This document shows positions 1-64,000 of a stretch of DNA of 64,000 nt, one piece after another. The position numbers were made by a program, and so were the translations under genes. The first letter of the stretch is position 1. Each line of letters begins with the position of its first letter. This DNA comes from Azolla caroliniana (Eukaryota; Plantae; Polypodiophyta), in NCBI GenBank assembly GCA_043228905.1, contig JBHGNT010000001.1, positions 33,604,001 through 33,668,000 on the forward strand. The letters are read 5' to 3'. The notes beneath the pieces are model-generated. The model was not told the origin of the DNA and did not search any database. It worked only from the letters and a program-made list of their open reading frames with translations.

Positions 1-2550
1 ATGAAGAAGAGGAAGAGGATGATGTTTACCTCTTGGCCAAGTCCTATTTTGACATGAAGGAATATAGGAGAGCTGCACATGTCCTGAATGGCGTTCTTGG
101 CAAAAAAGCTCTATTTCTACGTTGCTATGCAACCTATTTGGTGAGTGTCTTTAACAACAATCTCTTTTTCACTTGTCACAAGGGCTTGCTTTATAAACAA
201 TCATCTCTCTCTCTCTCTCTCTCTCTGACAGTTAATACACATATATGAGAGAGTAGAATAGGATAGATATTTTACTGTCCATCCAAGAGATTTCAATTCC
301 AAAAATTTGGGAGGAGCACATGGTAATCATTAGTGATAGAGAGACAGTGTAATAGAATAAATATTTTATCTTTTATCCAAGAGTATCCAATTCCAAAAAA
401 TTCGGGTAAGGGCATTTGCAATAGGAGTAGATAGTATTCTTTTGTGTGTGTGTGAGAGAGAGAGAGATAGAGAGAGATTGCCTCTGATAAATAGGCAGGT
501 GAGAAGAGAAAAGAAGAAGAGATAATTGAGTCAGCAGGCCCTCTTGGAAGAAGTGATGCAATGAACCCAGAATTACCAGCATTGGAGCTAGAGCTAAGCA
601 GGCTATACGCAAAAAGGGTACTTGATCCTTTTGGAATCTACTTATACGGCGTGATCCTACATGATCTTGACAGGAAAGCTGAATCACGGGCAGCTCTTTG
701 CATGTCTGTAAATGAATATCCATGGAATTGGAGTGCTTGGCTAGAGCTCCAATCATTGTGTACAGATCATGACAATTTGGCAACATTAGATCTACATGAT
801 CATTGGATGCGTGATTTTTTCGTTGCTAGCTTATACCTGGACATGCAAAGAAATACAGAAGGACTAGCTTGTTATCGGTCTCTTCATTCAGTTTTCCAGA
901 ACAGTGATTATATCTTATGTCAAACTGCAACAGCCCATTACAATTTACGCGAGTTTGATGAGGCAGAGAGCTTGTTTGAAGAGCTTCTCCGAACTGACCC
1001 TTATAGAATAGAAGGCATGGATACCTACTCCAACATCTTATATGTGAAAGAGTGCTTTGCAGCTTTAAGCCACTTAGCTCACAAGGCTGTATTGACTGAT
1101 AAGTATCGGCCAGAGGCATGTTGTATCATTGGAAATTACTACAGCCTTAAAGCTCAACATGAGAAGGCTGTTCTTTACTTCAAGAGAGCACTCAAGCTAA
1201 ATAGAAAGTATTTGTCGGCATGGACACTTATGGGGCATGAATATGTAGAGATGAAGAATACTCCTGCTGCTATTGATGCTTATCGTAGAGCTGTGGATAT
1301 TAATCCGAGGGACTATCGGGCATGGTATGGACTTGGCCAGACTTACGAGATTCTTGCAATGCCCTACTATGCTTTATACTACTATCGTAGAGCCACTCAA
1401 TTAAGACCTAATGATGCTCGGATGTGGTGTGCTATGGGGCAATGTTATGAAAATGAACAGTTGCAAATGCATGCTTCAGCAATCCGATGTTACCGAAGAG
1501 CGGTTAGTAACAATGATCGAGAAGGTATCGCATTACACAAACTTGCGAAACTACATAATCAGCTTGGACAAGCTGATCAAGCTGCTCATTACTACAAGAA
1601 GAACTTGGAAAGGATGGAGAGTGACCAGACTGAAGGAGCTGATATAGTAGAGGCTCTTGTGTTTCTTGCACACTATTGTAGAAGTCAAAACATACTTGCT
1701 GAGGCAGAGAAGTATTGCACAAGGCTGCTTGATTATGGAGGACCGGTAATGTTATTTTTTCATTGTCACCTATTATTATGTTTTTCTTTGATGCTGAACA
1801 CCAATTTTCTTTTATGAGGGATTGTAGTTGGTGTAAAATCTAATAAAAAATGCATGTCTCTTAAAGTAAAATGTTTTTTGTGGTTTAATCAATCAATCAA
1901 GGTATTAATAGGTCATATCCATGGGAGAGAAGAACCATATTCTAGGTGAATAGAACAAGGAGTACCTATGAAGATTATTATATCTTCGAAAAGAGTTTAT
2001 CTGGCATAGATTGATTTATTATTTGTAGGATCAACATTATAATATTTGGTTGGGAAGGAAATATTGTAGCAGAATTAGTACTTTGTCTTATAAAACTCCT
2101 TTAAATTTATGGCAAAATTCCCATGTGCGAAAATGAACTGAACCAATCAGTAAAAAGAACTTCTGATCATTTGGCATATTCTTATGAAAGTTCTGTTTAG
2201 CTTCTGTGACTTGATCTAAACATCATTATCTCTCTAGACTAAACGCCTACGACTTCATAAAAGTATATCTTAGCATGCGTAACACGATTGAAGGCATTAT
2301 ATTGTGTCTTCAGTATACAATAATGTTCATTTAAAAAGGTAATATTAAGATGTAAACTCTCTAGAGTAATGATGATTAATAAGTATTTTTCTAGTTTGTC
2401 TGATGATGTCTACCCTGTCTTTGTTTGTTTATGTGTGCATTGACATTTCAGACTAAAGAAGAGGCGAAGGCTTTGCTTCGTGACATACGAAGTGTACAAC
2501 AACATTCCTCGTTACAATCATCGATGGATTTTGAGCACTTCACACCATAA
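1..2550 (+). CDS. APC8: Anaphase-promoting complex subunit 8 (CDC23/APC8), TPR protein; 5' end outside window
   Basis: Exons <1..140 (LAKSYFDMKEYRRAAHVL..YL|gt), 495..1745 (ag|AGEKRKEEE...TPR array: DPYRIEGMDTYSNILYV, AWTLMGHEYVEMKNTPAAIDAYRRAVDINPRDYRAWYGLGQTYE) and 2452..2550 (TKEEAKALLRDIR...MDFEHFTP*). GT-AG introns, in phase. Confidence 0.95.
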
Positions 2551-4561
2551 ACAAATAAGATAAACAAAACAGTTTCTTTTTCATCTTCATCTTTTGAGAT
2601 TCTTGTGGGCTAACTTAACTCTATTGTAACAGATATGTATGTTTGAAAGCTCAATTCATCAATAGAGCTCATGTTGTATAATGTTCTTTGATTATTATGA
2701 GAAGTTGACGTGTTCCAATTCCTTTTTCTTTAACACATGGGTCCAATCCTCCATTTTTCTGAAGAAACTTTACCAGCTTTGTATATCTGGTAGATTATGC
2801 TGAAATTAACTTTCAAACAACATGACAGTTTGTAAAAAGCTATTTATGATACCAACTCTGGATGATTATTTTGTTGCATTTTGAATTGTATGCTATGTAC
2901 TTCACATTTGATTAAGGTCATCTTCCTATTCCTACATTCTATTAGAGGATTAGGATTGATAGTTTCCATTAACTCCTTACTGTGTCTCAATATTTTACCA
3001 TCCAATCCACACATAATCCCAGGTATGTAATGCTTAGATCCAAAGTATTTAATGCGCGCATAAAATAAAATAAAATAGAGATGTCTTTTATTATGTGATC
3101 AATCTAGTGATGGCCTAGACATAAATGTTTATAGAGGGTCAACAAAGACTAGGTTTACTTATAAAATCCAATGTTATTTTTATATTCCATTGTGTTGTCA
3201 ATTTAGTGATGATCTAGGTGTAAATGTTTATAAGAGGTCAACAAGAAAACTAGGTTTTACTTCATAAACTTAGTAGATATGCCTGTATTCTTTTGGAGTA
3301 AAGAGGCTAGTATTTGAACTTGGACACAATTCCAAAGCCAAAGAGACGGCCTTAGATTACATATTACTAGAGAAAAAGCTTTATGTGTGATAACGACAAA
3401 ACCAATTTTATGAACTCAAATTGATTGCGCACAGCAAATTGGTTCAGGCATACAATAAGATTTATTAAGCAAAGAGGCAACGTATGGTTTAGGGTATATT
3501 ACTAATTCATGTTGGGAAAATTGTTAGTGATGCCGTTAGATGTATTCTTTACTGTTGGTTGTGCCTAAACCTGTAATTGATGAAACAACCGCCACTTTGT
3601 ACTTTATTGATACTTCTAGGATCATATCAATACCCAAGAGTCAACTTAAGATCCATTATTACATTAACTTAGTATAGAAGTATTTTCAAATGTGAAAACT
3701 TATTTGAATATGTCAATACAATAATACATATTTATGTCAACACCCATATAGTTTGCGTACAAAAACAGCACTATAAGACTTGGTTTGATAGGGTTTGTTG
3801 CAATTTTTTGGACTTTATTACTTGGACATTAGTGATTATTATTGATTTGAGAAATGATGTATATGCTACTTAGGGAAACCATCTCTGATATGGAGGCTTG
3901 CAAAGGATTGACCAAACTCATTTGTGTGCTGCGTAATTTATGGAATACACTTTATGTTAATTATGTATTGGCCTGATGCTTCATGAATTGGGTTATGTTT
4001 TTTGGAGTCTCATATGAATTGAATAGTCTTCATCTGTAAACATTTGCACATACATGATGTATATCTACATGGCTCCTCTCCAATAAAAGCATGTAATCTG
4101 TTGGTTCAAACCCAAACAGTAACAAACTTCAGCATCACGATTGATTCACAAGACTAAGACTAAGTTAGAGAAACACAATGTTAGTAGTGTCATCATCCAA
4201 ACCCTTCAAATTGATCACAAAACATTATACCAATCTTCCCATTTAGTCCTATGCCTTTGATATCAATCGTTAAATAGCACTATTGTGACAAATGAATGCG
4301 GACTTGAAATGTACATGTTTCCAAGATAGACAAGAGACAAGTCGTGGACTTCAGCACAAAAAAACACTGCTTCACAATTTGTAAAAGCACTGTCCATTTA
4401 AATCTATAATGAAATTTGGATTCCAACACTTGTGAAAGAAAGAAAGAAAGAAAGAAATGAGCACTTGTCTTCTTAAGCACTCTTTTCACCAAATTTCAAA
4501 ACCAATCAACTTCTTTTTTTTCTCTTTATCTTGTACATCATTTCGTATTATAAGATGCATT

Positions 4562-6215
4562 TCATGTATGCTTGCTAAGAAATTCGCAAAGCATTTCCAC
4601 CAAATGGTAGAACAAATCTGAGTTTGGAAGTAAGAAGAAGCCTATTGTGGCTTGCTCGAGGAACATAACTTGCACTGATTTCCCTGCTTGTTTAAGACCA
4701 TTGACATAGTTGAGTTGCCAGTCTTGGAGCAAATCATAACCACCTATGATTACCAGACAAGTCGGGAGTGGTATATTGTGTAAGCGGGGCGCATTTATGG
4801 AGAAAGGATTGCTAGCTGGGTGATCTCTATTTGCACCTACAGGTAAAAAAGCTCTCCAATACCAATCTCTGTCCTTCACACTGACAAAATATTTTCCATC
4901 TAATGCCATCTCTGATGGTGTTCGTTCTTGGCCTCCAAACATGGGCATTAAGAGGATCGTCCCCGAAAGATGTAAACCCCTTTCTGCTGCCTGAACAGCA
5001 ACATGATGCACTATATTTCCGCCTGAGCTGTCACCTGCTAGAAAACACTTATGAAGAGGATTGCAACCTAATTGTGATAGGCAAGCCATTCCCTCCATAC
5101 CTTGTGCCCACTCTAAGCTTGTGACACCATCTTCGTAAGCACAAGGGTATCGATTCTCGGGTGCCCGCCGGAAATTCACAGATAAGATTACAACTCTGCA
5201 CATCTTAGCGAGACGTCTACACATAGCATCGTAGATCGCACTATTAGCTGATGAATGTGCAAAGCTACCGCCATGGAAATAAATCATCAATGGCTTGGAG
5301 GATAGTTGTCTTCCTTCTTGCCATTGCGGGTGATGATGATGATCATTGATTTCATGTGCTTCTTGATCTCCATCCACGTTGTGTGGTATCCGATCTTGAT
5401 TCATTTCACGTGTTATTCGATCTTCATCCATTTCATGTGGCATGTGGTCTTCTTCAATCTCTTCTTGATCGCATTCCCAAAAGATTCGACCCCATACACC
5501 TGTCTCCGGATCTATCAACACATCCATCGATGCTATTCCGTCCACGGGGATGAGATTCGCCGGTACATGTCTATCCAGGAACTCTGCCAGCTGGCGGTTG
5601 AATGTACCATCAGGTCTCCGGAGCAAGTTGTATGAAAGCTTGAAGTTGGAGATGAGAACCCATGTGCTTAAAGGCACTACAACCTGAAAGCATGACCCAT
5701 CAATCCATCATCCAACAGAAATCAAATAACAAAATGCTCACCAAAATGAAGAAGGTTGCGACTTCAAATACATGTACGCAGCAAGAATATGGTAGAGACG
5801 AACAGGAAGTTATATGAGAAAAAAATTTGCACATTGAAACGAATCCCAAAATGTATCCGCACAAAAACGGCCCAAAAAACGGAAGAACTCAAAATTAACC
5901 TGAATGCCCTTAGTACTCACAAAGTATGTAATCATAAGCTGTATTTTCGTAATTCTTGAAAGTTTAGGGAGTATCCTGGTAAATACCCAAAAGTGTAGAT
6001 GTGTTTTGGGTGTTTTCATTGCGTATTACAAAAATACCAGTACTTAATTTTAACGAATTAGCACAAAAAGAAAACAGAAAATCATGAGGTTAAAGAACTT
6101 TCATGGTCAAAACAATACCCAGGAAATCTGTGAATCAAAAGAATTTGCACAAAAAAACCAAGAAAATCACGAAGTAAATAAGGAAGAAAAGAACCTTAGA
6201 ATCTGGTGATAGCAT
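4562..6215 (-). CDS. GID1: Gibberellin receptor GID1
   Basis: Exon 1 6215..6195 (MLSPDSK|gt), exon 2 5683..4562 (VVVPLSTWVLISNFKLSYNLLRRPDGTFNR lid; HGGSF, SAIYD, GDSSGG, KYFV..DRDWYW, ATIGF with the catalytic His replaced by Ile). Typical GID1 two-exon layout. Confidence 0.95.
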
Positions 6216-6280
6216 TGGTGCAGATGAATAGAATTAAAACAGAGAGCGAGAGAAATGTCTGTGTTCTTTCTATTCCTTGA

Positions 6281-6298
6281 TGGCGGTGGCGGTGGTGG

Positions 6299-6330
<32 letters not shown>

Positions 6331-6335
6331 CAGAA

Positions 6336-6367
<32 letters not shown>

Positions 6368-6382
6368 TGATGATGATGATGA
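6281..6382. repeat. Compound (GGT)/(GAT)n/(AAG)n microsatellite just upstream of GID1
   Basis: Direct reading: gatgatgat... aagaagaag... gatgatgat. Confidence 0.9.
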
Positions 6383-6532
6383 GAAATGATCAGATCCGTA
6401 GGATGAAGAAGCCCATGTGTCTTTGTTTTAATTGTAACCTCTCCCTTCCTTCAGAAATCAACAAAGAGAGAAACAGAAGAAAGAAGAAGGATGGAGCAGG
6501 GAAAGGAAAAGTAGAAAGGGAATACAGATAAA

Positions 6533-6678
6533 ACTCTCTCTCTCTCTCTCTCTCTCTACGAATGAAAATCAGTCTCTCTGTGTGTGTGTGTTGAAATGTA
6601 GCTTTCATTCACTGTTTCTGAAATGACCAAAATACCCCTGGGGAAAATTACTGAAAATACCCCCCCCCCCCCCCCCCC

Positions 6679-6710
<32 letters not shown>

Positions 6711-6915
6711 TCATAGCTCTAGAGGAGGTGTTCTGCTCATGTAAGATGGTGGTGTGTATGTGCCGTAGAGCTAGTGGATGGATGAGGCTTCCTTCCCTGA
6801 AATAAAAAACAAGATCGAGAGGTTTCGAATCCTGCCCTTTCTTGTGGTCGTAAGCAGACAATATTCGGACAACCCTTGCCCTCCTTTTTCCTTCCCTCAA
6901 AAAGAAGGCGTTCGG

Positions 6916-6957
<42 letters not shown>

Positions 6958-7133
6958 AGAATCCAGATAAAGCATGGATAACACAAATGTGGCACATGTT
7001 TCGACCTATGGAGGGTCGGTAGCCGGGTAAACAATAACATGCATACGTGGCACATTCTCTGCCTTGATAGTGTGGCACATAATGTATATGGAATAGGTAG
7101 ATCTTTGCCTTCTCTCGGCGTTTTGTTTTTTTT

Positions 7134-7173
<40 letters not shown>
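6533..7173. repeat. CT/AG microsatellites and a ~22-nt poly-C tract in the GID1 upstream region
   Basis: (CT)n at ~6533-6557, 6683-6710 and 7136-7172; (AG)n at 6919-6956; C-run at 6660-6681. Confidence 0.9.
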
Positions 7174-7177
<4 letters not shown>

Positions 7178-10037
7178 CTAGTAAGAAGATAGACACGACA
7201 TTGTGAGGGGACAACACCAATAGTAGAAGAGAAGACTGATGTAACCTTGAGCCTAGATAGTAAATGAGTTATGTAGTGCCCTATGTTCATGAACATCAAC
7301 ATAAGTGGATATAACTGTAGTTTTAAAACATTAGTTTTTCATTCGTGTCTCAATGTATCTTATTGTGGAGCCCCTCAAAATGTATCAACTTTTGGTCACA
7401 TATGTCTTCAAGGCGTTCATCTGATGACTAGGTATGACTTTCAAGGATGCGAATGCGACTCTCTTAAGATGTTGAAACATGCGTGCATACGTGGCCATTT
7501 ATGCAAACATTAATCAGACCTATGTAATGACAAATTGAGTACATTATTTTGTCACTACACCTTGTCTAGATTTGAATTTGGCGATACACACATACAAGTG
7601 GACACACAATAATAAATGTAACTTATATAGTTCATAGAACCCTTGACTTGATTAAACCATGATATGGCTTTCGTCTCTTCAGAAACTTCATACCAAGGTT
7701 TTTACCACTTCTTCCAAGATTAACCAACCATCTTTAAGAATAGTGCACATATAGACAAAACAAGACAATTCATATCAAGCAATGAAACATGTGCACCAAT
7801 GTATGCCATCTTTAATTGTTTATATTATTGTCCATTGTTTTTGTACTACCAATATTGTATTTCCTTATGTCGTCTATGACATTATTGTGTATCCATGAAT
7901 AGATGTATTTGTGTATACATGCATGTATGTATGTAGTGTTATTGTATCATTAAGATATTCGGTTTGTACAGTAAACATATGTGTAAATGCACGCATCCAT
8001 ATATATTATTGGCACACATTGCTACATCATTTTGTCTGTAGTGCTGTTTTTTTGCATACACATGCTTATGCTCATAGCTCGATAAAAAAGAGGAAAGAGA
8101 TCGTACAAAGTTCAATATATGTATGCCCCAAAGAATAGAAAGTGTGTATAAACACATGGACTGCACTTCATTACCTACTTTATATCTTTTTTTCCTAAAA
8201 TTGCCTCCATTAAAACAATCATTGAAAGTCTCTTGATCAAAGAAAGTTGTCATGGCAGAAAATCCAAAGAATAATGCAAATTGTTTCCAAGCAATCGTAG
8301 AAACTCCTTAAAGATCGAGAAAAGGAAATATGGACACTTGCTTATGATTCATCCATGACACATGCATTTCTAACATTTCAATCAAGAAGATTTCCATGCT
8401 CTTTTTCCACCTATACTAAATCAAATGGTTAAACATCGAATTATTGTCATGTTATCTTTATGTAGAACGGAATGGAAACCAAGCTCCAAAAAGATTTCAC
8501 TAGGTAGCAAGAACAGAACAATCTATGTTTTACATCTAAAAACAACAAAGAAATAGGAGAAAACATGTTCATACCAACATATAAAGTGAGCACACAAGGT
8601 TTCCTTACGCAAGAGGTTATTAACATAATGGTCAACTCATCGTTTGACTTGTTCTTAGTTTCACATTATTATTATGTTTGATTCATTTGATGTTCCTTTT
8701 TTTCAAAGCAATACAAATACTAGCTTTCAATCGATATTCTGCTACCTTAATGAGCCACATAATCTCTAATCCATTTGAGTTCCAAGGCCTTGCTAAAGAT
8801 GATTGCCCATTGTCAAACAATACTCCAACCCCGCATTCTCAACCGAAATGAGCTCACATATGAAGTGGGATAAGGTCTAGTTTCCTGTTGCTTGCTCTAC
8901 CCACATGCAACACAACATTCTTGGGGATAACCATGTAAACTTGTTTCTCACATCTAATTTGCATTAGTTCCCCAAAATTTGCATTTAGATTTCCATTGAA
9001 ACCATCTTATACTTAAGTTTTGCTAACAAAAGTGAAATGCTTGACTACTTTCTTGTCAAGGAAAATATTTTGGAAACTAAGAGTATACATAATCCAAATG
9101 TTGTTTTGTTGTTCTTTGGATCTTACTTCAATCAAACATAGTGGATTGCATTACTTGGACATCTTTTAAAGCTCATAGTAGTGAAGAAAATCAATCAATA
9201 CGATCACACCAATTCTTGTTTCAATCTGCATAGAGCTTTATATAGCCTCCATGCTTTATTTCTTGAATTGCAACTCAAAACTTCATGCTTGCCCCATAAA
9301 TACCTATGTCAAGAATGCAAATTTGATTTGCCTATGTCATTTACCTAGTTTTATCTTATGACATTGCCAAGATCAAATGGATTGTTTTGAGCGTTGCAAT
9401 TTTAGCAAACAAATCCTCAAAACCCGTTGCATACCTTGATTTATCAACTTTGTACTTAGACTTTCAAACTCATAAAATTCTGATGATCCTTTTGTTTGGT
9501 CAATCTACTAAACTCCCACGTTTAGTAATGGTTTTAGTCTAAAATTCAAAATCCATAGCTTCTTTCTATTGTAAATGTAGCATTATAGTAAAGAACTTAA
9601 AGAATCAAGAATATAGTTCTATGCAACAAAAGCAATCAGACTATCTTTGAGAGTTTTTATAATCCCTGAGGTAAGATATGACCGATATGACTTTTGGCCC
9701 AAGTATATCTTGAAATTACACCTTAATAACCATTTGAGGGGGAAGGGGGTGAGAGAACTTAAATCTATAATGATTAGAACGTGAATAAGTTATCACACTC
9801 GTATCGTCCATACATCTAATGTGGGGGTAGACATTACACACATGTACCCAAAGGAGTGTGTGTTCGCATACACTATGTGCAGTTGAGCTTGACATCTTAG
9901 CACAACCCTTCAAGCTCAACTATGTTGTATGATTATTTGTACAATGAGCTTGGATTTCCTTCTCTTTCTTTTACCCTACACCTAAGTTGTTTATTTTTTA
10001 GAAAAAGTGTAGCTAGAGAAACTTAACATGAAATAGC

Positions 10038-11462
10038 TATGTTATGAATCAACAGTTACAACCTTTGTCGAGGCATTCAGTTCGAGGAAGTGCTATTATG
10101 TGCGATAATATGCAAGTGGCATTGGGACAATTTATGGCTTCATGGTCCCCCTCTAGCAATCAGATTTGGTTTGGTTATTTCTCTCCTCTAAAAGTGATTT
10201 TAGGAGCTAAAGTAACTAACACTATGGGTGATGTAATATACTTTAATGTGGATGATGATGGTAGGTTGTGGCATGTATTTTCTGAATCAGATGTGTGGAT
10301 ATCCGCCAATGTTTCAGCGATTCGAGTAGTTGCAAGATCGGGAAAAAAATGGCTCTTGGATCCACCATTTCAAGAATGCTTACGATGTTGTTCGTTGTGG
10401 GTTTTTCAAAAAAAGCCGCTTCATAATTTGGATTGGGATCCAGCTGATTATCAATGGAAAAAACCGAATGCTAATGGAAATGGTAAACACTTAGAGTTCT
10501 TTCAGTATTCAGTTAAGTTAGGTAGAAATTTATTATTGCAATCAAAGTATAAATGCCCGGCTGCCATGAAGCATTGGATTGCAAATAATGTGAATGAACT
10601 ACTACTTACAAAATTTTGGAAATGGTTGTGGAGTATGCAGTTGCCGAAAAAAGTTATTTGTTTTCGTTGGTTGTTGATACATTATGCTCTTCCTGTTGGT
10701 GATTGGTTGAGGCAAAATCAGCAATATGCTTGTGGAATGCATTGTGGTGAATCTACGGAATCTATTTTGCATTTGTTTTGGATGTGTCCCAAAATCAAGC
10801 AATTCTGGAGTAAGTTGTTTTTATTACTAAGAAACCACTATGCTCGTTCTACTTTCTCGTGGGGTGCAGTATTATGGGGTGTCCTTCATGGAGATGTTAT
10901 GAATTACGAACGTATGCATGCTTCTCATGTTTTTTACTTTTCCAATGGGTACATCTATCTCACTTCATTTCCATCTGTCATTCCTCGGTTTAGAACTGAA
11001 AATCTGGTTATTTGGCGTACTGTTACGTCACTAGCGCTGTGGACAATATGGAAAACGAGATGCGATGCTGTTTTTAATAATGCTCACATACATCTCAATA
11101 ATATGCTTATTGAATTCTGGTGGTTATTTGTCCACACCATACGTGGACAATATGATGATTTGCAGGGTACAACTAATGTTCAAAGGCAACGTCAAGTGGA
11201 CTTTAAGAAACGGTGGCGAGGTCTTCACTTATTTTCAGATACGTCTCCTGGTATGAAGTGGAATTATTCCATTCCTCCTTTTTTATTGCATAGCTTGTAG
11301 ATGGTGTTCCATTTGTTCCTATTGTGATATCATCTGTATCATCAGATGTTGGTATTAGGTTTTGTATTACAATAGAGGTGAGATGAAATGTCTCCCTCTG
11401 TTTTCTATATGTACATTTCTCAAGTAATTTACTAAGGTGTATCTTTTTAAAAAAAAAAAAAA
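10038..11462 (+). mobile_element. 5'-truncated L1-type LINE (family A): intact 418-aa ORF2 C-terminal part with zf-RVT, poly(A) tail
   Basis: FWKWLWSMQLPKKVICFRWLL..CGMHCGESTESILHLFWMC..WTIWKTRC; poly(A) ~11448-11462; perfect 13-bp TSD AACATGAAATAGC at 10025-10037 and 11463-11475. Confidence 0.92.
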
Positions 11463-11647
11463 AACATGAAATAGCCATAATATATTTCATTTTAGTTATG
11501 GCATACGATTTCACTCATAATAATGCTCTCATCATGATCTTGATGTGTAATTTCTCTCATACTTGATGTGAGATGAGAAGTTTTTGTATACAATCGACGC
11601 ATGACATTTGTGAGGACACTTGCAATAGACCTATGTAAGTGCATTTT

Positions 11648-14600
11648 GTTTTTGTTTTTTTAAAGAAGGTTCACCTTGGTATTAATGGAAAGATGCCAAA
11701 AGCCTAGAATGAATTCATACAATATGTTACAACCGTTATATCCACATCAACTAGAATGTCAAGTATCACAAGCCCTCATGGAAGTTGTTCCAAGACGGGG
11801 GTGGAAAAAGCCATCTTGGTGGAGCATATCTCCACTTTATTCTTTCTCCAAAAGAGATGAAAACCTCCGCGTTTTTCCAAATTTCTCGAAACTGTTGTTG
11901 TCTACGAATCACAACATCAGGCTCACCAGTTATTGCATCATATTGACCTCTTAAAGTGTGTACGAGCATTAACCATACCTCTTTGACTAAGTCAACCACC
12001 TTCTGTTTAACTTTCTGAAATACACATTTACATCTAGCCTTCCACAATACCCAAACGACTAGAGAAGATATCGTAGACCAGACCATATCCTCTTCCGAAC
12101 AACGAACTGATGTAATATCTGAGATCTCCAATACATGTCTCCCATCGGAGAGGAGAAGGAACTCACCATACTCCTTTTCATAGTTTTGAATTTCCTTAGC
12201 CAATCTTCCACATCTCACAAAACCCCATGTGTACACCTGCCTACCATAAATAGGATATAACATTCTCAACATTCTTTTCCAAACTATTCTAGCAATAGGA
12301 CATATCCATAAAACATGGTAAACCAATTCAATGGGAAAACCACAACTGTCACATTTTAAATCCTGACAATGTCCCCGCATCCATGACTTCACAGGAAAGA
12401 CATAATGTATCAACAACCATTTAAATAACACGACCTTTTTAGGAATTTGCATGGCCCATAACCATTTCCAATAAGCCTTCAACCAATAATCTGTTACATT
12501 ACCAAGTCTCCAAAATTTACAAGCTATTGGTGTAACAATCACACCTCTCCTTAGCATTTCTCTACCCATTTTTACCGAATATTGAAAGAATGGGATTTGC
12601 TTACCTAACATTCCTTGCGTTGATCTGATTTGCCATTTCCACTCACCAGGATCCCACAAAAGCCAATCAATGGGCTTAGTCTCATAGACCCATAAATTAG
12701 AGAGATTGTTTACATCATTTGGATGTGGGCTCAATATCCATTTTTTATCTTTCTTCCATAATACACGAATAGGCAACCTATTCCCTCGAGTTACAATTTC
12801 GTCTTCCACAAAGAGAGAATGCAGTCATCCACAAGACAAAACATCGAAGTACAAGCATTCGTGAGAGTTTTTATAACCCCTAACCCCCAATAATACATGT
12901 AGGGATGAAAACATATCATACCAAAACATACTAGTTTGAGAAGGTTGAAAGGAAGATATTGTAAAGACTCTACCCATTTCTGAATACATAATATTCCCTC
13001 CCCAAATTGCCCTACAAACTTGGGTTTTGTTTTCCATCGCTGAAGAAGAAAAAGTCAGCCAATTCCCAACTGACTTAGCTTCACCTTTATCAAAGTCAAC
13101 CCAATTCAACCTAGTTCTCTTCCCTAACATTACCCCATCTTCTGATGTAAATAGTGGGTTCAGTATGAGGGGTTGACGCAACCATTCCTCCTTACATGAT
13201 GGTGGAGATTGGATTAAGTATTGTTTCAAGTCTCACCATGCCTTCATGATACCCCGCAAAAATTTATTTTCGCGAAAAATATCGATGGACTGGTTAAAAT
13301 CTCTTAAAAACCACCATCTAATACTATCTTTCCAATTGCCATCGATAGAAAGCACAACTTTAACCATTCTCTGCCTTAAGATTTTTTTCCAAGGCTCCCC
13401 ACCAGGCAACAAACCTCTTATAATAAATTTCCCCACTAAAGCCTTACATTGTAAAAGAGGGTCAATCAAACCAAGACCACCTTCGTCCTTTGGAGTTGTA
13501 ATAACTTTCCAAGATACCTTGGCTCTCACATTGTACTTGCGATAAAGCAGAACATGAGCACAACCAAGCCGATAAAATGTACCACATGGAGGCCAACAAT
13601 ACTTGATTGGCAATGACAACCCTTCCTGCCAATGACAATTTAGCAGTATTCCAATATAACAATTTCTTCTTTATAGCAAGGAACAAAGGAGCTACATGAT
13701 CTTCCGGCGAAATATTAATACCTACCTGGCACCCCAAGTTTCTTATAGGTTTCCCAGTGGAATCCATTGAAACCCTTCTTCTTGTGGGCACCACAAAGGG
13801 TTTACTGTGTTACCTACCCAAAACCCCATCGATTTATTCCAATTAATAATAGTTCCCAAAGCATAGCAAAATGTATCGCTAGCATGTTGTACTCTAGAAA
13901 GATTGTCGTTAGAACCTTGCAAATACAAGGCTGTATCATCAACACATTGACAATCCACAACTTGCTCCTCTAACCATGGCCATTGTAGCCCTTTTATATT
14001 CATAGTATTACTTGTAAGAAAACTACCAAACGCTTCTCCAATCATCAAATATAAAAAAGGAGCCAACGGACATCCCTGTCTCACTGACCTCGAAATTACG
14101 AATGCTTGGCCTAACTCTTCATCTACTAATACCCTACTAGTAGCTGAGTTATAAAGAGTTAAGTCAGCTGTTAACCATTGATTAGGAAAACCCAACTTTT
14201 CCATGGTACCCCTTAAAAAAGACCAATCTACTCTGTCATAGGCCTTTTCGAAATCCAAGAATAAGATGACTAAATCGTCTTTCCTTTCTTGTGAAATTGC
14301 AACCGCTTCCCAAAATAAAAAAATGTTATCCAATATACTCCTATCTTGTAAAAATCTTGTTTGGGTGTTATGAATGATGTCTGATAAAAAAGGTTGCAAA
14401 CTCATAGCCAATAACTTAGCATATATTTTGTAAATAGTATTCAATATAGTTATTGGTCGCCACTTCCTAATATCAGCCACTACCCCTTCCAGCTTAGGAA
14501 TAAGATAAATCATGCCTTCGGTCCACTTACTAGGCATAAATCCAATGTCAAATACCTCCTGAAATGCTGCAGTAATATCAGTCCCAATAAACTCCCAATA

Positions 14601-16693
14601 ATTCCGGAAAAAATCAGCTGAGAGTCCATCGGTACTAGGGCATACATGGGAGCCAATTGCATCCAAAGCAACCCTTACTTCAAAAACCGAAATCGGTTTA
14701 ACCAAAACATTTATCATATTGAGTGAAACCCGTGCATGCATGGATTGCTTCACAACTCTCTGTCTCTCCAATTGATCCAATGTAAAACATTCAGCAGTCA
14801 ATAGATTACTATAAAATTTCGTAGCAATATCCCTCATTTCTTCGACATCCTCAATAATGGATCCATCATCCCTGTGTAGTTGTTTCATTCCATCACAAGT
14901 TTTTTTTGGAGTTAGAATTTTGAAAAAATCAGCGAACACTTTATCCCCCACTTGTGCCCACTTTGCAGCAAATGCATTATAAGTGTATTGAGCCCAATTA
15001 TCTTGTAATTTACCGAGCTTATCCTTTGCATTATTTAATTCTAACATCACCCACGTAGCCCATGGCCTTTGTTGCTGAAAGTGTTGCAAAGAAGTAACCG
15101 CTTGTTTCATACTCAAGATCTTAGTTTTGAGTTGACACCTTTCCTCCTTTGCTTTAGTACCAAACCAATTACTAACTTTAACAATTGCATTTGCAACTCT
15201 ATCACACACCATCAATTGCGATACATCTGTATCCTTCCAAATTGCTAAAAATTCTCCTCTAAGGGTAACATCCACATACAAGGAAGAGGGTATAGGTGTC
15301 CTAAGTAACAATAAGAGGTGAGTGATCTGAGAAAGTTGTCCCAGCTAAAATCTGTAATGATGCTCTTAATGCTATAAAGAAGTCATCAGCATAGAATCTA
15401 TCTAATCAAGATATATTAGCACCTAATAACCGTCTATCTGATCTAGAGAATTGCAAAGATTCAACATGTTTGCTAAAAGAGGGAGAGCACCAAGTATCTT
15501 GAAAACGATACTTAAAGCACAACCTCTCCCAAAAGCTCAATTCTGAACCATATAAAACAGCTTGGCTACCCCCACTTCTATCTAACTTATCCTCAATCAT
15601 ATTAAAATCTTTGGCCATACACCAATGATCCACCTGGGGTAAAGTATCACACATATAAGACCACAACCTCCTCGTATCTGCTACTGCATTGTGAGCATAT
15701 ACATTTATAAAACCCAATTGTAGATTTTGGATTTCTAAAATAATAAACTACACTCTTCCTTCCACTAAAATCTTATAGTCAATCACATGAGAATACCATT
15801 TCTGGGCTAATGCTATACAAACACAAGCTTTATTGTGGGATTCGCCAATTGCGGGACTCCAAAAATGGGCCCATGAACCAGTAAACAAGGACCCATAAGA
15901 ATCAATCCTTGTGGAACTCAAATGATGTTCTTGTAGAAAAACTATATCTACAGACCTCATGAAGCTTTTATGTAAATTTTGTCTTAGTGTAGCCTTAAAT
16001 TTTTGCGCTTGTGCACCACCCAATCCTTGAACATTCCATGATACAATGCGAAAATTATTCATAGGCTAACAAAAGTTGTTTACCTTTCATCTTCTTCTCC
16101 TCCATTGTTGCTCTCCTAGGCTTAGTAATTTGTTCGGCAATCTTAAATCCTTTCCAAGGTTTCCTAGCCACAATTTCTGCATAGGAATCCTTCTTTAGTG
16201 AGGAAGAGAGTGTGCTCTTTCCATCCACCATGACACCTCCATTCATAACCATAGTATATGATTGCACAACCGATTTTTTAAGCATGAATCCTTGTGCATT
16301 CTTACCATGGTTTGTTAAGGCCTTTGTTTTAGCCCTAGTTAACCTTCAAGAGTAGTGCGGACCGTTCATAAAACCCTCCTCCAATGATATCACAAATGTG
16401 ATCCCTTCAGTCTTTTCTACCTGGGTCATCACTAACTCCATATTGGCCTCACCTTGTAATGAGGAGGGTTCGAAAGTTATCATCTATTCGTGATCATTCC
16501 CTCCCTTCAAGGGCTTCTCCTTCATAGAACTTACAATATCATTGTCAATTACAATATCATAATTCTCCTCTCTACCACTTTGTACATCATTATTAATAAA
16601 AGGGATTATTTGTAAATCTGATTGATTAACTTGTGGACTATCATGACTTGCATTTGGTGTCTTTTTAGAAGTTACCCCGACATCATACTATGT
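11648..16693 (-). mobile_element. L1-type LINE (family B): ORF1 3' part plus frameshifted ORF2 (endonuclease-RT-zf)
   Basis: SWNVQGLG / FLQEHHL / INVYA / DFNM endonuclease motifs; WRPITILN, LDFEKAYDRVDW, VRQGCPLAP RT motifs; CDSC..HVLWIC zinc finger; T-rich tail at 11648-11661; 18-bp TSD CCTATGTAAGTGCATTTT at 11630-11647 and 16694-16711. Confidence 0.93.
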
Positions 16694-16809
16694 CCTATGT
16701 AAGTGCATTTTTAATTCAAATTACATTTATTATAATGACTTTATATATCTTAATTGTATTTCTTACTCTCAAAGTCTCAACCAATATGTTTAATACTAAA
16801 TGATCTTTA

Positions 16810-17589
16810 AAAAACAGAAGGAAGATACACCTTAGTATATTACTTGAAAAGTCTACATACGAAAAACAGAAGGAGACATTTCATCTCACTTCTTTTTGTA
16901 AGATACAAAAGCTAGTACATCTGATGATACAGATGATGTCACTCCACTATCCAACATAAACGAAGGTACGACATAATTCCACTTTGGACCAACAGTTGTC
17001 TTTAAAAATAATTGTAGTCCTTGCCATCTGTTCTTAAAGGCCACTTGTCGTTGCCACAAAACATCATCCAAACCCTGCAGATCATCATATTGGCCATGAA
17101 GTGTGTGAACATTAAGAATTCAATAAGCATAGTGTTGAGTTGTATATGGGCATTGTTAAAAACAGAATCACATCTCGCTTTCCATATTATCCAAAGAGCC
17201 AATGACGTAATTGTACGCCAAATGACCAAGTTTTTAATTCTGAACCGTGAAATAGAAGAAGGAAACGAGGTGAGAGAGAGGTGTCCATAAGAAAAATGAA
17301 AAACATGAGAAGCATGCATACTTTCATACCTCATAACCTCTCCATGAAGAACACCCCACAATACTTCACCCCAAGAGAATATTGATCGAGAGTAGTGTTG
17401 TCTCAACAATAAAAACAACTTACTCCAAATTTTATTGATCTTGGGACATAACCAAAGCACATGCAAAATTGATTCAGTAGGTGCGCCACAATGCAATCCA
17501 CAAGCATATTGTTTATGCTGTCTCAACCAATCACCAACAGGAAGAGCATAATGAATCAGTAGCCATCGAAAGCAAATGACTTTTTTTGG
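16810..17589 (-). mobile_element. 5'-truncated LINE fragment related to family A
   Basis: CGLHCGAPTESILHVLWLCPK; same 3' UTR (gtgagatgaaatgtctcc...aaggtgtatctt) as the copies at 10038 and 19013; TSD CTAAA(T/C)GATCTTTA at 16796-16809 and 17590-17603. Confidence 0.88.
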
Positions 17590-18577
17590 CTAAACGATCT
17601 TTATTTAAATATATTTTACTTTTGCTGATAAAATATGTGCTTGTGAGCTTCATTCAACATCAAGCTCATCGGAAAAATGGGTGTACATCAAGTATTGTTG
17701 AAAATTGTTTCATCTTGTATGGTCCATGTTTTATTGTGGCCAACTAGCCACAATAGGCTCCCCACCAAAGAACTTCCTATGTAGAGCTCTACTTGAGATC
17801 TTGACAAAGTTTGAAGATAGGAACATACAAGTTTGAATCCCACCTCTCATAGAAAAATAAATCCTTAAAGCTTACATTAATCACCATTACTTATTCTCCT
17901 CAAAGTTACGTATTTGCTCAGCTCACAAGAAAATGGGAAGGTAAATTAACCATGGCCATAGAGGCAACTTTTTCGAACATAAATTCTCTTAGGCCCACAC
18001 AAAGGAGTGTCTCCCTAGGTTCCCCAGAAACACAAACGTCTTCTATCGAGGAAAGCTTTAGCAACTGTTGTCATGAACACATGACCATTATGGCATCACG
18101 CAAACTTCAACCTAGGACCTTGTAATCTATAATTGAAAACCCCAACCATTAAGATAACTTATTATCATATGAGAAGTTAAAAGCTACGTTTTATAATACA
18201 TTGATTATTGTAAAAACTCTGGAACATGCTCGAACGTTCTAGAATGTCCTAGAACATCTTAGAATATTGTAGGTCTAGAACATTATAGAAAATTATACAA
18301 ATCTCTAAGCTATTCTATAGGAACCTATCAATAGAGACATGTATGTATTCGCAAATCAATTCGAATCAATACTAGTCTTTACCTCCCATTGCCTATCTTG
18401 TATCCATTCTCTTTCTCTTTCTATCTTAATACACCCATTCTTCTCTTATCATTTCGTTCCTTTCTTCTTGTGTTCTCTTATATCCTTCTTCCATCACTCC
18501 ATCTTTTATTCTTGGTTTTGATAGTTTGATTCGAAATTTCTCTCTCCTTTATCCTCTTCCATAAACATCACGAAACC

Positions 18578-21500
18578 ATGGCCGCCATCAACTCACAAGA
18601 ATATCTCATCCTTGTTGCAGAAATGGAGAATCTTAAATCCAAGTTCACATCTCGTGATTTAGAGAATCAACGTCTACTTGGAGATCTACAAAAGGTTACT
18701 ATGGAAAAGCAACAACAACAAAATGAGTTTATGTGACGGGTTCAACAAAATGAGTCGACAATCATAGTTTTACAACAACAAAGGGTCGAAGGTCAAGGAA
18801 TTATCAAGGAGCCCAAAATCAGTCTCCCAGGTAAATTTAATGGTTCGAGGGCGCATTTCCGGGGTTTCTTGAATCAAGTACGCTTGGTAATTCAAATGCA
18901 TCCCATGGGTTATCCGACAGATGCATCACAAATCGGGTTAGTGGACACCTTATTGACTAGTATACCGTTATCGTGGTTTGCTCCATTAATAGAGACAAAT
19001 TTTCCTCTACTATAAGAATTATCTTTACGTTCTATAGGTCAACTTGATATGCTCTTCTTTCAAGAACACCATCTTAATTCACGAAGGATAGCATCGAATA
19101 GAAATTTACTACGTGGTAATTGGATTTATGAATGGGTTCCGGCTTTTGGACTCTTTGGTACTCAAGGTGGCCTTTGTATTGCACTTAGAATGCAATGGCA
19201 GTCTCATGTACAAGCTAAAGGAGTCTTGTTTGGTGGTAGAGTTCAGTATATGCTTATTCTTATCTTTGGAAAATTTATTGGTTTTTTGAATGTATATGCT
19301 CCGAATTCTGCTCCTGGAAGAATTCGATTGTGGAATAAGTTATTGCAAGATCGTCTTGTGGCACATCATTGGTTTATGTGTGGTGATTGGAACATGATCG
19401 AAAGCCCTATTGATAGATTAGGCGAATCTTTTGCTACTATCTCGGGTTTGGAATTGCGTGAGTAGGAGAAATTAATTTTCAAATATGAAGTTACTAATTT
19501 GTGGCATATTCCTACCTTCTCTCGCATGCCCGATTCCTTGTTATACTCACGTTCCAATCGAAGAAGTGCCGCTCTCAATTTGTCGAGAATAGATAGTTTT
19601 TATGTAGATTCTTTCTTTTGGGATCATGGAGGATATGTGGGTATTATATCGGGCACTTCGATCTTAGATCATAGCCCGATTATGCTCAAATTTTGTATGG
19701 ACAACCATACTTCTATTTCTCGATTTTATTTGCCAAGGTTTATTGTTGACGATATGAATTTGCAGAATATAGCTTTGTCACTTTGGAGAATGGCTATAGG
19801 GGATTCTAATTGTCAAAAATTACAGAATGCTCTTATCGCAGTTTCCAACTTCTTTATACAACAAGTTAAGCTAAAACAAAGTAGTTACACTAGAAATTTG
19901 CTGAATGCTAAAAGAGGTTTGGCTTCTCTTCAAATTTCGCAGGAAAAATAACCTCATTCTCAATATATTCATTGTGAAGTACAGAATGCTATGATGCTTA
20001 TTTCTTCTTTGCAGCAAAAACGTGCTCAATTCTTTCTTCAAGCATCTGTAGCAAGATGGTGTGCAAAAGGTGACACCATGTCAAAAAAATAAATCCAACA
20101 TGTTATGCCTAAAAGAAATAAAATTCAGATTGTACAATTGAAAAGCTTTGATGGCACAGTTACAATGGATAGAGATGAAATGAGGAATATTGTAGCTACT
20201 TATTATGAGTCGTTGTTATCAAAGATACTCCAAGTGTTGAAACTCTATAGATGCGCCAAAAAGTATGGGCTACTATTGCGGTTAAGGTAACATCTCGTAT
20301 ATCTCTTCAGCTTCTTCGTCCATTTTCCTCCTTTGAAATTTTACAAGCTATTAAAGGCGTTGGGCCAGATGTGTCCCCGGGAGTAGATGGAATGGGAAGA
20401 GATTTTTTCATTACATATTGGGATTTGATTGCCGATGATCTACTAGTAGCATTTCAAGAAATGTTCAATACAGGTATTATGCCACAAAAGTGGAAAGAGG
20501 GATTAATATGTCTCATTCTGAAAGGTGATGTTGTTACGGATGAGGTGAAGGGTTGGCGGCCCATTACTTTATTGAATACAATTTACAAAATCTATGCTAA
20601 GTTATTGGCTTTGAGATTACAACCCTTTCTTCCAGATATTGTGCATGATTCATAGACGGGATTTATGCAAGAACGTAGTATTTTTTACAATGTTTTTCTG
20701 TTTTGGGAATTAACATGGATGGGAATGAAAAATAAAGAAGATCTTGCGGTACTTCTATTAGATTTTGAGAAGGCATATGACAGATTTTATTGGGACTTCA
20801 TGGAAGGTTCGTTTTTTAGATTAGGTTTTCTTGCTCAATGGATTAGGGTTGTAGCTTCCTTGTATAGTGAGGCCTTTAGTTCAGTCTTGGTCGTCGGTGC
20901 GCAAACTAGAAAATTTTCTATTTCGTGTTCTGTACATCAAGGTTGTCCATTGGCCCCATTCCCGTTTTTGCTAGTAATGGAAACATTCTCAATGTATTTA
21001 AACTCCTCTCAAGTTTCTCTGAAGGGTTTGCCTTTGCCTGCCATGCAACAACAAATGTTGGATGCAGAATTTGTAGATGATACTGCAATTTATGTTCAAG
21101 GTAATGATGAAAATTTAAGTAAATTGCAAGAAGTAGTGCAGGAATTCTGTTTGGCCTCTAGAGCAAAGATAAATTGGCATAAATCTCTTGGCTTTTGGGT
21201 ATCACAAAATTCCTTGCCTACTTGGATGCCTTCGCAGGAATTCAAGTGGGTTCCTAATGGAACCACTACTCGTTACTTAGGTTGTCAAGTGGGACTTCAT
21301 GTTACTGTAGATATGTTAGTTGCTCCTCTACTTGTGAAATTAAAGAGAAATTTGTTGCTTTGGGATTCGGTTAACCTGTCACTTGCAGGTCGTGTACTTG
21401 TAGCTAGCCAACTTCTTTTAGCTACTATTTGGTATATTGCTTCAACTACATTGTTTGCTAGATCATGTATTTCACATGTGCAACGCCTCATTCGTAATTA

Positions 21501-23929
21501 CATTTGGGGAGGAAAAATAGGTCAAGGTAAAAGGCCTAAAGTAGCTTGGGCAGTATTGATTGCTCCGCGACAAAATGGTGGGTTGGGGCTAGTGGATCCA
21601 GAAGCACATTGTAAGGCTTTGCTTTCTAAATTTGTGTGTAGAGCTATGTTGCCAATGCAAGGTGTTTGGAGTCGGTTGATGATGCATAGGTTGTCTACTA
21701 TGTGCCCGACAATAGGAGGAAAGTGGCTATCATCATTAAGATGGGGCTTTATTCAGAATTTTCATTTGTTTAAAACAACCTTATCAGAAGATAGGTTTTT
21801 TAATGGAATTCCCACAAGTTGGTCAGCTATTAAAAAGTTTCTAGTTCGAAAGGTGCCTTCGACAACGAATGACTTGTTGAGACAGCCCTGACCTGAAACT
21901 TTCTCTTTTCAAATTCAAGGGGTTTTCTGCTTGGTAGCCGTCCTCGGTTGAATTGGGCTTCTATGGATGCATCAATAGCAAGTAATGTTCTATCATGGGG
22001 ATGTTATGTTATGAATCAACCATTACAATCTTTGTCAAGGCTTTCAGTTCGAAAGTGCTATTATGTGCAACGATATGCAAGTGGCATTGGGACAATTTAT
22101 GGCTTCATGGTCCCCCTCTGGCAATCAGATTTGGTTTGGTTATTTCTCTCCTTTAAAAGTTATTTTAGGAGCTAAAGTAATTAACGCTACGGGGGATGTA
22201 ATATTCTTTAATGTGGATGATGATGGTAGGTTGGGGCATGTATTTTCTAAATAAGATGTGTGGATGTTTGCCAATGTTTCAGTGATTCGAGTAATTGCAA
22301 GATCTGGAAAAAAATGGTTCTTGGATCCACCCTTTCAAGAATGCTTACAGTGTTGTTCATTGTGGGTTTTTCAACAAAAGCCGCTTTATAATTTAGATTG
22401 GGATCCAGCTTATTATCAATGGAAAAATTCGAATGCTAGTGGAAATGGTAAACACTCAGAGTTTTTCCAGTATTCAGTTACGCTAGGTAGAAATTTATTG
22501 TTGCAATCAAAGTATAAATGCCCTGGTGCCATGAAGCATTGCAAATAATGTGAATGCATTGCAACTTACAAAATTTTGGAAATGGTTGTGGAGTATGCAG
22601 TTGCCAAAAAAAGTGATTTGTTTTCATTGGTTGTTAATGCATTATGCTCTAAGACTTCTTGTTGGTGATTGGTTGAGGCAAAATCAGCAATATGATTGTG
22701 GAATGCATTGTGGTGCATCTACAGAATCTATTTTGCATTTGTTTTGGTTATGTCCCAAAATCAAGCAATTCTAGAGTAAATTGTTTTTATTATTGAGACA
22801 CCATTATGCTCGTTCTATCTTCTCGTGGGGTGCAGTATTATGGGGTGTCCTTCATGGAGATGTTATGAAGTAGGAAAGTATGCATGCTTCTCACGTTTTT
22901 CACTTTTCCAATGGGTACATTTATATCACTTCATTTCCATCTTTTATTCCACAGTTTAGAACTGGGATTTTGTTTATTTAGCGTACTATTATGTCATTAG
23001 CTCTTTGGACAATATGGAAAATGAGATGCGAGGCTGTTTTTAATAATGCTCACATACATCTCAGTACTATGCTTATTGAATTCTGGTTGTTATTTGTCCA
23101 TACCATACCTGGACAATATGATGATCTGCAGGGTTCAACTGATGCTCAAAGGCAACGTCAAGTGGATTTTAAGAAACGGTGGCGAGGGTTTCACTTATTT
23201 TCAGATACGACTTCTAGTATGAAGGGGAATTATGCCATACCTTCTTTTTTATTGCATAGCTTGTAGATTGTGCTCCATTTGTTCCTTATATGATATCATC
23301 TGTTTGATCAGATGTTGGTATTAGCTTTTGTATTACAATAGAGGTGAGATGAAATGTCTCCTTCTGTTTTCTATATGTACATTTCTCAAGTAATATACTA
23401 AGGTGTATCTTTCTTTAAAAATAAAAAAAATCTTCTACTAAATAATTTCGAGGAATTTATCAAAGAATTTAAGGCTGGCTTCAGAGATACAGATGGGGCA
23501 AGAACAACAATCGACAAGATTCGTACACTATGTCAAGGTAATAAGTTAGCATCGACATATAAAGCCAATTTCCATCTCATCGCAAGCGATATTCCTTGGG
23601 ATGAACAAGCCCTAATGTAGCAATTTCGTTCCAGCTTTCGTAGTGATGTGAAAGACTTACTTCTTACCTTCCTTGGTGATCCAAAATCACTTAAAGAAGC
23701 TGTTAGTTGAGCAATATGGTGTGATAATCACCTTTTTGAGCATCGATGTGAGCGACAACAACAAATAACAAGATTAAGATTCACACCAACTTATGCATCT
23801 GTAACAGCGCAATCATCTCCAAGGCAAACATATAGCCCTGCTCCAAGTCCAAGGCAAACACGTAGTCTATTCCCAATTGATAGTCCTACACCCATGGAGA
23901 TCGATATGACCCAACGACGAGGACCGTTA
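18578..23929 (+). pseudogene. Retrotransposon gag (Sushi/PEG10/Tcn1-like) split by a LINE, with in-frame stops
   Basis: MAAINSQEYL...KEPKISLPGKFNGSRAHFRGFLNQVRLVIQMHP..YPTD..LSWFAPLIE | LLNNFEEFIKEFKAGF..KIRTLCQG...F..IASDIPWDEQAL..FRS.FRSDVKDLL...PTPMEID...RGPL; ends before the zinc knuckle. Confidence 0.85.
19013..23430 (+). mobile_element. L1-type LINE (family A): nearly complete, decayed ORF2 inserted in the gag
   Basis: FFQEHHL, LNVYAPN, GDWNM, SRID, DHSP (endonuclease); WRPITLLN, LDFEKAYD, HQGCPLAP, EFVDD (RT); zf-RVT; A-rich tail 23417-23430; probable TSD TC(C/T)TCTACTA at 19003-19012 and 23431-23440. Confidence 0.92.
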
Positions 23930-24539
23930 TGGATAATCAATATATTACAAAGTAGCTTTTACCCTCTTATATGACAATAAACTATCTTAATGGTTGGGGT
24001 TTTCAATTATGGATTACAAGGTCCTAGGTTAAAGTGTGGGTGACGCCATAATGGCCATGTGTTCATGACAACTACAGGCTTCTTTGACATTGATTTGTAA
24101 TGAACAACAAGTCCCCCCAATTCCATTATTATCGTCGAAGGTCAAATATGATCTATGAGACGAAAAATATAACATTTTCACGTACTACATGTAAAACTGA
24201 GTAGTGACTCTTGAGGCTCAAGACCTTTACTAATGAATGTTGCAATTAAGAGCACACACTATGATTGTGAGGCAAATTTGTGCAAGGATTAGATGTGTGG
24301 AAAGAATAGACGATTGTGATCAAAGGTAGAGTGAAACTGCCAAACTTTTTTAGGGAAAAATGTGCATAATTGACTACTCTCATCTCTTGTTCCTCAACAC
24401 TCCATCTCACATTGTCGTGAGTGTGACCTAAGTCGTATGAAAGAAAATTCGAATGGTAAACAACAAGGTGGGTTCTAACATCTATTTATATGATGTTCCT
24501 TGTTTGGTGAAGAATATGATTTTGTAATTAGGTGCAACA

Positions 24540-25290
24540 TATCTACTTTAATGTGTGAAGGGTGAGCCTCCACATTTTCCCAAATGGCGTTGCATGAACC
24601 AAGTGTGTTGCACCCCATCTTCCAAACAATTTTGTATATATTGCATCCAATTGAAACACAAGTTTGCTTTTTGCGTCTTTTGGAAACCTTTCCATGGCCA
24701 TGATTTTAATGGAAAGTGAACACGTCTCAAGAAGTAGGAGCATGTATGACATTTGTTTCTTGGCTTAGAGAAACTTTGTGAGAAAATCCTTTTGGACATT
24801 TTCAAATTGTTTCCAAGTGGACTTAGGGATACTACAATACTTCCACTCCATAGAGAAGCAGTGTTGAAAATATATTTCTTAAGAACCTAAAATTTAATTT
24901 CTTCATCATTGCATGTGTTCTCAAATGCGTAATATATAGTCTCTTTCCCCCTCTAAGCAACCTGTAGCAAATTCATTCCATCTATAATATGTGGGAACTC
25001 AAGGCCAAGTTATTTAAAACCTTCTATGTCCAATTTCAAGTAGCTCAATATTGTACATAATGCATGGTTTCCCCTTATTTTGGCTCTTCACAAGCATAAT
25101 CTTTGCTTTAGAGCTACTAAGATTCGATGCAATATGCATACAAAACTCTTCCAATTCCCTCATAAGCTTTTGTGCATTTTTTAAAGTATTTGCAAAAAAG
25201 TATTCATATTCACCTAGGTATTATATACTTTTCCTTATCCTTGCATGGGTTGTTAGTTTTGTCAAAATGTAGTTGTCCTTATCCTTGGAT
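24540..25290 (-). mobile_element. Decayed RTE-like LINE RT C-terminal remnant
   Basis: Reverse-strand fragments LFANTLKNAQKLMRELEEFC..SSKAKIMLV..FK*LGLEF..WKQFENVQKDFLTKFL..FGRWGATHL. Confidence 0.6.
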
Positions 25291-26269
25291 GGGTGCCTAG
25301 TAAACAACCAAGTAAAGATATTTAAGTGAGAAATGATGGACCCTCTTCCAACTCTGGATGATAATGAAGACGATTGAAAAGTGTGAACACAGGACACATT
25401 GAACACAATAGATGAGATGAATGACTTCCAATACATATTGGACAATGTGTGGGCTGAACAAGGTAAGTATCATGCCACCATTAGCTTCCATTATGCAACA
25501 ATCCTATGATGCTTTAATAATCAACGACATATGGACAATGGTCGAGGGAGATAATACATTATAAATACTAATGTGTATTCACACTTAGGATAAGAACCAG
25601 AAAAAGTCAACCCATGGACAAATAGCTTGAACATAGTCTATACTCATAAACAAAGTCATAAAATAGTGGAGATATGGTACAATGGCCTGCCATGTTATTG
25701 GGTTATATTGAGCAAGATAAGAATGAGGATGTTATACAACTCTATCCTTGAATGCTTGTGCAAGGTTTCTAACTACTATGATGACATTTTCTGGTATGTT
25801 GAAAGCATGTGGCAACGTGGGAGAATTGGTAGTCATACTGAAATCAAATTAGATGTTGAGATGGATCTTAGTTAAATGAAGGATCCATGGCTAGCTATTG
25901 GGAAAGTCCTTTTTCTCTTCTTTTCCATCTATTTTGTAGTTTGTACCTGATAGGTTTTTTAAAAACTAATGGAAGGATATTTTGTTTTGAGAAAAAAAAA
26001 TGTCATAAATAGTGGAATAGGATGCAAATGTTGATACATGTTGATCTTACTCAAGCTCCCGCAACCACAAGTTTTGTTCATAACATCATGTTACTTCCCT
26101 CCCAAGGGATCAAATTAGCAAAAGTAAAAGGCAAAATTCAAGGAATCAATAAAGTCAACGAACTTGAATCACCCAATCAAATAGAATAGATTTTTTATTG
26201 TCCAATTTCTAACATTTTAACCTTGTATTGGTGCCAACATTGGGGGTTTACCATTAGCAATGTAATATT

Positions 26270-26405
26270 GCAAATTTGACATTTTAGTATTTTGCCACTT
26301 CATCTTTAATGCCTCTATTAATCTTCCTCAATTATCAGCAAATTTGACATTTTAGTATTTTGCCACTTCATCTTTAATGCCTCTATTAATCTTCCTCAAT
26401 TATCA
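26270..26405. repeat. Perfect 68-bp tandem duplication
   Basis: gcaaatttgacattttag...cttcctcaattatca twice (26270-26337 and 26338-26405). Confidence 0.95.
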
Positions 26406-27344
26406 CGTACCTCATAGCATCACCTAGACAGCAACCTATTATGTAGAAGCAGTTAGTAGTACTCAAGTCTAGGAGAAGTGTACTTACTATGTATCCAAAA
26501 GTTCAAAAGCTCAACATTGCAAGGTTGATTATCAAATTCTATACAAAGTGGGGATGGGAACCCACAATTTTTAAAGCTGCCTATGAACCTTTTTTTTTTA
26601 CCACATATATCATACAACTACCATGTTCTCTTTTTTTAATGTATTTTTATAACAAATAGCAGTGCAGATGTAAATGTATTACCAGTGTCCATATGCGTAT
26701 TGTGTATTCAGAAGTTTCAAAGCTTATCATTGCAAGGTTGACTATCAAATGATATTATACTTGTGAATAGGGATGGGAACCCACTATTTTTCATACTGCT
26801 TATGAAATTTCACATTCTCCTTTTTCTACATTTTTATATAGCACCGCATTTAAAAGAATAACATCTAAAAGAATTCCACCCATCCCTTAAATTTGGTTAT
26901 TCAAAATACTCGAACCTGTGCTCATCGTTTGTCCCCTTGATTTAGTTGGAGTCTGCAGAACCAAACCAATTCGTTAATCTCTCAACTTAATTCTCATTAT
27001 CAAGTAAAGTCATATAAATAGTTACATACATTTAGACACATACACTAGAGGGCACACTATAATACACCACTCAAGGGCATTATTGTAAGTTAAACATCAT
27101 CCAATCCTCCAGCACCAAGTCATCTATGTGTTGGTACATTTGCAAGTAAGGACCCACAAGGTAACCAGAATCTATGTATATTTTCCTGTACTTGTGCATG
27201 TGCCCTTGCCCTGATGTATCAATACATTATATATATAACACGTGTGTGTATATATTACCTTTAACAGCCTAATGGTTCACATGTATTAAGATTGTTCCTA
27301 CAAATACATAGTTTTACTTGAAACAGTTCATGTATATGAATGTA

Positions 27345-30300
27345 CTAAGAAAACTCTATCATACCACTACAATTTCTTGTTACCATTAACAAACATGCAT
27401 TTTGTTGTATTTCATGATACTCCAGCTCTAGTCCTTGAACTTCATCTTCAAGTTGCTTTATAGTGTGTTGGTATTGTAAAACTTCTTTACTGACTTCATC
27501 CAACTGGTTCTGCATATTCCACGATGTACCCACACACTTTTTTTCTCTTGGAAACAAAAAAACAAAATTGTCAGTATCAGAGACTAGTTGAAAATGCATC
27601 AATTAAATGCAAAACTTCCATGATTAATTATTGCATGATTCCTAGCAAGATGAAATGCAGGTTTTCGCTTGAGCTTAAACTTGAGATATTGAAAATATAT
27701 TCACTTGGTTCTCACAAATAGACATCAAGCCTCAAGTAAAATTGCTTCATAACTTGCACTTATCTCTCGATTCAGAATTCACCAGAGTAGTGGACTAAAC
27801 ATGAATGTGGTTAAAACAAAAATGATGATACTGTGAACCATCCAACCACATCGATACCCTATTCTAACATATAAGGGAGAATAATAACAATTTGTGGAAA
27901 GCTTTGAACCTAGGCTTCAAGCTGGTTGGAAAATTTATTATATGTTGGAGAATCAACGCAACTAAAGTAATATTGATGGATGGGAAGTGAAAAACTATTG
28001 TTATTTAAAATCCCATGGTAATAATTCAAGTCTTGCTTTACGGAGTAGAAGTGTGGGGAGGTACTATCAATCTTAATGCATTGAAAGAGATTGAGAAGAT
28101 GCCATGGATGTTTTAAGGAGACAATTGGGAGTTAAATCCACCACCTCCTACCAAGTTATGCTCTCGGTAATAAGAGTTCAACCCATATAGACATTGGCAC
28201 TACACTGTGTATACAGATACATTCCAAAAGTCAAGAATACACCAAATCATAGATTACCACATCTTGCTTGGAATGTTGGATGTAAACTACAAAGGAATCA
28301 CAAGAGAAATTTTACGCTAATCTAGTTGGGTATTTGACGTCAAAATATGGTTCAAAAAGATGGGGTGTGGAAGATCTCTTAGAGATTTCAAGGGATATTA
28401 TGCAATATGTCGTTATTGATGAATGGTTAATGGAAACACTAAGGAACAAGTGGGTAGGTGCAAAAAGGGCAAAATTAAAATATGACATTGAGGTCAGCTT
28501 TCTAGGTGTTCTCTTTAGCATGACACTCATGTCATTATCCCTCAATATGTCATCATTGCTTTCATTAATTGCACTATATGATGAGCATGTAAAAAGATAG
28601 TGATATTCATCCTCTACTAGCCCTTGCTCGCATATTTTTCATGCCTTTATATTTGACACCTTTGATGCCATAATGCAACTTCAATACCTTGCTTGTGTAA
28701 TTGAATGCAAAGGAGTGTAAGGGCTCTACAAGAGTTAATACTCATTTTAGTAATGAGATAAGGTTGAATACAATCAATAGGCATGCTTTCCTTATATTGA
28801 GCCCAACATTTAGCGTTTTGCCTTATTCACACATTGAGACTTTGTGCTTTGAAGATGATCAAGAAACCCTGTGTACTCAGGTTCCATGGGTCAATATTGA
28901 CCTTGTTAGATATAATCAATGATCTATCCCCATATGTACTCTTAGAGTGCACATTTTGTGATAGCACCCCAAATGAGGAGTAGCTATTGTGCAACTTGAC
29001 CATGGGTCAATAAGGTGTCAATCTAGGAAACCGTAGATGTGTAGGACACAATGTATTTAAGAAAGAGTGAAGTAGGTTAATAGGATTGGCTAATCAAGTC
29101 AACTAGAAGAATATTTTGTGGGCAAGTTACGATGTACTTAGTCTTGAAGTATGTGTCATTGACTTAAGATAAGTACTATCTAGCACTAGCTTGTATCTAC
29201 GGAGCTGGGTCATATTAAATGACAAGTCAATTGACAAAAGAGGAATCTCTCCACTACTATCAACCGACATGCACATTTAATGTTACACTCAGACCAAACA
29301 GATAATATAATCCACTCTCTTACACAGTGGTGTGATGATTATCAGTCCCCACTAATTTTGTAGTGAGCTGGTCCAGATCCCATCTAAGCTCTAGGGTGTG
29401 AGCACATGGGTGAACTACCATTGTGAGCTACTCTCACATGTAATAGAAGTTTGTTTTTATATATCCATCTCTGTGATTGTAACTCTATATACTACTTGAT
29501 TCTCAATATTCCTAACAGGCCTCTCTATGGATGCTAAAACATATATATCTATCACCATGCGGTTATTAAGGGATAAACACCAAAAGTATCTTTCACCTGT
29601 TTATGTATTTACGAGAATACTTTTAAGGGCTTTTAAACAGTACCAAAATATCATCTATGGTAGCAATTCTTTTGTTTGCTACTACACAAGGGCTATTCTG
29701 GCAAAAGTTTAAAAACCAATGGGAAATCTAGGATACCCAAAAAAGATTAGGGTACCTTGAGTATTTTTCCCTTTAAATTTTACAGGATCTCCATACTTTG
29801 CTTTAAGTGATAAATGCGTAAAAAACTAAAGAACAGTTGCAGAAGATAGGTCATCTTGCTACCTTTCATGCTGACTGGATGTTCGTCGAAGAATCAAACG
29901 ACATCTCTCCAAATATTCATCAGGATCAACCAAGGAGTGATAAATAACCACACCATTTCTTGCCCAAAAATAGTAAAAAACAGTGCTTGCTACGGCTGCC
30001 GATAGAAAGCATCGACCCACTTCCCCGAAATAGGCTTCAGTCTGAAATGTCACCATTGCCTGCAGAGCTAGAAACAATAACAGTGTACCACCTCTTCGAA
30101 TCAACCTGACATGATTGCCAACAAGCTTTTATTTTTTATGAAAAATTTCCCAACAAACCATTATAATTAAAAAATCGTAGGAACTATGTTGCTAATCTGG
30201 AATCTTGATTAGATTTGTAACAAAAGGAATGGCAATTCAGTATTTTTATTTAAATTCCAAATTGTGGATAGCTTGTTTTGGTATTTTTTCCAACATTATG

Positions 30301-31605
30301 GTGGGATATATTGATAACTTTATCCCTTTTAGGTTTTCAATTTAATATCCTTTATATACAGATTATGGAAGAGAGTATTCCATTAAAACAACCTGAACTC
30401 ATCGTACTGAGCAAATTGTTCCTTCATTGCATTTCTGAGCTTAAATGCAAAGCCGAGAAAAATGAGGAAATAAACGACCAGTAGAGTCATTAACCCATAT
30501 GCTGATATAGCTCGATTAACAAACTTGCAATGCCCTATATGCTTCTCACCCCTTGATATGTCAATTTCATAACTGATACATTTTCCAAATTCAAAGAATA
30601 CATCAGTCGTGTTTGCATTCATGGATTCACATTATATAATTCCATTTCTAGCCTTAAACCAAAGAATGAATTCAAACCATGTAAGTTCCATATGAGAGGA
30701 CAGTAATGGAGCCAATAGCTATGGTCTCCATTAACTCCTATATGCTTACCCTAAGATACCTTACTCTTATTATGCTTCTTCCACGAGTCTATAAATATAC
30801 ATACACAAGCATATATACACACACATAAGACACCAATCAAATGAGAGAGAGAGAGAGAGAGAGAAGAATATTGTATTTTTTAAATGACCTCTTTCTCTTT
30901 CTTGAATCTCTAAACTCCAAAATCTATTTTTTAACTTAGTGATATGCTTTTCACAGATATGTATAAAACACTATCAAAAGAGAGAGGGGGAGATTGGCCT
31001 TGTTATCCGAACTTAAACCTGTGTATGAATGAATTGATGAGTGTACGTACTTATGTATGATTGAGTTTTATATGCACATATGCATGTACATATGTCCCTA
31101 TGTGTTTATGTGCAAACACAGACAAACAAAATCAAAATCAGAAGAGTTCTTACCTGATCTCTTTCCTGACTGATCCCACAATGCAGAAGGCGACTGCGGG
31201 AAGAAGAAATGGAAACAAGAGAGCATATCCATGCTTATGGACGCTCCTCTTGCACACAAAGATTCTGTAGAGACGGATGAGGTGAAGAGTGAGGCAATTA
31301 AGCCACAGAGCAAAGCCAAAACAGGCATCAAGCCAATAGGTCCATAAAGAGCAGAGACTTAAAATAGAGTTTTCTCTTCTCTTGAAGTGCTCGTTCACAA
31401 TTAGGGTTGAAAGGATGAAGATGAGGCCACCTGCTGAGCTTAGGAGTGTGATGGGCACGCTCTTGGTTTTGATTGGGGGGAATCTCCTATTGAAGAAGAT
31501 GGTTATGTTGCCTAGTAGCATCAGGAAGGAGCCTATGGCGATGAGGCTTACTGTTGTGTAATCCAAGATTGAAGTCGGGGACGGGGATGGGGATGGAAGA
31601 GCCAT
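27345..31605 (-). CDS. RGS1-like seven-transmembrane protein (~358 aa) with no RGS box and a C-terminal coiled coil
   Basis: Exons 31605..31154, 30572..30393, 30105..29863, 27546..27345. All three introns are GT-AG and phase 2; the joined frame is open (1077 nt). Seven hydrophobic segments. DYTTVSL, CSLWTYWLDACFGFALWLNC...LYRIFVCKR and YDEFRLIRRG resemble the RGS1 7TM domain. Confidence 0.8.
27785..28400 (+). mobile_element. Decayed RTE-like LINE remnant inside intron 3 of the 7TM gene (antisense to it)
   Basis: SGLNMNVVKTKMM...QVLLYGVEVWGG..EIEKM..LRRQLGVKSTTSYQVML...VKNTPNHRLPHLAW...KRWGVEDLL across frameshifts. Confidence 0.7.
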
Positions 31606-31744
31606 TGATCATGAGAAGGTAATAGCCCACCATCTATTGGGTGGAGAAACAGAGACATACAGAGACAGAGATAGAGACAGGACACAGAGACTCTGTGTGT
31701 GGGTGTATGTGAATGTCATTTAGTCTTGGGCTTTGACCACAGTA

Positions 31745-31770
31745 TGTACATATGTATATATGTATGTATG

Positions 31771-31809
<39 letters not shown>

Positions 31810-32157
31810 ATGTATGTATGTATGTATGTATGTATATATGTATGTATGTATGTATGTAATGTATGTATGTATGGTATGGTATGGTATGGTATGTATGTAT
31901 GTATGTATGTATGGTATGGTATGGTATGGTATGGTATGTATGTATATATGTATGTATGGTATGGTATGGTATGGTATGGTATGTATGTATATATGTATGT
32001 ATGGTATGGTATGGTATGGTATGGTATGGTATGGTATGGTATGTATGTATGTATGTATGTATGTATGTATGTATGTATGTATGTATGTATGTATGTATGT
32101 ATGTATGTATGTATGTATGTATGTATGTATGTATGTATGTATGTATGTATGTATGTA

Positions 32158-32210
<53 letters not shown>
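31745..32210. repeat. Compound (TATG)n/(TATGG)n/(TG)n microsatellite
   Basis: Direct reading; explains the six low-complexity ORFs at 31634-32374. Confidence 0.97.
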
Positions 32211-32211
<1 letters not shown>

Positions 32212-33644
32212 GTATAGAAGAGTCTTGGTGTTGGACCAAGAGTATGTATTACTCTTGGTCCAAGCCCAAGACTTTTCCATTCAAACATATGTCTACAAAA
32301 AGAGACTAGGGACGAGAGAGATTTCAAACGAAAAAAAGAAGTGCGTGTCTGGTAAGTATATGTTTGTTGTTTAGTTCGTCTTATTCAACCTTTGTGTGTG
32401 CCATTCCACTTAGCCTTTGAATTATCCTCCAATTTTAGGCCCCTTTGAGGGCCCTATTTAGTTAGCATAGAATGTTTGTAAACATCAATTCTTTGACTTT
32501 GTGCTATCCTCATCCGGAATAGGCCATGCAAATAGTTTTCAAAGATCTTTTATATAATTGATACATAATGCCATATTTTGAAAAGAAAAAAAGGAGAGAG
32601 AGGAGAGAATGTGTTACGAGTAAGAGGCGAGATGATCATGATGACTAGTGTGTTATAAAAATGGCCTTGCCTACTAACTAGGCCACAAGGTTATGTCAGA
32701 TCTATGGTTCATTCTTAAGCTCAAATAGGGAGCAAATATAAGTTCCTAGAAGGTGTGCACGGCTATTCCTTGATAATGTGATCTCAGGCTTGAAATTTCT
32801 TACACAAATATCCCAATGTAAATGGTAGCTTTTGTACCTTTTCAAAAGGGCTGCCCATACTACTCATTATAATTTATGTACTACATTGAGTATTCTAGAA
32901 AACTTTGAACCGCTAGGAGAATGTCAATCATTGAAGAGATAAATGGATTTCCTCTTTAGTGTGTTAAATGCAAGCCAAAGTTAACAACACTTCATGCTAT
33001 AAGAGTGGTAAGAAAACATCAAAAACACCTACTAACTTGTTGGGTGTTTATCAAAACATCATTTATTAGAATTTATCCCAATGCTTTCAAATGTGTGGCC
33101 AAAGAGCTAAAGCTCTATCCATCCAAAACCCAACCGTGGAATAATTAAAATGACATGTGGAGTTGTACGGATGGTCATCATGATGGTAGTGATGTTATCG
33201 AATAGGGAATGAGAACAACAAACACCAAAATACGCAGCACCTTGTTAGATATTTACCAAAATATCCCAAAAAAGATTATGCCTAGGAATTTTGTGTATTG
33301 TGCATGCTTATTTACGGAAATTGTTCAATACATAGTAGTGTTTTTTAGTGTCTTTGGCCTTAAAAGAAGCATGTTATTCATACATTCGTTCGGAATGGTA
33401 TACTCATACAAAGAAACAAGTGGGATGTTTGATAAATAAATAAATAAATAAAATTCAAAAAATCATTTCATGTAACAAAAATTCCCCATAGTTTTGTTTG
33501 GCCACATATAATGTAGAACTTGCAATCTTCTGCAAGGTATGTATTGATGAATAAAATTCCATCTCAAGTTAAGTGGGCTCTATATATTTCACATGAAAAC
33601 CAATGTTGAGCTTCAAACTCATGAAATCATAACACAAAAGGCCC

Positions 33645-36600
33645 TTAAGAGGAGGATGAATGCCTTCTCCAACCCACTTTTTGACACACCAGAAGTTGTT
33701 GATCACCAATAGCATCAACCTCGATAACACGTGTTTCCCATCTCATCTGGTTCGCCAAGATTCTCATATCCTCTATAAGCTCCGATTTGTCTCTCAAGAT
33801 CACCCATCCCTACACATCATTGAGTTATCGAATAAACTTTTGAACCTCGATGCAACGAAAACACATTGCTTTTTAAGGTTTTGATGCATCAAAATGCATG
33901 CCATGGATATATTTAAGGGATATTTATGAGAATATCTCTCCTGTTAGGGATATTTACAAGAATACCCCCTAACGAAACATAATCATCCTTGTAACGTTTC
34001 AAAACATAGGGGTATTCTGGTAAATTCCCATGAAGCTAGGGGTATTTTGGTTCTTTGCTCTTTATATTACATGATTTGTTCATTTTACATGTCGTACTAA
34101 CCTCCGGCCGCAAAATCCTATCTATCTCGAGGAAGAGGTTGGAAATCCCACAATTGCCAATCTCTTGAGAAAGAAGCCCAATTCCATGCAATAGATCATA
34201 TGTCCTCGGATACGTCGGAAAAGCCTCACACCTGAATAAAGGCCAGCATTGTAGATTTTTTATGTTTTGAGCAACCATGTATGCCATACAACGCAAAGCA
34301 AGCATTGAAGTTTCTAATCTATTGGCATGTAAAGAATGGCCGTGTTATATTGAAGGAAAAAAATAGAATGAGCATCCTAGTAGCTAATTTGATGAGTCTG
34401 CAATCATACTTATCCGGCAACTTTATATTTTATTAGTCGTATATAGAATGACTGCACTAGCTATAAACATGTCCTTGCTACGTGCTTCTATATGTCTTGT
34501 GTAGTGAGAGATGGGCCAAGACGTTGTCGACAATGCATATATACAAATATGATTGGTATGCGCCCATCCAATTACTAGGGCATCACCTTATCTAACAAAA
34601 GCCCCAAAATCACCTTGTGTTTCTCTTTATTTCCCAAATGCCCCCAGTAGTTCTCGTGATTTCCAAGTACCTCGGTCAACTCCAAGATAATGATTATACG
34701 ATCAAATAAATAAAAAATCCGGCGGCATTTGGGAAAATAAAGCAAAAACTGACACATGCTGTACTCATAGTATTCCACAACACACACTTATATACTCGTA
34801 GCAAAACTCTTCTCAAGCAAGCACCAACCAATTATGTCGTACTCCAAGTAATCCACGGTCGTATATAGTCGATAGTGTATCAGGTGCACTCTGGGGAACC
34901 ACATTCATTACCCAAACGGGCTTCTTTGCTTCAAGTAACGCGGCATTTAAGTTACCATGCAAGGCATTCATGTCCATCACATTGCGTATGCTATGGACAG
35001 GTTCGGATGTGTCATCTTCACCATGACGCTTGGGATGGTCGGAAAATATCAATGGTGTTAGTAGAGACCAGTAGCTCTCTACCGTCGTACACCATACATG
35101 AAGATCATCCAAGAGCTCGTTAGCTGAAAATCCTGTTCATAGTAAAAGCAGCATAGACTCAACAAGTCGGTTTAGCGAGAAAAACCTGACCCTTTTAAGC
35201 CCCAATCTCCCTAATGTTTCGCAACAAACATGGCAATGTTACACATTGTTGTTTGATCGAACCCGTAGAAGCTTTTTTGTGTGAACACTATATTCACATG
35301 TGCAGTCTACCTCTAAATATTTTTGTCCCACCAAAACATGCCAAATTAGCTGTAGACGTTGAATCTAGTATGCATCACAAAGCAGAATTAAGTGACAAAA
35401 AACCATTAACATACCAAAATGATATGCATCATCTGTTCGTGCTCGGTTTCCCTTGTGTACATTGATAGACTTTGATATACAAGGTCGAAGCGGTGGATAT
35501 AGTGTCAACATAGACGAATTTACATCTGCCCATCGACCACATAACTTCGGCTTTGCTTTTCCTGTCCTGCTAGGAAAGAAAAAGAACATTGAAAATGTTT
35601 TTCCAGAAATGTCATTAAGTCAAATATCATGCTTACATCATAAATCTCAAATATCATACAAAATTATGCAATTTCTTCAATTCAAATCAAGCATCTGAAT
35701 TCAAAATACTACATCAAATTTCAAGATTACAAATCAATGTTATATAATAATGCCACATATCATAGTCAATGACCATAAAGACGAGAGCATGAAAATATCT
35801 TTGCACACCATACCCTACCTCAAAGAATAGCAACTATGATTAGATGCCTTCCTCCAAATCATATGGGCATCATTCTCTAATAATGGAGACCAGCATATAT
35901 TACGTGCAAAATCTTTGTTCACAAGTGAAGATGGTTTGAGAGATTTTATGACATAGGGAAGTGATGAAAACACTTCCGATGTCCACATGAACACACCATC
36001 ATATTTGAGTAGTCTATCCAACTCCAAGAGTAGAAGCCCCTCTGTATAGACAAACATAACCAACAGACATTTAGATGCTAATGTACAATACAATCTATGA
36101 AAGCATCGCTTTTTACATATTCGTACAACATCACATACAACACATTAGACATTCCCCTCATTGTTCTGATCTAACAATTTATTTTTCCTTATAGATATGC
36201 ATGATCTATGACTCAAGGTAAAGAAAAAAAAGAAGGAACCTCTTGTAATTACTAAATACAAGTAGTTGTGCAAATTTATACAGTTCCCCAAACCTTGAAA
36301 GTGCCCAAAATAGAGGTAAAGTTTTACAATTTCCCAGTATTTAAGCTTGTTTTTGGCAAATATAGCTTTTGCATTACCTTAATTTACCATTAATTGGGTG
36401 AACGTTTCAAAAACTCTTCCTCATAAAATATAGCCACAAGTTTTGAAAATCCTTAGAAAACTAGCTAAGGAAGCCTCAGATGTTTTCTCTGATGGCCTTA
36501 CATTGTTGATGTGCATATACTCAGATATGTGAAATAATGATGCAGTGATGAAGATTTTACGGTTGCGAGTTTGAATCTCGGGCACGATGGGTTTTAAGTT

Positions 36601-38362
36601 CTATTCCTCATATAACAATAATCTTAGCAATTTCTACTTTGAGATAAATGCACACAAACAGTGAAAGGGTTGAGATTCTATGTGTTAGTTGGGATAAGTT
36701 TAAGTTCTACCTTTCCAAGACCAGTCAAAGTTGCAATCGAAACAATGGATCATATCGAACGAGAAGCTTGGGAATGGCAATTGAGAGGAATTAAAAGAGC
36801 CGATAATTGCTGGGAAACCCCTTTCAAGATGAAAATGAACTTGGCTCCCATATTCTTCATATGGAGAAATGCACAAGATTGACGCCTTCTCTAGATGTCG
36901 AGAAAGGGCTCCAGGCATCATCATCCGATGTAGTCCACAGTTTATATCCAAGATTGTTCTCAGCTGAGATTATCGCAAAGACCACATCATCAACAAGAAC
37001 CACAATGTTTGTATATATATTTATAAGGATTGTAACATTTTTGGTTGAATGCATAATCCATAAGGATATCACCTTTTGACTCATTACCAAAAGGTTTGTT
37101 AAGGCCAAAACAAAGATTTAGCATACATGATACAAACTGAGCTACAAACAACAGTTAAGGTAAGATCAAAATGAATGTGAATTCCTTCTACCTTAGTTTG
37201 AGTACCAACAAGATTGTGGATGATTTCCTGGACATTCTGATCATTAAGGCCAGACTTGATGGTATTCAAGCTAACAATTCCATTCTCTTGAAGCGTCAAC
37301 CTTCAGCCAAAATACAACGATATGAGATGCTATGATCTTTCAAAAAAAAAGAAAAAAGATTTAAAAAGACTCTATAGCGTTAAGAAAACTAATGATGATA
37401 ATCCTCTGGTTTAACCAAAAAGAAACGTAAAAACAGAACTCTCCACATGCTGAAAAAATATAAGAAAAATCTCAGTTTTTGCAAAATCATGACCCCAATT
37501 TTCCAACAACAAAACACAGAGCAAGGCTGAATAGAATGCCTCTTCACATAATGAAATGTAAGAGCCAGAGTCTGTTTCTTCTTCTCTTTTTCTTTTACCT
37601 TGTAATAGTCTTGCTTCCAGAAAGGCTCAATCCATCAATAAACTTCATATTCCCATGCCAAACACCGTCTCTAGATGCTGGCCATCTCAATGGAACCTTA
37701 TATTCGTCAGGTGTTGGGAAAACACATTGCACTCTCTCTCTTCTCTCTTCGTGTCCACAGTCTCTTCTTATATCATTGAAATTTCTTCTTGGCTTGTCGC
37801 CATCGTTGTTATGATAAGTGTTGCTGTGATTATAACAAGGAACATCATCCCATTCCATGTCTTTGCACACTTGAATCTCTTTTACTCTAATGCCACGAGC
37901 ATGAGAATCGAGTAAATGTAGTGTTTTGAGAGGATGAAGCATGAGTCCAGCTTTGGCTTCATCTTGAAGTCGTCGATGTGATCGGTACATTGCAATGTTG
38001 GGCACTAACCTCAAACGAGAATACTCTGTTCTTCTCGTCGCATTCCATGTGTTGATGAGCACAAAAATGGTGAGAAAGCTGAGGATCATACTGGTTCCCA
38101 TGGAGAATATGTTGGCATGTGGACTCTTCTTTGTCCTATGGTCATGAAGAGGTAGCTTGGATTTGATGGGGGAAGGGGAATCAAACTTTGCAGTGTTGTT
38201 GTTGATGTTGCTGTTGTTGAAGTTAGTAACATGTACAGGGGAATTTGTTACATTCATGTCAATATTTTTTGTGTTTGTATGGAGCTTTTCATGGATGGGT
38301 GATTGTGAATTAGTGATGGAGTGTAAATCTCTGGAGGCTGCCACCGGAGATGTGCGATTCAT
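33645..38362 (-). CDS. Type II membrane SAM-dependent methyltransferase (Methyltransf_29/DUF248), QUA2/TSD2/OSU1 clade
   Basis: Exons 38362..37599, 37300..37192, 36963..36711, 36041..35819, 35569(or 35566)..35415, 35132..34829, 34231..34102, 33809..33645; phases consistent. Motifs: YKVPLRWPASRD..W..N, GSQV.FHLERGFPA, QLPFPSFSFDMIHC, YWSLLTPLIFSDHPKR (QUA2-clade signature), RNVMDMNA, WVMNVVP, WCEAFPTYPRTYDL, EIDRILRPEGW. Confidence 0.9.
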
Positions 38363-38850
38363 GGCGAAACAATGTAAACAAAACTGAGAAATGGAGGTGA
38401 TTGATTCGAGCACAAATTGAGGGGGGGGGGGGGGGAAGAGCGATACAAGTGAATGAGTGAGTGGAGAGAAGATCTAATGATGTGAAGTAAGTGTTGGTAT
38501 ACGAGAAAAGAGTGTGGATGTGAAAGGAGGAAGGGCAGAACAGAGAAATTATAGGTATTAGGAATATATATACATATATGCACAAACAGCTTCAATGCAT
38601 ATAAGTAAGGAAAGGGGCTAAAGATAATGGTTAATGTAAAGGAGAGGGGGGATTATTGAATCAGGAAGCTCAGAGTGTTCTCTCGCTCGCTCTCTTTCAG
38701 CCTCAGTGAATGAATGAATGAATGAATGAAAATTTGCTGGCAAATATGTATATGTATATGCATATATGATGATGTCTGTCTAGTACTCCTGTGAAGGAAG
38801 GACTGAAAGAGTGAATAAAGAGTGAGTGACTGGATCGTAGTATACATACA

Positions 38851-39004
<154 letters not shown>

Positions 39005-39138
39005 GAACGCGCCAAGTAGTAGTAATGAGGACGCGTTTGTGTGTGTTTGCCAACTCATCATCAGCTTCCCATGAACTAACTGCTTTGAGTAGAGCAGAGC
39101 AAACAGAGGGGTGGGGAACAGAGTAAAAAAACAGGGGA

Positions 39139-39169
<31 letters not shown>

Positions 39170-41500
39170 CAGACATGAGTATGTATGTATGTAATGTATG
39201 TAATGTATGTATGTGTTCTATTCTACCCCAATCCTTCTCCCATCTTCTTCATTCGTTCCCGGGATTCCCCGAAAACCAATGGCCTATCAATCGGAACATT
39301 GTGTGGGTGGGCCCTGTATCCGACGGTTCCGGTCACCACTCTTCCGTGAATGAGCTACAACTCGGGACAAACCCGCCCTTAAGCCCTTTTTGTTCTCGCA
39401 CCCCCCCCCCCACGCACACACACACACACACATATAGCCTTGAGAGCTACTCGTAAAGCCCCAGCTTTTAATGGATCTTTAAGGGTAGCATACATGGGAA
39501 GCCGATTATCTAAGACTTTTGAGATGAAAGGATTCCAGACTTGTGGCACTCTTGGAGCTAGAGTAAGTCTACTTCATCTGTAAGAGAGAGGACCCGGGAC
39601 TACCTACCTACCCCCTTGCTTCTCAGAGGCATCTTCGAGCCATTGGAAAGAATAAGTTTGTGAGGTAAACCTCTCATATTTCAAAATCCACTCTATGGCT
39701 GATTTCTAAGGTATAATGTGAGGATATCTTCTATGGTGTCTTGTATTCATCTCTTGCTCTTTGCTTGAGGTGGTTGGTGTGGTTAAGCATCCTCAAATCC
39801 ATTCTTTTTGTCAATCTTCTTAGTGGATTGTTCATCACTAGTATGTGATAATTAATTGAGTTGTGAATGTCCAAGTTGTGCGAACTTGATCACCATGTCA
39901 CTTTCACATTGCCTCGTGGGAATCAATCCCTCCTTTTCCACCAAAATAGTTTCCTTGGGTCCACTTTGTTTATGTCACGGGGGTCAACAAATCTCACCAC
40001 ATATGGCTTACGTAAAACCTTTTTCCAAACAATCAAGAATCTTGCTACTTCATGTAGTGAGGGAAATATTTTTCAATGGGCCCTTTATTAAGAAAGTTGA
40101 CATGCATCAACATACATCTTCTATGCATTGTTATGATGAGTATTGCAAGTGTACGTGTTTTACGGTTAAATATAACCAAACGATAGTCCAAAAGCATGCA
40201 AAGAAAACCCTGACAGGGACACAAAGTCCCCATGACCTTTTAAGCTAAAGAGGCATGTGATATCACCACATGGAATCCATAATCTAAATTTGTAATGGTA
40301 GTCATCTCATCCCTCATTTTCAAGCAACCTATTTTTGACTATGTTTATGTACCTCTCCATGTGGGGAGAAGGATACTTTCAAAATGTAGATATTTCCTTG
40401 GCATCAAATAAAATAATCGTGGTGTTTGCGAAAAGATATATAATCATTGTTCACTAGAAAATTTCCCTTCACTCACGGTTTTGTCAAACAAATGTATGTG
40501 CAACCTCCTAACCCAATTCTCTTCTCCCACACGGCTCCATTAAATTGTTTCTTTAAATATTGTTTCTATTGCTTGCCATTTACGAGTGAATACATTCATT
40601 CTCTGATTTGAATTGTTAATGCGCCTTTCTAACCATCTATTTTCCATCTCTCCCTTTATTGTGTTTCTTACACAAATACAAGTTACTAGTACGTCCACAT
40701 ATTCTATCATTGTTTTGAAGAGCTCAAACGTATTCTAATAATTTGTTGTCTTCCCCTTAATAGAACAAGTAGGATAACTTACTAATGGCATGATGTTATG
40801 CAACTTGGGATCAATGTGATAAATTGAATAAATGGTACATAAGAGCTTTAATCTTCTATAAATAATAATGTATGAATGATATTGTGATCGAAGAGGCACT
40901 TGGATGCATGTCATGTACATACGGTGGACTATGGTAAGAGAGTCTATGGGACGCTAGCATAATGATCCAAAGTGTGTGATTAGTTTTGTTATGAGTCAAA
41001 GCATTCTAACTCTGTTTTTTAAGTTTATTGGGGATGGGGTGAGATCCACAAAAGAGGGAGTGAATCATACCATGTCCCTTATTAAACGTAATTATGCCAC
41101 TTTATCATATATATTATCACTCGTGCCCCATCCCCCAATGACTTAACAACGTGGACAATAACATGCTTTGACTTGTACAAATTGAGAAAGCAAAAGTAAC
41201 TTTGTATGCTTGGTGGATCGTTGCAACGTCGAGAGTTTAGGGTGGAAAAGTTGCACGGAGCCACAAATATTTTTTGTTAATGTCACATGTCACTCCCTTT
41301 CTACTCATCAAATCTCACTTCTACCAAAAAGTAGCATGTACTATATCACGCATCTGAGTGCCTCCTTTGATTAGAACGTCATCCACACATTCATGTTTAT
41401 CGAAGTTTAAAGAACTTAGGTTGAATAATGATATGACTAAATTAGTATTTGGTATGCAAATTAGTCAACCCTCCATGTATAAACACATTACTTTGATGGG

Positions 41501-41542
<42 letters not shown>

Positions 41543-42781
41543 TGTTGTAAACAATCTATTTCCAATTTATATTGCTCAAATATCAAGGCATGCATGCATT
41601 ATACAAGGCATGTGATAGTATCTTGAGTCCATGCAAATAGAGCTCAAATCAATGTAAAGTTGGTCCAAAGTAAAGGATAATGTGAACCCCTTTGACTTAC
41701 ATAGTTATTACATCCTATATTCAAACATGGAAAAATACCTATATCTTGTTAGTGTATATTTTTAAAATTATGAAAATACCTCGATATTGTTTTGAACATT
41801 TTGTTTTTTCTATTAGGAGATTCTCAAACTTCCCATTTTCCTGCTCATATGATTTGGGACAATCATTTTGTTACATAAGAGTGCAATCTTCACCTATAAA
41901 TCATTATGTCTATTGAGGTAGATAGTACACACAATAGATGTATCTTTTGGTTGAGGGACACCCTTGATCACAACTCTATGTTAATCGTAAACATCAAGTG
42001 AGTTAGAAAGAGCTTTTGGATAACAATTACAAGCTTGGACATAGGTATTTGCCGGTTCTCCTTTGTAAACCTTCGAATAATGATGTTCTTGGATAGTTAT
42101 TCTCGTTCCTTCAATTGAGGAAGAGATGGTAGATAATTGTTTCAATTAATCAAAAAACAATGCAATAACCATTGGTGTCAATAGTGCTTGCTTAATTACT
42201 CTCAAGGAGTGCCCATTGCTTGTTTGATATCGACCATTGTGATGGATAACAAAATGAATGGCTGAAATTTGCACACAAAGAGTTATTCACGTGACAATGA
42301 AAATCTCCCCATCGAGTGAATTGAGGTACAAACACCTATACTCTAGTGGATTGTGCACGCCTTACAATATGGTTTGGAAACAAAAATAATCAAAGTGAAT
42401 TTGTTTTTTTTATGTTGAGTTACTCAAGGTGAACATTATACAAAACGTACTTGAGTGATTTTTTTGTTTGTCATGGAATTGCTATTCTTGTTATTAATGG
42501 CGAATATGTGCTTAGTTCAAATGTTTCCTTCATATTCCTATCTTGACGAAAAGCCAAAGTTTGTGACTTCCTATACATGCATTCATACTTACTATTTCAC
42601 CTATCCACCTAGTGAGACTCTAATTTGACGCTTTTAAACCAATTGGTAAGTCACGTGCCTATTTACCCTACCATGAGGAATGTTAACCGCTAAATCCTAC
42701 ATATCCCTCTCCATATATGGAATTAGAACTACTTTACTCCTATTATTCTTCAATCTTGAGGCTACCACCAAAAAGATCCCA

Positions 42782-43057
42782 ACCAAACCGCGCAGCCAAC
42801 AATGTTAATGCAAGAGATATGGAGTGAAGTTGTAGCCACTCTAAAAAGCCAATACGATGGCCTCAAGGGCGACTCCGATGGAGTTGAAAGACAACGACTA
42901 GCCTTCATCCAGCAATGGTCGACCACCCCCTTTATTGAGTCGGTGGGCATCCACATAAGGTGGACCTATCGCGTCCCTCCAAGGATTTGTATATATTAAT
43001 CTCATATGTAAAATTCTATAACTAATGAAAGGAGTTTTTTTGGGGAAAAAAAAAAGA
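42782..43057 (+). mobile_element. Short 3' fragment of an L1-type LINE
   Basis: EIWSEVVATLKSQYD...RQRLAFIQQW...IRWTY resembles the C-termini of families A and B; A-rich tail; 12-bp TSD AAAAAGATCCCA at 42770-42781 and 43058-43069. Confidence 0.8.
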
Positions 43058-46000
43058 AAAAAGATCCCACGTTTCAATAAAGTAAGTAATGTTATCACAC
43101 TTAACAAGCAAAAACATGATGTGATCATCCAATAATGCTTGCGCAATGCAAGTATTTCCCAATTTTAGTGAACACAACAATGAACTCTCTTGTTCATTAT
43201 ATGGATTCTAGGAGCTCTCTCACCGTAGAAAAATAAGATACCTTCGTATGTATCACTAATTTCCATTTCTAGTGTTAACTTTTCCTTATCCTTACATGGG
43301 CGCCTAATTTTGGCAAAACATCTTTGCACTCACCGCTGCTTGTTTGTTGTCACTTATGCATTATAGTTCATCTTCTTCCCTCCATCACCTTTAGAGGTTT
43401 TTAAACCATTGACCCCATGACCTTTACTCCTCCATGAACTCTTTATCATCGTTTTATTTTTCTTGGCCCGTTTTGGTTTTGGCATGCCATTTCTCCATAA
43501 GAAAGAACAACCACAACCACTTACCAAATACATTTACATGCATAGTTTGTTTAGATCATCTCCCACTCAATCCCAATGTAGCTCTCTATAATAATATAAA
43601 AACCAAGCACATATTCTGACATATATTGCCAAACCTAAGTTATATAAAACAACATATGATGTACAAGGATCAATATGTGGTCCATAATATCATTTAGTTA
43701 TGAGTCATGACATCGATGAAAGAGTTGAAACATTTAAGACAAATGCTTCTAAAATTCAAGATGGTCAAAGGTTTTGATTTTAAGGATAACAAGGTTTGTC
43801 ATATATACGAAAGAGCTAAGAAAAATGTCAATTTGCAATGTTTCTAGACTTGAAATGCCTTCGAAGGGCCAAGGACAAAATGTGACAAAATTCAAGACGA
43901 CAAAAAAAGGTATAAGATGACTAAAAACGTGGACGCTTATCATTAAGAATGTGTGTTGTTTTCATGCAAGTTTGAATATTATAACTCTTCATTGGTGTTA
44001 ATAACACCCGCATAAAACGTCTGGATGAAAGACTTTTCAGAAAACTTTCTCTCCTTCAATAGCGTAACAAATTCAATCATTCCCAAGAATATGTTCAATC
44101 TATATACAATATTGTGCTCTAACTTTATAAATAGAATTTCTCTCGAATTTCTGAGTCACGTAAAATAAATCCAACATAAAAAATTCAATGAATTATGTAA
44201 CATCATCGTGTTACTTGACATTTGCTTATTGGTAGTGGTAAAATAAAAGCTTCTAATTTATTTCCTAATTGTTGTCTTCCGATCACATGAATACTTAAAA
44301 GTGCATGTAAATCACATTATCAACTTTTTGTTTACTTTTAAACAACTTGTTGTAATTTAAATAATTAGGCATCAACTTATTGGATCCTTTTAGAAATGAT
44401 CACCTTATTGTTTGGCAATATTCTCAACTTCGTAATATACCCATGTTGCATTTGACCATTGACGAAAGTAAGTTATCTTAACCTAAAATCTCGTTGTTAC
44501 TACAACAATTTCAAGTGCGCGCCAATGTTGACTTTTACCTTAAAAGTAAAATAAATATGAAACTAATCTAGCATTCACCTTGAAAACCTACTAGTTGTAA
44601 GCACGAGCTTTGTTTTTCTCTTAAAAATAGTAACATATATATGAGCATGAAACAATTGTGTTTTTCTCCTAAAAATAGAGAACCTATGTGTGTGGCATAA
44701 TTTGAGTTTATTTCCATATTATGCAACAATATTTGGGATCTAGGTTATGTATACAAAGATGCGTTTGACACACACACACACACAATCTCTCTCTACCTGA
44801 TTGCCAAATACATGTTGCTAGACAAAACCAACTAACCATGAACCATTTTTCAAATTCTTAAGCATTGACATTTCCATTGTCATGATGTGTACTTTTCATG
44901 AGTGTGGGGACATCAAGGGCTGATTGAGAGATAGAGGTAGCTTCATTACTTGAGCAATTTCATTAAGAACTTGAACTTGCGTGTTATAGAAATAATTCCT
45001 TTACCCTAAACTATTAAATAAATAAAATTTACTACTTATGGACCAAAAGTGAAAACATTTTAATGTTTTCACTTTTGTTTAAACCATTAAACTTTTTCTC
45101 TTTTTTTTCCAAAAAAAAACCATAAAACTTTTATGCAGTGATTCTCGATGTTCAAGAATCATGCTAATGAGCATTGCATTTGAGAGTGCACATTGTGATT
45201 GTGAGATAAATGTGTTTAGGGATTGGATTGGATTAACGTGTTGAAGGTTGTGAATGTGGTCAAAGGTGGAGCAATGTATCAATTTGTAATACGTAGACTT
45301 ATAAATGTAGCAACACATAGCTAAACTAAGTGGAAATGGATGATATTGAACTTACTTGCATATGCATTAAGTGCCTCCAACACAAATCAAGCAAGTTTGA
45401 CTTTCATGGCAAAGCCTATATTGATACATAGGGGAGACAACATGAATGTTCGCCAATGGCAAACATGCACATATATCAAGTGATATATAATCGCAAGCAG
45501 TCACATATAAAGATTCAAAAACATATATAACATTCTAAAGGATATAATAGGTTTACATTCTAAGGTGACAATGTTTGATCAAAAGGTTGTCAAGTTTGAG
45601 TCTCGTTTTTTTCACTCCATAATGGCAATGAGTTTTAAAGTTTCAAATGTTGGTTGATAGTTTTAGACACCAAAAGAGGCGTCATGAATTCAATTTCATC
45701 TATTCTTTAATTTGTTGGGCTATGTTTCAGTTTGTGTAGATACATCTATCATTATGGGGGCATATAGCCGCATGTGGTAAGGCCAAATGCAAATAACGGA
45801 CATGATACCTTGCTAGTCTACAAATCCCTAATTCCCCTTGTGACAACCTCCCAGAAGTTTCCAATATAAGTAAAATACCACAACAATATGATGTTTCAGC
45901 CTTAGATCGAGCATGAAAAAAACAAAAGGCATCATCAAGTCATGCCACAATCCCCCAAACCTTTAAGATACTGAAAGACCGTGTCAAAAAATTGCAGAGA

Positions 46001-46101
46001 AGGCAAAGCTCAACCTACCCAAGACCAAAACACTCTCCTTGTAGAAGCGCATGTTGTGTATATATATACATTTCCAGATAGTCCTAGTCACCAAGAAAAC
46101 C

Positions 46102-46132
<31 letters not shown>

Positions 46133-46149
46133 ATTGGGATGGTCCCCAT

Positions 46150-46250
46150 CTCATTGACCACAATCGATCTCCTCTTGACCATAAAATCTCTCTCTCTCTC
46201 TCTCTCTTAGTCACACATTGACCACAATCGGTGTCTTGTTGACCACAAAA

Positions 46251-46283
<33 letters not shown>

Positions 46284-46550
46284 TGACCACAATTTGTCTA
46301 CTCTTGACCACATTTTGTTTAGTACTATTTTTATTTTACTTTACTTTATTTATTATTATTTTCAGTTTTGCCGATTGGATAAAAACCCCATTTTGTTGTA
46401 CACCAATTGTCTCATGGGCCAAATTTGGCCTTAGAAGACGTTAGTGTATCTTTCTTTCTTTCTTTTTCATTGACCACAATTGGTCACCTCTTGACTATAA
46501 AATCTGTCTCTCTCATTGACCCGAGTCAGTCTCGTCTTGACCATAAAATC
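46150..46550. repeat. Imperfect repeat array (cattgaccacaat...cttgaccataaaat + CT tract) carrying nine TTGACY motifs
   Basis: TTGAC(C/T) at 46154, 46175, 46218, 46239, 46304, 46470, 46491, 46516, 46537. Confidence 0.8.
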
Positions 46551-46919
46551 ACTCATTCTCATTCACTTTGTGAAGTACTAGTGAAGGCTGTGAATTTGTG
46601 TGTGTGTGTGTGTGCATGGTAGCCATGTCAGCTGGCAAGCCATGGCCGGTATGACCACAAGCAGGCGATAAAAATCGATCTGCAGTAGAAGAAGGCAACG
46701 AATGGAAATAGAAAGAAAGTAAAAAAGAAAGAAAGAAGAAGAAGAAGAAGAAGACACGAAGCAGTCATATGACTCTGTTCGATTCTTTTTTAAGTTTCGT
46801 AAAGAAAAAAAAAGAGCAGCAGCAGCAGTGGTAGTAGTAGTGGTAGAAGAAGAAGAAGAAGAAGAGGAGGAAGAAAATGCAGATTAGACGAATCAGACGG
46901 GAATGGGTTTTTTTAATAT

Positions 46920-47040
46920 CATAAACCTTAAACCCTAAACAGGAAGAAAAAGGCAGATTAGACGAATCAGACCGGAAGTGGTACATCATAAACCCTAAAC
47001 CCTAACCATTGTGGTTACATAATAAACCCTAAACCTTAAA
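46920..47040 (+). promoter_or_regulatory. Telo-box (AAACCCTA) cluster just upstream of the PEBP gene
   Basis: aaaccctaaac at ~46930; aaaccctaaaccctaa at 46990-47005; aaaccctaaa at ~47024. Confidence 0.6.
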
Positions 47041-47046
47041 CATTCT

Positions 47047-47533
47047 ATGAATATTCAGGCCTTCTTGAAAGTTCAAAAGAAGGGTTTTCTTATTACAGGA
47101 GGAGTAAATAAGAGGGAGTATATTAGGAGTCTGAAGAGTGGGTGTGGTCCCGGTCTTGTCCGGATGGCGACGGCAGGGTCTGGAGTGGCAGCAATGAGGG
47201 AGCAGATGTTGGCAGGGAAGGTAATCCCGGATGTGGTAGGATCCATGTCTCCTGACATGCTCGACATGAGGGTCAAATACAAAGAGATGGAGGTGGCGAA
47301 TGGTCTGGCGGTCCGGAGGGCACAAGCACGGATGAGGCCGCATGTGGAGCTCCATGGACCCTCTGCTGGGACTGATTTGGACCGATATGCCCTTATCATG
47401 GTCGACCCTGATGCCCCCTCCCCTTCCTCTCGCCCCTCGTTCCGTGGCTGCTTCCTCCACTGGCTCATCATCGATATCCCGGGGAGCATCCCTCCCTCCC
47501 AAGGTTACTCTCTCTTGCATACACACACACACA

Positions 47534-47574
<41 letters not shown>

Positions 47575-48555
47575 AATGGGTAAATACCCCATTTTTTTGT
47601 TGTAAACCAATTGTCTCATGGGTCAATTTTGGCTCTCTCGATGAATGGGTAAATACCCCATTTTTTTGTTGTAAACCAATTGTCACATGGGTCAATTTTG
47701 GCCTTAGAAGACGTTAATATATCTTTCTCTCTCTCTCTCTCTCCTTCTTGTCCCTAATTTCTTCTTTTCCTGTTTCTCTTACTGCTATGGTGAAGAGAGG
47801 TATTTCTTTTAATTATTTGGTAGCATAAGCTATGTATGGTTAGCACTAAAACTGAAAGTTCCAATAACATGGTAGTCATTGTCTCATTTTTTTCTTTTCT
47901 TTTTTGCGAGCTAATGATTCAGCTTGTTCTTTTTGGGCTCATTACTCACAGCGTTCTGTAAAGAACCTTGGCAACTTGTTTCTTTTCCCCTGTTTTTCTT
48001 TAATTTCAGTTGGCTTTTATCCTGACGCTTCCTTAATTTAGCTATATTTTGGTTTTTGCCTTTGACCCCTCAGGGAATGAATAGTTTCTTTTGTGCTCTT
48101 TTTACTTCTTGTCTGCTCCTTACTTAATATGGATTTTTATCAGAGATTTGGCAAGCTGGACGTGAAGTTGTGGCGTACATGGGACCTTCTCCCCCTGAAG
48201 GCCAGCATAGATATGTGTTTCTCCTCTTCAAGCATCAGGTTTTGTTTTTTGCTGCTAATGATATCTTCATTTTCGTGTTTAGAAGTGGATTGATTTGATT
48301 TTTACTCTTTTTTAACAATTAGAATGGGCAGAAGATATATTTGTATTCTATCTTTAGAACTGAATTGATATGGTTCTTCCTTTCCATAACTAGGGGAGTC
48401 CGCCATTCCAAGTCCATGGTGCTAGTAGTGACAATAGGAAGAATTTTCATGTGGAGAATTTCGCAAGATCTAATCACCTTGGAGATGCCGTTGGTGGTTG
48501 CTATTATACAGCATCGCCTCATGATGAACTTCAATACTCTGGTCAACAAGTTTAG
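47047..48555 (+). CDS. Divergent PEBP-family (FT/TFL1/MFT-like) protein; start at 47047 or 47163
   Basis: Exons 47047/47163..47503, 48144..48238, 48394..48555. Motifs: KVIPDVV, EVANG, YALIMVDPDAPSPS, HWLIIDIPG, GREVVAYMGPSPPEGQHRYVFLLFKHQ, RKNF..ENFA...LGDAVGGCYY. Confidence 0.9.
47564..47701. repeat. ~69-bp tandem duplication in PEBP intron 1
   Basis: ctctctcgatgaatgggtaaatacccc...catgggtcaattttgg twice; a related copy lies at ~46378-46455. Confidence 0.9.
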
Positions 48556-48758
48556 ATTATGATTAACATATCTTTAGTAGAGACAACTATTTACTGTCAT
48601 TGTTCTTAGTGATACACTCTCGAAGAGGTATTAAAGGATAAGAACTTCATGTTTATAGGAGAGTATCTTTTGAATATGTATAAATTTGCACGGGGGTGTC
48701 ATTGTACATATTGAGTAGTTTTGTTACTCCCAACCAAGAAGGTTTGTGTAAATATTTA

Positions 48759-48945
48759 ACTGTAAATAAACATGTTGACATCATATGTGGATTATCTTAA
48801 GGAATGAATCATATTGCTCTTTATATTGTACAGAAGTGGTTCCTTACATAAAACTGTAAATAAAACATGTTGACAACAAATATAGATTATCATAAGGAAT
48901 GCATCCTATTGCTCTTTATATTGTACAGAAGTGGATTCGTACATC
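48759..48945. repeat. ~94-bp imperfect tandem duplication downstream of PEBP
   Basis: aactgtaaataaacatgttgaca...tattgctctttatattgtacagaagtgg twice. Confidence 0.85.
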
Positions 48946-50172
48946 GAGATATAAGCTCTTCAATAATTTTAAAGTGAATTTCTTTCTAGGATGAGCTTTA
49001 TGTTGTGCAATATTGTGAATACTTGAATATGAACCCTAACCACTTGAAATGTTTGAAGGTTCTTTTACTTAACACACAAAGTGGAGTTACTGCAGAAATG
49101 TTTATAACGTAGAAATATTTATGCTGCCCAGACCATTGCCTACCTATGCGAACATGTGTTGGGTGCTCATGAGCCTGAATTGTGTTAGATATATTTTTGG
49201 GATTTTTTCTATTGGACCCTAAACCCACTTCTATTCATTGCTTTAGTAAATACTGAACATTTGTCATGCTATTGTTTTTGGACAACACATTATACTTGTG
49301 ATGTATGGGAATGGTCAATGGATTGTATTTGCGCCCAAGTGTGAAATCTTTTGGTTGTTTTTTGCTTTGAAGTTTGAATCTCCATCTCGATGAAGGTGTT
49401 TCATTGTGGGCAATTTCAATAAACGAAATGCATTATAAAAAACATTAATTCCATTTGAATTGCTTTTTGAAGTAGGCCTACCATTCTTGCCTTAATGTGC
49501 TCTAGTTTGGAGTGCAAAAAAAGTGTTAAAAAAAGTACATACTCAACTACCATTAGCATGCAGTGCACTGACTCCTTTTTAACGTAGTAGTCTCTTTGTC
49601 GTCTAGAGCTTTTTAGTGCCTGGATCATAAATTTCTTATTGAAGAGTTGGAAAACATTTTAGAGGGCGGGAATATGGGAATGTGCACCAATCCAAATGGA
49701 ATTCTAGAGATAGGCATATTGGACTGTGGGATAAGGGGCTATGCTTCTGAGGGTAATATAATCGATAAATGATGGATCTTTTGCTTGGGTGTGAGATGCA
49801 GTCATTGCCATACCACCACTATGCGAATATCTATGTGAGAGCTTCATCCAATAGGGGGTAGTATGTGAACTGGTCTTTTAAGCAAAACATTCAGTCCCAT
49901 AGAATATACTAGAGAGAGGCAAATTGGAGTGTGGGGTCAGGATACTCTGGACACATTTTATTGTCACTTTACCACAAAAAAACCCCATATATTTACTTTA
50001 TGAGTTTGGTGGCAAATTAGGTATAATTCTCCTTTTGATGAAAGGTATAATGTGCAAGTTAAAGCCAAATGCCATCTTGTTTGTTTGACATAAACCAAAA
50101 GTATTGATGATACATGAGTAATATCTAATGCAACAGGTTGATACTTCATGTCAATCAAAATATATGTTATTA

Positions 50173-53100
50173 TCATCCGTTGCCATTCTTTGTCCCTCTT
50201 CCACTTAAAACTTGAATTTTATGGTCCTTGAGCCTCACAAGTTGCTCAAGCTTCATTATTTTGGCTTCCAGCAACTGCAAGGAAGGTGATGTCCAAATAT
50301 AAGCATTAGATGTAGACAGATTCTTCTAACAGTTTATTTTCTCTTTTCTTACTTGTATGTATATCATTAAAACCTATCATTGTTCTTCACAACCATTTTG
50401 TAAAATTAAACAATTAGTTTACCTCGACCGTTTCCATGAGTTCCTTAATTTGGGCCTCTTGCTGCTGTTCTTTTTGTATACTCCTCTCTTGTATGCTTTC
50501 TAAGTTGGGTTCTTGAGAACATTGCAAAGGGTTCTATAAAAATAACAAATCTCACATGGACGAAAAGGGAAAAGTTCTATTTCTCACCAAAATGATTAGA
50601 AAATTTTAAATGTATCTCACCTCTGTGCTTTTGGATGCTTGTAGTGAACTTAAACTACAAAGGCAAAATAAAAAAATCAGTTGGTTTAATAGAGGAATAC
50701 GACAAAAGCTACTTAACTGTTATTTTACTTCTTATGAGGAGACGTGTTTCTTGGGGGAGAAGCTCGCGAGTAACTTGCACTTTGAAATTCAAATGGCATT
50801 GGATTCTGTTTCATCGGAGAACCTAACCCAGTTTGCAACCAAAATATAGGTTATAACTTATCAATATAGACAGCATAGTTAAGTGTTTTTTGAGAAACTT
50901 GGGTTCAAAATTTAACCCCACAAACATCATTTCTTTCTGTAATATATATAATGCAAACATTAGAGATAACAAAATTGATTGATCAATCAACTATCCCATT
51001 ATTTCGTTGGAGACTACAAATTCGTTTTCAATAGTGGAAGTCTCCAACAAAATTGATTGATCAATCAACTATCCCATCAATTTTGTTGGAGACTACAAAT
51101 TCGTTATATGACCCTCTTAGAATTAAAAGATGTCAGTTTCATGCAAATACCACATGAATTTCAACAAAATCTACAGAGAGAAATTTCATTATTTGAGCTC
51201 CAAATTTGCATCTTCAATCATCTCACGTGAGATTGAGACCAATTATATTATTGATTCATTCATTCATTCATTGTTTGAGCTCCACAGTGTAGCATTTGAT
51301 GGTCCCACAATTGATTGAGATCAATTCCATTATTTACTCATTCATGTATTGATTTTAATCAGTGAGCGCCACGGTTGTACGTTCAATAGTGGAAGTCTCC
51401 AAAAACGAATTTGTGGTCTCCAACAAAATTGATGGGATAGTTGATTGATCAATCAATTTTGTTATCAATCAACTATCCCATCATTAGTGATCAATCAATT
51501 TTGTTGGAGACTTCCAATATCCTATCAATTTTGTTATCCCATCATTTCAATAGTGGAAGTCTCCAAAAAAATTGATTGATCAATCAGTCACTAATTTCAC
51601 TTTCTTGTTCGATGACATTGTAGAATGTGATCTCACCTACTAGTATCCAATAAAAGAAAGCAGCCACACTAGCCAGTCACTAATTTGACTTTTGATTTGA
51701 TGACATTGTAGAATGTAATCTCAACTACTAATATCCTATAAAAAAAACCAGCCATACTAGCCAGATACAGCCATCACCTGAGATAGAAGCAAGTAGGAGA
51801 ATCAAGGTACCAAAGAGAATACAATTACAAAGTTGTGGGGAAGATATAAGAACTCTATGTCAGTCTGATCAATTATTTGGAGACATTATTTTTGTAAGGA
51901 TTCCTCAAAACTGATACTAAAATCACGCTCTAAAAAAATGATCACGCACTGTCCTCCAGAACTAAATTATTCATGGCCACATATATAACATATGCAGAGA
52001 TATATACATACAGAGTAATTTTAGCACACTTGATGGGAAATTTTCAATTGTTTGATTAAAAATCCAGCCATTTTTTCATTTAAGAATATAGAAAAAAGAG
52101 TTTTGGAGCTTCAAATCACTTGAAATTTCCATTTAGGACATGATTGGTCAACGTATGTCAAGAATGGGAAAGGGCTTGTGTAACTCTTCACTGATGAACA
52201 TAACCAGATAAGCTAAGAAAAACCTGTTGAATTTTCCATGTCTTCTTTGAAGCTCTCTTTATAACCTTTACTAGGGTTTGGATTGTGCTTAGCAATCTGT
52301 AAAAAAGATGTGGTTTAAGATACCTAAAAAAATGTGAAAGCAATGAGTTTACCAATAGAAAGAAAATAAGAGAGTAAACCAATGTAAATACCTTGTACTT
52401 CATTAGTTTCAAAACCCTTTCTATGGCCATATGTTCAGAATTTACAACCGCATCAATGTCTTCTTTTGATAGTGAGAAATTTAGGCGGCGGAACACCTTA
52501 ACTGCCCAAAGACTCGCATATAAACCATGTGAGAAAGTAATATTAGAAACATAATAAAACTTAATAGATTTTACATGCATATATACACATTTCTATGCAT
52601 GAATATATATTTATGTGTGTAAATATAAATTTGTGGTTTGCGAATGTGAATAGGGAAGTTCCAAAACATCATACTGTTGAGGGTATTCCAGTTATATATC
52701 TTTTGTGACAAGCTATTTGCTGGACTATAATTATGTACATCAATAAGTTTGGGGCAGTAATTGGCAACGACTTCTGCAGCAAGAACTGTGATACAGAAAA
52801 AAGTTGAAAGTAAAAAACCATTTTTAAAGTATCTGGAGTTGGACATGAAGAATCAAACATACAAAAACTGAAAAACTGTGTCTATATATATATAATGTTA
52901 ACCATCACCTCCATCACTGAAATCTCTTGCAATGTTCCGCTTTGGTCTTGATAAAGGTATGCTGTCAACCTGCAAATGACCATATTTTTAGTTATAAGAA
53001 CTCTAGTAACAGCACAAACAAACTCACAAAATCTCTAGAACTACATTCAGACATTGGAATACATGTATGATATGTGTGTGTGTATCAATGACTGTTTGTT

Positions 53101-53599
53101 TAGCTCCTAAGAACTCTAGCAAGCTTGAACACATGCGCACACAAAGTTTAAACCCAAAATTGGAGTAAATAAGGGTTAACTTTTGACCCTATTACATTCT
53201 TCATTGGGGTAAATGCATAATACATATAATGACTGTATTTCATTTCATTCAAAAGAAACTCTGGCAAGCTCAAATAAATGCACCCTTGCAACAGCTTTGA
53301 CATTCATCAGCCATGAAATGAGACAAGCTCGGTCATGCATTGCACATGATTTTTTGCTGTTTTATTTTCAGAGCGTGGTATAATTAGAATTCGAATTTTT
53401 ATCGTCCATAAAGAGGCCAATTTTTCTTGTCATGTGAAGAGAGATAACACTATCAAACTTCACTTCACTCTTTCATCTCTCTCATACATACATGCATATA
53501 TCCACAGACTCCTTCATACATAAACATACAGGAATACAAACATATACATAGACATACCCAGGAGTAGAGGCTTGAAAGCTCATCATTAGAAACATCCAT
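50173..53599 (-). CDS. SPEF1: Sperm flagellar protein 1 (SPEF1/CLAMP): N-terminal CH-like domain, C-terminal coiled coil
   Basis: Exons 53599..53558, 52969..52909, 52785..52675, 52501..52392, 52296..52224, 50822..50729, 50654..50621, 50533..50423, 50274..50173. LYSWVDSIPLSRPKRNIARDFSDGVLAAEVV..YCPKLIDVHNYSPANSLSQKIYNWNTLN.KVF; IKELMETVELLEAKIMKLEQLVRLKDHKI. Confidence 0.9.
50968..51586. repeat. Foldback / mixed direct and inverted repeat array in SPEF1 intron 5
   Basis: 51046-51105 is the reverse complement of ~51404-51463; the modules aaattgattgatcaatca, actatcccat and aatagtggaagtctcca recur in both orientations. Confidence 0.85.
51585..51764. repeat. ~89-bp imperfect tandem duplication
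   Basis: cagtcactaattt...gatgacattgtagaatgt...cagcca.actagcc twice. Confidence 0.85.
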
Positions 53600-54563
53600 G
53601 GTGATGATGACTCATCCGAGCACGATACTACCCAAAGACCTCTGGTTTACACAATGTTGGAGACTTGAAAAGCAGGAATAGAGAACCGATTTTCTTTTTC
53701 ACACAGAAAAGAAGAAACTTATCATGATGGGGTGGGGGCTTCTTCTGATGACGAAGGAGTCTTTCCACCGAAACTAATTCAGAGGTCCACACTTATTTCT
53801 TTCTTCCTGCACTGTCCTTCTTTCAATGTCTGTGTTTTTCCTTTCCTTCAGGTATTAGCAGAGAAATTCAGAGAATGAAAGGGAACTTGCGCTCTAGCCT
53901 TGCTCTGTTCTGATCTGCTCTGTTCTGTTCTGTTCTGTCTCTGGTAACTGTTTGTTGGGAACCGAAAAATGGAAGTCATGGGAATCTGATTTTGTTTTCC
54001 CCTTTCTATTTTAGCGCAATTTACAGAAGTAGGCCTCTTTCTCTTCTACTAATAATGAGCTTTCTATTTTTTTTCTACATCTATGTCACTATGAATTCAA
54101 TGGAGATACATACGTATGTACGTACACACGCGCGCACGTACGTACGTATGTATGCATGTATGCATGAGTGTGTATGAGCGCGGAGTGACGCATGTACATA
54201 TATGTATATGCATTTGCTTTGTCAGCTCTTCATCCCATGAGCTTAACCTTAAATTGTGCACATGCCCAATTGTCCCTTCTTTGTATATATATACATATGT
54301 GCAGAGATTATAGATATTCATTTATATTAATTAAGATGCATGTTTTGCTAATCGCAAGATTTCGTTATTAGCTGCTCTTTGCTTCAACAAATGTGTATCC
54401 GGATTGAGATTGTTTCGATGCTTAATTTACTAGTCAAGTTAGTTAAGGTTATTAGGTTTATTTAAGCAAATGTTAGTCTGTTGTTTTTTCTAGGCTTGAT
54501 CTTAAATATGACTACGCGTTTCATTTTGAGGTGAAAACTCAAACTATTAGAACAAACCAATGA

Positions 54564-54600
<37 letters not shown>

Positions 54601-54740
54601 TGTTTAGACTTAAAATGTTTAACGAGAGTGTCTCTTTTGAGGCATATAAAAAATAGAAACCTTGAATGAGGGAAATTTAAAAAATAAATTAAGATGCTTG
54701 CAATAGCCACAACGCACAATTTTTGAATCGTGTAAGGAAT

Positions 54741-55045
54741 TGTTGGGAAAACTGATCCCTCCAAATGGGAAGAAGGCGAGTCGGATGGAGTTGATTGAGT
54801 ACCGATCAGTGAGATAAGCCAAATCAGTGGATAGCCAACTCGGCCGAGGCTGAAAAATCGACTAATCGAAAAATCAAATAATAATCGATTTGGCTAAGAG
54901 CTGAATCGGCCGAAGCCGACTCCAGGCTACATTTGTAAATAGTCATATATGAACATGAGTATAAATGTGCTTAGAGCAAGTAGTTAGATTATGATTATGA
55001 TTGTTGTTGAAAAGTTACAGGTTGTAGTTGCCTCTGTAACTAGCA

Positions 55046-55077
<32 letters not shown>

Positions 55078-55314
55078 TTGTAACTCTATAATCACCTGTA
55101 GACGAAGAGAAGCTCAAGGTTGCTACCTTAGAGTCTTCTGTGTATCCCTCTCACATATAGTGATTTCTTGGAGTTTGTGGACTCCTGTGGTTTTTCTCCC
55201 TTTCGGGTTTCCACGTAAAATACTTGTGTCTCTGTACTTTTGTCATTTTTCTGTTTTGGTTTGTTTTTTTTTTACTTGGTATCCCGTTGTGGCCCGTCTC
55301 TCTTATATTCAAAT
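54741..55314 (+). mobile_element. Solo LTR, copia-like
   Basis: Starts TGTTGGG; TATAAAT at ~54960; U5-like gtggtttttctccctttcgggtttccacgtaaa; 5-bp TSD GGAAT at 54736-54740 and 55315-55319; 3' end reads ...TCAAAT rather than CA. Confidence 0.75.
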
Positions 55315-56574
55315 GGAATATAGTTGATCGTTAGGGACCTTAAGATATGCAATTTCTTTTAATCATGTGTACTCACAAAAAATATCCATCAAACCAACCT
55401 ATGAGCCGAAACACCATTGCCCAAGATTGCGAGCAATTTGTTTTAACCTGATGGTTGTTTATTGTCAGGTCCATAGCGAATTTTGAATCATGTAAGGAAT
55501 ATAATCTAACATTCGAGAGCTTGAGATATGCAATTTCTTTTAATTATGCTTACTCACAAAAAATATCCAAAAACATCTGTCAAAATCAACCTACATGCCA
55601 AATACCATTACCCAAGATTGTGAGCAATTTGTTTCAAGTAGATGGTTGTTTATTCTCAAGTCCTTAGCAAATGAAGTATTATTTCATCACATCCACATCT
55701 CCAATAGCGGAACAAGCTTCTGATCAACTTCCTTCACACTATTTAATTTACACAATATGATGCTCTTGACTTCATTCACAATGAGCCACTCTCAAACTTG
55801 CACCACAAATGTTAAAGGAGTTTTCTTGTTTAGTGAGCTTCAGAAGGGGTTTTTTGTGTGCACATGTACCTTTTTCCATTCTCTGTTTTTTATTGCTTTT
55901 TCCATTATGGTCTGCTTTAATTAATGATCATCAAATGGAACAAGGGATATAGAACTTACACACCACCCAGAAATTGCCATATCAAAGCAAAGATCATAAT
56001 TCATATATCAATTTTACCATACATAATACTATATATATATAACGTGTATGTGTGTGTGGATAAGATATCATCATAACGCTAGTAATTCGTTAGACATTGG
56101 TCTGATGCTCTTGTTTGTACATCTAGAGAACAAGAGAACAAATTAACAATTTCCACAAAAATATTTGGTGGGTAAAATAAATCACAGTTTGTCCAAAGCC
56201 TAGTAGTTCCATGAAGTGGCCCAAACAACTGGAAAGAATAATAAAAATATCTGTATTTTAAGTTTGAAGAAAAGATCAACGTGATATAGTTGATAAAGTA
56301 AGATTTTTGGAAGTACATGTCTCTCTTCATCAAGAGGCACCATCAAGAGACCATAACTTTCTATCTCAACTCCTGTGTGTTTCGACAACTTCTTGCATAG
56401 CTTCTGACCTTACAAATGATACTTTCTTGTATTTATGCTTTTCTATATCCTTTTACTAACTGTCCCCCCTCTCATTCATTAAGTTGCTTGATACACAGTT
56501 TCCCAAAAATCGGAAAAAAGAGCTTCAAATCCTTTACTTCCTTTTTTCTTAAAGCTCCCTTCCTTACTTTTGGT

Positions 56575-58689
56575 TTACCAGACATCACGAAGATACCTCC
56601 CAGATGTCTGCATTTGCTTTACTATTGCTTCAGCCTTTGTGCTAGAAACAGACTCCTGCATAAGTCATTTTATATAGGAGGGACAAAAATTCAGTGTTTG
56701 CCAAATAAATAAAAATAAAGAATTACATATATTTAATTTCTTAAAAATATATCCATTAACAATTCTCTCCGAAATTTTCAAGATAACTGTACCTTTAATG
56801 GTTTCAGAATTATAAGGTTGAGTCAACTGTATGTAAAGTAAAAAGGAGGTGATAAAACTATCAAATGCCAGGTATTACCTGTTCTTGGATAATTGTATGT
56901 AGAGTTCGGTGCACATCCCTAGCCATGCCCTTTGCATCTCCACAGACATACAAATAGCCACCATTAGAGAGCAAACTCCAAATAGTACTTGCCTGCAAGT
57001 CCATGAGGCATTGCTTAAAAAAAGAAACATTACATCAATGCATATAAAACATACCTATGATATAAGTCAAATCTTTACCTGCTCAACCATCTTATGCTGC
57101 ACATACTCTTTTGTTGGACCCTCTCTGGAGAAGGCAACAGATAGCTCTGAAATTACACCGCTCTCCAGGAAAGACTTCAGCTCGTCTTCGTAGATATAAT
57201 CCTACATCACATCAAGGCTCATTTTTCCTATTTCACCCAAGGAATTTGTAAAGCCATTTTCCAGCACATTTCACTGATTCAAACCTTACCAATTTACGAT
57301 TCCTGCAGCCAAAAAAGAGCAATGCACGTCCTAAAGTCTCTCCACTTTCTTTCAGATTTGCTCTCTCCTACATGAATATTACCAAGCTTAACATGAGAAC
57401 CGTTAAACCACTGGGTTTCCATACACGAAATACTAAATAAGATAATAAATAGTACCTGCAAAAAACCCCTAAATGGCGCTAGACCAGTGCCAGGTCCAAT
57501 CATAATTATTGGAACAGATGGGTCTTCAGGAAGTTTAAAATTAGATTGCCTTACAAAAATTGGGGCCCAGCTTGAACCCGGCACAGCATTCTGTGAGGGA
57601 AACAAGTGATAAAATAAGCTTAAATATAATTTGTATGCAATAATTGGATGAGAGGCACGATTCCCTGCTGTGTTTTGGTGGGTTCAACAAAATTAAACAA
57701 TCAAAATGCCTTCACCAAAAATCATTAGTCAGTGCTTGTCCATGGGTCAATATACATAAGTAACTAGACAAGCATTCACAATGAATCTTCTCACATTAGA
57801 AGTGAGGTGAATGGAAATGCTAACCAAAAGTTCCAACCTACAAGCTTGATGCATAACAGGTAAAGCAAAAATGCAAGAACAAAGAAATTAGTAAGCCAAA
57901 TGCAAATAATAATACTCATAAATTTGAGAGTAGTCACTTAACATCAATAACATTTCAAAAGCATGACAGGGTGGGGGGGGAGGGAGAGGGAGAGACAGAG
58001 ACAGAGAGAATGTAGCACGTTGTATGGAAAAAAATGTTCGATATATGGAAGCCTGTTAGAACAATTTTAATGTCATATTACCTCTCAACTATGAAGGAAA
58101 TACTTGTCACAATAACTAAAGAAGAAATCAACAAAACCTAATAATTATACAAGACTCCAGCTCAATTGACAGATCAACCACCTTACCTTCATCCAAGTTG
58201 AGCAAACACCTTGATGGAGCCGACCAGTGGGACTAACTCCATAAACTAGCGAGCATGTCACATGAATTCTATTTGAAGCAAACCTGTATTGAAGAGATTT
58301 TAAATACTTTGAAAAGACTTGTCTTTACTCAAGTGAGAATCAAAGTCACAATGTCATGCCTTGGAGAGGATGAAATAGAATAATAACGAGGCTGAAGACG
58401 AGCTGAAACAGCAGCAAAAAACACACCGAGCGGTGGCTTTGCTGAAGGAAACTCAGCCATCACTTCTAGAAGGCTCCTTTGGCTGGTAGTAATATAGCTA
58501 TGATAATCATCCTGTAGATAGTTTTAATATAGGAATGGTGATTCACATTAATAAGACATGCTATAACGTCACTCATGAAAAAACCAAAGTTGAAGACCAA
58601 ACCTTGCCAAGTGGAGATGCCAAAAACTTCAACCTGTCCTGTTCAGCAGGATCTTTAGCATGTGCTGCAAGTGCACCAATTGCAATCTG

Positions 58690-58725
<36 letters not shown>

Positions 58726-61700
58726 GGAATCAGAAACTATTTTACCAGAAAAGAAGCCACTGACAGATCATCAAAAGATTTCTAATACCTTCCGTGGTGG
58801 AGAAAGAATATCTGCATATCGCATGAGAGCGGTTCTCAAATCACATGGACAAGGAAATGGTGGTTGCAAAGAGCTCCCACCAATTGGTGAACCATCCTCA
58901 GCTTCAACATGCAAGGAGAATTTGGTGTCTAAACTATATCCTAGCAACCTAGCAGCTTCCTCAACATTTTCTAATGTATTCTCCGCATACACCCCAACAT
59001 GATCCCCAGTAGTATACCTAAACGTATCAAAATTTAGACCACATTTCTCTAAAACATAGAGAAAGTAAAAATGGAGATTGAACCCACATTATTCCTGTGT
59101 TAGCAATGTCGAATTCGAGATGAATACATGATCGGTCTGATTCAGGAGAATGCAATTCCCTACGCACCGCCACTTTTGCCCTGTGGAAACAGAGAAATCA
59201 ACCATGAGTTAATCCATAGTTTTGCATTTCACAGAGAAGTCAGCCTGAGAAGAAAGTCACATACTTGCACGGGTGAGTAGCATCATGAACAGCGTGCCCA
59301 TTCATCTTGGCTTCATAGGCTTCTTCATGTACTTTTACATCCTTGTCATGAATGACAACACGATACTCTAGGATTGCTGCAGTATAAGGTGTGGTAACAG
59401 CTGGAGCTGCATCATTCTCACTAATTAATAAAGGATCCAAAGTAGCCCACAGTTGCTCCCGCCTGCAATAGTGAGTACAAAAGGATTAGAACTTAATGTA
59501 TCCATCCATATAGTTTTCAGGTATATCGACAAACCAGACAGGCAAAGAACATAAATAATGTTTCTATACGTTAAATGACTAGTAAAGAACATCACAAAAT
59601 GAGATAAAGATATGAAAGTGATAAAAACGAAATAGGACATACATTACACAACAAAAAGTACTAGGACCTAACATAAACAAGACATCATATACTGGGAAAT
59701 ATAAGGCAGTGCTATTTATCGGTTGCTTATATATCAATGTTGACAAATACGAATTGCTAGAAAGCGGAATTAGTAGCATACATTATAAAACCAGTTTAAA
59801 GAGTAAAACATCACCTAGTTTTAGAAAATTCAAAGTTAAAAAAACAGCTAAATCTAGTAATCCATCGAAAAAGGAGTGACTTATAGCTCCATTATTTTAC
59901 CCTCAAATTTAAACATGGGATTAGACTTAATCTCAATATGCATTGCTAAAAACATCAGTCAGAGGACCCAGAGATATCAAGGGCTCATAATTTGAGAACA
60001 GAATTGCCTTTTTTTTAGATATTAAAAATATAGAGTGTTATGACCAAATTACATACCAAGCAGCAAAATCATCTTCTATGCATTGATCATCATCCCCAAG
60101 TCCACATGGAACTAACTGATTGGCACCTGTGTAATGTCAACCATTGTTAACAGCAGATATGAAAAGGTGTACACACTGCAAAATTTCAGATGGCACAAAA
60201 AATGACCTTGTTCTTTGAAAGCCTCATCAACCTTTCTGGCAACCTACAAGTTAAATAATAGAGATGAATTATTCACAGATAATTAAGAAGATAAAACATT
60301 ATATGCGAAATTGTGGCCACTCAACATTCTACAATAGCCTCTATTTCCAGATATTTACTACAATTTTACATCTAGCATAGTTAATTATAAAGTTCAGTTG
60401 GGACTTACCCAATTAACTGCCCTCACTTTTTTCTCCTTTTTTGTTTTATTTTGGGGGGGGAAGGGGAGGAGGGGAGGGCATTTATGGAGGCTTACAATTC
60501 AGTGGCACCGGCCATTCAATAATTTTTTACTATTGGTTACTTCTACGAAACACACACAGTATATCCTGATAGTCTACAGACTGGATTGTTGATTTTGTAG
60601 CTACTGTCCACATGACACCCATGTAGGATTTGTTTATTAATCCCTCCCGAGGATATCAGAAAATCAATCAGCTGTAGGCTCTGGATATTCTTATATACGT
60701 CATCAACCTATTATCTGGTACAGCTCTCAACATACTCAGAGCTCAAGTTGTCTTTGCGGTTGTTAAAGTGACTGTGTCTGTCTGCTGCCGGTGCAGGTTT
60801 GCCACATAGTGCTAATTCATGACTATGTTAATTCATTGTAGCACTTCTTCCTGTTTATAGCATTCTCAGTTTGTTTGTTTACACTATAATATGTTGCTGC
60901 AAGTAGCAAAAGACTCCATCACAGATGGTGCAAACGGGGAAGTATCCAGCTTATTGATTGGGGAATCGACATGAATGCAGAGTAAGCCACAGCCTATATA
61001 ACCAGCTTTCACCCACCTAATTTTTCCCTTTTCTCTGTTCATTTGAGCCCATTTCCCACGACCTACACACAAGCCTTCTCAACATCTTGCAGGTTTCTCA
61101 TAGCCTTGTACTCTTTTCTTTCGGATTATTAGGAGGCTAATTCTCTTTTATGTTGCGCCATTTCTTACTTGCACTGTAATTTATAAAATAAAGGAGGCAT
61201 CTGATATTACCTCATTGAAGTGTTCATATTGTCTATTCCCAAGACCAAATACAGCATAGCTCAGGTTTGACAACCAATTCTCCCGCGCTTCTGTACCCTG
61301 TATCAAAATCAGGAATCACTTCGCGTGAATAGAATGCCAGAAAATATGGATCAAATGAAACTAGGTTAGACATGAACAGCATACCTCGACAAACCACTTA
61401 TAAAACCTTGCTGCATTATCAGTTGGCTCACCATCTCCATAGCTGCACAAAGAAACTGCAATTCATTTCCATAGCATATGCATAAAGCTATCATTTCCAG
61501 ACAGCAAGATATGTATGTATTACAGACTTACGTGGCAAGCATGAAGAGAGCAAGGGATTCCTTCTTAAATTTAGCCTCATATTCGTCATCCTCCAATCCG
61601 TATTCATCCTTCATATGCATAGAAAGCCAATTATTAGTGTAAATATGCTTGAAACACCATATTCAGGCATACTCAAAACCATTGAGCGTCTAGCTTCCAT

Positions 61701-62611
61701 ATTGCTGACTCATTCTTATGAATTGGTTGTCCACGTAAATGAGGATGCTTCTAATGTTATTCTTACAATAACAAATTTAGCTAACAACACTAGCTGATCT
61801 TAGATAGGTTAACAATAAGCATAACGATAGCTGGTCTCAGATAGTAACTGGTGCAATGAATTCAGTGTTGATATCTTGTTACAAATAACGCAAATAGCAG
61901 GCTTACAAGATCAACCACCTTCTGAACGTGGTTAGTGAAACAAATTCAGTGTCAAACTTTTGCTCACAATAATACAACTACCAATGACTTACCAGATCAA
62001 CCACCTTGAAGACAACCCTATTGTCATATCGGACCTTTCCTTCTTCAGCTAAAGCCTGCACAGAAAACAAACCAAAGAAATTTTCATTTGATCATTGCAA
62101 TGATTGACCAAGAACTTCAATTCTTTTTTTCCGACATTCTTTGTGTTTTATCTGGATTTGCTGACCAATGTGCAAAATTTAAGTTTTCATCAAGGCTGAT
62201 ATGTAAAGAAGAGAATTGAGAGAAAGCATGAACACAAATATGAAAAAGTTGGATTTGTTTACCACATGCAAAATTTGCGTTTTCATTGCGGCTTACAGAA
62301 AAACGCACGTACACAGAGAAGAAGAAGAAGAAGAAGAAGTAAGGGCGGATTCATACCTTAGCAAAACCTTCTGCTGTGCCGGTTTGAGTTCCAAAGAACA
62401 CAGAGACCTTCTTCTTTGTTAGATCTTCAGGTTCAGCCTCAGGGGCGTGTAACGTGAGTTTCTTGGGAGCAACATTCTCCACAGCCTTCTTGGTGTGAGA
62501 GCCCCCTAAAAGCCTCCATAGAAAGAGAGCAGATGACAGCAAGAAGACCGCAGCAACTACAGGCAAGAAGAGCGGGCTTCCAGAGAGAGGAATCGGATTG
62601 GATGCTGTCAT
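56575..62611 (-). CDS. CPR: NADPH-cytochrome P450 reductase, multi-exon
   Basis: N-terminal membrane anchor; [46 protein letters not shown] (FMN); [15 protein letters not shown] (FAD); [32 protein letters not shown] (NADPH); ends GRYLRDVW* (stop 56577-56575). Confidence 0.96.
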
Positions 62612-63441
62612 CGTTTGAGAAACTATTTTGGACCGATCGCCCCAAGAGATCTATAAAAATCTCTACTACTCAGAGAAATGGCTTTTTGCTGGATGCAAAA
62701 GATTAGCAAAAGAGATCGAATGAATTGCCTAGATAGAAATTTGTCGAAAAAATATGCCGCCAAAACTACTCTCCGAGCTATGCCTTCCTGCTGGAAGCAA
62801 ACCTTTTAACAAAGTGTTTGAAACCGACTCTCAGGAATCGCTTTTGCTATATAAACAGATCGATTAGCAATGACTGAGGTCTTGAAGAAATATGTTGTCA
62901 AATCCTACTTCGGGTTAAGGCTTACGATCTGAGAAGTCCCCGGACGAAATCTGCAACCAAAACTCTGAGCTTTAATGCAATCACCGGTGGTAGAGCGCAG
63001 TACGCAGATAACTGTGAGATGTGGTGGCTTCCGGTCATACGGAATCCTTGTCGTTCCGAAAAACGAGAGATCGAGACAGAAACGGTGATGATGAGAGAGA
63101 GAGAGATTCACAGACTGCGAATAGATTTTGATGGAGATTGCGAGGTAGGAAGAACACATATAACCACGCTACAATCGTTTAATTATTAGAAAATTTTAAC
63201 AATCAGAGTCTGCGGAGACTTATAAGGGAGGTCTGAATGAGATTGGAACTCTTACACGGATCAGAGAGAGAGAGAGAGAGAGAGAGAGTACCTCAGCTAG
63301 AAGAAGCGAGTTGCTGCGTAATTGCAGAGAGAGAGAGAGAGAGAGTTGGTGAAGGGATTTGAATATGTTTTCCTGAGAAACGACTCAGGAAAGCAGCAAA
63401 AAGTTCCTCCCTTCGCTCTCTTCTCTCTCTTCTCTCCTCTA

Positions 63442-63503
<62 letters not shown>

Positions 63504-63676
63504 AGAAGCCAATAGTACACAGAGCTCTGTGTGGCTATGGCGCAGGAGACGATAAACAGACAGACAGACAGAGACAAACAGAGAGATGAAGAAGACAGCC
63601 AATCAGTGCAACCGGCAATAGGCGGTGCGGAGATGAACGCCAACCGCTTGCTTTCGGTAATCTTTTTGTCTGCTAG

Positions 63677-63686
63677 GCCACGTGGC
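63677..63686. promoter_or_regulatory. Perfect palindromic G-box GCCACGTGGC about 1 kb upstream of the CPR ATG
   Basis: Sequence match; a second CACGTG at 63837-63842; function not shown. Confidence 0.45.
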
Positions 63687-64000
63687 ACAATCCCCCTGGA
63701 GCCAGAAAGCAGAGTAATAAAGAAATAAAAAGCTCAGGCAACCGCCGGTAGCCGGTCTCCAATGCGACGGAGCCCGGCCTACTACTGTCTACGCCGGTCG
63801 GACGAGTGAAAGTAGATGTGTGGCCTCACTCTCGCGCACGTGGAGTCTCTCTCTCTCTCTCTCTCTCTCAGTATGGGTGTGTGTGTTATGTGAGAGGGGA
63901 TGGGCGGATCGGTCCATGCCACGCCCGGCCGCCCGCCCGTAGTCATGGTTTCTTGTTCACTAGGTTTTCGGGTCCATTGCTTGAGGAAACCTGGCAAATC

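Follow-up and report, generated by a model that had tools for sequence, protein, structure and literature searches.

Can a plant gene encode the seven-transmembrane (7TM) half of RGS1 and then end in a coiled coil instead of an RGS box, and if so, what kind of protein is it? The question arises from a locus on the minus strand of a 64-kb stretch of the Azolla caroliniana genome (here called the window), for which the original prediction had joined four exons into such a reading frame and proposed an intact, GAP-less relative of RGS1.

Gene structure and transcripts

The four-exon join (31605-31154, 30572-30393, 30105-29863, and 27546 onward) was reproduced from the sequence, with three phase-2 GT-AG introns and an open frame of 358 amino acids. 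All three joints were present in assembled contigs from three sequencing runs. A 1,230-nt contig from the first run (X1) spans the three joints with 0 mismatches over 1,133 nt; the same joints were found in two further runs, X2 and X3, each with its own organism label, the latter with 43 differences in 1,113 nt. A probable DNA run (X6) contained none of them. The RNA status of the runs is the search tool's guess, and we treat them as transcripts because the joints appear without their introns at GT-AG ends. Furthermore, the share of the 4.6-kb stretch's sequence words found in a public run, 0.23, matches the fraction of the stretch that is exonic. The gene is real, spliced, and expressed.

The 3′ end of the predicted model needed correction. 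Instead of reading through to a stop at 27345, transcripts exit exon 4 earlier, at 27384 (X1, X2, and X3) or at 27365 (X2 and X3), and the bins covering 27146-27336 had zero depth in X1 and X2. The transcript contigs then join two exons that were absent from the predicted model: a 37-nt exon 5 (26952-26916) and an exon 6 beginning at 26435, the coding part of which (26435-26386) includes a Cys-Cys pair and ends in the stop codon. The main form is therefore 374 amino acids long, with its stop codon ending at 26386, while the alternative donor adds 19 nt to exon 4 (27383-27365) and yields a 355-amino-acid form that ends in exon 5. Both forms retain the coiled coil, and the letters of X3 over the last joint preserve the same reading frame and the same Cys-Cys pair. 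In Marchantia and Adiantum, a phase-0 intron lies just past the coil, which agrees with the corrected gene model. A perfect 68-bp tandem duplication (26270-26405) covers the stop codon and the start of the 3′ untranslated region. At the other end, a transcribed leader (31606 to at least 31700) contains three out-of-frame ATGs (31658, 31633, and 31612) whose open reading frames overlap the main start.

The coding part of exon 1 (31605-31154) runs from Met1 to TM4 and includes a short N-terminus, the motif of the first intracellular loop (ICL1), Cys85, His108 (class C position 3.50), and Arg111 (3.53). Exon 2 (30572-30393) encodes the second extracellular loop (ECL2) with Cys166, TM5, and ICL3 with Glu209 (class C position 6.35), and exon 3 (30105-29863) encodes TM6, TM7, and helix 8. 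The linker and coiled coil are in exon 4 (27546-27384 with the main donor, after 27384, used by the transcripts). The count of seven helices holds in the model of the Adiantum orthologue described below and is approached by hydropathy, which gives about seven peaks; those of TM3, TM6, and TM7 are weak. The two cysteines that the prediction had placed at the top of TM3 (Cys85) and in ECL2 (Cys166) are confirmed, and neither alignment column varies among 40 relatives. The two residues align to the TM3-ECL2 cysteines of class C receptors and predict a disulfide. The N-terminus before TM1 is about 15 residues long and is preceded immediately by an in-frame stop, so a Venus flytrap domain is absent. 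The heptad pattern of the tail is likewise borne out: 12 of the 13 a/d positions are hydrophobic in one register, against 8 to 54% in the other six. The five heptads (residues 307-341; 27503-27399) are acidic, with a net charge of −7.

Comparison of Azolla with Adiantum gave pS values of 0.74 to 0.92 and pN values of 0.25 to 0.34 across all four exons, including exon 4. As pS is saturated, no exact ratio can be given, but the pattern points to purifying selection on exon 4, and the tail is constrained at the sequence level. Exon 4 is 43 to 47% identical to four other fern tails; in a comparison with 15 proteins, it matched fern tails with E values between 1e-10 and 3e-7.

Relationship to plant RGS1

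No RGS exon was detected anywhere in the 64-kb window (best E, 1.5), and the same RGS profile recovered the positive controls at a tomato locus (E, 4e-12) and a Klebsormidium locus (E, 2e-23). With the controls working, the main claim of the original prediction survives. Nor do the transcripts splice onto an RGS-box exon downstream: they continue into exons 5 and 6, which hold no RGS sequence, and coding ends at 26386 or earlier. The product, intact and expressed, combines a 7TM domain with a coiled-coil tail, lacks a GAP domain, and belongs to a distinct plant receptor-like class.

The suggested kinship to the membrane half of RGS1 was also upheld, as the 7TM domains are homologous and have the same two cysteines. 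The more specific idea of an RGS1 paralog in which the RGS box was exchanged for a coil fares differently. Exon 1 is 23 to 31% identical to plant RGS1 and 45 to 64% identical to RGS-less relatives from other plants (40% for that of Klebsormidium), which fall into two sister clades (A and B, described below). In our trees, which were unrooted, represented Azolla by exon 1 only, and left out animal class C rows, fragments, and near-duplicates, A and B together formed one clade (support of 98/95 to 100/99) and plant RGS1 formed a separate one (100/100). Forcing the family inside land-plant RGS1 was rejected (P = 1.1e-4 by the AU test). The best tree did not place the family as sister to plant RGS1 as a whole, but this arrangement was not rejected (P = 0.20), so a distant ancestor may have had an RGS box that was later lost. 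Gene structures separate the two groups as well. Within the 7TM part, seven intron positions are common to the RGS1 genes of tomato and Klebsormidium, and the clade A genes of Klebsormidium, Marchantia, Adiantum, and Azolla have another set, of which none coincides with RGS1. Klebsormidium and Psilotum encode both an RGS1 and a family member. Together, the trees, the introns, and the presence of both genes in these plants indicate that RGS1 and the family were separate before Klebsormidium and land plants diverged. A crude scan found no matching coiled coil in RGS1.

These results bear on the possibility that the Azolla gene is a recent, truncated or decaying RGS1 copy with a helical tail acquired by chance. 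Of 43 otherwise invariant sites, 4 are changed in the Azolla copy, three of them non-conservatively, which places it toward the upper end of the range in other members (0 to 7) and is a mild sign of divergence in this copy; its three upstream ATGs may also limit translation. On the other hand, the gene is spliced in three runs, and its exon 4 is similar to the fern tails and under purifying selection. We regard a recent truncated copy as refuted by the AU test, the different intron set, and the selection on exon 4, and give it a negligible probability.

The original prediction had also offered a role as a partner or decoy of RGS1, in which the protein would form a heterodimer with RGS1 through the 7TM domain and tune its GAP activity. 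Homology of the 7TM domains and the co-occurrence of the two genes in Klebsormidium and Psilotum are compatible with such a role. Marchantia, however, lacks RGS (PMC3386157) and yet keeps both clades of the family, so a decoy function cannot be the general role of the family. In addition, angiosperms keep RGS1, but no named family member was found there, and RGS1 shares neither a matching coil in our crude scan nor any intron with the family. A dedicated RGS1 partner is accordingly quite improbable.

A streptophyte family of 7TM and coiled-coil proteins

A search of exon 1 against 1.84 billion representative sequences returned 111 hits, the best of which were proteins of 350 to 400 amino acids without an RGS domain. 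Other plants have the same architecture, in a 7TM and coiled-coil family that extends from Klebsormidium to conifers; in every member examined, helix 8 is followed by four to five heptads. Named members of clade A include those of Klebsormidium nitens (GAQ82585), Marchantia (Mp1g05640), Riccia, Selaginella, Diphasiastrum, Psilotum, Pteridium, Adiantum nelumboides, Ceratopteris (KP509_19G053100), and Cryptomeria (SUGI_1162060). Clade B, which is sister to A and collinear with it over 330 columns, coil included, has members in Marchantia (Mp6g08470), Riccia, Selaginella, Diphasiastrum, Psilotum, Adiantum, Ceratopteris (KP509_04G006600), Ginkgo, and Cryptomeria. Both clades occur together in Marchantia, Riccia, Selaginella, Diphasiastrum, Psilotum, Adiantum, Ceratopteris, and Cryptomeria, and in Klebsormidium only clade A was found. 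As the conifer Cryptomeria has both clades, we dropped the idea of a role confined to flagellated sperm. Clade B-like exon fragments were also seen on unassigned eukaryotic contigs, an observation that touches on the question of mosses.

The family tree mirrors plant phylogeny from Klebsormidium to Cryptomeria, and Azolla exon 1 falls within clade A in a fern clade with 100/100 support, adjoining Ceratopteris. Its identity is 56 to 64% to leptosporangiate ferns, 50% to Marchantia, and 40% to Klebsormidium A. Introns 1 and 2 share position and phase in Klebsormidium, Marchantia, Adiantum, and Azolla, and intron 3 does so in the latter three. The Azolla gene very probably represents ferns in clade A of this old family of streptophyte 7TM proteins, which are of class C type and have a coiled coil.

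Among named matches we found no angiosperm member; angiosperms were matched only as RGS1 (E, 2e-4). The word-based searches scored at most 8,000 candidates, and some matches carried no taxon name and could not be assigned, so the loss of the family in angiosperms is something that we infer and do not observe directly.

Outside plants, close relatives include protist 7TM-RGS or 7TM-only proteins (Ancoracysta, Palpitomonas, and a Muranothrix record), which outscore plant RGS1 against exon 1 (E of 7e-22 for Ancoracysta versus 3e-12 for the Klebsormidium RGS protein). The Ancoracysta 7TM-RGS protein is 37% identical to exon 1. Unlike the plant family, the protist proteins have an RGS domain or a low-complexity tail where the family has its conserved coiled coil.

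Class C features and a proposed mechanism

We modeled the fold on the Adiantum orthologue, which is 58 to 61% identical to the Azolla protein over exons 1 and 3. In the model (pLDDT, 77), the seven helices are accompanied by a hairpin in ECL2, by helix 8, and by a helix of 47 residues. The best structural matches of the model were class C G protein-coupled receptors (GPCRs), which filled all of the top 11 rows (Z of 19 to 23): GABA-B (Z, 23.4; root mean square deviation [RMSD], 3.5; 266 aligned) and GPR156 (Z, 23.3; RMSD, 3.2; 255 aligned), followed by mGlu, GPR158, and CaSR (19 to 20.5). Receptors of other classes (A/B) reached at most 17.3. Foldseek also ranked GPR156 first for this model, and an ESM Atlas feature search placed it at the top (0.92). 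The clade B model is poor (pLDDT, 60) and contains the long helix seen in the clade A model. AtRGS1, too, has been described as resembling class C (PMC11580166); what separates the family from RGS1 is therefore the tail, the introns, and the tree, not the fold by itself.

Sequence profiles point in the same direction. Exon 1 alone matched no PDB sequence, and against the class C 7TM profile PF00003 this partial query scored 26 bits, below the curated cutoff of 33.5. Two orthologues exceed that cutoff (P0117, 36.8; P0003, 53.6), and 7 of 14 members match at an E value of ≤0.01. Once distant 7TM relatives were joined to the clade A profile, a class C match emerged: the resulting 40-sequence profile of family, protist, and RGS1 relatives matches GABA-B2, mGlu4, and GABA-B1 (E of 4.5e-5 to 4e-4), with ICL1, both cysteines, the basic residues at 3.50 and 3.53, and the acidic residue at 6.35 (ICL3) in the same register. 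The ionic lock of class C receptors is formed by K3.50 with D/E6.35 (PMC11621567). In the family consensus, Arg and Glu fall at these two positions; the Azolla copy has His108 and Glu209, and His at 3.50 is also found in Ceratopteris and Adiantum. The clade A profile by itself matched only generic coiled coils. The coil and the Cys pair had suggested a G-gamma-like tail, an idea that we rejected, as it lacked Pfam support.

Based on motifs, the modeled fold, and analogy, we propose, with a probability of about one-half, that these proteins are orphan class C-type receptors that dimerize through the coiled coil and act on G proteins without supplying GAP activity. The coil would serve assembly and trafficking by zipping two subunits together, giving a homodimer in Klebsormidium and, as the probable form under this scheme, an A/B heterodimer in land plants. 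The ligand would be a small molecule or lipid inside the helix bundle, where we place the site because there is no flytrap. A lock between TM3 and TM6 (basic 3.50 and Glu 6.35) would gate the cytoplasmic surface, and the gated surface would bind a heterotrimeric G protein (G-alpha, XLG, or G-beta-gamma).

The closest precedent for the layout is GABA-B (GB1/GB2), in which a class C 7TM domain is likewise followed by a cytoplasmic coiled coil and two paralogous subunits are used. There, the C-terminal coil joins both subunits and controls surface delivery (PMC12499500). By this analogy, dimerization of the plant proteins through the coil is probable, although the likeness is one of layout and the coils may be convergent. 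Two co-occurring paralogues with a GABA-B-like layout suggest the same assembly logic, but A/B pairing is a more tentative proposal. That A and B occur together in related plants cannot count as independent evidence for binding, and the coils, mostly acidic in clade A and often basic in clade B (often with Lys at the “a” position), form a weak charge contrast that fails in Ginkgo and Cryptomeria B. GABA-B differs from the family in having a Venus flytrap domain, without which GABA cannot bind as it does in GABA-B.

A C-terminal coiled coil is also predicted for GPR156, which is 13 to 18% identical to the family. Like the plant proteins, GPR156 is a class C 7TM receptor without a large extracellular region, and it holds a phospholipid within its helix bundle (PMC11621567). 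It differs in lacking the acidic 6.35 residue and being constitutively active on Gi, whereas the plant family mostly retains Glu 6.35.

The link to G proteins stands at slightly less than even odds. The conserved cytoplasmic motifs, together with the 7TM-RGS proteins among the close non-plant relatives, tie this 7TM lineage to G proteins. Plant G-alpha activates itself and needs no guanine nucleotide exchange factor (GEF) (PMC3386157), which would make docking or restraint the likelier role. In liverworts, however, G-alpha hydrolyzes GTP rapidly and there is no RGS, and unknown regulators were proposed by Urano et al. (PMC3386157); this may leave room for true exchange activity.

Alternatively, proteins of the same family and fold may work independently of G proteins, as membrane sensors or scaffolds, with a trafficking factor or soluble effector as the partner of the coil. 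Such a role would fit the missing RGS box, the dispensability of a GEF for plant G-alpha (PMC3386157), the generic nature of the coil matches, and the fact that angiosperms retain G proteins, yet no named family member was found there. It sits less well with the conservation of the lock residues and the ICL1 and ICL3 motifs of the G protein-facing side and with the RGS domains fused to close protist relatives. We consider it unlikely, though a more serious contender than an RGS1 partner.

A G protein-coupled, dimeric receptor would be of interest because the existence of plant GPCRs is a long-standing question, pursued mostly in angiosperms, where the family was not found. The family offers a testable candidate for the missing plant G protein receptor: two class C-type 7TM genes, older than land plants, are present in the tractable Marchantia and Ceratopteris and open to knockout and G-alpha assays, and Marchantia, with both genes and no RGS, makes an easy test system. 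In its strongest form, the proposal would be that a true class C GPCR persists in non-flowering plants as a coiled-coil A/B heterodimer resembling GABA-B without the flytrap, which activates or sequesters G-alpha or XLG in a ligand-dependent manner and was lost in angiosperms. We consider this version a long shot. If true, the A/B receptor would be the missing regulator of the fast-hydrolyzing liverwort G-alpha, which has no RGS partner, and the loss of the receptor in angiosperms would account for the failure to find a plant GPCR in Arabidopsis and rice.

The family is old and apparently unnamed, ranging from a green alga to conifers by sequence. It was undescribed in a literature search by topic and by the Marchantia, Ceratopteris, Ginkgo, Klebsormidium, Selaginella, and Cryptomeria gene identifiers, with most subscription papers outside its reach. 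Database records label its members as hypothetical proteins, as “GPCR family 3 profile,” or as RGS1. The Cryptomeria member, for example, is listed as RGS1 in RefSeq even though it has no RGS box, a mislabel that can distort surveys of RGS presence.

Leader and upstream region of the 7TM gene

The transcribed leader of the 7TM + coiled-coil gene (31606-31700, minus strand) contains three out-of-frame upstream ATGs, at 31658, 31633, and 31612. They open reading frames of 36, 48, and 41 codons, respectively, all of which overlap the main start, and these three leader ORFs may damp translation of the gene. A 467-bp GTAT/CA-type microsatellite (31742-32208) precedes the start codon by roughly 140 bp.

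Intron 3 and the 3′ end

Intron 3 holds a high-copy repeat (27700-29630), with summed contig depth reaching at most ∼2,900 in the DNA-like run X6. At the other end of the gene, the stop codon is spanned by a perfect 68-bp tandem duplication (26270-26405). The duplication was also seen in the public sequencing run X1; in the related organism sampled by run X3, the unit is apparently single-copy.

Isoforms, tails, and a non-plant relative

Two members of the gene's family are shorter isoforms in which membrane exons are skipped and the coil is kept: P0002 from Pteridium (TM1-4 plus coil) and P0006 from Cryptomeria (isoform X4; TM1-5 plus coil). Both could be dominant-negative forms. The C-terminal residue is Cys in three fern proteins of clade A, the family branch to which the gene belongs (P0003, P0116, and P0117), and the window protein carries a Cys-Cys pair close to its C terminus; lipid modification of the tail is possible in these proteins. 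Among the closest non-plant matches was P0013, a eukaryotic 7TM-RGS-LRR fusion of 747 aa.

Other elements and genes in the window

A decayed LINE-like element on the plus strand (19049-23266) contains endonuclease-like ORFs and, at 20665-21888, a reverse transcriptase that matches RVT_1 (E = 2.8e-15); a second LINE-like copy occupies approximately 11766-16062 on the minus strand. Neighboring genes on the plus strand are APC8/CDC23 (561-1817) and a PEBP (FT/MFT-like) gene (47047-47583). The minus strand carries a GID1-like alpha/beta hydrolase (4562-5677), a PMT-type methyltransferase (34813-38413), a sperm-flagellar CH_2-domain gene (52188-52846), and a cytochrome P450 reductase-like fragment (57294-57605), the last recognized by eye and without a Pfam match.
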